A DNA stretch of 64,000 nt from an uncultured Actinomycetota bacterium. GTDB lineage: Bacteria > Actinomycetota > Actinomycetes > CAVWCF01. Each line of letters begins with the position of its first letter. Positions within the stretch are counted from its first letter, which is position 1. The notes below the pieces were generated by a model. The model saw nothing but the letters and a program-made list of their open reading frames with translations. It did no database searches and was not told where the DNA came from. Below are positions 1 to 64,000 of the stretch, piece after piece. A program made the position numbers and the translations under genes. The stretch lies in the NCBI GenBank assembly GCA_963818455.1, contig CAWFSE010000009.1, forward strand, positions 107,325 to 171,324, in the 5' to 3' direction.

Positions 1-72
1 GGCCGCGCCCAGGCCGCCCCCGCCGTACGCGGCGGCGGTCGCCAGCTTGCGTGCCCGCGAGGCCCTGCCCAT
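1..72 (-). CDS. 5' end (24 codons) of a gene running off the left edge; product not assignable
   Basis: ATG at complement 70-72 followed by MGRASRARKLATAAAYGGGGLGAA with GC-rich third positions; divergent from cbs; too short to name. Confidence 0.3.
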   Translation of the reverse strand, partial: MGRASRARKLATAAAYGGGGLGAA

Positions 73-131
73 GACTCGACTGTAAGTCCTGCCTGTCGTC
101 GCCCACGCCCGGGCGGCCCTACGGTGGGGGG

Positions 132-1499
132 ATGCAGGTCCACGATTCGGTGGTCGACCTCGTCGGCCACACGCCCCTGGTCCGCCTCCACGCCCTCACC
201 GAGGGGATCGAGGGGCAGGTGCTCGCCAAGGTCGAGTACCTCAACCCCGGCGGCTCGGTGAAGGACCGGATCGCGCTCAAGATGGTCGAGGCCGCCGAGC
301 GCGAGGGCCTGCTCAAGCCGGGCGGCACGATCGTCGAGCCGACCTCCGGCAACACCGGCGTCGGACTCGCGCTGGTCGCCCAGAAGCGCGGCTACTCGTG
401 CGTCTTCGTCTGCCCCGACAAGGTCAGCCAGGACAAGATCAACGTGCTGCGCGCGTACGGGGCGCGGGTCGAGGTGTGCCCCACGGCGGTCGACCCGGAG
501 GACCCGCGCTCGTACTACCAGGTGTCGGACCGGCTGGCCCGCGAGATCCCGGGGGCGTGGAAGCCCGACCAGTACTCCAACCCGAACAACCCGCTGTCGC
601 ACTACGAGACGACCGGGCCGGAGCTGTGGGAGCAGACCGAGGGCCGGATCACGCACTTCGTCGCGGGCGTCGGCACCGGCGGCACGATCACCGGCGCCGG
701 GCGCTACCTCAAGGAGGTCTCCGGCGGCGCGGTGCAGGTCATCGGCGCGGACCCGGTCGGGTCCGTCTACAGCGGCGGGACGGGCCGGCCGTACCTCGTC
801 GAGGGGGTGGGCGAGGACTTCTGGCCGGAGACGTACGACCGCGACGTCTGCGACCAGATCATCGCGGTGAGCGACCGCGACTCGTTCCTCACCACCCGGC
901 GGCTCGCCCGCGAGGAGGGCCTGCTGGTCGGCGGCTCCTGCGGCATGGCGACCTGGGCGGCGCTCGAGGTGGCTCGGGCGGCCGGGCCGGACGCGGTCGT
1001 CGTCGTGCTGCTGCCGGACGGCGGGCGCGGCTACCTGTCGAAGGTGTTCAGCGACGAGTGGATGGCCGACTACGGGTTCCTGCGCACCGACGAGGGGCGC
1101 ACGGTGGGCGACGTGCTGCGCGGCAAGTCCGGCACCGACCTGCCCGCGCTCGTGCACACCCACCCGCACGAGACGGTGCGCGAGGCCATCGACATCCTGC
1201 GGGCGTACGGCGTCTCGCAGCTGCCGGTGGTCAAGGCCGAGCCGCCGGTGATGGCCGCCGAGGTCGTCGGCTCCGTCGTCGAGCGCGACCTGCTCGACGC
1301 GCTCTTCGCCGGCCGGGCCGAGCTGGCCGACCCGATCGAGCGGCACATGTCCCCGATGCTGCCGATGATCGGCGCCGGCGAGCCCGTCTCGGCCGCCGTG
1401 GCGGCCCTCGAGTCGGCCGACGCCGCGATCGTCGTCGACGACGGCCGGCCGACCGGGGTCATCACGCGCCAGGACGTGCTGGCGCACCTCGCGCGCTGA
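132..1499 (+). CDS. cbs: cystathionine beta-synthase (PLP cysteine-synthase fold plus C-terminal CBS pair)
   Basis: Intact 455-aa ORF; PLP-lysine region NPGGSVKDR, SGNTG and GTGGT loops; two C-terminal CBS modules (ETVREAIDILRAYGVSQLPVV ... RPTGVITRQDVL). Confidence 0.9.
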   Translation: MQVHDSVVDLVGHTPLVRLHALTEGIEGQVLAKVEYLNPGGSVKDRIALKMVEAAEREGLLKPGGTIVEPTSGNTGVGLALVAQKRGYSCVFVCPDKVSQDKINVLRAYGARVEVCPTAVDPEDPRSYYQVSDRLAREIPGAWKPDQYSNPNNPLSHYETTGPELWEQTEGRITHFVAGVGTGGTITGAGRYLKEVSGGAVQVIGADPVGSVYSGGTGRPYLVEGVGEDFWPETYDRDVCDQIIAVSDRDSFLTTRRLAREEGLLVGGSCGMATWAALEVARAAGPDAVVVVLLPDGGRGYLSKVFSDEWMADYGFLRTDEGRTVGDVLRGKSGTDLPALVHTHPHETVREAIDILRAYGVSQLPVVKAEPPVMAAEVVGSVVERDLLDALFAGRAELADPIERHMSPMLPMIGAGEPVSAAVAALESADAAIVVDDGRPTGVITRQDVLAHLAR

Positions 1500-1510
1500 C
1501 GCCCCCGCGC

Positions 1511-2248
1511 TCAGCCCTTGGTGATCACGTAGCCGGTGTAGGCGTACTCCTCCGCGCAGCGGCGGCGCACCTCGATCTCGTGGAGCTCGGCCGCGGCCGC
1601 CGCCCGCTCCTCGTCGCTGGCCGGGGTGAAGGCGCGGATCCGCTCCTCCAGGGGCGTGTAGTACTCGTCCCACCAGTCGGAGTCCGGCAGCTGGTACGTC
1701 GCGCGCAGGGTCACGCCGCGGGACTCGATGGCCCGGACGTTCTCGGCCGTGGTGCGCATGCCCGGGTACTCGGCCCAGAAGGCCCGCGCCTCCATCGACG
1801 GCGACTCGGTCACCCACTCGCACTCGGTGAGGACGAGTGAGCCGCCGTCGCGCAGCAGCGGCAGCCAGCCGCGCAGCGCGGCGTCGAAGCCCATCAGGTA
1901 CACCGCCCCCTCGGACCAGATCAGGTCGACGCTTCCGGGGGCGACGTCCAGCGCGTCCATCGACACCTGGCGGGCTGTGATCCGGTCTGCGAGCCCCTGC
2001 GCGGCCGCATCCCGCTCGAGCTCGGCGAGGAGCTCGGGGCTGGTGTCGACGGCCGTGATGTGGAGCCCGGTCTCCCTCGCGAGCACCAGGCTGGCGCGGC
2101 CTGGCCCACAGCCGAGGTCGAGCGCCTCTCCGTCGGCGGGCAGCGGGTCGGCGAGCGAGAGCAGGCGGCGGGTCGTCGCGTCCGAGCCAGGACCCTGGCG
2201 GGGCAGCCCCCGGTGCAGGTGCCAGAAGGTCTCGATGGCGTCCATCAC
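1511..2248 (-). CDS. class I SAM-dependent methyltransferase
   Basis: Intact 245-aa ORF; SAM motif I ALDLGCGPG and post-I/II DLIWSEGAVY. Confidence 0.85.
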   Translation of the reverse strand: MMDAIETFWHLHRGLPRQGPGSDATTRRLLSLADPLPADGEALDLGCGPGRASLVLARETGLHITAVDTSPELLAELERDAAAQGLADRITARQVSMDALDVAPGSVDLIWSEGAVYLMGFDAALRGWLPLLRDGGSLVLTECEWVTESPSMEARAFWAEYPGMRTTAENVRAIESRGVTLRATYQLPDSDWWDEYYTPLEERIRAFTPASDEERAAAAAELHEIEVRRRCAEEYAYTGYVITKG

Positions 2249-2262
2249 GGCACTCCTTGGGG

Positions 2263-3082
2263 TCAGAAGGCAGGCGGGCGGCGTTCAAGGAAGGCCGCCG
2301 TCCCCTCGCGGTGGTCGGCGGACTGCAGGGACTCGCGGACCAGGGCCGTCGCCGCCGAGGTGACGAGGGGCTCGTCGGGCCGCCGGCCCGCCGCGGCCCA
2401 CCGGATCGTCGAGCGCATCCCGCGGACGGCGACGGGGGAGGCGGCGGCGAGCTCGGCCACCAGGGTGTCGGTGGCGGCCGCGAGGTCTGACCGCGGCACG
2501 CAGAGCGTCGACCAGGCCCACCCGCAACGCCCACGCGGCGTCGAAGCGCGCCCCGGTGAGCAGCATCCGCCGGGCGGCCGAAGGGCCGACGAGTTGGACG
2601 AGCGCGAGGGTGTCGGCGTACGGGTAGACGAGCCCGAGCCGCGCCGGGGTGATCGCGAACACCGAGTCGTCCGAGCAGACCCGCAGGTCGCAGGCGACCG
2701 CCAGGCCCGCCCCGCCGCCGACGCACGCGCCGGCGATCACGGCGACGGTGGGCAGCGCGCTGTCGCGTACGGCGTCGAGGGCGCGGGTCACGCGGTCGTG
2801 GTTGCCCAGGCCCCACTCGGCGTCGTCGGCGTGGGCGCGGTACTCCTCAAGGTCGGCGCCGGCCGAGAACGCCCGCTCGGCGGCGGAGCGGACCACGAGC
2901 ACGCGCGCGCCGTCTGCGGCCATCGCCCCGGCCTGCTCGACCAGGGCCGGCAGCCCGTCCCACATCTCCTCGGTGAAGGCGTTGGCGCGCTCGGCCCGGT
3001 TGAGGATGAGCGAGACGACATGGTCGTCGCGCTCCAGGCGCAGCGGCGGGTGGGTCGTGGTGTCCAGGGGGCCGTCGGTCAC
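2263..3082 (-). CDS. enoyl-CoA hydratase/isomerase (crotonase) family protein, one frame break near 2505
   Basis: N-part in ORF 2285..3172 (LILNRAERANAF, FSAGADL, IAGACVGGG oxyanion-hole motifs). C-part in ORF 2263..2499 (EGTAAFLERRPPAF, the typical crotonase end). Length is 3n+1. Confidence 0.8.
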
Positions 3083-3179
3083 GCGTTCGAGCGTACGGGC
3101 TGGCCTGTCCACAGGAGGGGTCACACGCAAGCGGGCGCGGTCGCACGGTCGAACGTGTGACCCCCGCCTCAACCGTTGG

Positions 3180-3827
3180 TCAGAGGGGGCAGGTGACGCC
3201 GGTGCCGCCGAGGCCGCAGTAGCCGTTGGGGACCTTGTAGAGGTACTGCTGGTGGTAGTCCTCGGCGTAGTAGAAGACCCGGCCCTCGGCCGCCGCCACC
3301 TCGGTCGTCACCGAGCCGTACCCGCGGGCGTCGAGCGCCGGCTGGTAGGCGCGCAGCAGCTCCTCGGCGGCGGCCTGCTGCTCGGCCGACGTCCAGTACA
3401 GCGCGGAGCGGTACTGCGTGCCGGTGTCGTTGCCCTGGCGGTAGCCCTGGGTCGGGTCGTGCGCCTCCAGGAAGCGCGCGACGAGGGCGCGGTACGAGAC
3501 CACGGCCGGGTCGTACACGACCTGGACCGCCTCGGTGTGGCCCGTCATCCCCGTGCAGACCTCGTCGTACGTGGGGTGCGGGGTGGCGCCGCCCTGGTAG
3601 CCGACGGCGGTGGAGTAGACGCCGGGCGTCTGCCAGAAGACGCGCTCGGCCCCCCAGAAGCAGCCCAGGGCGAAGTAGGCGACCTCGAGCCCCGCGGGCC
3701 AGGGGCCCTCCAGCGGCGTGCCGAGGACGGCGTGCGTGGCCGGGACGGCGTACGGCCGGGTGGCGCGGCCCGGCAGCGCCTCCTCGGGCGTCACCAGGCG
3801 GGTCTTCGCGAACCGGCTGAACAGCAC
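3180..3827 (-). CDS. msrA: peptide-methionine (S)-S-oxide reductase
   Basis: Last 215 codons of ORF 3180..6092. GCFWG active-site motif, [16 protein letters not shown]; in-frame GTG at complement 3825-3827. The rest of the 970-aa ORF is antisense to the MCP. Confidence 0.9.
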
Positions 3828-4013
3828 GGGGTCCTCCGGGGCTGGGGATCGAGCGAGCCAAAGCTGCTTGATCAACGGCGGGTGTTGGGTGGTGGGTGCC
3901 TTGGCATCAACGATGCGGCACGGCCCGGTGTTCCGCCACCGGTCACCCGGTTGGCTCAACCCGGCGCCGCCCTGTGCCGATGGCAGGGCTAGGACTCGGG
4001 CCGCAGCGCCCGC

Positions 4014-6083
4014 ATGCGCAGGGGAGGGCGGCAGGTGCCCAGCAGGCGGTTGGTGGCGGCGGTGGTGGGTGGAGCGCTGCTGGCCGGCTCCGGCGCGCTC
4101 GCCGCCCGGTCCGCCGCGCAGGCCGACTCGGCGGCCGTCGAGCTCCAGGTCCGGCTGGCCGCGGCATCCCGCGACGGCGCGAACCGGGTGTCCCAGGCGA
4201 TGGACCAGGCGCGGCTGGCGGCCTCGGTCGTCAGCCGGGTGCCCTCCTTCGCCCTGTATGCCGCACCGGGAGCCGAGGCCGGGGGCAAGTCCGAGCAGGC
4301 GGCCCGTGCCGCCGCGCTCGCCGGGGCGACGTACGCCCTGACCGATCTCCAGCGCGTCCTGCCTGGCCTGGTCGACACCGCGTCGTACCGCGCGACCACG
4401 GGGCCGGAGTACGTGCGCGTCGTGGAAGGCGCCCCCGTCGACCCCGGCGCCCTGGCCGTGGATGCCTCGGACGCGCCCTGGCTGGAGGCGGCTGCCCGGC
4501 TGGAGCCCGGCTCGGTCTACCAGTCCGTGCCGCTGGTCTCCCGGGCGAACGGACGCTCGGTGGTCACCACCGCCGTCGTGATCGGTGCGCCCACGCCGAC
4601 CGGCGGCTCCCCGGCGGTCGGTGGGGGCACGTCGGTCGTTGCGGTGGACACCCCGCTCACCCAGCTTCTCCAGCAGCTGGACGGCGCCGGAGACCGGGTG
4701 GAGCTGCGGGTCGTCGACGCCTACTCCGGCCGGGAGCTGATCGGCCCCGACGGCGTGTACGCCCTCGCCGACGCCCCGCCGGCCGCGCCCGAGCTGGTGT
4801 CGGCCCTGCGCCGGGGCGTGGACTCGGGCGCGCTCAGCCTGGACGGTCGGTGGTCGTCGTTCGCCCGGCTCACCGAGGAGTCCACCTTCCGCGGCTCCGA
4901 CGACAACGACTGGTTCGTGGTCGGCTCGGCGCCGGAGCTCCCGGTCGGCTGGCAGGCGCAGCCGGCGGCACTGTGGGCGATGCTGGCGGCGTCCGTGCTG
5001 CTCCTGGGCTACGCGCTGCTCGGCTGGCTTCGCCGGCTGCGCCGCGATGCCGTCGCCCACGTGGAGGCGGCCGCCGAGCGCGACGCGCTGCAGGAGCGGA
5101 TCGAGGCGATCTCCGGCGCGCTCGGCGAGGCCGCCCAGGGCAACCTCGCCGTGCGGGTGCCCGTCGACGGGCTGGCCGACGAGACGCTGCTGACCCTGGC
5201 CGGCGGGTTCGACGACACCCTGACGAGGCTGCGCGACCTGGTCGCCGAGGCCCAGCAGAACGGCGCCCTGCTGTCGCAGGCCTCCACCGAGCTTCGGGTC
5301 ACCGCCACCCAGCAGGCCGCGGCCGCCCAGCAGCAGTCGTCCGCGGTCGCCGAGACCTCGGCGACGATCGAGGAGCTGGCCGCGACGGCCGCCCAGATCG
5401 CGCAGACCTCCGAAGCCGTCGCCCGGGCGGCCGACCAGACCCTGCGGCTCACCGAGGACGGCCGGGATGCGGTGTCGGCGTCGGTGGCGGCGATGGACGC
5501 GATCGCCTCGCGGGTGGACTCGATCGCGGCGCGCGCGCTGTCGCTGGGGGAGAAGTCGCAGCAGATCGGGCGGATCCTGGAGGTGATCGACGACCTGGCG
5601 GACCAGACGAACCTGCTGGCGTTGAACGCGGCGATCGAGGCGGCCCGGGCGGGGGAGCACGGGCGGGGGTTCGCGGTGGTGGCCAGCGAGGTGCGCAAGC
5701 TGGCGGAGCGCTCGCAGGAGTCGGCGGGGCGGATCCAGACGATCGTGGCGGAGATCCAGACGGAGACGAACGCGACGATCCTGGCCAGCGAGGACGGCGC
5801 CCGCGAGGTGCACGAGGGGACCCGGCTGGCCCGGGGCGCGGCGGACTCCTTGGACCGGATCGCCGAGATGGTGGACGAGACGACCGTCGCCTCGCGCGAG
5901 ATCTCGATCGCCACCCAGCAGCAGCGCTCGGCCTCCGAGCAGGTGGTGACGGCGATGGCCCAGGTCTCCGACGTGTCGCGGCAGTACGCCGCGGGGTCGC
6001 AGCAGGCGGCCGACTCGGCCGACGAGCTGGCCGGGCTGGCCGGGCGGATGACCCGGTCGGTCAGCGCGTTCTCCACCCGCTGA
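4014..6083 (+). CDS. methyl-accepting chemotaxis protein (two TM segments, extracytoplasmic sensor, HAMP, signalling hairpin)
   Basis: Intact 689-aa ORF; highly conserved MCP hairpin [38 protein letters not shown]; TM segments at about aa 12-32 and 318-340. Confidence 0.9.
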
Positions 6084-6127
6084 GCCGGCCACCGCCGCAC
6101 GGGCCCGTCCGCCCGTACGCTGCGGGG

Positions 6128-7267
6128 ATGACCGGATTCGAGACGCTCGCCATCCACGCAGGGCAGGAGCCGGACCCGACCACGGGCGCCGTGGTCCCGC
6201 CGATCTACCAGGTGTCGACGTACAAGCAGGACGGCGTGGGCGGGCTGCGCGGCGGGTACGAGTACTCGCGCTCCGGCAACCCCACCCGCACGGCCCTGGA
6301 GGAGTGCCTGGCCGCGCTCGAGGGCGGGGTGCGCGGCCTCGCGTTCGCCTCGGGGCTGGCCGCCGAGGACACCCTGCTGCGCACCGTGTGCGGCCCTGGC
6401 GACCACGTGGTGATCCCCGACGACGCCTACGGGGGCACGTACCGGCTGTTCGCCCAGGTCCTGCAGCGGTGGGGCCTCGAGCACACCCCCGCCCGGCTCT
6501 CCGACCCCGCGGCGGTGGCGGCGGCGGTCCGCCCGGGCCAGACCAAGGTCGTGTGGGTCGAGACGCCCACCAACCCGCTGCTGGGGATCGCCGACATCGC
6601 CGCGCTCGCCGAGGTCGCGCATGCCGCGGGCGCGCTGCTGGTCGTCGACAACACCTTCGCCTCGCCCTATCTGCAGCAGCCGCTGGCGCTCGGCGCCGAC
6701 GTCGTCGTGCACTCGACCACGAAGTACCTCGGCGGGCACAGCGATGTGATCGGCGGGGGGCTGGTCGCGGCCGACCCCGAGGTGGCCGAGCGGCTGGCCT
6801 ACCACCAGAACGCGATGGGCTCGGTCGCCGGGCCGTTCGACTCGTGGCTGGTGCTGCGCGGGATCAAGACCCTCGCGGTCCGAATGGATCGCCATTGCGC
6901 TAACGCCGAGAGGGTGGTGGAGCACCTGCTCGGGCACCCGGCGGTCGAGGAGGTGCTCTACCCGGGGCTGCACGGCCACCCCGGCCATGCCGTCGCGGCG
7001 CGCCAGATGCGGGCCTTCGGCGGGATGGTGTCGTTTCGGGTGCGCGGCGGCGAGGAGGCCGCGTTGGCGGTGTGCGGCCGCGCGGAGGTCTTCACGTTGG
7101 GCGAGTCGCTCGGCGGGGTCGAGTCGCTGATCGAGCACCCCGGCCGGATGACCCACGCCAGCGTCGCGGGCAGCCCGCTGGAGGTGCCGGCCGACCTGGT
7201 CCGGCTCTCGGTGGGGCTGGAGTCCGTCGAGGACCTGCTGGGCGACCTGGACCGGGCGCTCGGCTGA
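6128..7267 (+). CDS. metB: cystathionine gamma-synthase/gamma-lyase (Cys/Met-metabolism PLP enzyme)
   Basis: In-frame ATG 6128 inside ORF 3896..7267; [11 protein letters not shown]-lysine motif [21 protein letters not shown]. Confidence 0.9.
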
Positions 7268-7281
7268 GCGTGGACCGCGCG

Positions 7282-8666
7282 ATGCGCAGCGACTCCCGGC
7301 GTCGGGCCGGCCGGCATGCCTGCGTCGACGTCGGGTCGACCTGGACCAAGGCCGCCCTGGTCGGCCCCGAGGGCGACCTGCTCGGCACGGGGGCGCACCC
7401 GACCACGTTGGCCGACGACGTGATGCGCGGGGTACGGGCCGCCGTGGCCGAGGCCGGGGGGGACGGCCGCGACGCGCTGCGGATCTGCTCCAGCGCCGGG
7501 GGCGGGCTGCGTTTGGCGGTGGTCGGGTACGAGCGCGCGGTGACCGCGGAGGCCGGTCGGCGGGTCGGGTTGTCGGCGGGCGCCCGCGTGCACCACGTCG
7601 CCTCCGGGCGGCTGGACGACGACGGCGCTGGACGACCTGCTGGCCGCCGGCCCCGACGTGGTGCTCCTGGCCGGCGGGACGGATGGCGGCGACGCCGAGG
7701 TGCTGCTCGCCAACGCGGCCGCCCTCGCCGGCCGGCGGTGCCCGCTGGCCCGTGGTGCTCGCGGGCAACGCCGAGGCGAGGGGCGAGGCCGAGGCCCTGC
7801 TGCGGTCGGGGGGCGTCGACGTCCAGGCCACCGCCAACGTGCTGCCCGCGATCGGCCACCTCGACCCGCGCCCCGCGCGGGAGGCGATCCGCTCGGTGTT
7901 CCTGCGGCACGTGATCGGCGGCAAGCACCTGTCGGCCGAGCCGGCCTTCGCCCGCGCGGTCCGCTGCGCCACGCCGGACGCCGTCCTGGCCGGCGTCGAG
8001 CTGCTCGCCGACGGCGCGGGCGCCGTGGCCGGCCTCGGCCAGGTCCTCGTCGTGGACGTCGGCGGGGCGACCACGGATGTGTACTCCGTCGTCGAGCCCG
8101 ACGCCGAGGAGGGCGCCCTGCACCGCGAGGTCGTGGAGCCGATGTGGCGCGAGCGCACCGTGGAGGGCGACCTCGGCGTGCGGTGGGGCGCACCGGGGGT
8201 CGCCGAGGCCGCTGAGTCCGAGCGCCTGCTGCAGCCCGGCGAGGCCGGCCCGCTGGCCGAGGCCGCGCGACACCGGGCGGACCAGCCCGACTGGGTGCCC
8301 GCGGCCGACGACGACGCGGGCCGGGACGCCGACCGGCGGCTGGGCCTCCTGGCCGGGCTCACCGCGCTGCGCCGCCACGGCCGGGCCAGCCTGGACGGCG
8401 ACGTGCGCCGCCCGGCGAAGGACCTGTCGGGCGTACGGCTCGTGGTCGCGTCCGGCGGGGTGTTCCGGCACCTGCCCGAGGCCGCGCACGCCGACGTGCT
8501 CGCGGCGCTGCTGGACGACGCGGGCGGCGGCTGGCGGCCGCCGGAGCGGGCCCGGGCGGTGGTCGACCGCCGTTACGTCCTGGCGGCCGCCGGGCTGCTC
8601 GCCGAGGAGTCGCCCGAGGCCGCGGCCCGCCTGCTGGCCGAGCAGCTCGGCGCTGCCACGCCCTAG
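7282..8666 (+). CDS. GlmL/MutL-like (glutamate mutase accessory, ASKHA-fold) protein, two frame breaks (about 7620 and 7740)
   Basis: [15 protein letters not shown]-terminal phosphate loop (ORF 7072..7914), [10 protein letters not shown] (ORF 7658..8215), [12 protein letters not shown] and the remainder (ORF 7683..8666). Length is 3n+2. Confidence 0.65.
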
Positions 8667-8675
8667 GGTCGGGGT

Positions 8676-10054
8676 ATGACCACCCCGCACACCGAGTCAG
8701 CACTGGCCGCCCGCTCCACCGCCGCCGGGATCGCCCGCCTCGTTCGCTCCGGCGAGCTGTCACCGGCCGATTCGGTCGCCGCCTCGCTCGGCCGGATCAC
8801 GGCGCACGACGACCGGATCGGCGCCTTCCAGGTCGTCCGCGCCGAGCGCGCCCTGGCCGAGGCGACCGCGCTGGCCAACGATCCGAGGCTGCCCGACCTG
8901 CCGCTGGCCGGGGTGCCGATCGCCATCAAGGACAACGTCCCGGTGCGCGGCGAGCCGATGCGGGTGGGCTCGGCCGCGACCTCGGACCGCCCGTCGCCGG
9001 CGGACCACCCGGTGGTCGATCGGCTGCGGGCCGCCGGCGCCGTCGTGGTCGGGATCACCCGCGTCCCGGAGCTGTGCATCTTCGGCACCACCGACTCGGT
9101 GTACGGCGTCACCCGCAACCCGTGGTCGCTCGACCGCACGTCCGGCGGCTCGTCCGGCGGGGCCGCCGCCGCCGTCGCGGCCGGCATGGTCCCGGTGGCG
9201 CACGCCGCCGACGGGGCCGGCTCGATCCGGATCCCGTCCGCCTGCTGCGGGCTCTTCGGCATCAAGCCGGGCCGCGGGGTGGTGCCCGCCATGCTCGGGC
9301 CGACCGACTGGTACGGCATGAGCGAGAACGGCCCGATCGCCACCACCGTCGAGGACGCCGCGCTGCTGCTGTCGGTGATGGCCGACCGGCCGGAGCTGGC
9401 GGAGGTCCGCGAGCCGGAGGGCCCGCTGCGGATCGCCGTCTCGATCCAGGCGCCGCTTCCGGGCGTCACGGTGGACCGCGAGCACGCCAAGGCGGTCATC
9501 CGCACGGCCAAGATCCTCGAGGCGGCCGGCCACCAGATCGAGGCCGGCCGAGCTCGACGGTGCCCACCTCGGCGGTGTGGCACACGATGAAGCGCTGGTA
9601 CGCCGGCGCCCACGACGACGCCGAGCTGCTGCCGCAGGCGGACCTCGAGCGGCGCACCCGGGTGCACGCCGCGCTGGGCGGCCGGGTCAAGCGGCACGCC
9701 CCGCCGCTGCCGGAGGAGGCCGACGCCTGGCGCATGCTCGCGCTGCAGTTCTTCGCCCGCTACGACGTGCTGCTCGCGCCCGCCCTGGCCAATCCGCCGA
9801 TCGCGGCCGATCGCTGGGGCGAGCGGGGCTGGCTGCGCAACGTCGTCGCCAACCTGCGGTACGCGCCGTTCGGCGCCGCCTGGAACCTCGCCGGCTGGCC
9901 CGCGGCGTCGGTCCCCGCCGGGGTGCACCCCGAGGCGGGCACGCCGCTGTCGGTCCAGCTGGTCACGCCCGAGGGCGGGGAGGGCCTGCTGCTCGGCCTG
10001 GCCGCGCAGCTCGAGCGGCTGCGCCCCTGGCGGCGGACGGCTCCGGGGTACTAG
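8676..10054 (+). CDS. amidase-signature family amidase, one frame break near 9545
   Basis: ORF 8676..9590 carries GVPIAIKDN and GGSSGG with [16 protein letters not shown]; the C-terminal third continues in ORF 9074..10054 ([13 protein letters not shown]). Confidence 0.85.
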
Positions 10055-10476
10055 GCCGGGTTGTTGGACTGGCCGCCGCCCCGGGGCGGTACGACCCGAC
10101 GCTCCACAGGTGGCCGCCCGGGTCGCGCAGGGTGAAGTCGCGAGCCGCCGTACTCCTGCTGGGTGAGCGGCTGCACGACCTCGGCCTTCATCTCGACGGC
10201 GCGCTCGAAGGCGGCGGCGACGGAGGGGTCGTCATCGGTCGCGAGGTACGTCCAGGACGGGCCGGTCTCGACGACGAGGCGGCCCGGTTCGCCTGCGGCG
10301 GGCTCGTCGCCCAGCATCAGCACGCCGTTGCCCCACTGCAGCTCGGCGTGCATGACCCCGCCCGCGGCGTTGCGGAAGGCCGTGCGCGGCTCGGCGCCGA
10401 GCACGTGCACCAGCCACTCGATCGCGGCGTCGCAGTCGGCGTAGCGAAGCGTCGGGATCACATTCGGTCGCGGCAT
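10051..10476 (-). CDS. VOC/glyoxalase-family (PhnB-like) protein, frame break near 10130
   Basis: [22 protein letters not shown]...[18 protein letters not shown] in the tail of ORF 10051..10914. Expected ...[20 protein letters not shown] appears only after removing one base. Confidence 0.65.
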
Positions 10477-10574
10477 CGGGAAGCTGTTGTCATCTGCGTC
10501 GTCGCCAAGGGCCATGGCGCAACTCTGTGCGGGGAGCGGGCTGCCGCGCAAGGCGGCAGACGGTCGGGACTGGC

Positions 10575-11827
10575 TCAGCCGCCCGCGGCTCGCGCCTGCC
10601 GGGCCTGGCGCCTCGGCAGCGTCTCGGGCATCACCGCCACGGCGCCGACCGCGACCGCCGGCGATCGCCGCGGTCGCGCCGAACGCCACCGCGAACGAGT
10701 AGTCGTCGGCCAGCAGCCCGCCGACCAGCGGGCCGATGAAGGTGCCGGCGTCGCTGGCCATCTGGAAGGCCGCCACCGGCTTGCCGCCGCGGCCGTGGAT
10801 GACGTCGCCGACCACGCCGCTGCCGGCCGTGCCGATGAAGGCCGACCCGGCCCCGAAGAGCGCCATCGACAGCAGGTACGTCGCCGGCGTCTCGACGGCG
10901 GCGAGCAGCAGCATCGACGCCAGGCTCAGGCTCGCGCCGAGCAGCAGGAAGGGCTTGCGGCCCCGGCTGTCGGCCAGCCGGCCGGCGGGGAGCGAGGAAC
11001 AGCGCCTGCACCGCGGCCGAGACGAGCAGCCCCCAGCCGGTCCACTGCGCGCCGAGCTTGAGGCCCTCGACGACGTACACCGGGATCAGCGAGACGCGCA
11101 GCCCGAAGAGCGCCCAGCCGTTGAAGAAGTTGTTCGCGATCGCCGCCTGGTACGCGCGGGACCGGAACGCCGTCTTGAGCGGCATCGGCTCGGCCTCGGT
11201 GCGCTCCTGCTCCAGCGCGCGCAGCGAGGTGTGGCGCAGGGCGACCAGCGCCAGGGTCCCGGCCAGGGTCAGCGTGAAGGCGTAGACGAAGAACGGCGCC
11301 CGCAGCGACCACGCGGCCAGCGGCCCGCCGAAGGCCGGGCCGGTGATGCCGCCGATCAGGAACCCGGCGGTCGCCGCGCCGGCGGCCCGCGCGCGCTGGT
11401 CCGGGGCCACCACGCGCAGCAGCAGCGCGACGCTCGACACCGTGAACATCGCCGATCCGACGCCGCCCGCCCCGCGCAGGACGACCAGCTGGCCGTACGA
11501 CTGGGCCAGGCCGGCCAGCAGCGAGCTGACCGCGACGATGCCGATCCCGATGCCGAGCACGAGGCGCTCGCCGATCCGGTCGGCCAGCCGCCCGGCGCCC
11601 AGCGCGGAGACGAAGCGCATCAGGGCGAAGACGGAGATCACCGCGCCGGCGGCGAGGTTGCCGACGCCGAACTCCTTGGCGAACAGCGGCAGCGCCGGGG
11701 CCACGATCCCGAAGCCCACCGCGACGAGGAAGTTGACCCCGACCAGGATCGGGACCTCGCGCGGCAGGTCCGACAGCGGCCACCGCGAGCGGCGCGGTCG
11801 GCTCGCGGGGCTGGTCGGGGTGCTCAT
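10575..11827 (-). CDS. MFS transporter (12-TM type), two single-base insertions (about 10985 and 10660)
   Basis: ORF 10631..11827 gives TM1-8 (GRLADRIGER motif). The middle continues in ORF 10051..10914 (PAGRLADSRGRK second D/RxGRR-like motif). The last 18 codons, [18 protein letters not shown]-stop, are in a third frame. Confidence 0.8.
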
Positions 11828-11843
11828 GGCCGCGCCGATCCTG

Positions 11844-13826
11844 TCACGCCCCCCGGCGGGCGACGCGCGCGCGGGCGCGCAGGAAGTCGCGGACGACGAA
11901 CTCGCCGAGCCGCTCGGCCGACGGCGCGAAGACCCGGCCGCCGTTGCGGCGGGCCACCTCGTCCACGAAGCGCCGCAGCCGCGGCTCGTCGCCGAGCATG
12001 AAGAGGTTGAGGGTGGCGCGGCGCCGCGTCATCCGGTCCACCTCGGCCAGGGTGAGCTCGAGCGTCTCGGGGTCCGGCGGCCAGGAGAACCACGGCGTGC
12101 CGTCGCGCAGCAGGTGCGCCGTGGGCTCGCCGTCGGTGACGACGAGGACGACCGGCTCGGCGTCGGGGTGCGACTCGAGGAACCGCCCGGCCAGCATCAG
12201 CGCGTGCTGCAGGTTGGTGCCCTGCACCTCGTCGAACTCCAGGCCGGCCAACCTCGGCCCGGGGATCACCCGGGCCAGCCGGTCGAAGCCGATCACCTGC
12301 AGCGCGTCCTGCGGGTAGCGCGTCTCGACCAGGGTCTGCAGCGCGAGGGCCGTGGTCTTCATCGGGGCCCAGCGGTCGTTCTGCACCATCGAGAACGACA
12401 GGTCGACCAGCAGCGCGACGGCCGCGCGCGACCGCCGCTCGGTCTCGACGACGGCGAAGTCCTCGACCGACAGGGCGACCGCGCCCGACCGCGGCCCGCC
12501 CCGCAGCACGGCGTTGGAGACGGTGCGCACGACGTCGAGCGGCTGCTCGTCGCCGAACTCCCACGGCCGCGACGCCCCGGTCGCGTCCCCGCCGGCGCCC
12601 GCGTCGCGCTGGTCGTGGTCGCCGCCGCGGCGCGCGGAGTCGAGGTCGCCGAAGATGCGGCGCAGCGCGGCCAGGCCCGAGCCGGCGCAGCGCCTTGGGC
12701 GACAGCTCCAGCCGGCCGCCGTCGCGGACGAGGTAGCCCTGCCGCTCCAGCTCGCGCTCGATCTCGCGCAGCCGGCGGACGTCGTCGACGGCCTGCCGGC
12801 CGAGCGCCCGGCGCACGGCCTCCTCGTCGATGTCGGCCAGGTCGGAGCCGTCGGCCCCCTGCCCGAAGGCCTCCTCAAGCGCCTCGAGGTCGGCCAGCTC
12901 GGCGAGCGCCTCGGTCGCGTCGGCGTAGCCGAGGGGCTGGTCGCCGCCCATCGGGGACCGACCGGACCGGCCGGGGCGGAACAGGTCCGGCCGGGTGGCC
13001 CGCAGCCGGTCCTGCAGCCCGGCCATCTCCGCTCCCAGGTCGAGGTCGGCGAAGGCCTGCTCGGCGAGCTGGCCGAGCTCCGCGCGCTGCTCGGGTGACA
13101 GCGAGTCGAGCAGCCGCTGCTGGGCCGCGGCCCGCCGGGCGAGCGACTCGACCAGCTCGTCCAGGGTCTCCGGCCGGTCGGGGAAGAGGTCGCCGTGCTC
13201 GGCCATGAAGGCGTCGAAGTCGTCCTGGGTGTGCTCGCCGCGCGCGTCGGCGTCGAGCATCGCGTTGAGGTCGGCGAGCATCTGCTTGATCCGCGCCATC
13301 GCCTCGGGGTCGTTGCGGCGCCTGCTGCAGCGCGTCGCGCATCCCCTTGAACTGCGCGTCGAGCACCTCGCGCTGCAGCAGCTCGCGGATCTGCTGGTAG
13401 GCCTGCGCCGCGGCCGGGTTGCGCCACGTCGTACGACGCGAGGTCGCGGACCTGCGCGGCGGTCTCCTCGGGCAGCGAGGCGAGCTCGGCCTCGGCCAGC
13501 CGGGCGTCGTCGGAGGGGTCGTACTCCAGCGTGGTCCGCTCGGCGTCGAGGGCCTCGGCCAGCAGCCGGCGCACCTCCTCGAGGGTGCCGTCGAGCCGGC
13601 CGGACCGGCGCAGCTCGCGCTGCCGGCGCCGCGCCAGGGCGCGCAGGTCGTCCAGCCCCCGCCGGCCCTCGGTGCCGCGCCGCAGCATGGAGCGCAGCGC
13701 CTCCAGCGGCGAGGCCCCGGCCAGGACGTCCTCGCCGAGGGCGTCGACGGCCGCGGCCACGTCGGCCGGCGGTCCGAGCGGGTCCGGGCCGCCGTCGTAG
13801 CGGCCGTAGCGGTAGCCGCGCGCCAC
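11844..13826 (-). CDS. von Willebrand factor A (VWA) domain protein, partner of the upstream AAA+ ATPase; at least 3 internal frame breaks
   Basis: C-terminal VWA with MIDAS VDLSFSM and VVLVVTDGEP. The middle part is readable only in ORFs 12875..14236 and 11824..13299 (MARIKQMLADLNAML...). Confidence 0.8.
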   Translation of the reverse strand: MARGYRYGRYDGGPDPLGPPADVAAAVDALGEDVLAGASPLEALRSMLRRGTEGRRGLDDLRALARRRQRELRRSGRLDGTLEEVRRLLAEALDAERTTLEYDPSDDARLAEAELASLPEETAAQVRDLASYDVAQPGRGAGLPADPRAAAARGARRAVQGDARRAAAGAATTPRRWRGSSRCSPTSTRCSTPTRAASTPRTTSTPSWPSTATSSPTGRRPWTSWSSRSPGGPRPSSGCSTRCHPSSARSSASSPSRPSPTSTWERRWPGCRTGCGPPGRTCSAPAGPVGPRWAATSPSATPTRPRRSPSWPTSRRLRRPSGRGPTAPTWPTSTRRPCAGRSAGRPSTTSAGCARSSASWSGRATSSATAAGWSCRPRRCAGSGLAALRRIFGDLDSARRGGDHDQRDAGAGGDATGASRPWEFGDEQPLDVVRTVSNAVLRGGPRSGAVALSVEDFAVVETERRSRAAVALLVDLSFSMVQNDRWAPMKTTALALQTLVETRYPQDALQVIGFDRLARVIPGPRLAGLEFDEVQGTNLQHALMLAGRFLESHPDAEPVVLVVTDGEPTAHLLRDGTPWFSWPPDPETLELTLAEVDRMTRRRATLNLFMLGDEPRLRRFVDEVARRNGGRVFAPSAERLGEFVVRDFLRARARVARRGA

Positions 13827-13833
13827 GGCCGGG

Positions 13834-15267
13834 TCAGCCCGCCGTGTAGCGGACTCGGCCCCCGACGTCGTCCTTGCCGATCCGGCGGGTCAGCCACAGC
13901 CCCTCGAGGGCGAACTCCAGGGCCGCTGCGGCGAACCCCGGGACCTCGACGGACGGCTCCAGGCCGAGCGCGGCCATGATCCGGCCGAGCCCCTCGACCG
14001 GGCCGGCCTCGCTCAGCAGCACGGCGGCGGGGACCAGCTCGCCGGAGACCACGCTGCCGGCATCGTCGAACCGGGCCACCAGCGCGTCGAGGTCGGCGCC
14101 GCCCAGCCGCTCGCGGAACTCCTCGGCGACCGCCCGGCGGAGCAGGTGCTCCAGCACCTCGTACTCGCGGCCCTCCTCGCCGACCTCGAACTCGACCTTG
14201 CCGCGCAGGGCCGGCGCCACCGCCATCAGGTCGCACACCCGGGCCACCGCCGGATCGTCCCCGGTGATGGCGGCCCGCCGAAGCGCGGACGCCGCGGCGG
14301 TCTCCGCGCCGGCGACCGCGAACCGCGCGGACACGCCGCTGCGCTGGTCGACCGCCGGCGACTCGCGGACCATCCGGGTGAAGCGGGCCAGCACCTCCAG
14401 CAGATGCCGCGGGACGACGGCCGCCAGTCGCGCCTCCTGCTCGACCAGCGCGACCTCGTCGGCCAGCTCAAGCGGGTAGTGGGTGCGGATCTCGGCGCCG
14501 AACCGGTCCTTGAGCGGGGTGATGATCCGGCCGCGGTTGGTGTAGTCCTCGGGGTTGGCGCTGGCCACGAGCAGCAGGTCGAGCGGCAGCCGCAGCTGGT
14601 AGCCGCGCACCTGCACGTCGCGCTCCTCCAGCACGTTGAGCAGCGACACCTGGATCCGCTCGGCCAGGTCGGGCAGCTCGTTGACCGCGAAGATGCCGCG
14701 GTTGGTGCGGGGCACCAGCCCGTAGTGGACCGTCTCGGGGTCGCCCAGCGAGCGGCCCTCGGCCACCTTGATCGGGTCCACGTCGCCGATCAGGTCGCCG
14801 ACGCTGGTGTCCGGGGTCGCGAGCTTCTCGCCGTAGCGCAGCGAGCGGTGCAGCCAGCCGATCGGCGTCTCGGCGCCGTGCTCGGCGACCTGGCGCCGAC
14901 CCCACGGCGTGATCGGCGAGTACGGGTGCTCGTTGATCTCGGTCCCGGCGAGGACGGGCACCCACTCGTCGAGCAGCCCGACGAGCGTGCGGATCAGCCG
15001 GGTCTTGCCCTGGCCGCGTTCGCCCAGCAGCACGAAGTCGTGCCCGGCCAGCAGCGCCCGCTCGACCTCGGGACGGACCGTGTCGTCGAAGCCGACGATG
15101 CCGGGCAGCGGGTCGAGCCCCTCGCGCAGCCGGGCCACCAGGTTGTCGCGCAGCTCGTCCTTCACCGAGCGGAGCTGGTGGCCGGACGCGCGCAGCGCGC
15201 CCAGCGTGGCGGGGAGGTCGGCGGGCGGGTTGGGCGGGAGCGCGGCGGTCGTGCTGTGGGTGTCCAC
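13834..15267 (-). CDS. ChlI/BchI-type (Mg-chelatase-like) AAA+ ATPase
   Basis: In-frame GTG at complement 15265-15267 in ORF 13834..16368, 477 aa, no frame break. Walker A GERGQGKT, Walker B IFAVNELPDL, sensor region ASANPEDYTNRGRIITPLKDRF. Confidence 0.85.
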   Translation of the reverse strand: MDTHSTTAALPPNPPADLPATLGALRASGHQLRSVKDELRDNLVARLREGLDPLPGIVGFDDTVRPEVERALLAGHDFVLLGERGQGKTRLIRTLVGLLDEWVPVLAGTEINEHPYSPITPWGRRQVAEHGAETPIGWLHRSLRYGEKLATPDTSVGDLIGDVDPIKVAEGRSLGDPETVHYGLVPRTNRGIFAVNELPDLAERIQVSLLNVLEERDVQVRGYQLRLPLDLLLVASANPEDYTNRGRIITPLKDRFGAEIRTHYPLELADEVALVEQEARLAAVVPRHLLEVLARFTRMVRESPAVDQRSGVSARFAVAGAETAAASALRRAAITGDDPAVARVCDLMAVAPALRGKVEFEVGEEGREYEVLEHLLRRAVAEEFRERLGGADLDALVARFDDAGSVVSGELVPAAVLLSEAGPVEGLGRIMAALGLEPSVEVPGFAAAALEFALEGLWLTRRIGKDDVGGRVRYTAG

Positions 15268-15388
15268 CCCAGGACCGTACGACGAGGGTGGCCCGGACGC
15301 ACCCCGCCGCCGCAGCCGCGGTGCTGTCGGCGAAGTTCGCCCGAAGGGGGGGCGCGGCGGGGCGGCCTCCTCAGGCAAGATCAATGCC

Positions 15389-16603
15389 ATGGCGCGCGCT
15401 GGATCCGGTTTCGCGGCCGGCCCCGATCTGACGCGGGCGGCCGAGGAGGCCGCGCGGGAGGCGCTGGTCGGACTCGGCGGGGCCGGAGCCGACCTGGTGG
15501 TCGCCTTCGCCTCCGGCCCGGATCCCGACCTCGCCGGCGCGGCCCTCGCCCGTGCGGCCGAGGCGGTGGGGGCTCCGATGAGCATCGGGTGCACGGCCGC
15601 GGGCGTCTTCGCGTCGGGCCGCAGCGTCGAGCAGGGCCCCGGGGTGGCGGTCTGGGCCGCCGAGCTGCCCGGGGTGCGGCTGCGCTCGTACCACCTGGAG
15701 ACGCTGCGGACGGGCGAGTCGCTCGCCGTGCTGGGGATGCCGGTCCTGGACGACTCCGACAGCGTCGGGCTGCTGCTCGCCGACCCGTACTCGTTCCCGA
15801 TCGATGGCTTCGTGGAGCGCTCGACGGTGTCGCTGCGGGGGCTGCCGCTGGTGGGCGGGCTGGCCTCCGGCGGTGAGCGGGCCGGCGACACCCGGCTGCT
15901 GCTCGACGGCCGGATCGTGGCCCGGGGCGCGGTGGGGGTGGTCCTGGGCGGCCGGGCCGGCGGAGGCCCGCTCGCCGGGGTCCGCGCGCTGGTCTCGCAG
16001 GGGTGCCGGCCGGTCGGACCGCCGATGACCGTCACCGCGGCCGAGGGCAACCAGATCCTCGGCCTGGCGGGGCGGCCGGCGCTGGCCAAGCTGCGCACGG
16101 TCATCGACGGGCTGGAGCCCGAGGACCAGGCGCTCGCCTCCGGCGGCGGGCTCCACGTCGGCCTCGCGATGGACGAGTACACCGACACGCACAGCATGGG
16201 CGACTTCCTGGTGCGGGGGATCGTCGGAGTGGACCAGGAGACGCAGTCGATCGCGGTGGGCGACGTGGTGACGGTGGGCCGCACGGTGCAGTTCCAGGTC
16301 CGCGACGCCGACGTGGCCGACGCCGACCTGGCCAGCCTGCTGTGGGACTTCCGCCGCCGGGGCGGCATCGACCCGCTCGCCGGCGCGCTCGTCTTCTCCT
16401 GCGACGGCCGCGGGCCGCAGTTCTTCTCCGACCCGGGCCACGACGCCCGGGTGGTGCGCGAGCAGCTCGGCGTCGAGGGGGTGGCCGGCTTCTACGGCGC
16501 CGGCGAGATCGGCCCCGTCGGCGGACGCAACCACCTGCACGGGTGGACCGCGTCGGTGCTCGTCGTCGGCGAGCCGGCCGTCGTGCCCGCGTCCGGGGGC
16601 TAG
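15389..16603 (+). CDS. FIST (N+C) domain sensory protein
   Basis: In-frame ATG 15389 within ORF 14909..16603, 404 aa, intact; typical FIST_C end ALVFSCDGRG...GFYGAGEIGP. Confidence 0.75.
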   Translation: MARAGSGFAAGPDLTRAAEEAAREALVGLGGAGADLVVAFASGPDPDLAGAALARAAEAVGAPMSIGCTAAGVFASGRSVEQGPGVAVWAAELPGVRLRSYHLETLRTGESLAVLGMPVLDDSDSVGLLLADPYSFPIDGFVERSTVSLRGLPLVGGLASGGERAGDTRLLLDGRIVARGAVGVVLGGRAGGGPLAGVRALVSQGCRPVGPPMTVTAAEGNQILGLAGRPALAKLRTVIDGLEPEDQALASGGGLHVGLAMDEYTDTHSMGDFLVRGIVGVDQETQSIAVGDVVTVGRTVQFQVRDADVADADLASLLWDFRRRGGIDPLAGALVFSCDGRGPQFFSDPGHDARVVREQLGVEGVAGFYGAGEIGPVGGRNHLHGWTASVLVVGEPAVVPASGG

Positions 16604-16609
16604 CCGCCG

Positions 16610-17556
16610 GTGGACGCGGTGCTCGCCCTCGACATCGGGGGGACCAAGATGGCGGCGGCCGTGGTGCGGGGCGATGGGTCGCTGGCCGGGCCGCGCGTCG
16701 TGCGGCCGACCCCTCCGCAGGGCGGCGCCGAGGAGCTCTGGGCCACCGTCGAGGCGGTGCTGGACGACGCGGTGCGGGCCGCCCCGGACGCCGGCCCGAT
16801 CGCCGGCGTGGGCGCGGGGTGCGGCGGCCCGATGACCTGGCCGGCCGGCGCGGTCTCGCCGCTCAACATCCCCGGGTGGCGCGGCTTCCCGCTGCGGGCC
16901 CGGTTGCAGGCACGGCTACCCCGGGCTGCCCGTTCGGCTGCACAACGACGCGATCTGCCTGGCGGTGGCCGAGCACTGGCGGGGCCGCGGGCGCGGCCAC
17001 GGCTCGCTGCTCGGGCTGGTCGTCTCGACCGGGGTCGGCGGCGGGCTCGTGCTCGGCGGCCGGCTGATCGACGGCGCGACGGGCAACGCCGGCCACATCG
17101 GGCACGTCGTGGTGGACCCGGTCGGGCCGGACTGCGCGTGCGGCGGGCGCGGCTGCCTCGAGGCGATCGCCGCCGGCCCCCGGCTGGCGCAGTGGGCCCA
17201 GGACCAGGGCTGGCGCCGCCTCGGCGCCGGCGCCGGACGCCCGCGCGCTGGCCGACGACGCGCGGGCGGGTGACCCGATCGCCGTGGCGGCGTACGCCCG
17301 GGCCGGCTGGGCCCTCGGCGTCGCGATCGCGTCCGCGGTCTCGCTGCTCGACGTGGACGCCGTCGTGGTGGGCGGCGGCCTGTCGCAGGCCGGCCCGCTG
17401 CTGTTCGAGCCGCTGCGCGCCGCGTACGCCGACCACGCCGGGCTCGACTTCGCCCGCGACGTCCCGATCGACGCGCCGCTGCTCGGCCAGGAGGCCGGGG
17501 TCGTCGGCGCCGCGGCCCTGCTGCTGGCGGGGACTGCCTACTGGTCGGCGGGCTGA
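16610..17556 (+). CDS. ROK-family sugar kinase/regulator, two frame breaks (about 16925 and 17235)
   Basis: LALDIGGTK (ORF 16610..18076), GNAGHIGH and Zn motif CACGGRGCLEA (ORF 16965..17273), C-terminus in ORF 17284..17556. Length is 3n+2. Confidence 0.8.
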
Positions 17557-19118
17557 GGCGCGCGGGCCATCTCCGCCAGGACGTCGTCGGCGCTGCGCAG
17601 CGGGCGCTCCGGCAGGAACCACGCCAGCACGAAGGCGATCAGGCAGACGGGCACGGCCCACAGGAAGACCTGGTCGAGGGACGCGACGAACGCCTCGCGG
17701 ACCGCGTCGCGGATCTCCGGCGGCAGCGCGGCGATCTTCTCGGGCGAGCCGGTCAGCGAGCCGGCCGGGATCTGGTCGCGGAGGGCCGGCGGGATGGCCT
17801 CCAGGAGCCGCGTGGCCAGCGAGGCCGACAGGATCGCGCCGAAGACGGCCACGCCGAAGGAGCCGCCGACCTGGCGGAAGAAGGTGGAGCCCGAGGTCGC
17901 CACGCCGATGTCGCGCGGCTGCGAGGAGTTCTGCACCGCCAGCACGAGCACCTGGATCACGTTGCCGAGGCCCAGGCCCAGGAGCAGCATCCCGAGCGCG
18001 ACCTGCGAGTACGGGGTGTCGACCTCGGACTTGGACAGCACGAACATGCCGAGGGCGGCCAGCCCGGTGCCGATGATCGGGAACATCCGGTAGCGGCCGA
18101 TCCGGCTGATGATCCGGCCGCTGGTGATCGAGGCCACCAGCAGGCCGAGCATCAGCGGCAGCATCTGCAGGCCCGCCTCGGTGGGGGTCGCGCCGCGGGC
18201 GATCTGCAGGTAGACCGGCAGGTAGACGATCCCGCCGAACATCGCGAAGCCCATGACGAAGCCGACCGCCGCGGCGACCCGGAAGACCGGGTTGGCGAAC
18301 AGCCGCATCGGCACGATCGGCTCGGGCGCGCGGCGCTCCCAGAGCACGAACCAGACGAGCAGCGCCACCCCTGCGAACACCAGCCCGATGATCTGCGGGG
18401 AGATGCCAGTCGTAGCGCCGGCCGCCCCACTCGGCGACGAGCAGCAGCGAGCACACGCCCAGGACCATGAGCACGGCGCCGCGGTAGTCGATGATCGGGT
18501 TGGCGTCCCGCTTGGGGATCTTGAGCACCGCCCCGAGCACGAAGAGGACGGCCACGCCGAGCGGCAGGTTGATGTAGAAGATCCAGCGCCAGGACAGCTG
18601 CTCGACGAAGAAGCCGCCGATCAGCGGCCCGAGCACGGACGCGACCGCCGAAGACCGCGCCGAAGAGGCCCTGGTACTTGCCGCGCGATGGCCGGCGGGA
18701 TGATGTCGGCGATCACCGCCATCGACAGCACCATCAGGCCGCCGCCGCCGAGGCCCTGGATGCCGCGGAAGAGGATCAGCTGCCACATCTCCTGGGCCGC
18801 GCCGGAGAGCATCGAGCCGACCAGGAAGATGACGACGGCCGACTGCAGCACCGGCTTGCGGCCGTACAGGTCGGAGATCTTGCCCCACAGCGGGGTGGTC
18901 GCGGTCGCGGCGAGCAGGTACGCGGTGACGACCCAGGAGATCTGCTCGAGCCCGCCGAGCTCGCCGACGATCGTCGGCAGCGCGGTCGACACGATCGTCT
19001 GGTCGAGCGCCGACAGCAGGGTCGTCATCATCAGGGCGCCGATGACGATGTACAGCGGGCGGCCGGTGAGGAACAGCGACTCCGGCGCCTCGCTCTCGGG
19101 GGCGGGCTCGGCGCTCAT
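17538..19118 (-). CDS. DHA2 (EmrB/QacA-type, 14-TM) MFS efflux transporter, about 3 frame breaks
   Basis: N-terminus in ORF 18621..19118 (LWGKISDLYGRK), middle in ORF 16600..18888 (FFVEQLSWRWIFYINLPLG), C-terminal 280 aa in ORF 17538..18380. Confidence 0.8.
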
Positions 19119-19594
19119 GCGGGGTCTCCAGGGGCGGGGCGGGCGCCGCAGTGCTCGGCGGCCAGGTCGTCGGCCAGCCGGCGCAGCAGCCGGGCCAGGG
19201 TGTCGCGGTCTGCGGGGGACCAGCGGTCCAGCACCGGGCTGAGCGCCGCGATTCGGTTGTCGAGCACCTCGCCGACGGCGGACTCGCCCTCGGCGGTCAT
19301 CTCGAAGCGCGCCGCGCGCCCGTCGTCAGGGTCGGCGGAGCGGCGGACCAGCCCGCGCTCCTCAAGCTCGCGCAGATGGCGGCTGACCGTCGACAGGTCG
19401 AGCCGGGCGGCCGTGGCGACCGCAGACGGCCGGGCCGGGCCCATGGCCTGGACGAGGTAGAGCAGGCGCACGGCGCCGGTGTCGACCGGGTCGCGCTCCT
19501 GGAAGCGGCGGGCGTGGGTCGCCACGTCGTACAGCGAGGACACCAGGTCGCGCTGCTGCGCCGAAGTCGAGGCCCGCGAGGTCGTTGCTTGCAT
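19115..19594 (-). CDS. MarR-family transcriptional regulator
   Basis: ATG at complement 19592-19594 in ORF 19115..21025; winged-HTH LDLSTVSRHLRELEERGLVRRSADPDDGRA; its stop overlaps the MFS start by 4 bp (ATGA). Confidence 0.85.
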   Translation of the reverse strand: MQATTSRASTSAQQRDLVSSLYDVATHARRFQERDPVDTGAVRLLYLVQAMGPARPSAVATAARLDLSTVSRHLRELEERGLVRRSADPDDGRAARFEMTAEGESAVGEVLDNRIAALSPVLDRWSPADRDTLARLLRRLADDLAAEHCGARPAPGDPA

Positions 19595-19620
19595 CAGGCA
19601 ACTATAAGTGCCCGCGGCGC

Positions 19621-21009
19621 TCAGCGCAAGCGGAGCGTCGCGGGCAGCCCGCCGCGCGGGCGCAGGGTGACCCCGGCGTCCTCGTCCTCCGGCCAGTCCG
19701 GGTCGACGGCGGGGGCCCAGCGCCGGGCCAGCGTCGCGAGCACGAGGACCGCCTCGGTCCAGGCGAAGTCCTCGCCGATGCAGACCCGCGAGCCGAGCCC
19801 GAACGGGAACCAGGCCCCGCGGGGCTGCCCGGGCGCCTGCTCGGAGAAGGCCCCGTCGGCGTCCAGCCAGCGGGTGGGGGTGAAGGAGGCCGCGTCGGCC
19901 CAGTAGCGCGGATCGCGGTGCAGGACCCACTGGCTGGCCAGGCAGATCGACCCGGCCGGCAGCAGCCAGCCGCCGGCCTCGGGGCCGACCTGCACGTCGG
20001 CGAGCAGCCGGCGGCCGATCGTCCAGGCGGGCGGGTGCAGCCGCAGCGACTCGGCGATGACGGCGCGGGTGCGCGGCAGGGCCGGCAGGTCGCCGAAGGC
20101 GAGGCGCCGGTCGGGGAGGGCGTCCACCTCGTCGTGCAGCCAGGCGGCCTGGTCGGGGTGCTGGGACAGGTGGCAGAACGCCCAGGCCAGCGCGTTCGCC
20201 GTGGTCTCGTGCCCGGCGAGCACGAGCGTCATCACCTCGTCGCGGATCTGCCGGTCGCTCATCCCGGCGCCCTCGTCGCGGGCCGCGAGCAGCATCGACA
20301 GCACATCGCCGGTGTCGCCGGCGGCGCGGTGCTCGTCGATGAGCCGCCAGACGATCGCGTCGAGCCGCTCGATCGCCGCGCGGGTGCGCCGCCGGCTCGG
20401 CAGCGGCAGCCGGTCCAGCAGCGCCGCCCCGGGAAGCAGCTGCTGGCGGAAGCCGCCGATCACCGCGGTCAGGGCGTCGCCCACCTCGCCGGCGTCGCCC
20501 TTGAGGTCGGCGCCGAAGAGGGTGCGCCCGACGATGTCGAGGGTGAGCGCCGACAGGTCCTCGGCCAGGTCGAGGTGCTGGCCGTCCACCCATCCCTGGC
20601 CGTGCTCCTCGGCGGCCGCGGCCATCTGCTCGGCGTAGTGGGCGATCCGGGTGTGGTGGAAGGCCGGCTGGACCAGCAGGCGCTGCCGCCGGTGCAGCTC
20701 GCCCTCGCTGGTCAGCAGCCCCTCGCCGAGCAGCGGCTTGGCCCGTTGCAGCGCCCGGCCCTTCATGGTGTCTCTGCCGTGGGTCACGAAGATCAGCCGG
20801 ACCAGGTCGGCGTCGCCGACGATGTACGCGTGCTCGCCGGCCACCCGGATGTGGGCGAGGCCGCCGTACGCGCGCACGGTCTCCTCCAGGAAGCGGTGCG
20901 GCGGCCGGCGCTGGGCGAGCAGCGCGCCGAAGGCCTGCCGGGCGGGCGGGCCGGGCGGCCGCGCCGGGGAGCCGCGGCGGGGGGAGCGGGAGACTGCCCC
21001 GAGAGCCAT
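19621..21009 (-). CDS. cytochrome P450
   Basis: 462 aa, intact; I-helix AGHETT, ExxR (ESLRL), heme loop FPFGLGSRVCIG. Confidence 0.9.
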   Translation of the reverse strand: MALGAVSRSPRRGSPARPPGPPARQAFGALLAQRRPPHRFLEETVRAYGGLAHIRVAGEHAYIVGDADLVRLIFVTHGRDTMKGRALQRAKPLLGEGLLTSEGELHRRQRLLVQPAFHHTRIAHYAEQMAAAAEEHGQGWVDGQHLDLAEDLSALTLDIVGRTLFGADLKGDAGEVGDALTAVIGGFRQQLLPGAALLDRLPLPSRRRTRAAIERLDAIVWRLIDEHRAAGDTGDVLSMLLAARDEGAGMSDRQIRDEVMTLVLAGHETTANALAWAFCHLSQHPDQAAWLHDEVDALPDRRLAFGDLPALPRTRAVIAESLRLHPPAWTIGRRLLADVQVGPEAGGWLLPAGSICLASQWVLHRDPRYWADAASFTPTRWLDADGAFSEQAPGQPRGAWFPFGLGSRVCIGEDFAWTEAVLVLATLARRWAPAVDPDWPEDEDAGVTLRPRGGLPATLRLR

Positions 21010-21042
21010 ACCCCCAGCGTCGCACGGCGCCACACTCGCGTC

Positions 21043-22247
21043 ATGCCGACGCTGCAGGACGTCCAGGCCGCCCGCGAGCTGCTGCGCGGGGTGGCGCGGG
21101 TGACCCCGCTGGAGGGCTCGCGCCCGCTCTCGGAGCGGGTCGGCGGCCCGGTCCACCTCAAGTGCGAGAACCTCCAGCGCGCCGGGTCGTTCAAGATCCG
21201 CGGTGCGTACACGCGCATCGCCGGGCTGTCGGCCGAGGAGCGGGCCCGCGGCGTGGTCGCGGCGAGCGCCGGCAACCACGCGCAGGGCGTCGCGCTGGCC
21301 GCCTCGCTGCTGGGCTGCACCGCCACCGTCTTCATGCCCGAGGAGGCGCCGATCCCCAAGGTCGCCGCGACCCGGGCGTACGGCGCCGAGGTCCGCTTCA
21401 GCGGGCACACGATCGACGTGGCGCTCGACGCGGCGCGCGCGTACGCCGAGCAGACCGGCGCGGTGCTGATCCACCCGTTCGACCACGCCGGATGTCGTCG
21501 CGGGCCAGGGCACGGTCGGCCTGGAGATCCTCGAGCAGTGCCCCGACGTGCGGACGATCGTCGTGTGCACCGGCGGCGGCGGGCTGGTCGCCGGGGTCGC
21601 GCTGGCGGTCAAGGCGCTGCGCCCCGATGTCGTCGTGGTGGGGGCGCAGGCGGAGGGCGCGGCCTCGTACGCCCCGTCCCTCGCGGCGGGGCATCCGATC
21701 CGGCTCGAGAAGATGGCGACGATGGCCGACGGGATCGCGGTCGGGCAGCCCGGCGAGGTGCCGTTCGCCTTGGTCCGCGAGCACGTCGACCGCATCGTCA
21801 CGGTCTCCGAGGCGTCGCTGTCCCGGGCCCTGCTGCTCGCGCTCGAGCGGGCCAAGCTGGTGGTGGAGCCGGCCGGGGTCGCGGCGATGGCCGCGGTGCT
21901 GGACGACCCGGCGGCCTTCGAGCCGCCGGTGGTCGTGGTGCTGTCCGGCGGCAACATCGACCCGCTGCTGCTGCTGCGGGTGCTGAGGTACGGCATGACC
22001 GCGGCCGGGCGCTACCTGTCGCTGCGGGTGCGGATCCCGGACAAGCCCGGCAACCTCGCGGTGCTGCTGGCGGCGGTGGGCGGCTCCGGCGCGAACGTGG
22101 TCGAGGTCGAGCACATGCGCACCGAGCCGGGGATCGCCGTCGACGAGGTCGAGGTGGCGCTGCAGCTCGAGACCCAGGGCCCGCAGCACACCGCCGACGT
22201 GGTCGTCCACCTGCAGGCGCTTGGGTTACGCGCTCCGGACTGCCTGA
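21043..22247 (+). CDS. ilvA: threonine ammonia-lyase (threonine dehydratase), two single-base insertions (21487 and about 22222)
   Basis: PLP-lysine GSFKIRGA and SAGNHAQG (ORF 19585..22260); remainder with the ACT-like regulatory domain in ORF 21548..22306. The probable natural end ...LGYALRTA-stop is reached only in a third frame. Confidence 0.85.
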
Positions 22248-22298
22248 AACGGCAAACTGAGGTTGACAATCCAGTAACTTGCGTTTCACACTTCAAGC

Positions 22299-23103
22299 AT
22301 GACTGATGACCTGCGTGAATTGCTGACCAAGGTGGCCGCCGGCGAGGTCGACCCCGCCGAGGCCGCCCGCCTCATCGATGGCGAGGCGATCCCGACCAGC
22401 TCCTGGGGCGGGGCCCCCGCCGCCGCAGCCGAGGAGGCCGGCGAGCCGGCCGCGGCCGCCACCGCCGTCGAGGCCGCGGTGACCGCCGTCGAGATCCGCG
22501 CCGAGGGCGTCCAGCTGCGGGTGATCGCCGACCACGGCATCACCGGGGCGGTCGCCGAGGGCCCGCACACCGCCGAGCTGGTCGGCGGGGTGCTGCGGGT
22601 GCGGGTGCCCGGACGCCGACGGGCTGGGCTTCTACTTCGGCCGGATCAAGCAGGGCTGGATCCGGCCGACCCGGGTCGACGTCCGGGTGCGCCCCGACCT
22701 GCCCGTCTCGGTCGACGCGATCGCCTGCGACGTGCAGGTGTCCGGGCTCACCGGCCCCCTCGACCTGCGCGCGTCGGCCTCGTCGGCCAAGGTGCGCGAC
22801 CAGCGCGGCGCCTTCGCCGCGGCGGTGACCACGTCCAAGCTGGACGTCGAGGCGAGTGCTGGTCGCGGGCGACTCCACGGTCCGCGCCGAGCTGTCGTCG
22901 GCCCTGGTGCGGCTGCTGCCCGGGATCCGATGTCGCCGTCACGGCCTCGGGTGAGATGTCGTCCGCCCAGGTCACCGGGGCGGGCTGCCACGCCGAAGTC
23001 GCAGCAGGGCACCGGGGAGCGCCAGACCGGTGTCGTGGGCCAGGGCGCCGCGTCGCTGGACGTCACCGGGCGCGGGTCGGCGCTCAAGGTCGAGCTGCCG
23101 TGA
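22299..23103 (+). CDS. SHOCT-like N-terminus plus DUF4097-like beta-helical (putative adhesin fold) protein, at least 3 frame breaks
   Basis: MTDDLRELLTKVAAGEVDPAEAARLIDGE, then repetitive V-x-V-x-G beta-strand units spread over ORFs 22299..23480 and 22687..23103; the family call is by pattern only. Confidence 0.5.
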
Positions 23104-23480
23104 CCCCGCCGGCCGGCGCCGCTCGCCGCGCGCCGCAGACCTGCCCGGTGTGCGCCGACGCGCTGGTGATCACCGGCCTGGGCTGCCAGTCGTGCGGCAC
23201 GGGCATCACCGGCGAGTTCGCCACCTGCTCGTACTGCGGGCTGTCCGACCAGGACCAGGAGGCGCTGCGGGCCTTCCTCGTCTCGCGCGGCAACATGCGC
23301 GAGCTCGCCGCGCACCTCGGCGTCTCGTACCCGACGGCCCGCCAGCGGTACGCCGACCTGCTGGCCCGGCTCGGCCTGGCCGCGCCCGCCGAGCCGGCGC
23401 CGGATCGCGCGCAGGTGCTGGCCGACCTGGCGGCCGGGACGATCTCGGTCGACGACGCCGAGGCCGCGCTGCGCGGGTGA
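23100..23480 (+). CDS. DUF2089-family zinc-ribbon/HTH protein
   Basis: GTG 23100 overlaps the upstream stop (GTGA). CPVCADALVITGLGCQSCGTGITGEF zinc ribbon, then LSDQDQEALRAFLVSRGNMRELAAHLGVSYPTARQRYADLL. Confidence 0.7.
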   Translation: MTPPAGAARRAPQTCPVCADALVITGLGCQSCGTGITGEFATCSYCGLSDQDQEALRAFLVSRGNMRELAAHLGVSYPTARQRYADLLARLGLAAPAEPAPDRAQVLADLAAGTISVDDAEAALRG

Positions 23481-23486
23481 GCCCGC

Positions 23487-23978
23487 TCAGCCGCCGGTGT
23501 AGGTCACGGCGTCGAGCACCTTGACGGTGAGCTCGCGGCCGTTGGGCAGCGAGTACGTCACCTCGCTGCCGATCGCCTGGCCCATCACGGCGCCGCCGAG
23601 CGGGGACTGCGGGGAGTAGACCGACAGCTCCGTGGTGCCGGCCGCCTCGCGGGAGCCGAGCAGGAACGTCTCCTCCTCGCCGTCCAGCGGCCCGCCGAGG
23701 AAGCGCACCGAGATGACCATGCCGGCCTGGGCGGTGCCGTCGGCGGCGGGCGCGTCGCCCACCTGGGCGGTCTCCAGCAGCTGCTTGAGCTGGCGCACCC
23801 GGGCCTCGTTCTTGCCCTGCTCCTCGCGCGCGGCGTGGTAGCCGCCGTTCTCCTTGAGGTCGCCCTCCTCGCGGGCCGCCTCGATCCGCACCTTGATCTC
23901 GTGGCGCCACGGGCCGGTGCGGTGGTCGTACTCGGCCTTGAGCTTGTCGTACGCGTCCTGGGACAGCCAGGTCGTCAC
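23487..23978 (-). CDS. greA: transcription elongation factor GreA
   Basis: 163 aa; GTG preceded by AAGGAG; EAAREEGDLKENGGYHAAREEQG coiled-coil motif and C-terminal FKBP-like domain. Confidence 0.95.
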   Translation of the reverse strand: MTTWLSQDAYDKLKAEYDHRTGPWRHEIKVRIEAAREEGDLKENGGYHAAREEQGKNEARVRQLKQLLETAQVGDAPAADGTAQAGMVISVRFLGGPLDGEEETFLLGSREAAGTTELSVYSPQSPLGGAVMGQAIGSEVTYSLPNGRELTVKVLDAVTYTGG

Positions 23979-24034
23979 GGCGGACTCCTTACGATGCGGG
24001 GTGCGGCAGGGAGCGAGGTGCGAAAGCGTCGAGG

Positions 24035-24450
24035 CTAGTCGAGCAGCCGGCAGGACTCGACCTTGCCCAGGATGGCCAGCCTGGTGGTCTCCAGGACGGT
24101 GTCGACGTAGGCCCGGGCCCCGCCGGCCGGCACGCGTGATGGTGCCGCTGCCGACGATGCGCGCGTCGAGGTCCTGGGCGACGACGGTGCACTCGGCCGC
24201 CTGCCCGTCCGGCTTGGTCACCTCGACCCGCACGGTCACCTCGCGGTCGGAGCGGACGTCGTAGGAGACCGTGAGCGCCCTCGACGCCGGGCTGCGCGCG
24301 GACGAAGGCGGCCCACACGAGCAGCGTGGCGGCGGTCAGCACGGCGAGTCCGGCGACGACGAGGACGGCCTTGCTCAGGGTGGAGCGGGGCGCGCGGCGG
24401 CCGTAGCGGGCGTCGAGGGCCTGCTCGACGGGCTCCTCCGGCTGGGCCAT
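24035..24450 (-). CDS. DUF4307 membrane-anchored protein (Rv1081c-like), two frame breaks
   Basis: [19 protein letters not shown] plus TM (ORF 23989..24594), [23 protein letters not shown] (head of ORF 23487..24239), end ...[11 protein letters not shown]-stop in a third frame. Confidence 0.6.
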
Positions 24451-24487
24451 CCGCTCGCCTCCATCCGTGGGTGGTCGGGGTGAGACG

Positions 24488-25446
24488 ATGGTGCCCGATC
24501 CCCAGCACACCGCCGAACACGAGGTCCCCCGCGTGCCCGAAACGCCGCTGCGCCTGCTCCATGTGCACGCGCACCCCGACGACGAGTCGAGCAAGGGCGC
24601 GGCCTCGACCGCCCGCTACGTCGCCGAGGGCGTCGAGGTGCTCGTGGTCTCCTGCACCGGAGGCGAGCGGGGCGATGTGCTCAACCCGGCGCTGGTCGAC
24701 GACCCCGCGGTGCTGGCCGATATCGCCGACGTCCGCCGCCATGAGATGGCCCGCGCGGCCGAGATCCTCGGCGTGCGGCACGCGTGGCTCGGGCTTCGTC
24801 GACTCCGGCTACCCGGAGGGCGACCCGCGCCCGCCCCTGCCGGAGGGCTGCTTCGCCGACCTGCCGCTCGAGGAGGTCACCGCGCCGCTCGTCGAGATCG
24901 TGCGCGCCTTCCGCCCGCACGTGATGACGACGTACGACGAGCACGGCGGCTACCCGCATCCCGACCACGTGCGCTGCCACGAGGTCGCGGTGGCGGCCTT
25001 CGACGCGGCCGGCGACCCCGACGCGTACCCCTCCGCCGGCGACCCCTGGCAGCCGCTCAAGCTCTACTACCACCTCACGTTCCACAAGCAGCGCCTGCAG
25101 GCCATGCACGAGGCGGTCCTGGCGGCCGGCCTCGAGTCGCCGTACGCCGACTGGCTGGCCGACTGGGTGGACAAGCCCGGCGACGCGGAGCGGCTGACCA
25201 CGCGGGTCGAGTGCGCCGAGTACTTCCCGGTCCGCGACGCCGCGCTGCTCGCGCACGCGACGCAGATCGACCCGGCGGGCCGCTGGTTCGCGATCCCGAT
25301 GGAGGTCCAGCAGGCCGCGTGGCCCAGCGAGGACTACCAGCGGGCGCGCTCGCTGGTCGACACGCCGCTGCCGGAGGACGATCTGTTCGCGGGCGTCCGC
25401 GAGCACCTCGCCAGCACGATCCCGATGTCATCTGGAGGACCGATGA
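24488..25446 (+). CDS. mca: mycothiol S-conjugate amidase (LmbE/MshB/Mca family); extra G at about 24791-24793; 3' end uncertain
   Basis: VHAHPDDE zinc-ligand motif (ORF 24467..25684), then [10 protein letters not shown]...[14 protein letters not shown] (ORF 24471..25868). As assembled it reads through into the next small ORF. Confidence 0.85.
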
Positions 25447-25684
25447 CCGCCCTGCTCTCGACCCTGTCCGCCGCCGAGCCGGTCGACCCCGATCGGGTCG
25501 GCGCCGGCACCCTGGGCTTCATCGTCTTCGCGTTCCTGGCGGTCGCGACCGTGCTCATCTTGTGGTTCATGACCCGTTCGATCCGCAAGGTGCCCAAGGA
25601 CCTCGACGTGCCGACCCACTCCAAGCGCCCGGCGCCGCTGCCGCTGGACCCCTCGCCGACCCGGCCGACGGCAAGGACGCGTAG
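25443..25684 (+). CDS. small single-TM membrane protein, one missing base near 25655
   Basis: GGAGGA then ATG 25443; hydrophobic [24 protein letters not shown]; the likely end ...[10 protein letters not shown]-stop is in the ORF 24467..25684 frame. Confidence 0.45.
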
Positions 25685-25743
25685 CGCGGAGCGCGGGCCA
25701 CCGGTCCGATGGGGCGGCGACGCGCCGGGCGGACCACGCAGGA

Positions 25744-25780
25744 GGCGGGGCCTGGGGAGTCATCCCGGGCCCCGCCTTTG
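25744..25780 (+). terminator. candidate intrinsic terminator between convergent genes
   Basis: GGCGGGGCC (25744-25752) pairs with GGCCCCGCC (25768-25776), followed by TTTG. Confidence 0.4.
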
Positions 25781-25809
25781 CGTGCGGCGGCGTCAGCCAG
25801 ATCCGCTAG

Positions 25810-27515
25810 CTACTCGGCGGCCTTGGCGAGCCGACCCGGGAGGGCGACGAGGGCGGCGCCCGCGGTGAGCAAGCAGCAGCGCGTAGCCGAGCAGGGCAGG
25901 GGTGCCGCTGGAGCCGGTCGCCGGCAGGGTGGCGGGCGAGGTCGGCCGGCGGCGGGGTGACCGGGGTGTCGAGCACCTCGGTCTTCGGCGGATCGGCGCA
26001 CGGCCGAGGTGGCCGGCGGGTAGGACACCGTGACGGTGGTCTCGGGGTTCACCTGGAACCGCACCTGGACGGTCGGGCGGACCCAGTCGTACTCGTCACC
26101 CGGGACCCACGTCCCGCCTTCGACAGCCGCCAGCCAGGCCAGTCGGTGGCCTTGCCGTCGGAGCCGACCGCGGCGCCGGGCCAGAGCAGCTCGCCCTCAA
26201 GCGGCTGGTCGGCGAAGACGACGTCGGCGCCACCGGCGTTGGGGTTCAAGAAGGTGATCGTCGAGGTCGTGTTCGGGGTCCCGGTGACCTTGATGCGCGT
26301 ACTTCAGGTACGGCGCGTCTTGGACGGCAGACCGGCATCCTTGAACGCGACCTCGATCGCCGGCGGCTGCTCGTTGCAGTCCTCTTCGGCGGCCGCGAAG
26401 GTGTGCTCGAACGTGGTGGTGGCGCCCTCGGCGAGGACGAGGTCGTCGTCGAGGGTGGCGGTGACGGTGACGGTCTGGCCGGGGCCGACCTCGCCGTCGG
26501 TGAGCGCGTAGGTGACGCCGTCGATCTGCCTCGCCGGTCCAGGAGGCGGTGTTGTCGTTGTCGCAGGTCGGGTCGGTGAAGGTGACCTGCGGGGTGACCT
26601 CGGTGGGCTCGGTCGCAGTAGGCGTCGGCGGCCGCGAAGGTGTGCTCGAACGTGGTCGTGGCGCCCTCGGCGAGGACGAGGCCGTAGTCGAGGGTGGCGG
26701 TGACGGTGACGGTCTGGCCGGGGCCGACCTCGCCGTCGGTGACCGCGTAGGTGACGCCGTCGATCGGCCTCGCCGGTCCAGGAGGCGGTGTTGTCGTTGT
26801 CGCAGGTCGGGTCGGTGAAGGTGACCTGCGGGGTGACCTCGGTGGGCTCGGCGCAGTGGCGTCGGCGGCGGCGAACGTGTGCTGCCACACGCTCTGGCCT
26901 GGGGCCAGCACGTAGCCGGCCTCGGCGGTGGCGGTCACCGTGACCGTCTCGCCCGGGGCGACGGTTCCGACGGTGGTGAACTTCACGCCGGTCACCGGGG
27001 TCGTCACGACGGCTGCGGTGTTGTCGTTGTCGCAGGTCGGGTCGGTGAAGGTCGGGGCTGCGGCGACGACCACGCTGGGGCGCGGGCTTCTTGCACACGA
27101 TCACGTGGCTGATGTTCTTGCCCGAGACGGTGCCGTAGAGCGCTCCAGGCGTCGGGTCGTAGAAGACGTCGTTCATCGTCGCCGACTTCAGGACGAGCAG
27201 CGAGAACACCTTGCCGGTCGGCGGGGTGCCCATCTGCCACACCGACTTGTCGCTGGCGAGCACCTTCCCGTGGCTGCCCCCGTCGATGGGGTCGCCGCTC
27301 TCGTGCTTCCAGCACTCGGTGGAGCCGTTCTCGCCCACCCAGAACGCGGGATTGTTCTCGGGTGCGTTCTGGCTCTGCTCGACCTGGCGGTCCGGCGTGC
27401 GGTCGACCGCGACGGCGGCGGAGGCCGGAGCGGCGAGGGCCATCGGCAGCACCAAGAAGGCCGTCGCGGCGCCGGCCATCCAGCGGCCGGTGCGGCCGCC
27501 GAGGGAGACGTTCAT
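25810..27515 (-). CDS. LPXTG-anchored secreted surface protein with tandem ~80-aa repeats; many frame breaks
   Basis: Signal peptide [35 protein letters not shown]. Repeats carry [12 protein letters not shown] ... [18 protein letters not shown] ... [14 protein letters not shown]. The C-terminal sorting signal TLPATGSSG plus a hydrophobic stretch plus RLAKAAE is visible at 25810-25930. Confidence 0.75.
26387..27060 (-). repeat. three tandem coding repeats (about 240, 240 and 231 bp) inside the LPXTG gene
   Basis: Units starting at 26387 and 26626 are nearly identical; GTGTTGTCGTTGTCGCAGGTCGGGTCGGTGAAGGT recurs at about 26548, 26788 and 27019. The observed 239-bp spacing implies an indel. Confidence 0.8.
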
Positions 27516-27749
27516 GATCGAACCCTTCGGTTGCGGGTCGGTCTCACCACTGGCTCCCTGCAGACGCGCCACCTGTGGTGGCGGGTGACCGAACGGGGTC
27601 TGCAGATCCTTGCCTCCCTGGGCCTGCACGCTAAGTGGGGCCCTGGTGGAGACAACCGCTGCGACCGGGGTTCACCCGGATGCCAACGCAGACTGTCCGT
27701 TCGGCCGACCCCCGAGGCGGTCGGGTGGATGACGCGCGAGGATGGGCCT

Positions 27750-29787
27750 ATGCCCAATCGGCTCGGGGCGTCGACCAGCCCGTACCTGCTGCAGCACAAG
27801 GACAACCCGGTCGACTGGTGGGAGTGGTCGCCGGAGGCCTTCGCCGAGGCCCGCGCGCGCGATGTGCCGGTGCTGCTCAGCGTGGGCTACTCCGCGTGCC
27901 ACTGGTGCCATGTGATGGCGCACGAGTCCTTCGAGGACCCGGCGACGGCCGAGGTGATGAACGCGGGCTTCGTCAACGTCAAGGTCGACCGCGAGGAGCG
28001 CCCCGACGTCGACGCCGTCTACATGGCCGCGGTGCAGCAGCTGAACGGCCACGGCGGGTGGCCGATGACGGTGTTCCTCACGCCCGACGCCGAGCCGTTC
28101 TACGCCGGCACGTACTTCCCGCCCCGGCCGCACCACGGCTCGCCGTCCTTCACCGAGGTCCTGCAGGCCGTCGACCGGACCTGGCGGGAGCGGCGCGCGG
28201 ACGTGCTGATGGCCGGCCAGCGGCTGGTCGCCCACCTCGCGGCCGCGCAGACCGTGCCCGCGGAGCTGGCCGAGGCCGGCCCCCCGGACGAGGCCGAGCT
28301 CGCCGAGTCGGTGCGGGCGCTGGCCGCGACGTACGACCCGGCCCGCGGCGGGTTCGGGGGCGCGCCGAAGTTCCCGCCGTCGATGACGCTGGAGCACCTG
28401 CTGCGCCACCACGCGCGCACCGGGGACGCCGACGCCCTCGCGATGGCCGAGCGGACCTTCGAGGCGATGGCGCGCGGCGGGATCTACGACCAGCTGGCCG
28501 GCGGCTTCGCCCGCTACTCCGTCGACGCCGACTGGGTCGTCCCGCACTTCGAGAAGATGTTGTACGACAACGCGTTGCTCGCCCGGGCGTACCTCCATTG
28601 GTGGCGGGCCACCGGCCATCCGCTCGGGCCGGCGGATCGCGGAGGAGACCTGCGACTTCATGGTCGCCGACCTGCGCACCGCGGAGGGCGGCTTCGCCTC
28701 GGCGCTCGACGCGGACAGCGAGGGCGAGGAGGGGCGCCACGCGGTGTGGACCCCGGCGCAGCTGGCCGAGGTGCTCGGCCCGGAGGACGGCACGTGGGCG
28801 GCGGCGCTGCTCGGGGTCACGGCGGCCGGCACGTTCGAGCACGGCACGTCGACCCTTCGGCTCCGCAGCGACCCCGACGACCCGCAGCGCTGGCACGCGG
28901 TACGCGCCAGGCTGCTCGCGGCGCGCTCGCTCCGCGTCCAGCCGGGCCGCGACGACAAGGTGGTCGCGGCCTGGAACGGCCTGGCGATCGCGGCGCTGGC
29001 CGAGACCGGCACGCTGCTCGGGCGCACCGACCTCGTGGAGGCGGCCGAGGCCGCGGCCGACCTGCTGGTGTCGGTGCACCTCGGGGCGGGCGAGCACGGC
29101 GACCGGCTGGTCCGGGTGTCGCTCGCAGGGGCCGCAGGCGTCCACGCGGGCGTGCTGGAGGACCACGCTGACGTGGCCGAGGGCCTGCTGGCGCTCTACC
29201 AGTGCACCGGCGAGGAGGAGTGGCTGGCCTTCGCCGGGGTGCTGCTGGACGTCGTGCTCGCGCACTTCGCCGACGGCCAGGGCGGATTCCACGACACCGC
29301 CGACGACGCCGAGGCGCTGGTGGCCCGCCCGCAGGACCCCACGGACAACGCGACCCCCTCGGGCTGGACCGCCGCGGCGCAGGCGCTGCTCACGTACGCG
29401 GCGCTGACCGGCAGCGAGCCGCACCGGGCGGCCGCCGAGCGGGCGCTCGGCGTCGTCCGGGCGATCGGGCCGCCGGCACCCGCGGGCGATCGGCTGGGGG
29501 CTGGCGGCGGCCGAGGCCGCGCTCGACGGGCCCGCGTGAGGTGGCCGTGGTGGGCGTCGCGGGGCGATGCCGCCGCCTCGGCCCTGCTGCGGACCGCGCT
29601 GATGGGCGCCGCTCCCGGGCTGGTCGTCGCGGTGGGCGACCCGGCCGAGGCCCCTGGCGTCGCGCTGCTCCGCGATCGGCCGCTGGTCGGGGGGCGCGCG
29701 GCGGCGTACGTGTGCCGGCGGTTCGTGTGCGCCGCGCCCGTGACCACCCCCGCGGAGCTCGCCGCGCTCGTAGGCTCAGGGCCATGA
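27750..29787 (+). CDS. thioredoxin-domain (DUF255/YyaL-like) protein with six-hairpin glycosidase-like C-domain; at least 4 frame breaks
   Basis: [35 protein letters not shown] (ORF 26928..29171); C-half in ORF 28660..29787. Confidence 0.85.
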
Positions 29788-30246
29788 GCGAGCCGGAGGA
29801 CCCGTACGACGGGCTGACCAGCGGCGTGGTGGTCGGCCACGACCGGTCCGCCTCGGCCGACCGGGCGCTGGCGTTCGGGGCCGAGGAGGCCCGGCTGCGC
29901 GGCTGGCCGCTGCACGTCGTGCGCGCCTGGTCGCTCACGCACGCGCCGCGGCCCGAGGGCGTCGAGGCGGGGATCGTGCCGCCGCTCGAGGAGTACGGCG
30001 AGGCGGTCCGCCGCGAGCTGGTCGCCGACGTCGAGCGGGTGCTCGGGCCGGAGCCAGGGGTCGAGGTGGACTGCCGGGCCATCCACGGCTCGGCCCACCA
30101 CGTGCTGGTGGCGGCCTCGGCCGCGGGTCGGCCTGCTGGTCGTCTCGTCGCGCGGGCACGGCCGCGTCGTCGGAGCCCTGCTCGGCTCGACCTCGACGCA
30201 TGTGGTGCAGCACGCGGACTGCCCGGTGGTCGTGCTCAGGGGTTGA
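29784..30246 (+). CDS. universal stress protein (UspA family), one frame break near 30125
   Basis: ATG 29784 overlaps the upstream stop (ATGA); VVVGHDRSASADRAL; C-terminal ATP-binding motif LLVVSSRGHGRVVGALLGSTSTHVVQHADCPVVVLRG appears after a +1 shift. Confidence 0.8.
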
Positions 30247-30276
30247 CTATCTGAGTAATGGTGTAATCATCATTAC

Positions 30277-30802
30277 ATGACGCATTCCTTGAGTTCCCCC
30301 GATGAGGTGCGCGGCTGGCTCGCGGGCCGGCTGCCGTCCGACTGGTTCGCTGGACGCGCCCGAGGTGGTGATCGACCGCGAGGAGATCACCGTCGTCGGC
30401 CGGCTGGCGCCGCCCGAGACCGCTGGGTCCTCCGACGCCGAGGTCGCCGCGGCGGCCGCGGGGCGCATCCGCGAGTTTCGCGAGCGGACCCGCGAGCAGC
30501 GGATGGCCATCGCCCGCGAGCTGCAGGCGCTGAGCGGCCGGTCGGTGGCGTGGGGCGCCCAGGTGGGGGAGCGCACCGAGCGCTTCACGCACCTGGCCGT
30601 CCCGGTGATGACCCGGCTGCGGCAGCCCGAGCGCCAGGTGCTCGACACGCTGGTGGAGGCCGGGGTGGCGCGGTCGCGCGCCGACGCGCTCGCCTGGTGC
30701 GTGCGGCTCGTGGGCCGCAACACCGAGACGTGGCTCGCCGACCTCCGCGAGGCGATGACCCATGTCGAGCGGGTGCGCGCCGAGGGCCCGCCGACCGGCT
30801 GA
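30277..30802 (+). CDS. conserved hypothetical protein, one frame break near 30350
   Basis: ATG 30277 (ORF 30277..30990) gives MTHSLSSPDEVRGWLAGRLPSDWF; continues in ORF 30302..30802 (...EVVIDREEITVVGRL...LDTLVEAGVARSRADALAWCV). No family recognised. Confidence 0.5.
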
Positions 30803-30811
30803 GCCGCCCCC

Positions 30812-31600
30812 TCAGGGGTGGGTGTAGACGGCGAGCGAGATGGCGATGTAGTGGCAGGTCCACGCCAGCAGGGTCAGCGTGTGGAAGACCTCGTGGAAGC
30901 CGAACCACCGGGGCGACGGGTCGGGCCGCTTGGTGGCGTAGACGATGCCGCCCAGGGTGTAGAGGACCCCGCCGACGGCGATCAGCGTGAAGACCGCCAC
31001 CCCGCCGGCGCTGAGGAAGTCCCCGAGGTAGAACACCGCGGCCCAGCCGAGTCCGGCGTACGCCGGCACGATCAGCCAGCGCGGGGCGTGCGGCCACGTG
31101 ACCCGGAAGATCACGCCGGCGAAGGCCGCGACCCAGACGACCCAGAGCAGCGTGGTCTGGCTCGACCCGGTGAGCAGCACGACGGTGAGCGGCGTGTAGG
31201 TGCCGGCGATGATCAAGAAGATGTTGGCGTGGTCGAAGCGCTTGAGCAGATCCTTGGTGCGGGGCGACCAGTTGCCGCGGTGGTACAGCGCCGAGATCCC
31301 GAAGAGCAGCGCCGAGGTGGCCGCGTAGATCGCCGTCGACACCCGCTCCGAGCCGGGGTCGGACAGCACCACGAGGATGATCCCCAGGACCAACGAGACC
31401 GGGAACGCGCCGAGGTGGAGCCAGCCGCGCAGGTGCGGCTTGGCGTTCGGGGGCAGGTGCTCGACGGCCTCTTCGACCCGGGCGCCGACGCGGTCGGCGA
31501 ATGAGTCGTACGCGTTCTCAAGCCGCGCCTCGACGTGGTCGGCCACCTCGCGCAAGGCGTCCGCCCGCTCGCGCAGGGTCTCGAGCGGCTCGCGGTCCAT
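30812..31600 (-). CDS. hemolysin III / PAQR-family membrane protein
   Basis: 262 aa from ATG at complement 31598-31600, intact; seven TM segments; SALYH, FDHANIFLIIAGTYTP, HEVFH motifs. Confidence 0.9.
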   Translation of the reverse strand: MDREPLETLRERADALREVADHVEARLENAYDSFADRVGARVEEAVEHLPPNAKPHLRGWLHLGAFPVSLVLGIILVVLSDPGSERVSTAIYAATSALLFGISALYHRGNWSPRTKDLLKRFDHANIFLIIAGTYTPLTVVLLTGSSQTTLLWVVWVAAFAGVIFRVTWPHAPRWLIVPAYAGLGWAAVFYLGDFLSAGGVAVFTLIAVGGVLYTLGGIVYATKRPDPSPRWFGFHEVFHTLTLLAWTCHYIAISLAVYTHP

Positions 31601-31897
31601 GGGGAGACGGTACCTACGGAACCGTAGGTTTGCGCAATCTGGACTGAAGTGATCCTGCTTCCACCGGGGCGCCGCCCCGCCGGACGGCCCGTCCCGCAGA
31701 GCAGGGCGACGAGGGCGTCGGCGCGGCACTGGTCCAGCGTCGGCAGCGGCGCCGGGATCCCCCGCGCGGCGAGCTGGGCGCCGTGGATCGACGGGCTGGA
31801 GCGGGGATCTCCGCGCTCGGCGTCCGCGCGGGGTAGCCTCACGAGCGTCAATGGCGAGACCTCAATGCATGAGCGGCGACGAGCGGCGGGAGGTGCG

Positions 31898-32669
31898 ATG
31901 GGGGCGCGAGACCTCGTCTACCGCGCCTACGAGCGCCGGCTGGCGGCCAGCCTGGATCGCGAGCGGATTCCCCGCCACGTCGGCGTCATCCTCGACGGCA
32001 ACCGCCGCTGGGCCAGGGACACCGGCGCCAGCACAGCGCACGGGCACCAGGCCGGCGCGGACAAGATCGAGGAGCTCCTCGGCTGGTGCGACGAGCTCGG
32101 CGTCGAGGTGGTCACCCTGTGGCTGCTCTCGAACGACAACCTGGCGCGGCCGGACTCGGAGCTGCTCCCGCTGCTGCGCATCATCGAGTCCACGGTGGGC
32201 GCCTTGGTCGAGAGCGCGGCGGCGGCCAATCGCAGGATCAACCCGGTGGGGGCGCTCGACCTGCTTCCGGAGTCGACGGCGCTGGCGCTGAAGGCCGCCG
32301 CCGAGGCCACCGCGGCCAACACCGGCCTGATGGTCAACGTCGCGGTGGGCTACGGCGGCCGCCGGGAGATCGCCGACGCCGTGCGGTCCCTGCTCACCGA
32401 GCACTCCGACGCGCGGCACGTCGCTCGACGACCTGGCGCAGGCCATCACCGTCGAGCACATCGCCGAGCACCTCTACACCCGAGGGCAGCCCGACCCCGA
32501 CCTGGTCATCCGCACCTCGGGCGAGCAGCGGCTGAGCGGCTTCCTGCTCTGGCAGAGCGCGCACTCGGAGTTCTACTTCTGCGAGGCCTACTGGCCGGAC
32601 TTCCGCCGGGTGGACTTCCTGCGGGCGATCCGGGCGTACGCCGCCCGAGCCCGCCGCTTCGGGTCCTGA
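31898..32669 (+). CDS. cis-prenyl (isoprenyl) diphosphate synthase, UppS/Z-FPP synthase family; one frame break near 32415
   Basis: GGGAGG then ATG 31898; [21 protein letters not shown]; C-terminal [24 protein letters not shown] after a +1 shift. Confidence 0.9.
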
Positions 32670-32792
32670 GCCGCGGGGCCCCGCCCGAATCGCCGCCCTC
32701 GTCGGCGTGGCGCGGCGATCCACGGCGCCACGCGCCGTACCTTCGGCCGCAGCGCACAGCACCTTCCGACCGAATCAGGAAGAGGCGAGAGA

Positions 32793-34143
32793 GTGGCGGT
32801 CTCCTCGACGAGCACGAAGCCGCGCAACGCGAGCGGCGACGCCCCCGACGGCCGCCGGACGTACGTCCTCGACACCAGCGTCCTGCTCGCCGACCCGCTG
32901 GCGCTGATCCGCTTCGCCGAGCACGAGGTCGTGCTGCCGGTCGTGGTCATCACCGAGCTCGAGGGCAAGCGCCACCATCCCGAGCTCGGCTACTTCGCCC
33001 GCAGCGCGCTGCGCCTGCTGGACGACCTGCGCATCGAGCACGGCCGCCTCGACGAGCCGCTGGTGCTGGGCCGCCACGGCGGCACTCTGCGCGTGGAGCT
33101 GAACCACACCGACCCCACCGTGCTGCCCGCGGGCTTCCGGCTCGGGGACAACGACACCCGCATCCTGGCGGTGGCCAGCAACCTGGCCGCCGACGGGTAC
33201 GACGTCACCCTGGTCAGCAAGGACCTGCCGATGCGGGTCAAGGCCAGCGCCGTCGGGCTGGTCGCCGAGGAGTACCGCGCCGAGCTCGCCGTCGAGTCGG
33301 GCTGGACCGGGATGACCGAGCTCGAGGTCGCCACCGACGAGCTCGACCTGCTGTACCGCGAGGAGCGGCTTGACCTCGCCGCCGCCCGCAGCCTGCCCTG
33401 CCACACCGGCCTGGTGCTGCTCTCCGACCGGGGGAGCGCGCTCGGCCGGGTGATGCCGGACAAGTCGGTGCGCCTGGTGCGCGGCGACCGCGACGCGTTC
33501 GGGCTGCACGGCCGCAGCGCCGAGCAGCGGGTCGCGCTCGACCTGCTGCTGGACCCGGACGTCGGCATCATCTCGCTGGGCGGGCGGGCCGGCACGGGCA
33601 AGTCGGCGCTGGCGCTGTGCGCCGGGCTGGAGGCCGTGCTTGAGCGCCGGCAGCATCGCAAGGTCGTGGTGTTCCGGCCGATCTACGCGGTCGGGCGGCC
33701 AGGAGCTCGGCTACCTCCCCGGCAGCGAGGCCGAGAAGATGAGCCCTTGGGGCCAGGCGGTGTTCGACACCCTCGGGCGCGCTCACCACGACCGAGGTGG
33801 TCGAGGAGATCGTCGACCGCGGGATGCTCGAGGTGCTCCCGCTCACGCACATCCGCGGGCCGGTCCCTGCACGACGCGTTCGTCATCGTGGACGAGGCCC
33901 AGTCGCTCGAGCGCAACGTGCTGCTCACCGTGCTTGTCCCGGATCGGCCAGGGCTCGCGGGTCGTCCTCACCCACGACGTGGCCCAGCGCGACAACCTGC
34001 GGGTCGGCCGGCACGACGGCGTGGTCGCGGTGGTCGAGAAGCTCAAGGGCCACCCGCTGTTCGCCCATGTCACGCTGACCCGCTCCGAGCGCTCGCCGAT
34101 CGCCGCGCTGGTCACCGAGATGCTGGAGGAGCTGCCGCTCTGA
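32793..34143 (+). CDS. phoH2: PhoH2-type PIN-domain plus PhoH ATPase protein; at least 3 frame breaks in the ATPase half
   Basis: PIN: [30 protein letters not shown]. PhoH: Walker [27 protein letters not shown] (ORFs 32793..34868, 33640..34143 and 33797..34078). Confidence 0.85.
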
Positions 34144-34563
34144 GCGGGTCTGCCGGATTGGGCGAAATCGTGATCCGCTCCGTCACTCTGGGTGAGCGAA
34201 ATTGCCCTCGATCGAGCGGTAACGGGACGCACTGTGACGATCATCACGCCGCTTCGATTGGACATCGCTCCTCCGGCGCCCGTCACCCTCGAACTCGTAA
34301 GACCCCGCGCGCGGCGGCCGGTGCAGTCCGGCGCCGTCGGCCTCATCCCTTGAGTCCGCGGTTCGCGCGCCGCCTCCTGGGCGCCCTCATCGCGGCGCCC
34401 CGCTCACTGGCCGCGGCCCCATGGCGCCGCGGACCGAGCCGGCCCCATGTCGCCGGCGGCGAGAGGTCAGAGTCCCCCCGATTGCGTGCGGGGACCCGTG
34501 GTCGGGGTGACACAGCGCGTGCGCCTTGCGTGATCGGCGCGCGCCGCCAATGGAAGGAATTCC
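34144..34563 (+). promoter_or_regulatory. 420-nt lower-GC structured leader of the transglycosylase gene; candidate ydaO/yuaA-class (c-di-AMP) riboswitch element(s)
   Basis: 34276-34303 GCGCCCGUCACCCUCGAACUCGUAAGAC resembles the conserved GCCCGUCAGCUAACCUCGUAAGCG block. 34166 AAUCGUGAUCC resembles the 5' CGCU-AAUC block. 34488-34512 GCGGGGACCCGUGGUCGGGGUGAC resembles GCGGGGGACCCA..GGGGUGAAUC. The block order is not a clean single consensus. Confidence 0.35.
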
Positions 34564-35247
34564 ATGACCCGCATCAAGAACCGAAGCCTGCTCAGGACCG
34601 GCGCCGCCCTCGGCGTCGCCTCGGCCCTCGTGCTCACGGTCACGGCCCAGGCCGCGACCCCGCGCATCGAGACCGACTCTGGGTTGGCCTACACCGACCT
34701 CACCGCCCTCAAGGGCTACCAGTTGTCAGCGCACCAGCTCGCGGTCTGGACCGCCGAGCAGGAGCGCATCGCCGCCGAGCAGGCCGCCGCCGCCGAGGCG
34801 GCCCGGGTGGCCGCCGAGCAGGCCGCCGCCGAGGCGGCGCGGATCGCCGCCGAGAAGGCGGCCGCTGACAAGGCCGCCGCCGAGGCCGCCCGCAAGGCCG
34901 CCGCGGCACGTGCCTCGCGCGCCGCGGCGTCGCGACCCGCGGTCGCGCCGGGCAGCGCCCGTGCGATCGGCCAGCAGCTGGCCGCCGCCCGCGGGTGGAC
35001 CGGCGAGCAGTGGGGCTGCCTGGACATGCTGTGGAGCCGCGAGAGCGGATGGCGCACCAACGCCGGCAACGCCAGCGGCGCCTACGGCATCCCGCAGGCC
35101 CTCCCGGGCAGCAAGATGGCCTCGGCCGGCGCCGATTGGCGCGACAGCGCCGCCACCCAGATCACCTGGGGGCTGAACTACATCGGCGGCCGCTACGGCT
35201 CGCCGTGCGGCGCCTGGCAGCACTTCCAGGCCAGGCACTGGTACTGA
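34564..35247 (+). CDS. secreted lytic-transglycosylase-like cell-wall hydrolase with Ala-rich coiled linker
   Basis: Intact 227 aa; signal peptide ...VTAQA/ATP; C-terminal domain [40 protein letters not shown]...[23 protein letters not shown]; GGAAGGA RBS. Confidence 0.85.
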
Positions 35248-35260
35248 GCCAGCCCGCTCA

Positions 35261-35297
35261 GCGAACGCCCGCCCCGTGATTCGGGGCGGGCGTTCGC
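35261..35297 (+). terminator. strong hairpin terminator (no U-tail) after the transglycosylase gene
   Basis: Perfect 16-bp stem: GCGAACGCCCGCCCCG (35261-35276), 5-nt loop, CGGGGCGGGCGTTCGC (35282-35297). Confidence 0.7.
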
Positions 35298-35330
35298 GCG
35301 TCCGCCCCGGTCGTCCGGCAGGCTGGGGCC

Positions 35331-36118
35331 GTGCTTCCGGCCATCACCTTCCTCGGCCACGCGACCGTGCTCGTCGACCTCGGCGGCTTCCGCGTGCTCA
35401 CCGACCCCGTGCTGCTGCCCCGCGTGGTCTTCCTGCGACGGGTGGCCGAGCGGCACGACCCAGCCGACCACGACCGCGTCGACCTCGTGCTGATCAGCCA
35501 CCTGCACCACGACCACTGCGACCTGCCCTCGCTGCGCCACCTGGGCCCGGCGCCGACGTACGTCGTGCCCGCCGGCGCTGGGGAGTGGTTGCGCGCCAAG
35601 GGTTTTCCGCGGGTGGTGGAGCTGGGCGCGGGCGCCTCGCATCGCGAGGATGCAGGCGGCGACCCGGTCACCGTGACCGCGGTGACCGCCATCCACGACG
35701 GCCGCCGCCCGGGCAGCAAGCTGCGGGCGGAGGCCGTCGGCTACCTGATCGAGCGCGGCCCCGCGAGCGTCTACTTCGCCGGGGACACCGGGCTCTTCGA
35801 CGGGATGGGCGACCTCCCGTCGCTGGCGGCCACCGGCGAGATCGACGTCGCGCTGCTCCCGGTGTGGGGCTGGGGGCCGAATCTCGGCCCGGGCCACCTG
35901 CACCCGCACGACGCGGCCGAGGCCGTGCGGCGGATCCGACCCCGGTACGCGGTGCCCGTCCATTGGGGCACGCTCTACCCGGTCGGGCATGGGGCGGTTC
36001 CGGCCCCACCTGATGCACCGGCCGCCGCACGACTTCGCCGAGGCCGTGGCGAGGTCCGCGGTCCGACACCCAGGTGCTCGTGGTTCAGCCCGGCCAGCGC
36101 GTGCCGTTCGAGCCGTAG
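35331..36118 (+). CDS. MBL-fold metallo-hydrolase, two frame breaks near the 3' end
   Basis: ORF 35331..36305: HLHHDH metal motif, FAGDTG, VPVHWGT; the tail ...RPPHDFAEAVARS...VLVVQPGQRVPFEP-stop is recovered in other frames. Confidence 0.8.
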
Positions 36119-36139
36119 GCCGAGGCCGGCCGGGGCTCC

Positions 36140-36342
36140 TCAGGCGCGGATGACGCTGAGCCCGGGCACCTCGTCAAGTCGCCGTCCTGGGTCACCAAGG
36201 GGATGCCCAAGGCGATCGCGGTGGCCGCGATCCAGGAGTCGTTCGAACGCAAGGTGCGTCCGAGGTCCTGCGGCGCAGCCCCACGATCGGCCTGGCTCGT
36301 CCTGAGGAGCTCCGCCACGCCCGTGACGCGGTGTCCACGCAA
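36140..36342 (-). pseudogene. C-terminal remnant of a PIN-domain (VapC-like) toxin
   Basis: [28 protein letters not shown](F) is the typical VapC C-terminal signature. There is no N-terminal acidic half and no upstream antitoxin, and it abuts the fumarase stop. One base is missing before the expected ...FDEVPGLSVIRA-stop. Confidence 0.5.
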
Positions 36343-36358
36343 GGTCGCGGGACCGGGG

Positions 36359-38078
<1,720 letters not shown>

Positions 38079-38121
38079 GGCCCCAGCGTACGGCGGCCGA
38101 CGCGCGACCCCGCGCGACGGC

Positions 38122-38928
38122 TCAGCCGATCAACCGCTTGCGCAGGGTGCGGACCGCCAGCCACCCGCAGAGCCCGGCGAATCCGGTCAGGTAGAGCAGG
38201 TGGAACAGGTCGGCGAGCGGCTCCCAGCCGAAGACGGCGTTTCGGACCAGCTCGACGCAGTGGTAGAGCGGGTTGAGCTGGGCCAGGGTCTGCGCCCACT
38301 GCGGCAGCCCGGTGATCGGGAAGAACGTGCCCGCGACCAGGAACAGCGGGGTGATCACGGCCGAGGTGATGTAGCTGAACGAGTTGATGCTGGACACGAT
38401 GCCGCTCATCCACTGGCCCATGAACGCGAAGCCGAGCCCGCTGAGGAAGGCGATGAACGGCACGGCGAGCATCCCCCACGACGGGGGCAGGCCGAAGGCC
38501 ATCGCGACGAGCAGCGGGAAGCACCCGTACACGCCGGTCTTGGCGGCGATCCAGAGCGCCTCGGCCACCACCAGCTCGGGCACGTCGACCGGCGCGGCGA
38601 GCATCGCGTCGTACGACTTCTGGAAGACCCGGCGGACGAAGGTGGTGAACATCCCGGCGAACACCGACGAGAAGATCACGGCCGTCGCCACCGAGCCGGT
38701 GCCGATGAACTCGAGGTACGAGTAGCCGCCGACCGTGCTGATCAGGGCCCCGATGCCGAAGCCGAAGGCCAGCAGGTAGATCGTCGGCTCGACGACGGCC
38801 GAGAAGGTCGACGAGATCCACAGCCGGCGGAAGATCGCGACCTCGCGGGTCCAGACGCCGATGAAGGCGGCCGGCTCGAAGCGGGCCGGGCGGCGTGCGG
38901 CAGGGGCGGCGGCGGTGACGGCGGCCAT
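38122..38928 (-). CDS. ABC-2-type transporter permease
   Basis: ATG at complement 38926-38928 in ORF 38122..39312; 268 aa, six TM segments; start overlaps the ATPase stop (ATGA). Confidence 0.85.
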
Positions 38929-39860
38929 CAGTCCAGGACCTCTCCGGTGAGCAGCACGAACACGTCCTCCAGGTTGGCCGCGCGCTCCACGTGGTCGCCG
39001 AGCGCGGCGGCGACGTCGGCGGGCATCTGCTCGGCGCGCAGGACGGACACGCTGGGGCCGGTCCGGCGGGTCGGCAGGCCCGCGGCCTGCGCGATGGCCT
39101 CGTACTCGGCGAGCCGGGCCGGGGTGCCGTAGTACTCGCGGGCCTGGCGGCCGGCGTGCTGGGTGAGCAGCGCCTCGGGGGAGCCCTGGGCGATCACCCG
39201 GCCCCGGCTCACCACGGCCACGTCGTCGGCCAGCCGCTCGGCCTCCTCGATGTAGTGCGTCGACATCAGCACGGTGACCCCGTCGGCACGCAGTCCGTCG
39301 ATGAGGGCCCACAGGTCGCCGCGCACCTGCGGGTCCAGCCCCACCGTGGGCTCGTCCAGCAGCACCAGGCTGGGGGAGTGCACGAGCCCGCGGGCGATCA
39401 GCAGCCGCCGCCGCATGCCGCCCGACAGCGCGGTCACCTGCGCGTCGGCGCGGTCCTGCAGCTGGGCCAGGGCCAGGGCCCGGTCCACCGCGGCCCGACG
39501 CCCCCGCCGGGGGACCCGGTAGAGGGTGGCGAAGACCTCGAGGTTCTCCCGCGCGGTGAGCTCCTCGTCGAGGTTGTCCTGCTGCGGCACGACGCCCATC
39601 AGGGCGCGGGCCTGCTTGCTGCGCTCCGGGATCGGCAGCCCGAGCACCTCGATCCGCCCGCTGTCGGCGAGCGCCTGGCCGGTGATCATCCGCATCGTGG
39701 TGGACTTGCCGGCGCCGTTGGGCCCGAGCAGGCCCAGGCAGATCCCGGCGGGGACCTCCAGGTCGAGGCCGTCGACCGCGGTCAGCGCGCCGAACCGCTT
39801 GACGACGCCCTCAAGCAGCAGGGCGGGTCCGCCGGGCGCCGGCATCGCGGGATCAGGCAT
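38928..39860 (-). CDS. ABC transporter ATP-binding protein (DrrA/NodI-like)
   Basis: Intact 310 aa; Walker A GPNGAGKST, signature LSGGMRRR, Walker B LVLLDEPT, H-loop STHY. Confidence 0.9.
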   Translation of the reverse strand: MPDPAMPAPGGPALLLEGVVKRFGALTAVDGLDLEVPAGICLGLLGPNGAGKSTTMRMITGQALADSGRIEVLGLPIPERSKQARALMGVVPQQDNLDEELTARENLEVFATLYRVPRRGRRAAVDRALALAQLQDRADAQVTALSGGMRRRLLIARGLVHSPSLVLLDEPTVGLDPQVRGDLWALIDGLRADGVTVLMSTHYIEEAERLADDVAVVSRGRVIAQGSPEALLTQHAGRQAREYYGTPARLAEYEAIAQAAGLPTRRTGPSVSVLRAEQMPADVAAALGDHVERAANLEDVFVLLTGEVLD

Positions 39861-39884
39861 CCCGCCACCGTACGTCCGAAGGCG

Positions 39885-40898
39885 TCAGACCGCGTGCTCG
39901 AAGTCGATCGCCGAGTAGACGCCCAGCTTGGTGAGCTGGTGCTCGCTGGCGATGAGGCGCATGGTGCCCGAGCGGGACCGCATCACGAGGGAGTGGGTCG
40001 TGGCGCCGCCGCCCTTGTAGCGGACGCCTCGGAGCATCTCGCCGTCGGTGATCCCCGTCGCGACGAAGAAGACGTCGTCGCCGCTGACGAGCTCGTCGGT
40101 GCTGAGCACCCGGTCGAGGTCGTGCCCGGCGTCGATGGCCTTGGCCCGCTCGGCGTCGTCCGTGGGCCACAGCTTGGCCTGGATGACGCCGCCCATCGTC
40201 TTGATCGCGCAGGCGGTGATGATGCCCTCGGGGGTGCCGCCGATGCCGAGCAGCAGGTCGATGCCGGTGCCCTCGCGGGCCGCCATGATCGCGCCGGCGA
40301 CGTCGCCGTCGGAGATGAACTTGATCCGGGCGCCCGCCTCGCGGATCTCGCGGACGATCCCCTCGTGGCGGGGGCGGTCGAGGATGCAGACGGTGACGTC
40401 CTCGGCGTCCTCGCTCTTGGCCTTGGCCACCCGGCGGATGTTCTCCGCGACGGGGGCGGTGATGTCGACGACGTCGGCGGCCTCCGGCCCGGTGACGAGC
40501 TTCTCCATGTAGAAGACAGCCGAGGGGTCGAACATCGAGCCGCGGGGGGCGACCGCCATGACGGCCAGCGCGTTGCTCATCCCCTTGGCGCACAGCGTGG
40601 TGCCGTCGATCGGGTCGACGGCGACGTCGACCTCCGGGCCGTTGCCCGAGCCGACGCGCTCGCCGTTGTAGAGCATCGGGGCGTCGTCCTTCTCGCCCTC
40701 GCCGATGACGACGATCCCGTTCATGTCGACGGTGCCGATCAGGGCGCGCATGGCGTTGACCGCGGCGCCGTCGGCGCCGTTCTTGTCCCCGCGGCCCACC
40801 CAGCGGCCGGCCGCCATCGCGGCGGCCTCGGTCAGCCGGACGAGCTCCATGGCCAGGTTGCGGTCGGGGGTGCCGACTTCGGGCGCGGTGGAGGACAC
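39885..40898 (-). CDS. glpX: class II fructose-1,6-bisphosphatase
   Basis: Intact 337 aa; [18 protein letters not shown] and FVATGITDG motifs typical of GlpX. Confidence 0.95.
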
Positions 40899-40978
40899 GA
40901 TCGGCCACCCTCTCGTCGTGTGATGTTGTGCGGATCGTATCGAGGGGCGCGCCAGGCCCGACGTGGCACCCTGGCCCG

Positions 40979-42148
40979 ATGACCGAGACCGGACCCCACG
41001 GCGACCTGCTCGCCAGGCGCGATGAGTTCCCGATCCTCGCGACCTCGACCTACCTGGTGAACAACTCCCTGGGCGCCATGCACCGCGACAGCGCGACCGA
41101 GCTGGCCCGGTACGCGGCCGAGTGGGCCGAGCACGGCGTCGTCGCCTGGGGCCACTGGATCGCGGAGATGGCCCGGATCGGCGACCAGGTGGCCGCGATC
41201 ATCGGGGCCCCCGCCGGCTCGGTGCTGCTCAAGCAGAACGTCACCGACCTGGTCTCGGCGATCGCGTCCGCTCTGGACTTCGGCGGGTCCCGCAACCGGG
41301 TGGTGATGAGCGACCTGGAGTGGCCGTCCTCGGGCTACCTGTGGCACGAGCACCAGCGCTTCGGCGCCGAGCTCGTCGTGGTGCCGAGCGCTGGCGACGG
41401 CGTGCACCTCGACGTGCAGCGGATCGTCGAGGCCATCGACGAGCGGACGCTGATCGTGCCGATCAGCCTCGTGATGTTCCGCTCGTCGACCCTGGTCGAC
41501 GTGCGGCCGGTGATCGAGCGCGCGCACGAGGTGGGCGCGCTGGTGCTGCTGGACGCGTACCAGGCCGCGGGCGCGCTCCCGGTGGACGTGGAGGCGCTGG
41601 GCGCCGACATCTGCGTGGGCGGATCGGTGAAGTACCTCTGCGGCGGCCCGGGCGCCGGCTGGCTGTACATGCGGCCGGAGGTGGCCGAGCGCCTGCGCCC
41701 GGCGGCCGTGGGGTGGTTCGGGCACGCGCGGCCGTTCGGCTTCGAGTTCGGCCCCATCGAGTACGCCGAGGGGATCGCCCGGTTCACCGGCGGCACCCAC
41801 AACGTGCCGTCCGCGTACGCGGCCTCGGCCGGCTACCAGGCGGTGCTCGACGCCGGCGTGGAGCGGATCAGGGAGCGGTCGCAGTGGCTGACCCAGCGGC
41901 TGCTGGAGTCCGCGCTGCAGCGGGGGTGGGCGGTGCGGTCGCCGCTCGATCCGGCGCAGCGCGGCGGGCACGTGACGATCGACCCTGGACGGTCGAGCGA
42001 GGTCCACGACGCCCTGGTCGCCCGCCGGATCGTGGTGGACCACCGGCCGGGGGCGGGCATCCGGGTGGGGCCGCACTTCTTCACGACCGCCGAGGAGATC
42101 GACCGGGTCGTCGACGCGATCGCGGAGGCTCGCGCGGCGCTGGGCTAG
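40979..42148 (+). CDS. kynureninase-family / class V aminotransferase-fold PLP enzyme
   Basis: In-frame ATG 40979 in ORF 40928..42148; PLP-lysine context [17 protein letters not shown] resembles the kynureninase SYKYLNGGPG. Confidence 0.7.
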
Positions 42149-42169
42149 CTCCCCTGGGAGGATGCGGGG

Positions 42170-42694
42170 GTGGCGAAGCGACTGCGCGGGTTCGAGACCC
42201 TCGGGGACATGGTCCGCTCACTCGGACTGGTCCTGGTCGTCGTCGCAGTCATCCTGCTTCTCATCTGGCGGCCGAAGCCGGACGAGGTGAAGCCGGTCGA
42301 CCCAGGCCCGTCCTTGGCGCAGGCGCGGCAGTCTGCGCCGTACGAGGTGTACGCCCCCGAGCCGGCGCCTCGCGGCTGGGTGCCGACGGTGGCGCGCTAC
42401 GACCCGGCGCCGCCTGCCAACACGTGGACGCTGGGCTTCGTGACCACCAGCGACGAGTACGCCGCGGTGGCCCAGACCGACGCCGACCCGGAGGCGCTGC
42501 TCGACGAGGTGGCGCCGGACGCCGCCCAGGCGGGCGAGTCCACGGTCAACGGCCAGACGTACCAGCGCTGGGAGGCCCCCGGGCAGTCCCGCCGGGCGCT
42601 GGCCGCGGCGGTCACCGGCTCGACGTTGGTGGTCGGCGGCACCGCCGACTGGGCCGAGCTCGAGCGGCTGGCCGCGTCACTGCGGGCCGGCTGA
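42170..42694 (+). CDS. DUF4245-like membrane-anchored protein
   Basis: Intact 174 aa; N-terminal [16 protein letters not shown] then a conserved actinobacterial domain; the name is by pattern and position next to glpX/xse genes. Confidence 0.6.
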
Positions 42695-42934
42695 GCCCTC
42701 CGCGGGCGACTCCGCGGCGCCCTCCGACTGGCGGGCGGCCCGCGCGGCCTCAAGGCGGGCCTTGGCGCCGTCCAGCCACTCCTCGCAGACCGAGGCGAGG
42801 TGCTCGCCGCGCTCCCACAGCCGCAGCGACTCCTCCAGCGTCACCCCGCCGGCCTCCAGCTGGCGGACGACCTCGGTGAGCTCGTCGCGGGCCTGCTCGT
42901 AGCCGGGGGTCTCGTCGGGCGGCGTCTTCGGCAC
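42677..42934 (-). CDS. xseB: exodeoxyribonuclease VII small subunit
   Basis: Intact 85 aa; [35 protein letters not shown]. Confidence 0.9.
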
Positions 42935-42943
42935 GCGGGCAGC

Positions 42944-44227
42944 CTATGCGCGGCCGCCGGGAGCGGCCGCGTCGCCGGCCCCGCCGACTGCCCCGCCGAT
43001 TGCCCCGCCGATTGCCCCGCCGATTGCCATGGCCGCCAACTCGCCGCCGGCCAGCCGCACCCGGAGGGCCTCGCCCGGCGGGGCCTCGGCCGGGTCGCGC
43101 ACCACGGCGCCGTCGGAGCGGCGCTGCACCACGGCGTACCCGCGGTCGAGGGTGGCCTGCGGCGACAGCGAGCGGACCCGCGCACGGGTGTGCCCCACGT
43201 CGGCGATCGCGTGCGCCACCTGCCCGGCGGCGGCCCGCCAGGACCGCTCGGCCAGCGCGCGAACGAAGTCGCGACGCTCGGCGAGCCCGGCCTCCGGGTC
43301 GGCGAGGGAGGGCCGCGACCGCATCGACCGCAGCCAGGCGTGCTCGGCGGCCAGCCGGCCGTCGACCGCGGCATGCAGCCGCCGCCGGGCGTGGGTGATC
43401 CGGTCGCGCTCCTCGCGCTCGTCGGGGACGAGCCGGCGGGCGGCGTCCGTCGGGGTGGACGCGCGCACGTCGGCGACCAGGTCCAGCAGCGGGGAGTCCT
43501 GCTCGTGGCCGATGGCGCTCACCAGCGGCGTACGGCAGGCGGCTGCCGCCCGGACCAGCCCCTCATCGGAGAACGGGAGCAGGTCTTCGACCGAGCCGCC
43601 GCCTCGCGCCACCACGATCACGTCGACCTGGGGGTCGGCATCCAGCCGGCCGATCGCGTCCGTGACCTCGGTGACGGCGTACGCGCCCTGCGTGGCGACG
43701 CTCTCGACGCGGAACTCCACGGCCGGCCAGCGCCGCCGGGCGTTCTCCAGGACGTCCCGCTCGGCGGCCGAGCCGCGCCCGGAGATGAGCCCGATCACGC
43801 GTGGCAGGAACGGCAACGGGCGCTTGCGCTCGGCCGCGAAGAGGCCCTCGGCGGCCAGCACGGCCTTGACCCGCTCGATGCGGGCGAGCAGCTCCCCGAC
43901 CCCGAGGTGGCGGATCTCGCCGGCGGCCAGCGCCAGGGAGGTGCGCCCGACGTACACCTCCGGCTTGGCGCGTACGACGACGCGGGCGCCCTCGACGAGC
44001 GGCGGCTGCACGGCGTCCAGCACCCGGCGCGGGCAGGTGACCGAGACGCTGACGTTCGCCGAGGGGTCCCTCAGGGTGAGGAAGGACAAGCCCTGGCCGG
44101 GGCGGCGGGTCAGCTCGGCGACCTGGCCCTCGACCCACACCTCGCCCAGCCGCGCGACCCAGCCTGCGATGAGCTGCGAGGCCTGGCGGACCGGGATCGG
44201 CTGCTCGGCCGAGGTCTGCAGCGCCAT
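42944..44227 (-). CDS. xseA: exodeoxyribonuclease VII large subunit
   Basis: ATG at complement 44225-44227 in ORF 42944..44917; 427 aa; OB-fold N-terminus, VIGLISGRGSAAERD, VARGGGSVEDL, GHEQD. Confidence 0.9.
   Translation of the reverse strand: MALQTSAEQPIPVRQASQLIAGWVARLGEVWVEGQVAELTRRPGQGLSFLTLRDPSANVSVSVTCPRRVLDAVQPPLVEGARVVVRAKPEVYVGRTSLALAAGEIRHLGVGELLARIERVKAVLAAEGLFAAERKRPLPFLPRVIGLISGRGSAAERDVLENARRRWPAVEFRVESVATQGAYAVTEVTDAIGRLDADPQVDVIVVARGGGSVEDLLPFSDEGLVRAAAACRTPLVSAIGHEQDSPLLDLVADVRASTPTDAARRLVPDEREERDRITHARRRLHAAVDGRLAAEHAWLRSMRSRPSLADPEAGLAERRDFVRALAERSWRAAAGQVAHAIADVGHTRARVRSLSPQATLDRGYAVVQRRSDGAVVRDPAEAPPGEALRVRLAGGELAAMAIGGAIGGAIGGAVGGAGDAAAPGGRA
42979..43026 (-). repeat. 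4 x 12-bp tandem microsatellite in the 3' end of xseA
   Basis: CCCCGCCGA(C/T)TG x4 on the + strand, encoding AIGGAIGGAIGGAVGG in the XseA tail. Confidence 0.9.
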
Positions 44228-44263
44228 GGGGCGCAGCCTAGGCCGCCCGCTTAGCATGGTGGG

Positions 44264-45287
44264 GTGAGCGACCTCCCGACCGACCCGACCGACGTGACCG
44301 CCCCCCGCTCGACGGCTGCCGAAGCGCCGGAGACCGTCAAGCGCGTGCTGCTGGCGGCTCCACGCGGCTACTGCGCAGGCGTGGACCGCGCGGTGGTGAC
44401 CGTCGAGAAGGCGTTGGAGCTCTATGGCGCCCCCGTCTACGTGCGCAAGCAGATCGTGCACAACAAGCATGTGGTCGAGACCCTTGAGGCGAGGGGTGCG
44501 GTCTTCGTCGAGGAGACCGAGGAGGTGCCGGAGGGCAGCATCGTGGTGTTCTCGGCCCACGGGGTGGCGCCCTCGGTGCACGAGGAGGCCGCGGCCCGCC
44601 GGCTGAAGACGATCGACGCCACCTGCCCGCTGGTGACCAAGGTCCACCAAGAGGCCAAGCGGTTCGCCGCCGAGGGCTACGACATCCTGCTCATCGGGCA
44701 CGAGGGGCACGAGGAGGTCGTCGGCACGACGGGGGAGGCCCCCGGCGCGATCCAGGTCGTCGACGGCGAGGAGGACGTCGCCCGCGTCGAGGTCCGCGAC
44801 CCGGCCAAGGTGGCCTGGCTGTCGCAGACCACGCTGTCGGTGGACGAGACCCTGCACGACCATCGGCCACATCAAGGAGCGCTTCCCGCTGCTCATCGAT
44901 CCGCCGAGCGATGACATCTGCTACGCGACCCAGAACCGCCAGGTCGCGGTCAAGGAGATCGCGCTGCAGTGCGACCTGGTCATCGTGGTGGGCTCGCGCA
45001 ACTCGTCGAACTCCGTGCGCCTGGTCGAGGTGGCCCTCGAGTCGGGGGCCCGGGCGGCCCACCTGGTCGACGCCGCCAGCGAGATCGACGAGTCCTGGCT
45101 GGAGGGCGTCCAGACCGTGGGGCTGACGAGCGGCGCATCCGTGCCCGAGGTGCTGGTCGACGGCGTGCTCGGCTGGCTCGCCGAGCGGGGCTACGACACG
45201 GTCTCCGAGGTGCAGTCCGCGGAGGAGAGCCTGCTGTTCGCGCTGCCGCCAGAGCTGCGTCGCGACCTCAAGGCCGCCCGCGTCTGA
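44264..45287 (+). CDS. ispH: 4-hydroxy-3-methylbut-2-enyl diphosphate reductase, one frame break near 44860
   Basis: ORF 44264..44914 ([33 protein letters not shown]); C-terminus in ORF 44985..45287 (VGSRNSSNS). Length is 3n+1. Confidence 0.9.
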
Positions 45288-45308
45288 GGGCTGCCGGCCA
45301 GGCTCCGG

Positions 45309-45725
45309 TCAGCGGTGGCGGATCTGCCGCAGGACGACGATGAGCAGGGCGGCGCCGGTGCCGACCCACAGCAGCGGGGCCTTCTCGGCGAGCGCCGTGC
45401 CGACGTCGAGGGCCTTGCCGGTCAACGACCCCTCACTGGGGCCGACCAGGCTGGTGATGAGCAACGTGGCGACGAAGACCAACGGCGCGTTGATCACGGC
45501 GACCCAGCGGTCGGCGTAGCGGGCCTGGGCGGCGGTGTACATCGACACCAGGATGAAGACCACGCCGAAGATCCAGGAGACCCCGTCGCCGAGGAAGGTG
45601 TCGATCAGCCCGGCCACCAGGCAGGCCCCGAGGGACACCACGACGATGCCGCCCGCGGTGAGCCCCACCGGCCCAGAGGCGGCTCGGGCGACCCGCGCAG
45701 ACGGCGGGGGGGCGGGCTCGGTCAC
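45309..45725 (-). CDS. conserved actinobacterial membrane protein (position equivalent to Rv1111c)
   Basis: Intact 138 aa with four hydrophobic segments. Confidence 0.6.
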   Translation of the reverse strand: MTEPAPPPSARVARAASGPVGLTAGGIVVVSLGACLVAGLIDTFLGDGVSWIFGVVFILVSMYTAAQARYADRWVAVINAPLVFVATLLITSLVGPSEGSLTGKALDVGTALAEKAPLLWVGTGAALLIVVLRQIRHR

Positions 45726-45762
45726 CCGCGAATCGTACGCAGATGGCCCCCAGCCCGTTCGC

Positions 45763-47107
45763 CTACCCGCTGGCCGCGGGCGCCGGGTGGTCGTGCCCCC
45801 CGGCGGGGAGGGCTCGCACCGACCGGGCGTCGGCCGCGTGCGCGACCAGGTCGGGGTGCGACAGCACCCGGACGGCGTCGTGCAGGGCGGCGGGCTCGAT
45901 GAGATCCTCCTCGGCGACCTTGAGGTCCTTGAGCTTGCGGGCGCTGACGAGGACGCGCGTCTCCAACGAGCCGATCGCGGTGTTGTAGTCCCTCACGACC
46001 GCGTTGACCGAGCGGCCCAGCTTGTCCAGGTGCCCGCCCAGGGTGCCCAGCCGCTCGTAGAGCTCGCGGCCAAGCTCGAAGACCAGCCGGGCGTTGTCGG
46101 CGAGGGCGTCCTGGCGCCAGGCGAAGGCCACCGTTCGAAGGGTGGCGAGCAGCGTCGTGGGGGTGGCCACGATGACCTGCTTGCGCATCGCGTACTCAAG
46201 CAGCCCGGGCTCGTGCTCGAGGGCGTAGACGAGGAACGACTCGCCGGGCACGAACATCACGACGAACTCGGGGCTCTGCGAGAACTGCCGCCAGTACGCC
46301 TTGCCGGCGAGCTGGTCGACGTGGGTGCGCAAATGCCGTGCGTGCGCCTGCATGCGGGCGCGGGCGGTCTCGTCGTCGTCACGAGGCACTGGCCTCCAGG
46401 AAGGCCGACAGCGAGACCTTGGCGTCGACGACGATCTGCTTGCCGCCGGCGAGGCGCACGACGAGGTCGGGGCGCTGGACGCCGTCGTCGCCGGCCTGGG
46501 TGGCCTGGGTGTCGAAGTCGCAGTGCTCGACCATGCCGGCGAGCTCGACGATGCGGGCCAGCTGCAGCTCGCCCCAGGCTCCCCGGGCCTGGGGCGCGCG
46601 CAGCGCCTGGACCAGGCCGCGGGTCTCGGCCTGCAGGGCCTCGGCGGTGCGCCGGGAGAGCTGGACCTGCTCCAGCAGGGACGCGTGGGAGGTGGCGCGC
46701 TCGCGGTCGGTGCGCTCGATCTGCTGCTCGACCTTGCCCAGGGTCTCCTTGATCGGGGTGAGCAGGGTCTGCACCTCGACCGTGCGCTTGTCGAGCTCGG
46801 CGGTCTGGGCCTGGTGGGACTGGGCCAGCCGCTCCTGGGCCAGGTCGATGAACGCGGTGTTGTTGCGCTGCAGGGCGTCGGAGGCCAGCGCCTGGAACTG
46901 CTCGGCCAGGCGCTGCTGGTCGTCGCGCAGGGCGGCGTGCCGCTCGGCCGCGTGCGTGCGCTCGGACTCGAGCTCGGCGCGGGTGGCCGCGAGCTCGGCC
47001 TCGGCCGAGCCGGCCCGGTTGCGCGCGAGGGTCCAGCCGACGGCGAACCCGAGGGCCGCACCGATGGCGATGCCGAGGGCGAGGAGGAGCAGGGCGGAGA
47101 GGTCCAT
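45763..47107 (-). CDS. rmuC: DNA recombination protein RmuC, one frame break near 46380
   Basis: N-terminal TM plus coiled coil (ORF 46379..47269 from ATG at complement 47105-47107); nuclease-like C-domain [14 protein letters not shown]...[17 protein letters not shown] (ORF 45763..47130). Confidence 0.85.
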
Positions 47108-47177
47108 GCCGCCATGGTCTCGGGGGGCACCGACAGAATGCGGGCCCATCGCGCCGCCCCGCCTAGACTCGCCGCCC

Positions 47178-48263
47178 GTGAGCCTCCAGATCGGAATCGT
47201 CGGCCTCCCCAACGTCGGCAAGTCCACCCTGTTCAACGCGCTGACCAAGAACGACGTGCTGGCGGCCAACTACCCGTTCGCGACGATCGAGCCCAACGTC
47301 GGCGTGGTCGGCGGTCCCGGATCCGCGGCTGGCGGTCTCGGCGGAGATCTTCGGCTCGGCCCGCATCCTCCCGGCCACGGTCGAGTTCGTCGACATCGCC
47401 GGGCATCGTGCGCGGCGCGTCGGAGGGCCAGGGCCTCGGCAACAAGTTCCTGGCCCACATCCGCGAGGCCGACGCGATCTGCCAGGTGATCCGGGTGTTC
47501 GACCGACCCGGACGTGGTCCACGTCGACGGCGAGGTGTCGCCGGCGGCCGACATCGAGACCATCAACACCGAGCTGATCCTGGCCGACCTGCAGACCCTG
47601 GAGAAGGCCGTCCCGCGCCTGCAGAAGGAGGCGCAGATTCACAAGGACCGCGCCGAACGCGCTGGCCGCCGCCGCGCAGGCGCAGGAGGTCCTGAACGGC
47701 GGGACCACGGTCTTCGCCGCCGGGCTCGACCGCGAGGCCTGCTGCGCGAGCTGTCGCTGCTCACCGCCAAGCCGTTCCTGTACGTCTTCAACATGGACGA
47801 CGCCGAGCTCGGCGACGACGAGCTCAAGGACCGGATGCGGGCGCTCGTGGTCGCCCCGCCGAGGCGGTCTTCCTGGACGCCAAGATCGAGTCCGAGCTCG
47901 CCGACCTGGACGACGGACGAGGCGCCGAGCTGCTGCAGTCCGATCGGGCCAGGAGCAGCCAGGGCTCGAGCTGCTGGCGCGGGTCGGCTTCGACACCCTC
48001 GGCCTGCAGACGTACCTCACCGCCGGGCCCAAGGAGGCCCGCGCCTGGACGATCCAGAAGGGCGACACCGCGCCCGGAGGCCGCCGGGGTGATCCACACG
48101 GACTTCGAGCGCGGCTTCATCAAGGCCGAGGTGGTCGTCTTCGACGACCTGGTCGCGGCTGGCTCGATGCACGAGGCGAAGGCCGCGGGGCAAGGTGCGG
48201 ATCGAGGGCAAGGACTACGTGATGGCCGACGGCGACGTCGTGGAGTTCAGGTTCAACGTCTAG
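47178..48263 (+). CDS. ychF: redox-regulated ribosome-binding ATPase YchF; at least 6 frame breaks
   Basis: GTG 47178; G1 motif [12 protein letters not shown] (tail of ORF 46338..47489), [22 protein letters not shown]-domain end GFIKAEVV...[14 protein letters not shown]-stop spread over many short frames. Confidence 0.85.
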
Positions 48264-48281
48264 CGTCTGGGGGCTTGAGCC

Positions 48282-48841
48282 TTGCTGATCTACTCGATGG
48301 GCGTCTCAGCGGACGGCTTCATCGCCGACCGCGACGGCGGGTTCGACTGGTCCGAACCCGACGAGGAGCTATTTCGGTTCCATCTCCAGCAGGTCGTCTC
48401 GCTCGGTGGATTCCTGTTGGGCCGCAAGCTCTACGAGACCATGGTCGTGTGGGAGACGGATGCGTCGCTTGCGCGACACCCCGCTCGGCGCGGCGTTCGC
48501 CGATGCCTGGTGCGCGATCCCGAAGGTCGTGTTCAGCCGAACGCTCGACGGCGTTCAGGGTCATGCCCGCCTGGCTGAGGCGCCGCTGGCCGAAGAGATC
48601 GCCGGTGCGCTCGGCCTCGACCGACAAGGACATCGGGATCGGCGGCGCCGGTCTGGCCGCGACAGCGATCGAGCTCGGCCTCGTCGACGAGTTGAGCATG
48701 TTCCGTCACCCGATCGTGGTCGGCGGTGGCACGTCCTTCTTCCCGCCCGTCGCCGAAGGCCTCCGGCTGGAACTGGTCGAGACAGCGGAGTTCGGCTCGC
48801 GCGTGATCTACGAGCGCTACCGGCGTGCGCCGCTCTCGTGA
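48282..48841 (+). CDS. dihydrofolate-reductase-like (RibD C-terminal domain) protein, two frame breaks
   Basis: [22 protein letters not shown] (ORF 48282..48578), middle in ORF 48406..48849, end [32 protein letters not shown] in ORF 48089..48841. Confidence 0.7.
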
Positions 48842-48938
48842 TGCCCTGACGCCGCCGAACCCGGTGGAGTTCCGCGACCACGTGTAGTGGGCGGCGGATG
48901 GGCTGCAGCTGCGCGGCCGCTGTTCCCCACGTTCGGAC

Positions 48939-49061
48939 TCACCGCCGGATCGTCTTGCCGAGCGCGCGCTCGTCCGCGGTGCTACGCCAGGACTCGCGGC
49001 GAGCACCGGTCGACTCGATCCCGCGGCTCGCGTGGCCGGTGACCTTGTCTCCGCTGCCCAT
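48939..49061 (-). CDS. possible small CsbD-like stress protein (40 codons as assembled)
   Basis: MGSGDKVTGH... with about 36 of 40 GC-ending codons in a frame absent from the ORF track; only the MG-GDK start resembles CsbD. Confidence 0.3.
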   Translation of the reverse strand: MGSGDKVTGHASRGIESTGARRESWRSTADERALGKTIRR

Positions 49062-49089
49062 GAAGCGGGCCGACCGAGGCGTGCGACCT

Positions 49090-49420
49090 CACGGCGGCTG
49101 GCGGACGCGGTGAGCACCTGGGGCGCGGAGCGTGCCCAGCGGCTCGCCCAGACCCGGCCAGGGGTGCGCGGCGCGCTGCTCTGCGAGGCCGGCCTGCGAT
49201 CGCCGGTGAGTGGGCGTTCGGGCCTTGGCCCGACGGGGTGCCCGTGCAGATCCACGGCATGGACCGCGACCCGTTCTTCGCGCTCGAGGGCGACATCGAC
49301 GCCGCCCGCGACCTCGTCCGGGCGGTCGGCCCCGACGGGGACGAGGTGTTCGTCTACGCAGTGCCTGGAGGACCGGGACTGTTCGCTGACAGCTCGCTGG
49401 CGTCGTACGAGCGCCTCGAC
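49090..49420 (+). pseudogene. C-terminal fragment of a dienelactone-hydrolase-like alpha/beta hydrolase
   Basis: GEWAFGPWPDGVPVQIHGMDRDPFF...DIDAARDLV...DEVFVY...LFADSSLASY (ORF 49238..50068 and neighbours). No N-terminal half: that space is taken by the minus-strand small ORF. Confidence 0.4.
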
Positions 49421-49549
49421 GCCGGCCTTGAGCTCGCGGACACCGGGCATCAGATGCCCGTCGGACACGCAGGCGGCCACGATCACCTCACCCGCGAGGG
49501 CCGTGACCTTGCCCCACTCCTCGTCGCTGAACAGCTCACGCGTGGTCAT
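49409..49549 (-). CDS. 5' part of a small hypothetical gene immediately downstream of the GNAT gene; 3' end unresolved
   Basis: MTTRELFSDEEWGKVTALAGEVIVAACVSDGHLMPGVRELKAGVEAL (head of ORF 48533..49549). The rest of that ORF is an Arg-rich shadow of the hydrolase fragment. Confidence 0.3.
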
Positions 49550-49556
49550 CGAAGCC

Positions 49557-50033
49557 TCACCCTGCTCCTGGCGCCAGGCCGGTCAGCAGCATCAGCACGC
49601 CCTGCTCGTCGTCCTCTCCGCGGCGGAAGCCGCACGCAGCGTAGAACGCCTCGGCGTCGGGGTTGTCGGCCAGGACCCAGACGTCCGAAAGCCGAGCCCC
49701 CTCGGCCCACCCGCGCATCTCGGCGATCAGCGCCCGGCCGACCCCTTGTCTGCGGTACGCCTCGCGCACGCCGATCGCGTAGAGCAGCAGCTCACGGCCC
49801 ACCCCCGAGGGCATCGGCAGCAGGTGGCAGAGCAGCTCACCGACGACGTGCCCCTCGCGCTCGGCCACCCAATGCAGCACGGATGGGTTGGCGAGGTAGG
49901 CCTCGGCATCGGCGGGGGCAAGCGGCGGCTCGGGATCGCCGTGATGGGCAAGGTCGAAGTCGGCCGCCTCCCGAGCGATCAGCGCAAGGGTCTCTGGGTC
50001 GCCTGGCCCGAGCCGGCGGACGGCGATCTCCAT
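49557..50033 (-). CDS. GNAT-family N-acetyltransferase
   Basis: Last 158 codons of ORF 49557..50351 from MEIAVRRLG; acetyl-CoA motif A AIGVREAYRRQGVGRALI; ...AEAFYAACGF. Confidence 0.85.
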   Translation of the reverse strand: MEIAVRRLGPGDPETLALIAREAADFDLAHHGDPEPPLAPADAEAYLANPSVLHWVAEREGHVVGELLCHLLPMPSGVGRELLLYAIGVREAYRRQGVGRALIAEMRGWAEGARLSDVWVLADNPDAEAFYAACGFRRGEDDEQGVLMLLTGLAPGAG

Positions 50034-50074
50034 CCGCCGAGGGTAGTGAGTCTCGGTGTCCGCGCTGATGGCCT

Positions 50075-50106
50075 GTGGATGAGTCTTCCGCGGAAGAGTC
50101 ATCCAC
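50075..50106. promoter_or_regulatory. 32-bp near-perfect palindrome upstream of the GNAT gene
   Basis: GTGGATGAGTCTTCCGCGGAAGAGTCATCCAC: 15 of 16 positions pair. Lies 41 nt upstream of the GNAT ATG, in the divergent region toward the ACAD gene. Confidence 0.6.
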
Positions 50107-50533
50107 AACCGCGCGGGCACCTCGTCCAGTTCGCGGTCGTCCGCGTGCAGCAGATGCGGCGAGCAGGTGCCCTGCAGCCAGGCCGTCTTGGTGGGCTCCA
50201 GCCCAAGGGCGGCGCGGTGTCGCGTACGACTCGACCCGCAACCAGGTGTCGCGCTCGGGGGAGTGCCGCGCGACGTGGAAGTCCTACCGGCCTTCGGGCG
50301 CCAGCTCGCCGGCGAAGGCGGAGAGGAATCGATCGATCGGAGCCCGGCCATCGGTCAGCCTGGGCATGGCCGCGCACGAGGGCCGGACGGCCCCGGTCGA
50401 GCCGCTTGACCCCCCGACGGGGGCCGTTCGACTCTCCGCCGGGCTTGACGGCTTCGGCAGACTCGGGGGCATCCCGGTTGCCCGGACCTCGGTCCGGGGG
50501 CTTATCGCTACGCGCCCGAAAGGCCCGCGCCCT

Positions 50534-52222
50534 ATGTCAGTCGCTCCTGTAGTCGGTCTCGACCGCGAGACCCTCGACTTCACCCTTGAGGCCATTCGGG
50601 AGTTCGCGGCGCGGCACCTGCCCGACGAGCGCCTGCTCGAGCTGGATCACCTCGACGAGTGCCCGGTCGACACCGTCCGGCTCATGTGCGGCGAGGAGCT
50701 GGGGATCCAGCTGGTCTTCGTCCCCGAGGAGTACGGCGGCATGGGCGGCAGCGCCTTCGACGTCTACCGGGTCTGCGAGGTGATGGCCGGCATCGACCTG
50801 GGGGTGGCGACGAGCGTGCTCGCGACGTTCCTCGGCACCGACCCGATCACGGTCGGGGCCACCGAGGAGCAGAAGGCGCGCTGGCTCGGAGAGGTCGCCG
50901 AGGACGGCGCGCTCTTCGCGTACGGCGCGACCGAGCCGGAGGCCGGCAGCGACCTCGGCTCGCTGCGGACGAAGGCGACGCCGATCATGGACGGCGAGGT
51001 GGTGACCGGCTACCGGATCACCGGCCGCAAGCAGTGGATCAGCAACGGCGGGGTGGCCGACGGCTACACGATCCTGGCCAACGCCCCGGGCGGCCCGACC
51101 TGGTTCGTGGTCGAGCGGGGCGCGGAGGGCTTCACCCAGGCCAAGCCCGAGGACAAGCACGGGATCCGGCTGTCGAACACCGCGGCGCTCGTGCTCGAGG
51201 ACGTCGAGGTCGGCGCCGACGCCCTCGTGGGCGAGGTCGAGGGCCAGGGGCTGTGGCAGGCCCAGCAGGTCTTCGGCTACACCCGCCTCATGGTGGCGAC
51301 CTTCGGCCTCGGCGCCGGGTGGGCCGCGCTCGACCGCGCGATCACGTACTCCACGACCCGGATCCAGGCGGGCGGGCCGCTGTCGGAGAAGCAGGGCTAC
51401 ACCCACAAGCTGATCGTGCCCCACGCCGTGCGGCTGGAGGCGTCCCGCGCCTACATCGAGGAGACCGCCGAGCGCATCGACGCGGGGGAGGGCAGCCTCA
51501 ACACCGAGGGCGCGATCGCCAAGTACCTCGCGACCGAGAGCGGCAACGCCGCCGCCGACGCCAGCATCCAGGCGCTCGGCGGCTACGGCTACACCCGCGA
51601 GTACCTGGTCGAGAAGATCAAGCGCGACGTCCGCATCACGACGATCTACGAGGGCACCTCCGAGATCATGGAGATGACGATCGGCCGCGACCGCTGGCAG
51701 CAGCACCTCAAGACGCAAGGGGCGTACTACCACGACGCGGCGCGCGCCCTCGAGCGGCTGCACGGCTCCGCGCCGGCGGTCGGCGCCGACGTCGCCGCGC
51801 TCGGCCTGCACGCGCTGGGCGGGCTGCTTGAGCGGGCGCGGGTCGGCCGGCTGACCCGCCACCAGCACGTCCTGTTCCGCCTGGGCGAGCTGATCGCGTA
51901 CGCGGAGCCGGCGGCCTCCTTCGCCCGCCGCGCCGCGCGGGCCGCGACCGGGACGCTGTCGGACAAGGCCGAGCGCGGCTTCGACGCCGAGGGGCTCGCG
52001 ACGCTGTCGCGGATCTTCGCGCGCGAGGCCGCCGAGCGGGTCTCCACCGAGGGGATGCGCCTCGTGGTGGGCGCGGGCGGCGCCGACCCCGCGCACCTGC
52101 CCCAGCTGGCGCAGGCGCTTCGGGTGAGCGAGATCCAGGCCGCCCAGGTCGGCCTGATCCCCGACATGGATGCCGCGGTCGCCGCGGTCTACCGCCGAGC
52201 CGAGCACGGCCACCACGCGTGA
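50534..52222 (+). CDS. acyl-CoA dehydrogenase with ~165-aa C-terminal extension; first gene of the PKS/FAS-like locus
   Basis: In-frame ATG 50534 in ORF 50075..52222, 562 aa, no frame break; ACAD motifs [28 protein letters not shown], followed by a helical Ala/Arg-rich tail. Confidence 0.85.
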
Positions 52223-52280
52223 CCGACCCGACCCCTCCCGCCCCGCACCGAACCGCCCCCCACCCGCAGGAGAGCACGCC

Positions 52281-55215
52281 ATGACCGTCGGAGCTGTTGA
52301 GGACTACGCCCACCGGGCCGTCGCGATCGTCGGGGTGGGCGCGGTGCTGCCGGACGCCCTCGACGCGGGCGCGTTCTGGGCGAACATCACCGGCGGCCGC
52401 TACAGCATCACCGACGTGCCGGACGGGCGCTGGGACCCGGCGCTCTACTACGACGCCGACCCGAACGCGCCGGAGAAGACGTACTCGAAGATCGGCGGCT
52501 GGGTCCGCGAGTTCGACTGGAACCCGCTGGGCTGGAAGCTGCCGATCCCGCCGCTGGTCTCCGCGGCGATGGACGAGGGGCAGAAGTGGGCGGTCGCCTG
52601 CACGCGCGCCGCCCTCATCGACTCCGGCTGGCCCGAGCGGCCGCTCGACCACGAGCGCACCGCGGTCATCTTCGGCAACGCCATCGCCGGCGAGAAGCAC
52701 TACCTCACCGCGCTGCGGATCAGCTTCCCCGAGTTCGCGCAGAGCCTTGAGCAGTCGCCCAGCTTCGCCGCGCTGCCCGCAGACGTCCGGGCGGCGCTGA
52801 TCGCCGAGTCCCACGACCGGATGATGGCCGCGACGCCGCCGATCACCGAGGACACGATGCCCGGCGAGCTCGGCAACGTGCTCGCCGGTCGGATCGCGAA
52901 CCTCTTCGACTTCCGCGGCCCCAACTTCGTCACCGACGCCGCGTGCGCCTCGGCGATGGCCGCGATCAGCGCCGGCGTCGACGGGCTGCTCGACCACGAC
53001 TTCGACGCCGTGGTCACCGGCGGCATCGACCGCAACATGAGCGCCGCGACCTTCGTGAAGTTCTGCAAGATCGGCGCGCTGTCGGCGACCGGCACCCGGC
53101 CCTACGCCGACGGCGCCGACGGCTTCGTGATGGGCGAGGGCGCGGCGGTCTTCGTGCTCAAGCGGCTCGCCGACGCCGAGCGCGCCGGCGACCGGATCTA
53201 CGCGGTGCTGCGCGGCATCGGCGGCTCCAGCGACGGCAAGGGCAAGGGGATCACCGCGCCCAACCCGATCGGGCAGCGGCTCGCGGTCGAGCGCGCCTGG
53301 CGGCAGGCGGGACTCAGCCCGGCGACCGCGACGCTGGTCGAGGGGCACGGCACCTCGACGCGGGTCGGCGACGTGGTCGAGGTCGAGGGGCTCATGTCGG
53401 TCTTCGGGGCGGCCGGGGCGGCTCAGGGGTCGATCGCGCTCGGCTCGGTGAAGTCGAACATCGGGCATCTCAAGGCCGCCGCCGGCGCGGCCGGGCTGCT
53501 CAAGGCGGCCCTCGCGCTGCACCACAAGGTGCTGCCGCCGAGCCTGAACTTCGCCGCGCCCAACCCCAACATCGACTTCGCCGCAGGCCCGTTCCGGGTC
53601 AACACCGAGCTGCGCGCGTGGCCGACGCCCCCGAGCGGCGTGCGGCGCGCCGGCGTCAGCGCGTTCGGCTTCGGCGGCACCAACTTCCACGTCGTGCTCG
53701 AGGAGTACGTCCCCGGCCGCCTCCGCGCGGGCACGACGAGGACCTTCGCCGCCTCGGCGCCCGCGCCGGCCGCGGTCAGCGCCGCCGCGGACCCCGGGCC
53801 CGCCAAGGCCCCGCTCCGCGGCGCTGGTCGTCCTCGGCGCGGCCGACGAGGCCTCGCTCGCCGACCGACTCGGGCGCGTCGCCGACGCCGCTGGCCGGGC
53901 GACGCCCCAGCGCCGGCCGCGCCGGCCGCCGCCGACCTGGCCGCACCCGATCCGGCTCGCCATCGATTTCGCCGACGCCGCGGAGCTGGCCGACAAGGCG
54001 GGCAAGGCCAAGGCGGCGCTCGCCGCAGGCCAGCCGGCCATCTGGCGGGCGCTGCGCGCCCGCGGCATCTTCCTCGGCCGCGGCGCCGCCCCGAAGGTCG
54101 CGTTCCTCTACACCGGCCAGGGCTCGCAGTACGTCAACATGCTCAAGCAGCTGCGCGCCACCGAGCCGATCGTCGCCGCGACCTTCGCCGAGGCGGACCG
54201 GGTGATGACGCCGCTGCTCGGCCGGCCGCTGACCGACTACATCTTCGTCGACGCCGAGGACCCGGCCGCGGTCAAGCAGCTGGAGGAGGAGCTGCTGCAG
54301 ACCGAGATCACCCAGCCGGCGGTGCTCGCCACCGACATCGCGCTCTACCGGCTGCTGCGGCCTACGGCGTCGACCCGGACATGGTGATGGGCCACAGCCT
54401 CGGCGAGTACGCCGCGCTGGTCGCGGCGGGGTCGCTGTCCTTCGCCTCGGCGCTCGAGGCGGTCAGCGCGCGCGGGCACGAGATGGCGACGCTGTCCGTC
54501 GGCGACAACGGCGCCATGGCGGCGGTCTTCGCGCCGCTCGCCGAGATCGAGCGCATCGTCGACGCGGCCGAGGGCTACGTCGTGGTCGCCAACGTCAACA
54601 GCACCAGCCAGGCGGTGATCGGCGGCGCCACGGCGGCCGTCGAGGGCGCGATGGGCGCCTTCGCCGAGGCGGGCTTCACCGCGGTGCGCATCCCGGTGAG
54701 CCACGCGTTCCACACCTCGATCGTGGCCCCGGCGAGCGAGCCCTTGAAGGTGGCGCTGGCCCGCATGGAGCTGCGGGCCCCGGTGCGCCCGATCGTCGCC
54801 AACGTCGACGGCGCGTTCTACCCGACGGGGCCCGGGGCCGACGAGCAGATGCTCGACATCCTCGGCCGCCAGGTCGCCGCGCCGGTGCAGTTCGTCCACG
54901 GGCTGGAGACCCTGTACGACGCGGGCGCCCGCGTGTTCGTCGAGGTCGGCCCGAAGCGCGCGCTGCACGGCTTCGCCGAGGACGTCCTCGGCGCCGACCC
55001 ACGACGACGCCCAGGCGCTGTTCACCAACCACCCCAAGGCCGGCGACGTGCCGTCGTTCAACCAGGCGCTGTCCGGGCTGTACGCGGCCGGCCTCGGCAC
55101 CCCCGCACCCGCCGCCGCATCGCCGCGCCTGCCCCGCCCCCCGCCGCGGTCCCCCCGCCCCCCGCCGCGACCCCCCCGACCGCGTCGACCCCCGCCCGTT
55201 CTGGAGCCGCCATGA
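52281..55215 (+). CDS. type I FAS/PKS protein, KS-AT (PfaA-N-terminus-like); 3-4 frame breaks; may be fused to the next gene
   Basis: AGGAG then ATG 52281. KS and AT motifs are listed in the domain features. The TGA at 55213-55215 overlaps the next ATG (ATGA) in one frame; in another frame an Ala/Pro linker reads through. Confidence 0.85.
52320..53708 (+). other. ketosynthase domain 1 (C-H-H triad present)
   Basis: [12 protein letters not shown] (Cys), [37 protein letters not shown]. Confidence 0.85.
54090..54990 (+). other. acyltransferase (malonyl-type) domain
   Basis: [10 protein letters not shown], active-site [16 protein letters not shown] (HAFH, associated with malonyl specificity). 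Confidence 0.85.
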
Positions 55216-58200
55216 CCACCGACCGCTACGTCGAGCTCGGCCACCTGTTCGCCGACTTCCTCGAGCACGGTCGCGAGATCATGGAGGGCACCGCCCCCGC
55301 GGCGCGCGGCGGGTCGGGAACCGGGCCGATGGAGCCCGTCGTCATCACCGGCGCCGCGCTCGGGCTGCCCGGGACCGACCGGGTGTTCGACGACCACAAC
55401 GTGGCGCGGCTGCTCGGCGGCGAGCAGCTGATCGACCTCATCCCCACCCGGTTCCGGCACAAGATCCTGGACAAGCACATCACCCGGCTGGTCAAGGGCG
55501 ACGGGGGCGGGCGGTTCGAGTCCATCGACGACCCAGCCGACGTGCTCAAGCTGGCCGGCCGCGCCGGGCAGCTCGACCTCGTCGAGGAGTTCGGCGTCGA
55601 CCCCGAGCGCGACCGCGCGCTCGACACCGTCACCCGGCTCGCGATCGGCGCCGGCTTCGACGCGCTGCGCGACGCGGGGATCCCGCTCGTCCAGCACTAC
55701 CGGCTCACCTCGCTGGGCACCCAGCTGCCCTCGCGCTGGGGCCTGCCGGACTCGATGCGCGACGACACCGGGGTGATCTTCGCCTCCGCGTTCCCCGGGT
55801 TTGACGCCTTCGCCGACGAGCTCGAGCGCCACTACACCGACCAGGGCCGCCGCCATGAGCTTGAGGGGCTGCGGTCGCTGCGGGCCCGGGTGACGGACGC
55901 CGAGCCGGTCGCCGCCGAGCTCGACCACCGCACCCGCGAGCTCGAGGCGCTGCTCGCCGAGGAGGGCTACGAGTTCGACCGCCGCTTCCTGTTCCGCGTG
56001 CTGTCGATGGGGCACTCGCAGTTCGCCGAGATCATCGGCGCCCGCGGGCCGAACACCCAGGTGAACTCCGCCTGCGCGAGCACCACGCAGGCCATCGCCC
56101 TGGCCGAGGACTGGATCCGCGCCGGCCGCTGCCGCCGGGTCGTCATCGTCGCCGGTGACGACGTCACCGCCGACCACCTCGTCGACTGGGTCGGCGCCGG
56201 CTTCCTCGCGTCCGGCGCCGCGGCCACCGACGACGTCGTCGAGAACGCGGCGCTGCCGTTCGACAACCGACGGCACGGGATGATCATGGGCATGGGGGCC
56301 GCCGGCCTCGTGGTCGAGTCGGCGGAGGCGGCCCGCGAGCGCGGGATCCAGCCGATCTGCGAGGTGCTGTCGTCCGTCACGGCCAACAGCGCCTTCCACG
56401 GCACCCGGCTCGACGTCGAGCACATCGGCCAGGTGATGGAGAGCCTGGTCGCCCAGGCCGAGGCGCGCGGCGTACGCCGGCACGAGATCGCGCCGGAGAC
56501 GGTCTTCGTCTCGCACGAGACGTACACCCCGGCACGCGGCGGCAGCGCCGCGGCCGAGATCAACGCGCTGCGGCAGGTCTTCGGCGCCGACGCCGACCGG
56601 ATCGTCATCGCCAACACCAAGGGGTTCACCGGCCACCCGATGGGCGTGGGCATCGAGGACGTCGTCGCGGTCAAGGCGCTGGAGACCGGCCTCGTGCCGC
56701 CGATCCCCAACTTCCGCGAGATCGACCCCGAGCTCGGCCAGCTCAACCTGTCGACCGGCGGCGCGTACCCGGTGCGCTATGCGCTGCGGCTGGCCGCCGG
56801 ATTCGGCTCGCAGATCAGCATGACGCTGCTGCGCTGGACCCCGGTGCCCGACGGCGCCCACCGCGAGCCGACCGAGTTGGGCTACGGCTACCGCGTCGTC
56901 GACCCGGCGGCATGGGGGGCGTGGCTGCGCGGCCTGAGCGGGCAGGACGACCCGCAGCTCGAGGTCGTCCAGCGGCGCCTGCGCGTGGTGGACCGCGGTT
57001 GGTCCGCGCCGAGGACGGCTCCCGCGGCGCCGGCCGTGCCGGTGGCGGTCGCCAGCAGCGCCTCCGGTCGCGCCCGGTCGCGCCGGTCGCGCCCGGTCGT
57101 GCCGGTCGCTCGCGGCCGCGGCGCCGCCGGCGCTGCCGGCGGCGCCGGCGGGGGTGGACCCGGTGGTGGCCGAGGTGCTGTCGGTGGTGTCGGAGAAGAC
57201 CGGCTACCCGCAGGAGATGCTGGATCTGGACCTGGATCTGGAGGCGGACCTGGGCGTCGACACGGTGAAGCAGGCGGAGGTGTTCGCCGCGATCCGGGAG
57301 ACGTTCGCGATCGAGCGGGACGACTCGCTGCAGCTGCGGGACTACCCGACGCTGACGCATGTGGTCGGGTTCGTCCGGGACCGGGGGCACGAACCTGCCG
57401 GCGGCCGCGCCCGCCGCTGCCGCCGCCGCGGCCGGCCGCTCCGGCGGCTGCCGGCGGCGCCGGCGGGGGTGGACCCGGTGGTGGCCGAGGTGCTGTCGGT
57501 GGTGTCGGAGAAGACCGGCTACCCGCAGGAGATGCTGGATCTGGACCTGGATCTGGAGGCGGACCTGGGCGTCGACACGGTGAAGCAGGCGGAGGTGTTC
57601 GCCGCGATCCGGGAGACGTTCGCGATCGAGCGGGACGACTCGCTGCAGCTGCGGGACTACCCGACGCTGACGCATGTGGTCGGGTTCGTCCGGGACCGGG
57701 GGACGAACCTGCCGGCGGCCGCGCCGGCCGGCGCGCCGGTCGTGCCGGCCGCGCCGGCCGCTGCTGGCGGCGCCGGCGGGGGTGGACCCGGTGGTGGCCG
57801 AGGTGCTGTCGGTGGTGTCGGAGAAGACCGGCTACCCGCAGGAGATGCTGGATCTGGACCTGGATCTGGAGGCGGACCTGGGCGTCGACACGGTGAAGCA
57901 GGCGGAGGTGTTCGCCGCGATCCGGGAGACGTTCGCGATCGAGCGGGACGACTCGCTGCAGCTGCGGGACTACCCGACGCTGACGCATGTGGTCGGGTTC
58001 GTCCGGGACCGGGGGACGAACCTGCCGGCGGCCGCGCCCGCCGGCGTGCCGTCGCCGCCGGCCGCTGCCGCGGCTGCTGGCGGCGCCGGCGGGGGTGGAC
58101 CCGGTGGTGGCCGAGGTGCTGTCGGTGGTGTCGGAGAAGACCGGCTACCCGCAGGAGATGCTGGATCTGGACCTGGATCTGGAGGCGGACCTGGGCGTCG

Positions 58201-60919
58201 ACACGGTGAAGCAGGCGGAGGTGTTCGCCGCGATCCGGGAGACGTTCGCGATCGAGCGGGACGACTCGCTGCAGCTGCGGGACTACCCGACGCTGACGCA
58301 TGTGGTCGGGTTCGTCCGGGACCGGGCGACCACCCTCCCGGCTGGTGGCGTCGGACGCCGCGGCGTCGTCGCCCGCGGCCGCCCTGCCGGAGGTCCCGGT
58401 GCTGTCCGGCAGCCTGGAGGCCGCCGAGCAGATCCCGCGGCGGGTGCCCGTTCCGGTGCTCCGCCCGGCCCTCGACCGGTGCCGCCCCACCGGGGTGCGG
58501 CTGGACGAGGCCGCCCGCGTCGTGGTCATGGCCGACCAGGGCGGCGTGGGCGACGCGCTGGTCAGCCAGCTCGGCAAGCTCGGCGTCGCCGTGCTCGCAG
58601 TCACCGACGCGCCCGACGCCGAGACGCTGGGCCAGCGGTTGGCCGACTTCAGCGCGGACGGTCCGGTCACGGGCGTGTACTGGCTGCCGGCCCTCGACGC
58701 CGAGGGCCCGGTCGGCGGAGCTGGACCTCGACGCCTGGCACGAGGCCCTGCGGATCCGGGTCGGGCTGCTGTACACGACGATGCGTGCCGTCGCCGACGG
58801 CTCGCCGTTCCTGGTCGCGGCGACTCGGCTGGGCGGGCAGCACGGCTACGACCCGGCCGGGGCGGTCAACCCGCTCGGCGGCGCGGTCACCGGGTTCGCC
58901 AAGGCGTACGCGCCGGGAGGCCGCCGACGCGCTCGTCAAGGCGGTCGACCTGGCGCCGAGCCGCAAGACCGCGGCGTTGGCCGAGCTGCTGATCGGCGAG
59001 ACCCTGCGTGATCCCGGCTGCGTCGAGGTCGGCTACGCCGACGAGCGAGCGCTGGACGATCGGGCTGGAGGAGCGGCCGGCCGACGACGGCCGGCCGGGC
59101 TCACCCTCGACGGGTCGACGGTCTACGTGGTCACCGGCGCGGCCGGCAGCATCGTCTCGGCGATCGTGGCCGACCTCGCCAAGGCCGGCGGGGGCGGCGT
59201 CTTCCACCTGCTGGACCTCACGCCGGAGCCGGACCCGTCCGACCCCGACCTGGTGCGGTACGCGACCGACCGCGAGGGCCTCAAGCAGGACCTGATCGCC
59301 CGCCACAAGGCGGCGGGGGAGAAGGTCACCCCGGTGGCCGTGGAGCGCGAGCTCGCCGCCCTGGAGCGGCGCAGCGCGGCGCTGGCCGCCATCGAGGCCG
59401 TCGCCGCGGCGGGCGGCCAGGCGATCTACCACAGCGTCGACCTGGGCGATGTCGCCGCCGTGGGCGCCGTCATGGACGAGGCGCTGCAGCACTCCGGCCG
59501 GGTCGATGTGCTGGTGCACGCCGCCGGCATCGAGATCAGCCGACGGCTGGCCAACAAGGAGCCGGACGAGTTCAACCGGGTGTTCGCCGTGAAGAGCGAC
59601 GGCTGGTTCGCGCTGATGTCCGCCCTGCGCGGGCGCCCGCTCGGCGCGGTGGTGGCCTTCAGCTCGGTGGCCGGACGGTTCGGCAACCTGGGCCAGACCG
59701 ACTACGCCGCAGGCAACGACCTGCTGTGCAAGCTCGCCGTCGAACCTGCGCACGTCGCAGCCGGACACCCGCGGGATCGCCATCGACTGGACCGCCTGGG
59801 GCGGTATCGGCATGGCCACCCGCGGCTCGATCCCGGTGATGATGGAGGCGGCCGGCATCGACATGCTGCCGCCCGAGGCCGGGATCGCCACCGTGCGGCG
59901 CGAGCTGATCTCCGGCGGCACGAGCGACGAGATCGTCGTCGCCCAGCGGCTGGGGATCATGACCGCCGAGTACGCCGAGGCCGGCGGGCTCGACGTCGAC
60001 GCGATCGACGTGTCCGCCGCAGGCCCCATGATCGGCCAGGTGGTCGAGATGGGCGTGCACAGCGGGCTGGTCGTGGAGACCACGTTGGATCCGACGGCTC
60101 AGCCGTTCCTGGACCACCACCGGATCTCGGGGACCCCTGTCCTGCCAGGCGTCATGGGGATGGAGGCCTTCGCCGAGTTGGCCCGGCTCGCCTTCCCGGA
60201 CCGCCACGTCGTGGCGATCGAGGACGTCGACTTCCTGCGGCCGCTGAAGTTCTACCGCGATGAGCCGCGCACGCTGCGGATCAGCGCCACCTTCGTACGG
60301 GATGGCGACGACGTCGTCGCGCGGTGCCGGCTCGAGGCCAGCCGCACGCTGCCCGGACGCGACGAGCCCGAGGTGACGACGCACTTCACCGGTCGGGTCC
60401 GGTTGGCAGGCGCACGCCGCCTGCCGAGGCGACCGGCCAGGCGCCGGGCGACCCGTCCGGGCCCAGCGTGGGCCAGGGACCCGTGTACGAGGTCCTCTTC
60501 CATGGCCCGGCCTACCAGGTGGTCGACGACGTGTGGCGTGACGGCTCGGCGATCCTCGGCCGCTACGCAGAAGGGCTGGTCCCCGGCCACCAGCCCGGAC
60601 TCGCAGCCGACGGTCACCGATCCGCGGCTCGTCGAGCTGTGCTTCCAGACGGCGGCCGTGGCCGCCCTGGCCGAGCACGGGCTGCTGGCGCTGCCCGCGC
60701 ACGTCGACCGCGTGGTCGTGCTCGCGCATCCGGCCGAGCCGGCTGGCCGCCTCGTGGCGGCGACGGCCGAGGGCGCCGGCGGAGGGGTCGACGCCGAGGT
60801 GCGTCGACGGCGAGGGGCGGGTGTTCGTGCGGTTGGAGGGCTACCGCACGATCGAGCTGCCGCAGGCGGTCGATGAGGCGCTGCTGGCGCCGCTGCGCGC
60901 CGTGGCCTCGGCGGGTTGA
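55212..60919 (+). CDS. type I FAS/PKS protein, KS - 4x ACP-like - KR - DH; at least 6 frame breaks
   Basis: ATG 55212 ([10 protein letters not shown]). Pieces lie in ORFs 52170..57896, 57154..58209, 57674..59011, 57987..60263, 58300..58992, 59812..60876 and 60324..61490. Ends ...[12 protein letters not shown]-stop at 60917-60919. Confidence 0.85.
55335..56840 (+). other. ketosynthase domain 2 (atypical; Cys present, so not a CLF)
   Basis: [13 protein letters not shown], long insertion before the active site, [11 protein letters not shown] (Cys), VSHETYTP in place of [18 protein letters not shown]. Confidence 0.75.
57141..58330 (+). repeat. four tandem ACP-like carrier domains; ~245-bp cores nucleotide-identical, period 315/313/313 bp
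   Basis: Core GGCGCCGGCGGGGGTGGACCC...TTCGTCCGGGACCGGG starts at about 57141, 57456, 57769 and 58082. Each encodes [77 protein letters not shown]. Ala/Pro linkers differ by indels. Confidence 0.9.
59120..59830 (+). other. ketoreductase (SDR) catalytic subdomain; structural subdomain about 58380-59100
   Basis: [13 protein letters not shown] Rossmann motif, [20 protein letters not shown] (Ser/Tyr/Asn). Confidence 0.8.
60030..60900 (+). other. PKS-type (double hot-dog) dehydratase domain
   Basis: [21 protein letters not shown] (HxxxGxxxxP); second half [16 protein letters not shown]. Confidence 0.75.
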
Positions 60920-60924
60920 GCGCC

Positions 60925-63900
60925 ATGTCGAGTGCCATGGCCCAGACTGCGGATCGACCGCCCCTGCCGTTCCGGCGGCTGGCCCTGCTCGGCCGCGGCC
61001 CGGCCGCGGTCCGGCTGCTCGACGCCATCGCCGAGCTCGGGCCTCAGCGGCCGGCGACCCTGGCCCTGCACGTCGACGCCGATCGGCAGTCCCGGTACGT
61101 GCGGGACGCCGACGAGGCCTACGGGATCGGTCCGAGCGTGGGCGATCTGGCCCTGGTCGAGGCGGCCCTGCGCGAGTCGGGAGCCGACTCCGTGTGGCTC
61201 GGGCGGGGCCTCGGCCCCGCCCTGCGCGGCATCTGCGAGGTGAGCCAGCGGCTCGGCCTCGTCGTGGTCGGGCCGTCGCTGGAGGTGCTGGACCGCCTCG
61301 GCGACCCGATCGGGGTGAAGCTGCTGGCCGAGGAGCTGGGGATCACCTCCGTACCGTGGTCCGAGGGCCAGGTCGAGGACGTCGAGAGCGCGTTGGGCTG
61401 GGCGGCCCGGCTGGGCTACCCGCTCTTCGTCAAGGCCGCCGCAGCCGGCCGGGACGGGCTTGGCGTCCGCCGGGTCTCCTCGGCGGCTGACCTGCCGGGG
61501 GCCTTCGAGGCGGTCCGCTCCGAGGCCGGCCTGCTGTTCGGCGACGCCCGGGTGTTCCTTGAGCAGAAGGTCCCCGAGGCGCGGCACCTCGGGGTCCAGG
61601 TGATCTCCGACGGCCAGGGCACGGTGTGGGCCGCGGGTCTGTGCGAGTGCACCCTGCAGCGCCGCAACCGGACCATCGTGGAGGAGTCGGCTTCCCCCGG
61701 CCTGCCCGGCCCCGCGGGTCGCCGAGCTCTGCGACGCCGCGTCCCGCCTCGCGGCGGCCACCGGCTTCACCGGGGTCGGGACCGTGGAGTTCCTGGTCGG
61801 CCCGGACGACGCGCCAGCCCTGCTGCTCGGCGTGGACACGCAACTGGGCGCCGAGCACGGCGTGACCGAGGTCGTCACCGGCCTCGACCTGGTCAAGTGC
61901 GGGCTGGAGGTCGCGGCCGGCCGGCGCCTCCCGGGCGATCACCCCGAGCCGTCGGGGCACGCGGTGTCCGTGCGGCTGCGCGCGGAGGACCCCGAGCGCG
62001 GGTTCGTCCCCACCCCGGGCCGGATCCGCCAGCTGAGGCTCCCGTCCGGACCAGGGCTGCGGGTCGACGCGGGCGTCGCCGAGGGCGACGTCGTGCCCAC
62101 CGGTCTGGACCCGATCCTCGCCACCCTCGTCGCCTGGGGGCAGGACCGCGCGGAGGCGATCGCCAGGCTGGTACGCGGGCTTCGCCAGACCACGGTCGTC
62201 ATCGACGGCGGCGGCACGAACAAGGCGTTCCTGCTCGCGGTGCTCAACCATCCGGACTTCGCGCTCGGCCGGCTGGACACCGGCTGGCTGGACCGCGGGA
62301 TCGCCGACCGCACGCTCTTCCCCATGGAGCACGCCGAGGTCGCCCTGCTGCAGGCCGCGATCGACGCCTACGCGACCGACCACGAGCTGGCGCGCAAGGC
62401 CTTCTTCGCGACGGCCGCCCGCGGCCGGCCCGAGGCCCGCCGCGACCAGGGGCACCGGATCAGGTTCCGCTACCGGGGCCAAGAGGTGCCGCTGCGCGTG
62501 CTGCGGCTCGGTCCGCACGACTACCGGATCGACACCGGTGCGCGCCGGCTCGATCTGACGGTCACCCCGCGCGGACCCCTGGAGAGCCTGCTCACGGTCG
62601 GCGGCCGCCAGGTGCGCACGCTGTCGGTGGTGGACGGGCCGGTGCACTCGGTCGAGGTCGAGGGGGTCACCCACACCTTCACCCGTGACGACGGCGGCAC
62701 CGTGCGCGCCCCCGCCCCGGGCGTCGTGTTGGCGCTGCCGGTCCGCCCCGGCGACCGCGTCGCGGTGGGCGACACCATCGCGGTGCTCGAGGCGATGAAG
62801 ATGGAGACCGCGGTCGCCGCGCCGTTCGCCGGCCGGGTCCGCTCGGTGGCGGCGCTGGTCAACTCCCAGGTCGACTCCGGGCAGGCGCTGCTCGAGCTCG
62901 AGCTCGGCGAGGACCAGACCGCCCCCGACCCCGGCGACGCGCCCACGGCGCAGCAGCTCGACCTCGCCCTGCCTGAGCTGGCCGAGGGCGACCCGGAGCC
63001 GACGAGCCCCGGCCTGGTGCTCGAGACCCTGCATGCGTACCTGCTCGGCTACGACACCGACCCCAAGGACATCCAGCGCCTCGTCACCCGCGCGGGCGGC
63101 CCGCTGGCCGACCTGCCGGTCGATGACCCGCAGGTCATGGACCGGGAGGGCGAGATCCTTCGGCTCTTCGCCGACCTCTGCGCCCTCTCGCGCCGCCAGC
63201 ACGAGGGCGACGACGACGACGAGCAGGCCCTGGCCCGGAGCCCGCAGGAGTACTTCGCGTCGTACCTGCGCGCGCCCGGTCGCTCGCGCGACACGCTGCC
63301 CGCCCCCTTCCTGGACCGGCTGCGGCGGGTGCTCGCCCGGTACGGCGTCCCGGGCCTGGAGCCGTCACCGGCCCTCGACGAGGCTCTGCTGCGCATCTTC
63401 CGGGCCCAGCAGCGGCTCGGTGAGGCGGTGCCCGTGATCGCGTCCCTGCTGGAGCGGGGGATCGCCAACCGCGACCGGATGATGCGTCGGGTGGGCGACC
63501 TGGACGCCGTCCGCAGGCTGCTCGACCGGCTCGTGGCCGCCACCGACGGCCGCTACCCGACGATCGCCGACCTCGCCCAAGAGGCGCAGTTCCGGTGGTT
63601 CGCCGAGCCGGAGGTCGAGCGGGTCCAGGCCCTGGGGTACGCCACGGCCGAGACCTCCTACGCGGCGCTGCGTCGCGACCCGGACGGACCGGAGCGGGCG
63701 GACCTCATCGCCAGCCTGGTCTCCTGCCCGCAGCCCCTGCGCCCGCTGCTGCAGCGGTGGTACCGAGGCTGCCGGACCGGAGCTCCAGGGCGCGCTGCTG
63801 GAGACGGCCGTCCGCCGCTACTACCGGATCCGGGCGATCGAGAACGTCGCGACCGCAGACCGTGAACGGCGTGCCGATCTGCACGGCCGACTACGCGCAC

Positions 63901-64000
63901 GAGGGCCACCAGGTGCACCTGGTGATGGCGTACGTCCCGCTGGAGGGGCTGGCCGCGCTCGCCAACGGGCTCCGCGGGCACCTCGCCGACGTCCCCGCCG
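60925..64000 (+). CDS. single-chain acetyl/acyl-CoA-carboxylase-like protein (BC-like, biotinyl domain, ACC-central-like region; CT expected beyond the window); partial, at least 3 frame breaks
   Basis: ATG 60925, 5 nt after the DH stop. ATP-grasp BC-like region in ORFs 60916..62688 and 61784..63865; biotinyl motif AVLEAMKMETAV at about 62780-62815. The long helical region continues to the window edge. Confidence 0.8.

Follow-up and report, generated by a model that had tools for sequence, protein, structure and literature searches.

A Type R-like candidate secondary-lipid synthase operon with an acyl-CoA dehydrogenase, a single-chain carboxylase and threonine-bearing carriers in an uncultured Actinomycetota bacterium

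Introduction

Type R secondary-lipid synthases, described by Shulse and Allen in 2011, consist of one pfaA homologue with the domain order KS-MAT-CLF-ACP(3–6)-KR and, after it, a PPTase; in Koribacter versatilis an ACC gene separates the two (PMC3098273). Their reported hosts, Koribacter versatilis Ellin345, Solibacter usitatus Ellin6076, Roseiflexus spp. and Elusimicrobium minutum, are scattered over unrelated phyla, and no product has been assigned (PMC3098273). Here, we analysed a 64,000-nt stretch of a contig from an uncultured Actinomycetota bacterium (hereafter, the window), for which an original prediction had proposed an iterative type I FAS/PKS locus that resembles PfaA but departs from the canonical pfa layout. 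That proposal is supported. The annotated gene tables of relatives contain no PfaC, PfaD or FabA-type DH genes and no NAD(P)H-type enoyl reductase (ER). Nor is the layout unprecedented: comparison with published pfa-like secondary-lipid types, as suggested with the prediction, matched the architecture to Type R, catalogued in 2011 (PMC3098273), and relatives of its second KS (KS2) occur in at least 511 species-level genomes.

We put at about even the chance that these genes form one operon for an iterative PfaA-like synthase of the Type R kind, assigned by architecture and taxon overlap with published descriptions, in which the carboxylase would supply malonyl-CoA and an acyl-CoA dehydrogenase (ACAD)/ETF system would act as a trans ER. 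The operon would then be of a widespread, already catalogued kind without a characterised member; literature and database searches found no characterised cluster of this gene and domain order with a known product.

Results

Locus architecture

The ACAD gene (positions 50534–52222, plus strand, as for all features below) is an intact ORF of 562 aa with Pfam Acyl-CoA_dh_N/M/1 matches. Its TGA (52220–52222) is followed 58 nt on by the ATG (52281) of the megasynthase gene (52281–60919), which frameshift-aware alignment and Pfam resolve as PfaA-like KS1-AT-KS2-ACPx4-KR-DH; the frame-corrected product has about 2,930 aa. The gene comprises KS1 (52314–53774; Pfam ketoacyl-synt, Ketoacyl-synt_C and KAsynt_C_assoc, motifs conserved), an AT (54103–54956; Pfam Acyl_transf_1, GQGSQ/GHSLGE/HAFH) divided between two frames near 54357, a FabF-like KS2 with a long N-terminal insertion (55212–56900; Pfam, NCBIfam), four tandem carrier domains (57125–58342; TRF, unit alignment, Pfam PP-binding), a KR (59121–59735; Pfam KR and adh_short, conserved motifs TGAAGS/YAAGN) and, at the C-terminal end, a DH with PKS-type Pfam matches only (60025–60916; PKS_DH_N, PS-DH, motif conserved). 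The DH frame stops at 60917–60919, and after a 5-nt gap an ATG (60925) opens a single-chain biotin carboxylase (60925–64000; Pfam Biotin_carb_N, CPSase_L_D2, Biotin_carb_C, Biotin_lipoyl), cut by the window edge. All of these start and stop codons were located in the nucleotide sequence itself.

The original prediction was recovered in part: its domain list and order (ACAD N/M/C, KS N+C, AT, second KS, PP-binding, KR, DH, carboxylase) in Pfam on the plus strand, its four carriers, its spacings of 58 and 5 nt with an ATGA at 55212, and its KS1, AT, KS2, KR and DH motifs, which are present after frame correction and conserved in 11 intact relatives. It had, though, read KS-AT and KS-ACP4-KR-DH as two genes, joined by an ATGA overlap or a read-through linker. 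The ATGA does lie between the KS-AT and KS2 parts, but in 11 clean relatives these parts form one ORF of 2,600–3,035 aa; a single polypeptide is therefore most probable, and the linker, not a gene overlap, is the best reading. Two relatives (L012 and L082) share the Pfam domain order of the window megasynthase, and frameshift-aware alignments to L012, L023 and L021 gave 66–68% identity over 2,600–2,770 residues. The predicted absences also stood: no ER, FabA-type DH or TE Pfam family was found at the locus or in the upstream 40.8–50.4 kb, no TE follows the DH at the synthase C-terminal end, and tblastn of the whole window (E≤1e-3) gave no PPTase homologue. The same search gave no ETF homologue.

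Frame breaks

Not all of the predicted genes are intact. A GC3 frame plot, split Pfam domains and alignment to three intact relatives place about 16–18 frame changes in the megasynthase, and the carboxylase has three frameshifts (near 61705, 63760 and 63850); most are one extra base. Acyl_transf_1 profile positions 2–78 fall in one frame and 79–268 in another, and the CPSase_L_D2 match is divided near 61.7 kb. A decaying pseudogene cluster with true mutations in the strain could be read from about 20 frame changes per 13.5 kb, a density somewhat above that of some backbone genes, but we consider this highly improbable. The MutL-like, amidase, MFS, IspH/LytB, RmuC and YchF genes in the window, including the presumably indispensable ispH and ychF, are each divided between frames as well, and are whole in a contig 94% identical to the window (L085), whose alignment to the window opens about 50 gaps over 17 kb, mainly 1-nt insertions in the window. 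Furthermore, GC3 is 0.95–1.0 in every frame segment, the catalytic motifs are all intact, the frame-corrected PKS retains its identity to intact relatives along its length, and the four carrier cores are identical. With the same breaks in ispH, ychF, rmuC and other backbone genes, the frameshifts are therefore sequencing or assembly indels, not locus decay, as judged from these comparisons.

Conservation across phyla

Operon hosts include Actinomycetota, Acidobacteriota (Bryobacteraceae, Solibacteraceae and Terriglobales in the homologue set), Myxococcota, Gemmatimonadota and Calditrichaeota; ACAD, KS-AT-KS-ACPn-KR-DH, single-chain carboxylase and PPTase recur together, with synteny kept across at least five phyla. 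Relatives keep the predicted order, with the ACAD first (upstream of the PKS in 63/66 loci) and the carboxylase last (45/53); KS1 occurs in 68 of 70 loci, PPTase in at least 31 of 48, EtfA/B in about 28 of 59 and the Fe-S oxidoreductase in 26 of 59. EtfAB and the Fe-S oxidoreductase often lie upstream of the operon, and in several Acidobacteriota loci (among them L029, L032, L065 and L070) Fe-S, EtfB, EtfA, ACAD, PKS and PPTase are co-directional and closely spaced. One Acidobacteriota subgroup keeps ACAD, PKS and PPTase and is missing the carboxylase. Relatives have a PPTase as the next gene after the carboxylase, and by synteny an Sfp-type PPTase is expected just beyond the window. As predicted, the cluster does continue past the right edge, with about 45% of the carboxylase missing from the window. 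Given its patchy spread over phyla, the locus is plausibly accessory, as had been proposed. Its base composition is like that of the rest of the window.

Synthase and carrier domains

The best NCBIfam match of KS1 is PfaA (TIGR02813, under its cutoff), with Pks13 among the matches of KS1-AT, and that of KR is the KR region of PfaA. For the AT of an intact relative, FabD is the nearest named family, and the HAFH motif, a malonyl-type AT signature, is present in 11 of 12 sequences. KS2, whose relatives share 64–83% identity across phyla and whose nearest PDB matches are FabF-type enzymes, keeps the catalytic Cys and both His (in the window, NSACAS/HETYT/GHPMG) in all 12 sequences, as predicted for a second Cys-bearing KS between AT and ACP array; these residues rule out the alternative identity of a Cys-less CLF. 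Going by these residues, KS2 appears catalytically complete, yet it is termed a CLF in the Type R paper, and we found no report of this Cys-His-His retention.

The carrier array has a period of 313 (3.9 copies, 97% matches; TRF), with four cores 100% identical and a unit spacing of 315/313/313 nt; relatives have up to six tandem carriers. All four window carriers have Thr (ACG) at the phosphopantetheine-serine position, as do all 199 carriers examined from 68 loci, each reading DLG(I/V)DTVKQAE. In HMMER alignments this DT lies opposite the DS of PigH and the S. coelicolor ACP, and no other conserved Ser was found within the aligned carriers. To our knowledge, all acyl carriers have Ser bearing the cofactor, and we know of no precedent for Thr phosphopantetheinylation; nor did we find a report of this apparent substitution at the attachment site. 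As every carrier has Thr at the predicted attachment site, the cluster PPTase would be needed for its modification, and Thr carriers may thereby keep housekeeping PPTases from acting on the pathway.

Carboxylase and ACAD

The carboxylase in the window spans BC (~60970–62293), BCCP (62699–62899, biotin motif EAMKME) and the first part of the central region, aligning to residue 1005–1063 of relatives 1,810–1,910 aa long. Intact relatives add ACC_central and Carboxyl_trans (Pfam), which upholds the predicted eukaryote-style fused BC-BCCP-central-CT order.

The ACAD, 65–78% identical among relatives across phyla, has a helical C-terminal extension of about 170 aa and the catalytic-base motif IYEGTSEI (MCAD-type catalytic Glu motif YEGTSEI). 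Its AF2 model (mean pLDDT 67; C-terminal part 82–96) aligns over the full length with B. anthracis 3owa, human VLCAD, T. thermophilus 2z1q and ACAD9 (TM 0.60–0.65), and this VLCAD/ACAD9/FadE-like modelled fold suggests long-chain substrates. We found no report of a near-universal, putatively VLCAD-like ACAD in such operons. The best PDB sequence match is an MCAD, and MCAD-type dehydrogenases match it no worse than reductases do. Acryloyl-CoA reductase subunits (AcrC/AcrB/AcrA) are the best-scoring named NCBIfam family for ACAD and EtfA and the second best for EtfB, all three under family cutoffs; the best PDB match of relatives' EtfA is the C. difficile Bcd-EtfAB complex, and their Fe-S/CCG protein resembles quinone-linked oxidoreductases. 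Assignment of the ACAD as ER draws on context and sub-threshold similarity to reductase families; only about half of the loci have ETF genes next to the operon, and none lies in the window.

Discussion

Functionally, we posit that the pathway draws its malonyl-CoA from the carboxylase and that the AT loads malonyl onto the carriers, with the two KS domains probably dividing the elongation cycles by chain length. KR and DH would yield a trans-2-enoyl thioester, which the flavoprotein ACAD could reduce in trans, replacing the missing ER and served in many relatives by the co-located EtfAB and Fe-S/CCG oxidoreductase. The tandem carriers and dedicated carboxylase point to high flux, and the product would be a long acyl chain, largely saturated or sparsely unsaturated, made in bulk and not a conjugated polyene. 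The original prediction, which took the missing ER to mean a polyenoic or hydroxy product, overlooked the conserved ACAD (with EtfAB/Fe-S) as a possible source of enoyl reduction.

It is possible, though in our view rather unlikely, that no enoyl reduction occurs and the chain is polyenoic or hydroxylated, as with enediyne PKSE. The ACAD would then be oxidative, passing electrons via ETF and the Fe-S protein to menaquinone, and could introduce a double bond into a fatty-acyl starter or a further one into the ACP-bound chain. The lack of an NAD(P)H-type ER at the locus or in relatives' gene tables, the exclusively PKS-type DH, the quinone-linked resemblance of the Fe-S/CCG protein, and the MCAD-type motif and MCAD match of the ACAD all fit this, and ACAD/ETF systems of aerobes, including the mycobacterial ACAD-EtfAB-EtfD arrangement, normally serve oxidation. 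However, 2-enoyl intermediates already arise from the DH of the synthase itself, which would make an alpha,beta-desaturase redundant; among named families, those closest to ACAD, EtfB and EtfA are (sub-cutoff) enoyl-CoA reductase complex subunits; no PKSE-type thioesterase is nearby; and a bulk lipid, more than a reactive polyene, would account for the dedicated carboxylase, the up to six tandem carriers and the very high conservation between phyla. We consider it improbable that the carboxylase is instead a long-chain acyl-CoA carboxylase whose alpha-carboxyacyl chain is condensed with a second chain by one KS in a Pks13-like head-to-head Claisen reaction, so that the product is a branched lipid, either mycolic-acid-like or an olefin precursor. 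The presence in one protein of two KS domains with complete catalytic residues, the 5-nt coupling of carboxylase to synthase, the Pks13 match of KS1-AT and the long-chain acyl thioesters implied by a VLCAD-like ACAD would suit such a reaction, but the malonyl-type, FabD-like AT does not, and no FAAL/FadD32-like loader or TE accompanies the synthase. ACC_central and a eukaryote-like order are moreover typical of acetyl-CoA carboxylases, and the Acidobacteriota subgroup retains ACAD, PKS and PPTase without any carboxylase.

Comparison with known systems

Relative to VLCAD, ACAD9 and Bacillus FadE-type enzymes, the modelled ACAD appears to have the same fold over its full length, C-terminal helical domain included. 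Relatives' ETFs are closest to those of enoyl-CoA-reducing complexes (Bcd-EtfAB, acryloyl-CoA reductase). Unlike in all of these, the ACAD is encoded directly upstream of a megasynthase, and family scores of the cluster proteins are far under curated cutoffs. The carboxylase has the same BC-BCCP-central-CT on one chain as eukaryotic ACC (yeast 5csk, human ACC1), with ACC_central in relatives, but is shorter (~1,810–1,910 versus 2,200–2,400 aa), distantly similar (E about 1e-34, in patches) and encoded inside a biosynthetic operon. Its domain order also differs from that of the Shewanella multidomain ACC, AccS (PMC11602165).

Canonical Pfa (PfaA–E) shares the KS-MAT-tandem ACP-KR-DH backbone and a dedicated PPTase, and both KS1 and KR match PfaA best in NCBIfam; a full-length relative scores 804 bits against TIGR02813 (cutoff 1010). 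The carrier motif here, DLGIDTVKQAE, closely resembles the DLGIDSIKRVEIL of PfaA-like proteins, with Thr in place of Ser. The operon is without PfaB, PfaC (KS-CLF-2xFabA-DH) and the PfaD ER, and adds the ACAD, the carboxylase and, between AT and ACPs, an extra KS with an apparently complete set of catalytic residues. Enediyne PKSE (KS-AT-ACP-KR-DH-PPTase) carries a single KS, a single ACP and its own fused PPTase, and works with a thioesterase partner to produce a conjugated polyene; it and the present synthase are both iterative ER-less type I synthases with a PKS-type DH and associated PPTase activity, and no PKSE family was among the NCBIfam matches of the operon proteins. Type R, as published, has a CLF where KS2 here has Cys-His-His, is described without DH, ACAD, ETF partner or mention of Thr carriers, and does not count Actinomycetota among its hosts (PMC3098273). 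The two nonetheless share the pfaA-homologue layout and PPTase, and the carboxylase is placed as the Koribacter ACC gene is.

Organization and reading frames of the locus

From 50.5 kb to the right edge of the window (G+C ~74%), Pfam profiles place on the + strand an acyl-CoA dehydrogenase (ACAD), the N- and C-terminal domains of a ketosynthase (KS1), an acyltransferase (AT), a second ketosynthase (KS2), PP-binding domains, a ketoreductase (KR), a PKS-type dehydratase (DH), and the Biotin_carb_N, CPSase_L_D2, Biotin_carb_C and Biotin_lipoyl domains of a carboxylase. With codons read at the junctions, the ACAD gene is an intact 562-aa ORF (ATG at 50534, TGA at 52220–52222, + strand), followed after a 58-nt gap containing GGAGAG by the synthase ATG at 52281; an ATGA lies at 55212 inside the synthase region, and the stop of the DH frame at 60917–60919 stands 5 nt before the carboxylase ATG at 60925 (all + strand). 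These are the spacings of the original prediction, and the domains and motifs it quoted were likewise all found after frame correction and are kept in 11 intact relatives. Its four-gene model holds for domain set and order and fails as a gene model, with KS-AT and KS-ACP-KR-DH forming a single ORF of 2,600–3,035 aa, in the order KS-AT-KS-ACP(1–6)-KR-DH, in cleanly assembled relatives. Because of this single ORF, a pair of PKS genes overlapping at an ATGA is rejected, and the ATGA at 55212 most plausibly falls within a Pro/Ala-rich linker instead of marking a gene boundary. The interval between ychF and the ACAD gene (47696–50354) holds a RibD_C fragment and, on the minus strand, a GNAT acetyltransferase (49560–50354); it contains no lipid-related gene and lacks the ETF genes that precede the ACAD in many relatives. 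A promoter and terminator scan gave nothing informative.

In a GC3 frame plot, the coding phase switches many times within genes expected to be continuous; by Pfam, the AT match changes frame between profile positions 2–78 and 79–268, and that to CPSase_L_D2 breaks near 61.7 kb. Frameshift-aware protein-to-DNA alignment against three intact relatives put the number of frame changes in the synthase at ~16–18, the majority of them single added bases, and all three references agreed; the carboxylase has three. The same breakage runs through genes for a MutL-like protein, an amidase, an MFS transporter, IspH/LytB, RmuC and YchF, and the broken backbone genes of positions 1–50000 include those at 6904–8663, 8667–10051, 10054–12028, 44255–45284, 45766–47269 and 47500–48840. 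A 94%-identical contig (L085), reached through the window’s cystathionine gamma-synthase, carries the MutL, amidase and MFS genes intact, and over 17 kb its alignment to the window opens ~50 gaps, mostly where the window has one inserted nucleotide. Because the backbone genes share the defect, three of them are intact in L085, GC3 within the locus stays near 1.0 in every frame segment and the catalytic motifs are all intact, the frameshifts are most probably assembly or sequencing indels and not decay of the locus; a pseudogene cluster is rejected, with ispH, ychF, rmuC and the MutL-like, amidase and MFS genes frameshifted in the same manner. Homopolymer-associated errors were also considered and set aside, as no long homopolymers surround the frameshift sites and the pattern resembles dispersed insertions of single bases. 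ORFs in the window can be read only after frame correction.

Two further genes bear on the source organism. A methyl-accepting chemotaxis protein gene at 3993–6080 suggests a motile, high-G+C actinomycete, and the cystathionine gamma-synthase has its closest named relatives in Yinghuangia and Carbonactinospora, at only 82–83% identity; the source probably belongs to an uncultured lineage.

A catalytically complete second ketosynthase

KS2 carries N[SAT]ACAST, HETYT and GH[PA]MG in 12/12 sequences, that is, a full Cys-His-His triad together with a distinctive motif. The prediction of a Cys-bearing second KS is thus confirmed, and a chain-length factor (CLF), a KS paralogue that lacks the Cys, is ruled out by retention of the active-site Cys in all 12.

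Threonine at the carrier attachment position

The four carrier repeats of the window (57125–58342, + strand) have cores of ~245 nt that are 100% identical, which may reflect consensus collapse in the assembly. The units are spaced by 315, 313 and 313 nt, with a +1 change of frame from unit 2 to 3 and again from 3 to 4, and the spacing differences are confined to GC-rich Ala/Pro linkers. All 199 carriers examined in 68 loci, the window’s four included, read DLG(I/V)DTVKQAE. Fold and profile match PF00550, yet a Thr aligns where the conserved attachment Ser of DS(L/I), at the start of helix II, is expected: in an HMMER comparison with PDB sequences, the carrier DT falls on the DS of PigH and on that of the S. 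coelicolor ACP, whereas a BLASTP comparison of the domain with E. coli ACP aligned nothing. The domain conserves no Ser elsewhere.

A carrier-domain search of 1.84 billion representative proteins (50% identity clusters) returned 861 matches at E ≤ 1e-30; among the best 149 of these, Thr was the only type in 114, and 34 of the 39 long proteins among these 114 also carried the KS2 signature. Canonical PfaA-like proteins read DLGIDSIKRVEIL at the carrier motif. One 3,234-aa homologue (P0466) shares the KS-AT-KS architecture and the HETYT signature of KS2 but has Ser carriers (DLGIDSVKVAE), and offers a natural contrast to the Thr-carrier clade. Evolutionarily, the Thr-carrier proteins are clearly under purifying selection. 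Because Thr is present in 199/199 carriers, aligns to the DS motif in a domain with no other conserved Ser, and has Ser as its counterpart in PfaA-like proteins and P0466, it is a derived, clade-wide substitution at the true attachment position.

The PPTase of the cluster, as seen in relatives, is a divergent Sfp-type protein with GCDLE and WSAKES motifs, and its nearest named family is HetI; a single sequence found no match among solved structures, whereas a profile of 13 family members did. No PPTase or ETF homologue was found in the window. In relatives (for example, loci L003, L016, L021 and L022) the PPTase gene comes after the carboxylase gene, and by synteny that of the window strain should lie ~2.5 kb beyond the right edge.

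The carboxylase, the ACAD and its ETF partners

In relatives the carboxylase is a protein of 1,810–1,910 aa with BC, BCCP, ACC_central (PF08326) and Carboxyl_trans on one chain, the complete BC-BCCP-ACC_central-CT order being seen in relative loci L003 and L012. The window copy shows BC, BCCP and the first part of the central region, and ends at about residue 1005–1063 of these relatives, so the cluster does continue past the right edge, as had been predicted. The long-chain acyl-CoA carboxylase (LCC) is a ~120-kDa single chain of ~1,100 aa that lacks the ACC central domain; identity with LCC is ruled out by the length of the relatives and their PF08326 domain, and the Shewanella AccS type does not fit in size, domain order or ACC_central.

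Structurally, the ACAD is of the VLCAD type, the long-chain class in which the ACAD core is joined to a C-terminal helical domain of ~180 aa. Its AF2 model is of moderate quality overall (mean pLDDT 67) and scores 82–96 over the C-terminal 160 residues, and Foldseek returned full-length matches to 3owa, 7s7g, 2uxw, 2z1q and 8phe at TM 0.60–0.65, the structural matches including VLCAD, ACAD9, B. anthracis 3owa and T. thermophilus 2z1q. The catalytic-base motif YEGTSEI is present. The best-scoring named NCBIfam family for both ACAD and EtfA is an acryloyl-CoA reductase subunit (AcrC and AcrA, respectively), and a subunit of the same enzyme (AcrB) is the second-best named family for EtfB, in all three cases below cutoff; the best PDB match of EtfA is the C. 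difficile Bcd-EtfAB complex.

Distribution and gene neighborhood

At least 511 KS2 loci were confirmed in GTDB contigs, with one genome per species. Relatives of the KS2 segment are 64–83% identical, the best match among the GTDB representatives returned being 83% identical; the KS2 protein matches listed are all ≤979 aa, and hence fragments, enriched for broken assemblies. Actinomycetota hosts include Solirubrobacterales, Acidimicrobiia, Kineosporia, Amycolatopsis, Actinoplanes nipponensis and Kibdelosporangium, with Kineosporia sp. A_224, Amycolatopsis sp. NPDC021455 and Actinoplanes nipponensis NBRC 14063 as cultured examples, and other hosts belong to Acidobacteriota, Myxococcota, Gemmatimonadota, Calditrichaeota and further candidate phyla. 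Among 84 fetched loci, counting only those with enough flanking DNA, KS1-AT lies upstream of KS2 in 68/70, and genes near KS2 encode the ACAD in 63/66, the carboxylase in 45/53, a PPTase in 31/48 (a lower bound), EtfA/EtfB in ~28/59 and a Fer4+CCG Fe-S oxidoreductase in 26/59. Five Acidobacteriota/Bryobacterales loci (L029, L032, L061, L065 and L070) have tight, co-directional genes for the Fe-S protein, EtfB, EtfA, ACAD, PKS and PPTase and no carboxylase. This subgroup shows the carboxylase to be an optional module and the ETF system to be tightly integrated. A lone KS2 fragment in Nostocoides australiense (HG764815.1; L002:10001–11804), a 601-aa protein annotated as ‘partial’, is accompanied by a DDE transposase and unrelated genes, without KS1-AT, ACAD or carboxylase, and looks like a cluster remnant.

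A proposed pathway and its rivals

The sequences directly show which domains are present and in what order, that their catalytic motifs are intact, that the AT has a malonyl-type motif and that operon partners are conserved. In the pathway that we propose, the carboxylase would feed malonyl-CoA to a synthase that iterates its KS, KR and DH activities on tandem carriers, whose Thr residues would be loaded by the cluster PPTase; the VLCAD-like ACAD would carry out in trans the enoyl reduction that the synthase lacks, assisted by EtfAB and the Fe-S protein in loci that have them, and a long acyl chain would be produced at high flux. The inferred role of the ACAD as enoyl reductase (ER) is the weakest link of this model, because ACAD/ETF systems usually run oxidatively and the similarity to reductase complexes lies below family thresholds. 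The main rival keeps the ACAD oxidative and takes the synthase for an ER-less maker of polyenes or hydroxy lipids: the usual direction of ACAD/ETF systems speaks for it, and on the other side stand the sub-cutoff resemblance of ACAD, EtfA and EtfB to acryloyl-CoA reductase and the Bcd-EtfAB match. Less likely is a Pks13-like condensation that draws on a long-chain carboxylase, because the AT is malonyl-type by motif, the carboxylase has the ACC central domain, and one subgroup has no carboxylase at all.

Returning to the proposed pathway, its fullest form joins Thr as the phosphopantetheine site on all carriers, with a cognate divergent Sfp-type PPTase, to a trans-acting VLCAD-like ACAD/EtfAB/Fe-S system replacing the NAD(P)H-dependent ER and to a dedicated eukaryote-style ACC. 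The locus would then be a self-contained, orthogonal fatty-acid factory producing a bulk lipid in Actinomycetota, Acidobacteriota and Myxococcota that are abundant in soil, a combination that we put forward tentatively and consider rather doubtful as a whole. If true, phosphopantetheine attachment at an invariant Thr would add a new form to a textbook post-translational modification, the Thr carrier and its PPTase a possible orthogonal pair for engineering, and ACAD/ETF as enoyl reductase a new way of closing the fatty-acid synthase cycle. The interest lies in the family, with its product, Thr carriers and flavin-based candidate reductase, and less in the window copy. This cluster type, listed 15 years ago, is one of the commoner megasynthase operons in uncultured soil bacteria, and naming its lipid would fill a membrane- and storage-lipid gap in Acidobacteriota, Solirubrobacterales, Acidimicrobiia and Myxococcota.

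Comparison with catalogued clusters

The departure from a canonical pfa cluster noted in the original prediction is borne out. Against the PfaA model TIGR02813 (cutoff 1010 bits), the full-length synthase of relative locus L012 scores 804 and the window fragments 407 and 154; no NCBIfam model names the synthase; and in three relatives with annotated gene tables, no pfaC (KS-CLF-2xFabA-DH), pfaD (ER) or pfaB (AT) is listed, the coverage of other loci being by tblastn with cluster components. A canonical cluster with its partners elsewhere is rejected on the sub-cutoff score and the absence of partner genes in these three relatives. The Frankia-type cluster, Type M, combines ER-KS-MAT-ACP2-KR with KS-AT-PPTase and ACP (PMC3098273), and is rejected because its layout differs from that of the locus.

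The closest likeness is to the Type R secondary-lipid synthases of Shulse & Allen 2011 (PMC3098273), which have one pfaA homologue, KS-MAT-CLF-ACP(3–6)-KR, followed by a PPTase, occur in Acidobacteria, Chloroflexi and Elusimicrobia, and have no assigned product; the Koribacter versatilis cluster has an ACC gene between synthase and PPTase, and the account mentions no ACAD or ETF partner. The window’s KS1-AT-KS2-ACP4-KR-DH corresponds to this single pfaA homologue, KS-MAT-(CLF/KS)-ACP(3–6)-KR, and the carboxylase directly follows the synthase in the window; a PPTase after it, as in the Koribacter variant, is predicted beyond the right edge. On architecture, and with Solibacteraceae, Bryobacteraceae and Terriglobales homologues in the set (KS2 67–73% identical), we assign the locus provisionally to Type R. 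In the full-text literature we found no characterisation of the cluster, and hence no cluster of the same gene order with a known product; only the 2011 catalogue (PMC3098273) turned up. The original interpretation was right in kind and wrong on uniqueness, the type having been catalogued in 2011 and KS2 recurring across the confirmed loci. The window copy is a new, poorly assembled, ordinary member of this catalogued orphan family, and, together with the VLCAD-type ACAD, the resemblance of ACAD, EtfA and EtfB to acryloyl-CoA reductase, the divergent PPTase and the Thr carriers, the Cys-His-His triad retained in the domain that Shulse & Allen called CLF is a new observation on the family.

Follow-up and report, generated by a model that had tools for sequence, protein, structure and literature searches.

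To our knowledge, all characterised carrier proteins bear their cofactor on a Ser residue, and the biochemistry of fatty acids, polyketides, and non-ribosomal peptides takes Ser priming to be universal. The systems closest to the locus described here are PfaA of the PUFA synthases, e.g. that of Photobacterium profundum (PMC3585217), with its beads-on-a-string array of 3–10 near-identical ACPs between AT and KR-DH, and the Type R clusters of Shulse and Allen (2011), in which a pfaA homologue with the order KS-MAT-CLF-ACP(3–6)-KR is followed by a PPTase gene (PMC3098273). In the Koribacter Type R cluster, an ACC gene lies between the synthase and PPTase genes; the hosts of this type are given as Acidobacteria, Elusimicrobia, and Chloroflexi, and the word threonine does not occur in that paper (PMC3098273). 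As to the attachment residue itself, the S36T variant of E. coli AcpP, which has the Ser-to-Thr change discussed below at the same position of the ACP fold, is neither modified nor able to complement (PMC3340395).

Domain architecture of the synthase and organization of its cluster

The carrier array studied here belongs to a PfaA-like megasynthase encoded in the window (the whole stretch of DNA analysed, 64 kb; Table 1). Its architecture, shared by the relatives, is that of the Type R synthases, with the order KS-MAT-CLF-ACP(3–6)-KR (PMC3098273). The ACP region of PfaA is the best NCBIfam match of the array, and the resemblance extends to the near-identical repeated ACPs with their Ala/Pro linkers, to the placement of the array between AT and KR-DH, and to the sequence context (LE-DLGID-x-[IV]K) and the ACP fold. 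The protein does not qualify as PfaA: its N-terminal 1620 aa, the part scanned, score 536.7 bits with the profile TIGR02813, for which the cut-off is 1010. Unlike PfaA, it has an additional KS-like domain (KS2) ahead of the array and reads DTVKQAE with Thr in place of DSIKRVEIL with Ser; moreover, pfaB/C/D (AT, KS-CLF-DH-FabA, and ER) do not adjoin it, either here or in Planobispora takensis (locus L017), where genes for an acyl-CoA dehydrogenase and a giant carboxylase are found instead. The family also departs from the description of Type R clusters (PMC3098273) in being abundant in Actinomycetota too, and in that its 'CLF' (KS2) keeps Cys-His-His, with the ACAS Cys, HET His, and TGH His retained as judged from conservation across 54 homologues.

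The conserved gene order of the cluster is acyl-CoA dehydrogenase, synthase, single-chain acyl-CoA carboxylase, and Sfp-type PPTase, the last being seen in the relatives. The product of the first gene is 65% identical over 554 aa with that of the gene at the same position in P. takensis, and may supply enoyl reductase or desaturase activity in trans. The synthase orthologues in isolates are single intact ORFs (2644 aa in L017 and 2786 aa in L002), and the carboxylase counterpart in L017 has 1826 aa.

Table 1. Features of the synthase locus (positions in the window)
Feature	Position	Strand	Remarks
Acyl-CoA dehydrogenase-family gene (~561 aa)	50537–52222	+	Frame intact; Pfam Acyl-CoA_dh_N/M/1
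PfaA-like 'Type R' megasynthase, KS-AT-KS2-ACPx4-KR-DH	52281–60919	+	Start ATG 52281, stop TGA 60917; Pfam, NCBIfam, tblastn, frameshift-tolerant alignment
KS1 (ketoacyl-synt N and C domains, C-terminal extension)	52314–53774	+	Residues 49–535 of the ORF from 52170
Acyltransferase domain, frame-split	54103–54956	+	GQGSQ part in frame 1 (54103–54333); GHSLGE part in frame 0 (from 54360)
KS2, second KS-like domain ('CLF' of Shulse and Allen)	55770–56840	+	Partial Thiolase_N and ACP_syn_III matches
Carrier domain 1	57151–57385	+	Frame 1 (position modulo 3); Thr codon ACG 57262–57264
Ala/Pro linker 1	57386–57452	+	~3 extra bases: GGGGGCACG vs GGGGGACG in other copies
Carrier domain 2	57466–57700	+	Frame 1; Thr codon ACG 57577–57579
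Linker 2	57701–57765		Net +1
Carrier domain 3	57779–58013	+	Frame 2; Thr codon ACG 57890–57892
Linker 3	58014–58078		Net +1
Carrier domain 4	58092–58326	+	Frame 0; Thr codon ACG 58203–58205
Ketoreductase (KR/SDR) domain	59121–59800	+
PKS-type dehydratase (PKS_DH_N and PS-DH)	60025–60765	+
Giant single-chain biotin carboxylase, 5' part (BC-BCCP-ACC_central-CT)	60925–64000	+	Runs off the window

Carrier units with Thr at the attachment position

Tandem Repeats Finder detected one array at 57125–58342 (period, 313; 3.9 copies; 97% matches). As assembled, it contains four carrier cores that are 100% identical over 248 bp (57138–57385, 57453–57700, 57766–58013, and 58079–58326; core-to-core spacings of 315, 313, and 313), close to the ~245 bp of nucleotide identity given in the original prediction, and a comparison of the four units confirmed its further statement that the Ala/Pro linkers alone differ. 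Concerted evolution, which it had put forward for the cores, fits the relatives, in which the intra-array core identity is 71–100% and four identical cores occur at one other locus. The identical cores here would likewise be a product of concerted evolution, and their identity could be exaggerated by joint polishing of the repeats in an error-prone assembly.

Each unit matched PF00550 with 32.7 bits (cut-off, 20.8) over profile positions 2–66 of 67. In HMMER alignments with solved ACPs and E. coli AcpP (PigH, LGVDSIALAE; S. coelicolor ACP, LDVDSLSMVE; AcpP, DLGADSLDT), the Thr (ACG) of each unit is located on the phosphopantetheinyl-Ser column, as had been predicted for all four copies; the conserved Ser (D-S-[LI]) of PF00550 carriers is thus replaced by Thr in 4/4. 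The AlphaFold (AF2) model of the carrier unit (pLDDT 81) adopts the four-helix ACP fold and places the attachment residue, Thr42, at the N-terminus of helix II, and the top 50 Foldseek matches of the model were exclusively ACPs (TM, 0.80–0.89; root-mean-squared deviation, 1.4–1.7 Å). All four are genuine carrier domains of the ACP fold, and the Thr at the canonical Ser position is real.

We also surveyed the columns of the Thr-type domains for an alternative conserved Ser and found none exceeding 23% Ser, while the Asp at –1, the hydrophobic residue at +1, and the acidic residue of helix II are conserved. Thr21 (in the TGYP motif) and Thr71 (in YPTL) are likewise invariant in the family alignment, as would be expected if phosphopantetheine were borne by one of these hydroxyls and Thr42 were merely structural. 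This arrangement is highly improbable; Thr21 and Thr71 occur in different structural contexts, whereas Thr42, at the N-terminus of helix II behind an invariant Asp, has the geometry of all PPTase–carrier complexes, and the natural Ser variant described in the following section falls on the Thr42 column.

Thr as the hallmark of the family

The motif DLG[IV]DTVKQAE with its Thr is the hallmark of a very large, uncharacterised enzyme family, and is under purifying selection. A phmmer search over 1.84 billion protein representatives gave 6316 matches. The 150 best-matching proteins contain 611 domains, of which 420 have Thr and 174 have Ser, the Ser domains having mostly the canonical PfaA motif DSIKRVE, and 116 of the 150 proteins are Thr-only. 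When 120 homologues were picked via the KS2 region alone, and hence without selection on the ACP, Thr was found in all of their domains (214/214), with a single ACP in many of the proteins. Both counts are free of the ascertainment bias that affects the 278/278 Thr count in 80 genome loci, because the pattern by which those loci were fetched itself contains Thr. In the same pattern-fetched loci, the Thr codons are ACC (143), ACG (121), ACA (8), and ACT (6), mixed within 29 of the 80 arrays, and TCN, one transversion away, never occurs.

The Thr type goes with the KS2-containing architecture (32/5 vs 1/15; Fisher p = 3.5 × 10−8). One KS2-containing lineage (P0107) has Ser at the same column (DSVKVAE, five times), an argument for this column being the functional site. 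The P0107 contig, inspected for a neighbouring PPTase gene, stops ~500 bp past the synthase gene. Some related arrays finish with a clearly degenerate ACP-like domain (Ala, Gln, or Asp at the site). Family members among cultured Actinomycetota include Planobispora, Nonomuraea, Actinoplanes, and Amycolatopsis.

The original prediction had left a choice between unusual carriers and a faulty sequence; as regards the Thr, its family-wide occurrence bears out the former branch and speaks against the latter. That ACG is a sequencing or consensus error polished into four repeats, the true residue being Ser, has a vanishingly small probability. Although this is an error-prone assembly whose four cores were perhaps polished jointly, the errors seen are indels rather than substitutions, hundreds of related domains across phyla have Thr, and metagenomic contigs near-identical over the repeat unit have no variant listed for the codon. 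Specifically, no variants were listed for codon 57577–57579 at a summed depth of roughly 550–1100 in four metagenomes. The prediction was to be given up if reads or orthologues had Ser at this codon, or if the PF00550 alignment placed a different, conserved Ser at the attachment position; since Thr is fixed family-wide and in the metagenomic contigs of near-identical relatives, and the domain has no alternative conserved Ser, neither is the case.

Frame breaks in the assembled sequence

The four carrier units lie in three different frames (1, 1, 2, and 0), and the assembled sequence is therefore frame-broken. In total, ~18 single-base indels break the megasynthase gene, including its AT, KR, and DH domains, and the carboxylase frame breaks near 61705–61724 and near 63760. 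In tblastn searches, intact homologues switched frames repeatedly across 52302–60901, and the ORF at 52170–57896 reads ACP copies 1–2 in the wrong frame. The breaks in the KS-AT linker and in AT, hidden from tblastn because frame 0 stays open, came to light through Pfam searches of the other frame, by reading the sequence directly, and in a frameshift-aware alignment.

Short-read contigs of 95–99% identical relatives carry compensating indels at about ten sites (54358, 57383, 58350, 58713/15, 58913, 59044, 59739, 60415 + 60417, 60599, and 60804). Relatives' contigs lack bases at 57383 and within 57433–57453, and their repeat period is 309, as seen in run X1. The comparison supports the earlier attribution of the 313-bp periods to indel errors. 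Like the other frame breaks, these departures from a multiple of 3 are most probably assembly indels and not biology. Programmed frameshifting was rejected, as the breaks occur in catalytic domains, run in both directions, and are not seen in isolates or short-read relatives.

The sequencing runs searched for reads of the organism itself contained at most 28% of the sequence words, all from relatives, and the call between assembly error and pseudogene therefore rests on relatives that are 1–5% diverged. It is very unlikely that the cluster is a decaying pseudogene with real frame breaks and relic Thr domains, as the ~18 breaks in 8.6 kb, the likewise broken adjoining carboxylase, and the lack of the organism's own reads among the runs searched might suggest. 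Against such decay, the frame-corrected gene has no in-frame stop in 2706 codons, with GC3 of 0.94–1.0 in each segment, the 95–99% identical relatives read intact at the same sites, and two unrelated genes in the window, for a PALP-domain enzyme and a PIG-L-domain protein, also have domain matches cut mid-profile. With the frame breaks taken as assembly noise, the locus should not be regarded as a pseudogene.

PPTase of the cluster and possible modification of the carriers

We found no PPTase gene in the 64-kb window, which ends inside the carboxylase gene; the cluster PPTase would lie past the window end, its gene being expected ~2.5 kb further on, behind the carboxylase gene. Among the related loci, 59 of 80 contain a PPTase-like ORF, as do 43 of the 46 with at least 9.5 kb downstream, the other three of these well-covered loci having none nearby. 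In L017, the gene is located at 18442–19194 (L017 coordinates). The motifs GxDxE and WxxKExxxK are present in 53/53 full-length cluster PPTases of the relatives, and the structure model of the L017 enzyme (pLDDT 93) has the two-lobed fold of Sfp, PptT, and AASDHPPT (Foldseek E = 3 × 10−13 to MuPPT, PptT, AASDHPPT, and Sfp; TM ~0.7 to 4qjl, 4u89, 2cg5, and 4mrt). The fold and Mg2+/CoA motifs of Sfp-type PPTases, as in Sfp, PptT/MuPPT, AASDHPPT, and PfaE, are thus found in the relatives' enzyme, with the assignment applying to the relatives and not to this genome. In sequence, the enzyme is only marginally similar to solved PPTases (E ~2 × 10−3, to AcpS only), and the substrate presumed for it has Thr. 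A search profile that detects E. coli AcpP at 2 × 10−12 revealed only one ACP-like domain besides the arrays within ±10 kb of the 80 arrays.

These findings bear on whether the Thr domains are modified at all. They might be degenerate spacers, scaffolds, or docking modules, with the acyl groups riding on a housekeeping ACP or CoA; AcpS refuses Thr in E. coli ACP (PMC3340395), Thr-linked phosphopantetheine is undocumented in the literature searched, and some arrays are closed by degenerate domains. We nevertheless consider this unlikely. The recognition face of helix II, including Asp-Thr-Val-Lys-Gln, is invariant across phyla, and a spacer would not be so constrained. A single Thr domain is the sole carrier of the synthase in many homologues, the copy-number amplification and concerted evolution mirror those of the working PfaA ACPs, and an Sfp-type PPTase, catalytically intact by its motifs, is co-located, with just the one other ACP-like domain detected within 10 kb across the 80 arrays.

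Slightly less likely still is a different chemistry, in which the acyl group is attached directly to the Thr hydroxyl, or another CoA- or nucleotide-derived group is transferred by the PPTase-like enzyme. The conserved Thr and the unique Lys-Gln (DTVKQ versus DSIKR/DSL) point to an altered local environment, and the remote sequence similarity of the PPTase to solved enzymes would also fit. The PPTases, however, retain the Mg2+/CoA motifs and the Sfp fold, and the KS2-containing relative with Ser at the same site suggests ordinary phosphopantetheine chemistry. Moreover, in type I systems the active sites of KS, KR, and DH require an arm of ~18–20 Å, a distance that an oxoester placed directly at the surface of the domain could not span.

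Proposed mechanism and significance

The explanation that we find the best, and consider probable, is that the units are Thr-type carriers of an iterative 'Type R' secondary-lipid synthase resembling the PUFA synthases, with the cofactor placed on Thr by the cluster PPTase and the indels arising from assembly. Because Thr is a fixed hallmark of the family, the cofactor is probably hung on this residue. In the proposed mechanism, the Sfp-type PPTase of the cluster would move 4'-phosphopantetheine from CoA to the O-gamma atom of Thr, giving O-phosphopantetheinyl-threonine; the tandem holo-carriers would then pass malonyl and acyl thioesters among KS/KS2, AT, KR, and DH, as in PfaA, and the extra carrier copies would allow higher flux. 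Replacement of Ser by Thr may render the carriers orthogonal to housekeeping AcpS-type enzymes, since these reject Thr in E. coli ACP. In contrast to the engineered S36T mutant, which in the sole direct experiment found on this substitution was not modified by AcpS and is non-functional (PMC3340395), the Thr here is fixed, selected, and travels with an Sfp-type PPTase.

Full-text literature searches gave nothing relevant on DTVKQ, Thr-linked phosphopantetheine, or Ser-to-Thr carrier variants, and brought up no biochemical demonstration that any system bears phosphopantetheine on Thr; in a 2025 survey of PUFA-synthase-like systems, the conserved Ser alone is mentioned. Somewhat less firmly than the explanation as a whole, we lean towards the view that the family uses an O-(4'-phosphopantetheinyl)-threonine linkage, which a co-evolved Sfp-type PPTase would install. 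Carrier and PPTase would then form a natural orthogonal pair, and the linkage would be the first exception to Ser priming. Such a pair would be insulated from housekeeping AcpS, and perhaps also from ACP phosphodiesterase.

Both annotation pipelines and PPTase tools, Sfp tagging among them, depend on Ser priming. If true, the Thr linkage would be a new post-translational linkage and would provide an orthogonal carrier/PPTase pair for engineering. The question is directly testable in cultured hosts (Planobispora takensis NBRC 109077 and Nonomuraea, Actinoplanes, and Amycolatopsis strains); of these, P. takensis NBRC 109077 has just one ACP. The linkage, if true, would occur in thousands of bacterial genomes, including those of cultured actinomycetes, and would mark an uncharacterised lipid pathway that is common among bacteria of soil, freshwater, and wastewater.

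The synthase and its gene cluster

The four carrier units lie in a synthase gene preceded by an acyl-CoA dehydrogenase-family gene and followed by a biotin carboxylase gene (Table). Intact orthologues exist in cultured strains, and in the Planobispora takensis NBRC 109077 locus (L017) the gene order is acyl-CoA dehydrogenase, synthase, carboxylase, and PPTase, with a single-chain carboxylase similar in architecture to eukaryote-type ACC. This arrangement is the "Type R" secondary-lipid synthase cluster (Shulse & Allen 2011, PMC3098273), described as KS-MAT-CLF-ACP(3–6)-KR plus a PPTase, the two being separated by an ACC gene in Koribacter; threonine goes unmentioned in that paper. The Cys and both His motifs of the second KS-like domain (KS2, the "CLF" of that description) are kept at ≥95% across 54 homologues, and KS2 may be a working second ketosynthase, not a chain-length factor.

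Table. Features of the window and of the L017 locus (frame, position mod 3)
Feature	Position	Remarks
Window, PALP ORF	21470–22303	match starts at profile position 135 of 295
Window, PIG-L match	ORF 24111–25865	covers only profile 76–128
Window, acyl-CoA dehydrogenase-family gene	50537–52222	upstream of synthase
Window, synthase gene	ATG 52281 to TGA 60917	KS, AT, second KS-like, four carriers, KR, PKS-type DH
Window, KS2	55770–56840	catalytic Cys (NSACAST); His motifs SHETYTP, FTGHP
Window, core 1	57138–57385	Thr codon ACG at 57262; frame 1
Window, core 2	57453–57700	Thr codon ACG at 57577; frame 1
Window, core 3	57766–58013	Thr codon ACG at 57890; frame 2
Window, core 4	58079–58326	Thr codon ACG at 58203; frame 0
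Window, biotin carboxylase gene	from 60925, past window end	downstream of synthase
Logan contigs of relatives, extra base	54358
Logan contigs of relatives, bases absent	57383, 58350, 58713/58715, 58913, 59044, 59739, 60415+60417, 60599, 60804
L017, acyl-CoA dehydrogenase		549 aa
L017, synthase	5003–12937	2644 aa, one ORF; single carrier domain, Thr
L017, carboxylase	12965–18445	1826 aa; BC-BCCP-ACC_central-CT
L017, PPTase		251 aa; PF01648

Threonine occupies the attachment column

Each carrier unit, translated as [79 protein letters not shown], matches PF00550 with 32.7 bits (cut-off, 20.8), and its top NCBIfam match is to PfaA, in the ACP region. In HMMER alignments with solved ACPs, the window Thr is matched to the Ser in PigH (LGVDSIALAE) and in the Streptomyces coelicolor ACP (LDVDSLSMVE); with a family profile, E. 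coli AcpP, taken as a control, aligns at E = 2e-12, its Ser36 in the column of the window Thr. The AlphaFold model of the carrier (pLDDT, 81), for which 22 family members were used, places helices at residues 8–21, 42–56, and 72–85, helix II beginning at Thr42, and retrieved only acyl carrier proteins in Foldseek (top matches: target-normalised TM, 0.80–0.89; rmsd, 1.4–1.7 Å). The original prediction had therefore correctly placed Thr at the Ser36-equivalent position.

Threonine is fixed across the family

With phmmer, 6316 matches were found among 1.84 billion representative proteins, and the best 150 of these contain 611 domains, 420 with Thr and 174 with Ser (116 Thr-only, 31 Ser-only, and 3 mixed proteins); in these 150, Thr is accompanied by DTVKQAE/DTVKQVE, and Ser mostly by the canonical PfaA motif DSIKRVE. 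To avoid selection on the ACP, homologues were also sought with the KS2 region alone, taken from the intact orthologue of Planobispora: 106 of the 120 homologues have carrier domains (1–5 copies per protein), and all 214 scored domains bear Thr. The same holds for 278/278 scored domains of 80 named genome loci, a set biased by a fetch pattern that contained Thr. The family spans Actinomycetota, Chloroflexota, Acidobacteriota, Myxococcota, Gemmatimonadota, and others, and is present in many cultured actinomycetes.

The codons at the site are ACC (143), ACG (121), ACA (8), and ACT (6), mixed in 29 of the 80 arrays, and TCN, though one transversion away, occurs in none of them; this pattern indicates purifying selection on the Thr itself. 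In the Thr-type domains every other column has at most 23% Ser, and hence there is no alternative acceptor Ser among them. Public-metagenome contigs aligned to one repeat unit (summed depth roughly 550–1100 over the motif) show variants at neighbouring positions and list none at 57577–57579. The window Thr is neither a sequence error nor a local oddity, and the earlier suggestion of unusual or non-canonical carriers holds: Thr is a hallmark of the family, and one that we did not find described in the literature.

In representative proteins whose upstream sequence is long enough, KS2 precedes 32/37 Thr-type vs 1/16 Ser-type arrays (Fisher p = 3.5e-8). The sole Ser-type array with KS2 is that of P0107 (L081, 10001–19705), a synthase that shares the KS-AT-KS2 architecture and has five Ser carriers (DLGIDSVKVAE); this natural Ser variant within the Thr family, whose contig stops some 500 bp past the gene, shows that Ser and Thr share one functional column in this architecture. 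Several Thr-type arrays (P0023, P0027, P0079, and P0106) are closed by an extra, clearly degenerate ACP-like domain, possibly a docking or terminal module, where the site has A, Q, or D, or the S is displaced.

The repeat array and the quality of the assembly

Tandem Repeats Finder reports 57125–58342 as one tandem array (period, 313; 3.9 copies; 97% matches). Exact comparison confirmed that the four cores are 100% identical over 248 bp; they are spaced by 315, 313, and 313 bp, with the differences confined to the Ala/Pro-rich linkers. As assembled, the synthase gene is in frame 0 upstream of the carriers and in frame 1 downstream. Frameshift-aware alignment to an intact Amycolatopsis orthologue located about 18 single-base events in both directions between 53826 and 60781, several of them inside the AT, KR, and DH domains; the AT domain is split into a GQGSQ half in frame 1 and a GHSLGE half in frame 0, and the carboxylase gene is also frame-broken. 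The frame-corrected synthase has 0 stops in 2706 codons, and its GC3 stays near 1.0. Short-read (Logan) contigs of relatives from four unrelated metagenomes, 95–99% identical, carry compensating changes at the break sites given in the Table. One such contig crosses a linker with an in-frame period of 235+74 = 309 bp, and another joins 57093 to the first core through 11 nt in place of 43, a difference of 32 (33−1) consistent with a single surplus base in the window. The frame breaks are almost certainly assembly indels and the 313-bp periods are not biological, in line with the linker errors first suspected. Breaks extend beyond the synthase (20600–25900), where domain matches are cut mid-profile in two unrelated genes, which encode an enzyme with a PALP domain and a protein with a PIG-L domain. 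Indels seem to occur in the assembly at roughly one per kb. Some stretches are clean, such as the 1.65-kb dehydrogenase gene. The window is a poor-quality exemplar of the family, and cultured relatives are better material.

Among relatives, nucleotide identity within arrays ranges from 71 to 100%, with a pair at ≥99% in 18/68 loci and one other locus with four identical cores. Such identity makes strong concerted evolution plausible, while joint polishing of the copies, four as assembled, may have contributed to the identity in the window. Contigs 95–99% identical to 56400–64000 were found in metagenome runs X1, X3, X12, X2, and X6, with those of X1, X3, and X12 almost identical along one repeat unit; this organism, or others closely related to it, is therefore widespread in the habitats concerned (freshwater, wastewater, and wetland).

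The partner PPTase and a proposed priming mechanism

A PPTase-like ORF is found in 59/80 loci and in 43 of the 46 that continue for 9.5 kb or more past the last carrier; GxDxE and WxxKExxxK are kept in all 53 full-length cluster PPTases. The L017 enzyme is Sfp-type as modelled (pLDDT, 93), matching MuPPT, PptT, human AASDHPPT, and Sfp (E down to 3e-13; TM, about 0.7). When the ±10 kb around each of the 80 arrays was scanned with a profile that detects E. coli AcpP, a single further ACP-like domain was found; the Thr domains are therefore the only visible substrate of a conserved and catalytically intact PPTase. No PPTase gene lies in the 64 kb of the window; by synteny, it should follow the carboxylase about 2.5 kb beyond the window end. 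The placement of the ORF varies (L002, L005, L008, L010, L022, L042, L052, and L060): in a subset of actinobacterial loci it is convergent with the carboxylase, being encoded on the other strand, and in Chloroflexota/Acidobacteriota loci without the carboxylase it directly follows the synthase, about 3 kb past the last carrier.

We propose that the cluster PPTase would transfer phosphopantetheine to the Thr hydroxyl, and that the holo Thr domains would then function like PfaA ACPs. Phosphopantetheine linked to Thr was not found described in a literature search. The same substitution has been examined directly only in E. coli ACP S36T, a protein that could neither be modified nor complement (PMC3340395). 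Unmodified Thr domains would be pseudo-carriers, which we consider unlikely, and a different chemistry on the carrier Thr is slightly less likely again; attachment of phosphopantetheine at another residue of the carrier domain is very improbable. Under the proposed transfer, the E. coli result implies that a specialised PPTase would be needed for Thr carriers, and that Thr would insulate them from AcpS-type enzymes. The L017 synthase, with its one carrier, depends as a whole enzyme on a single Thr-type domain and offers a clean test object. Altogether, carrier-protein priming probably takes a new, variant form in this family, with Thr as its hallmark.
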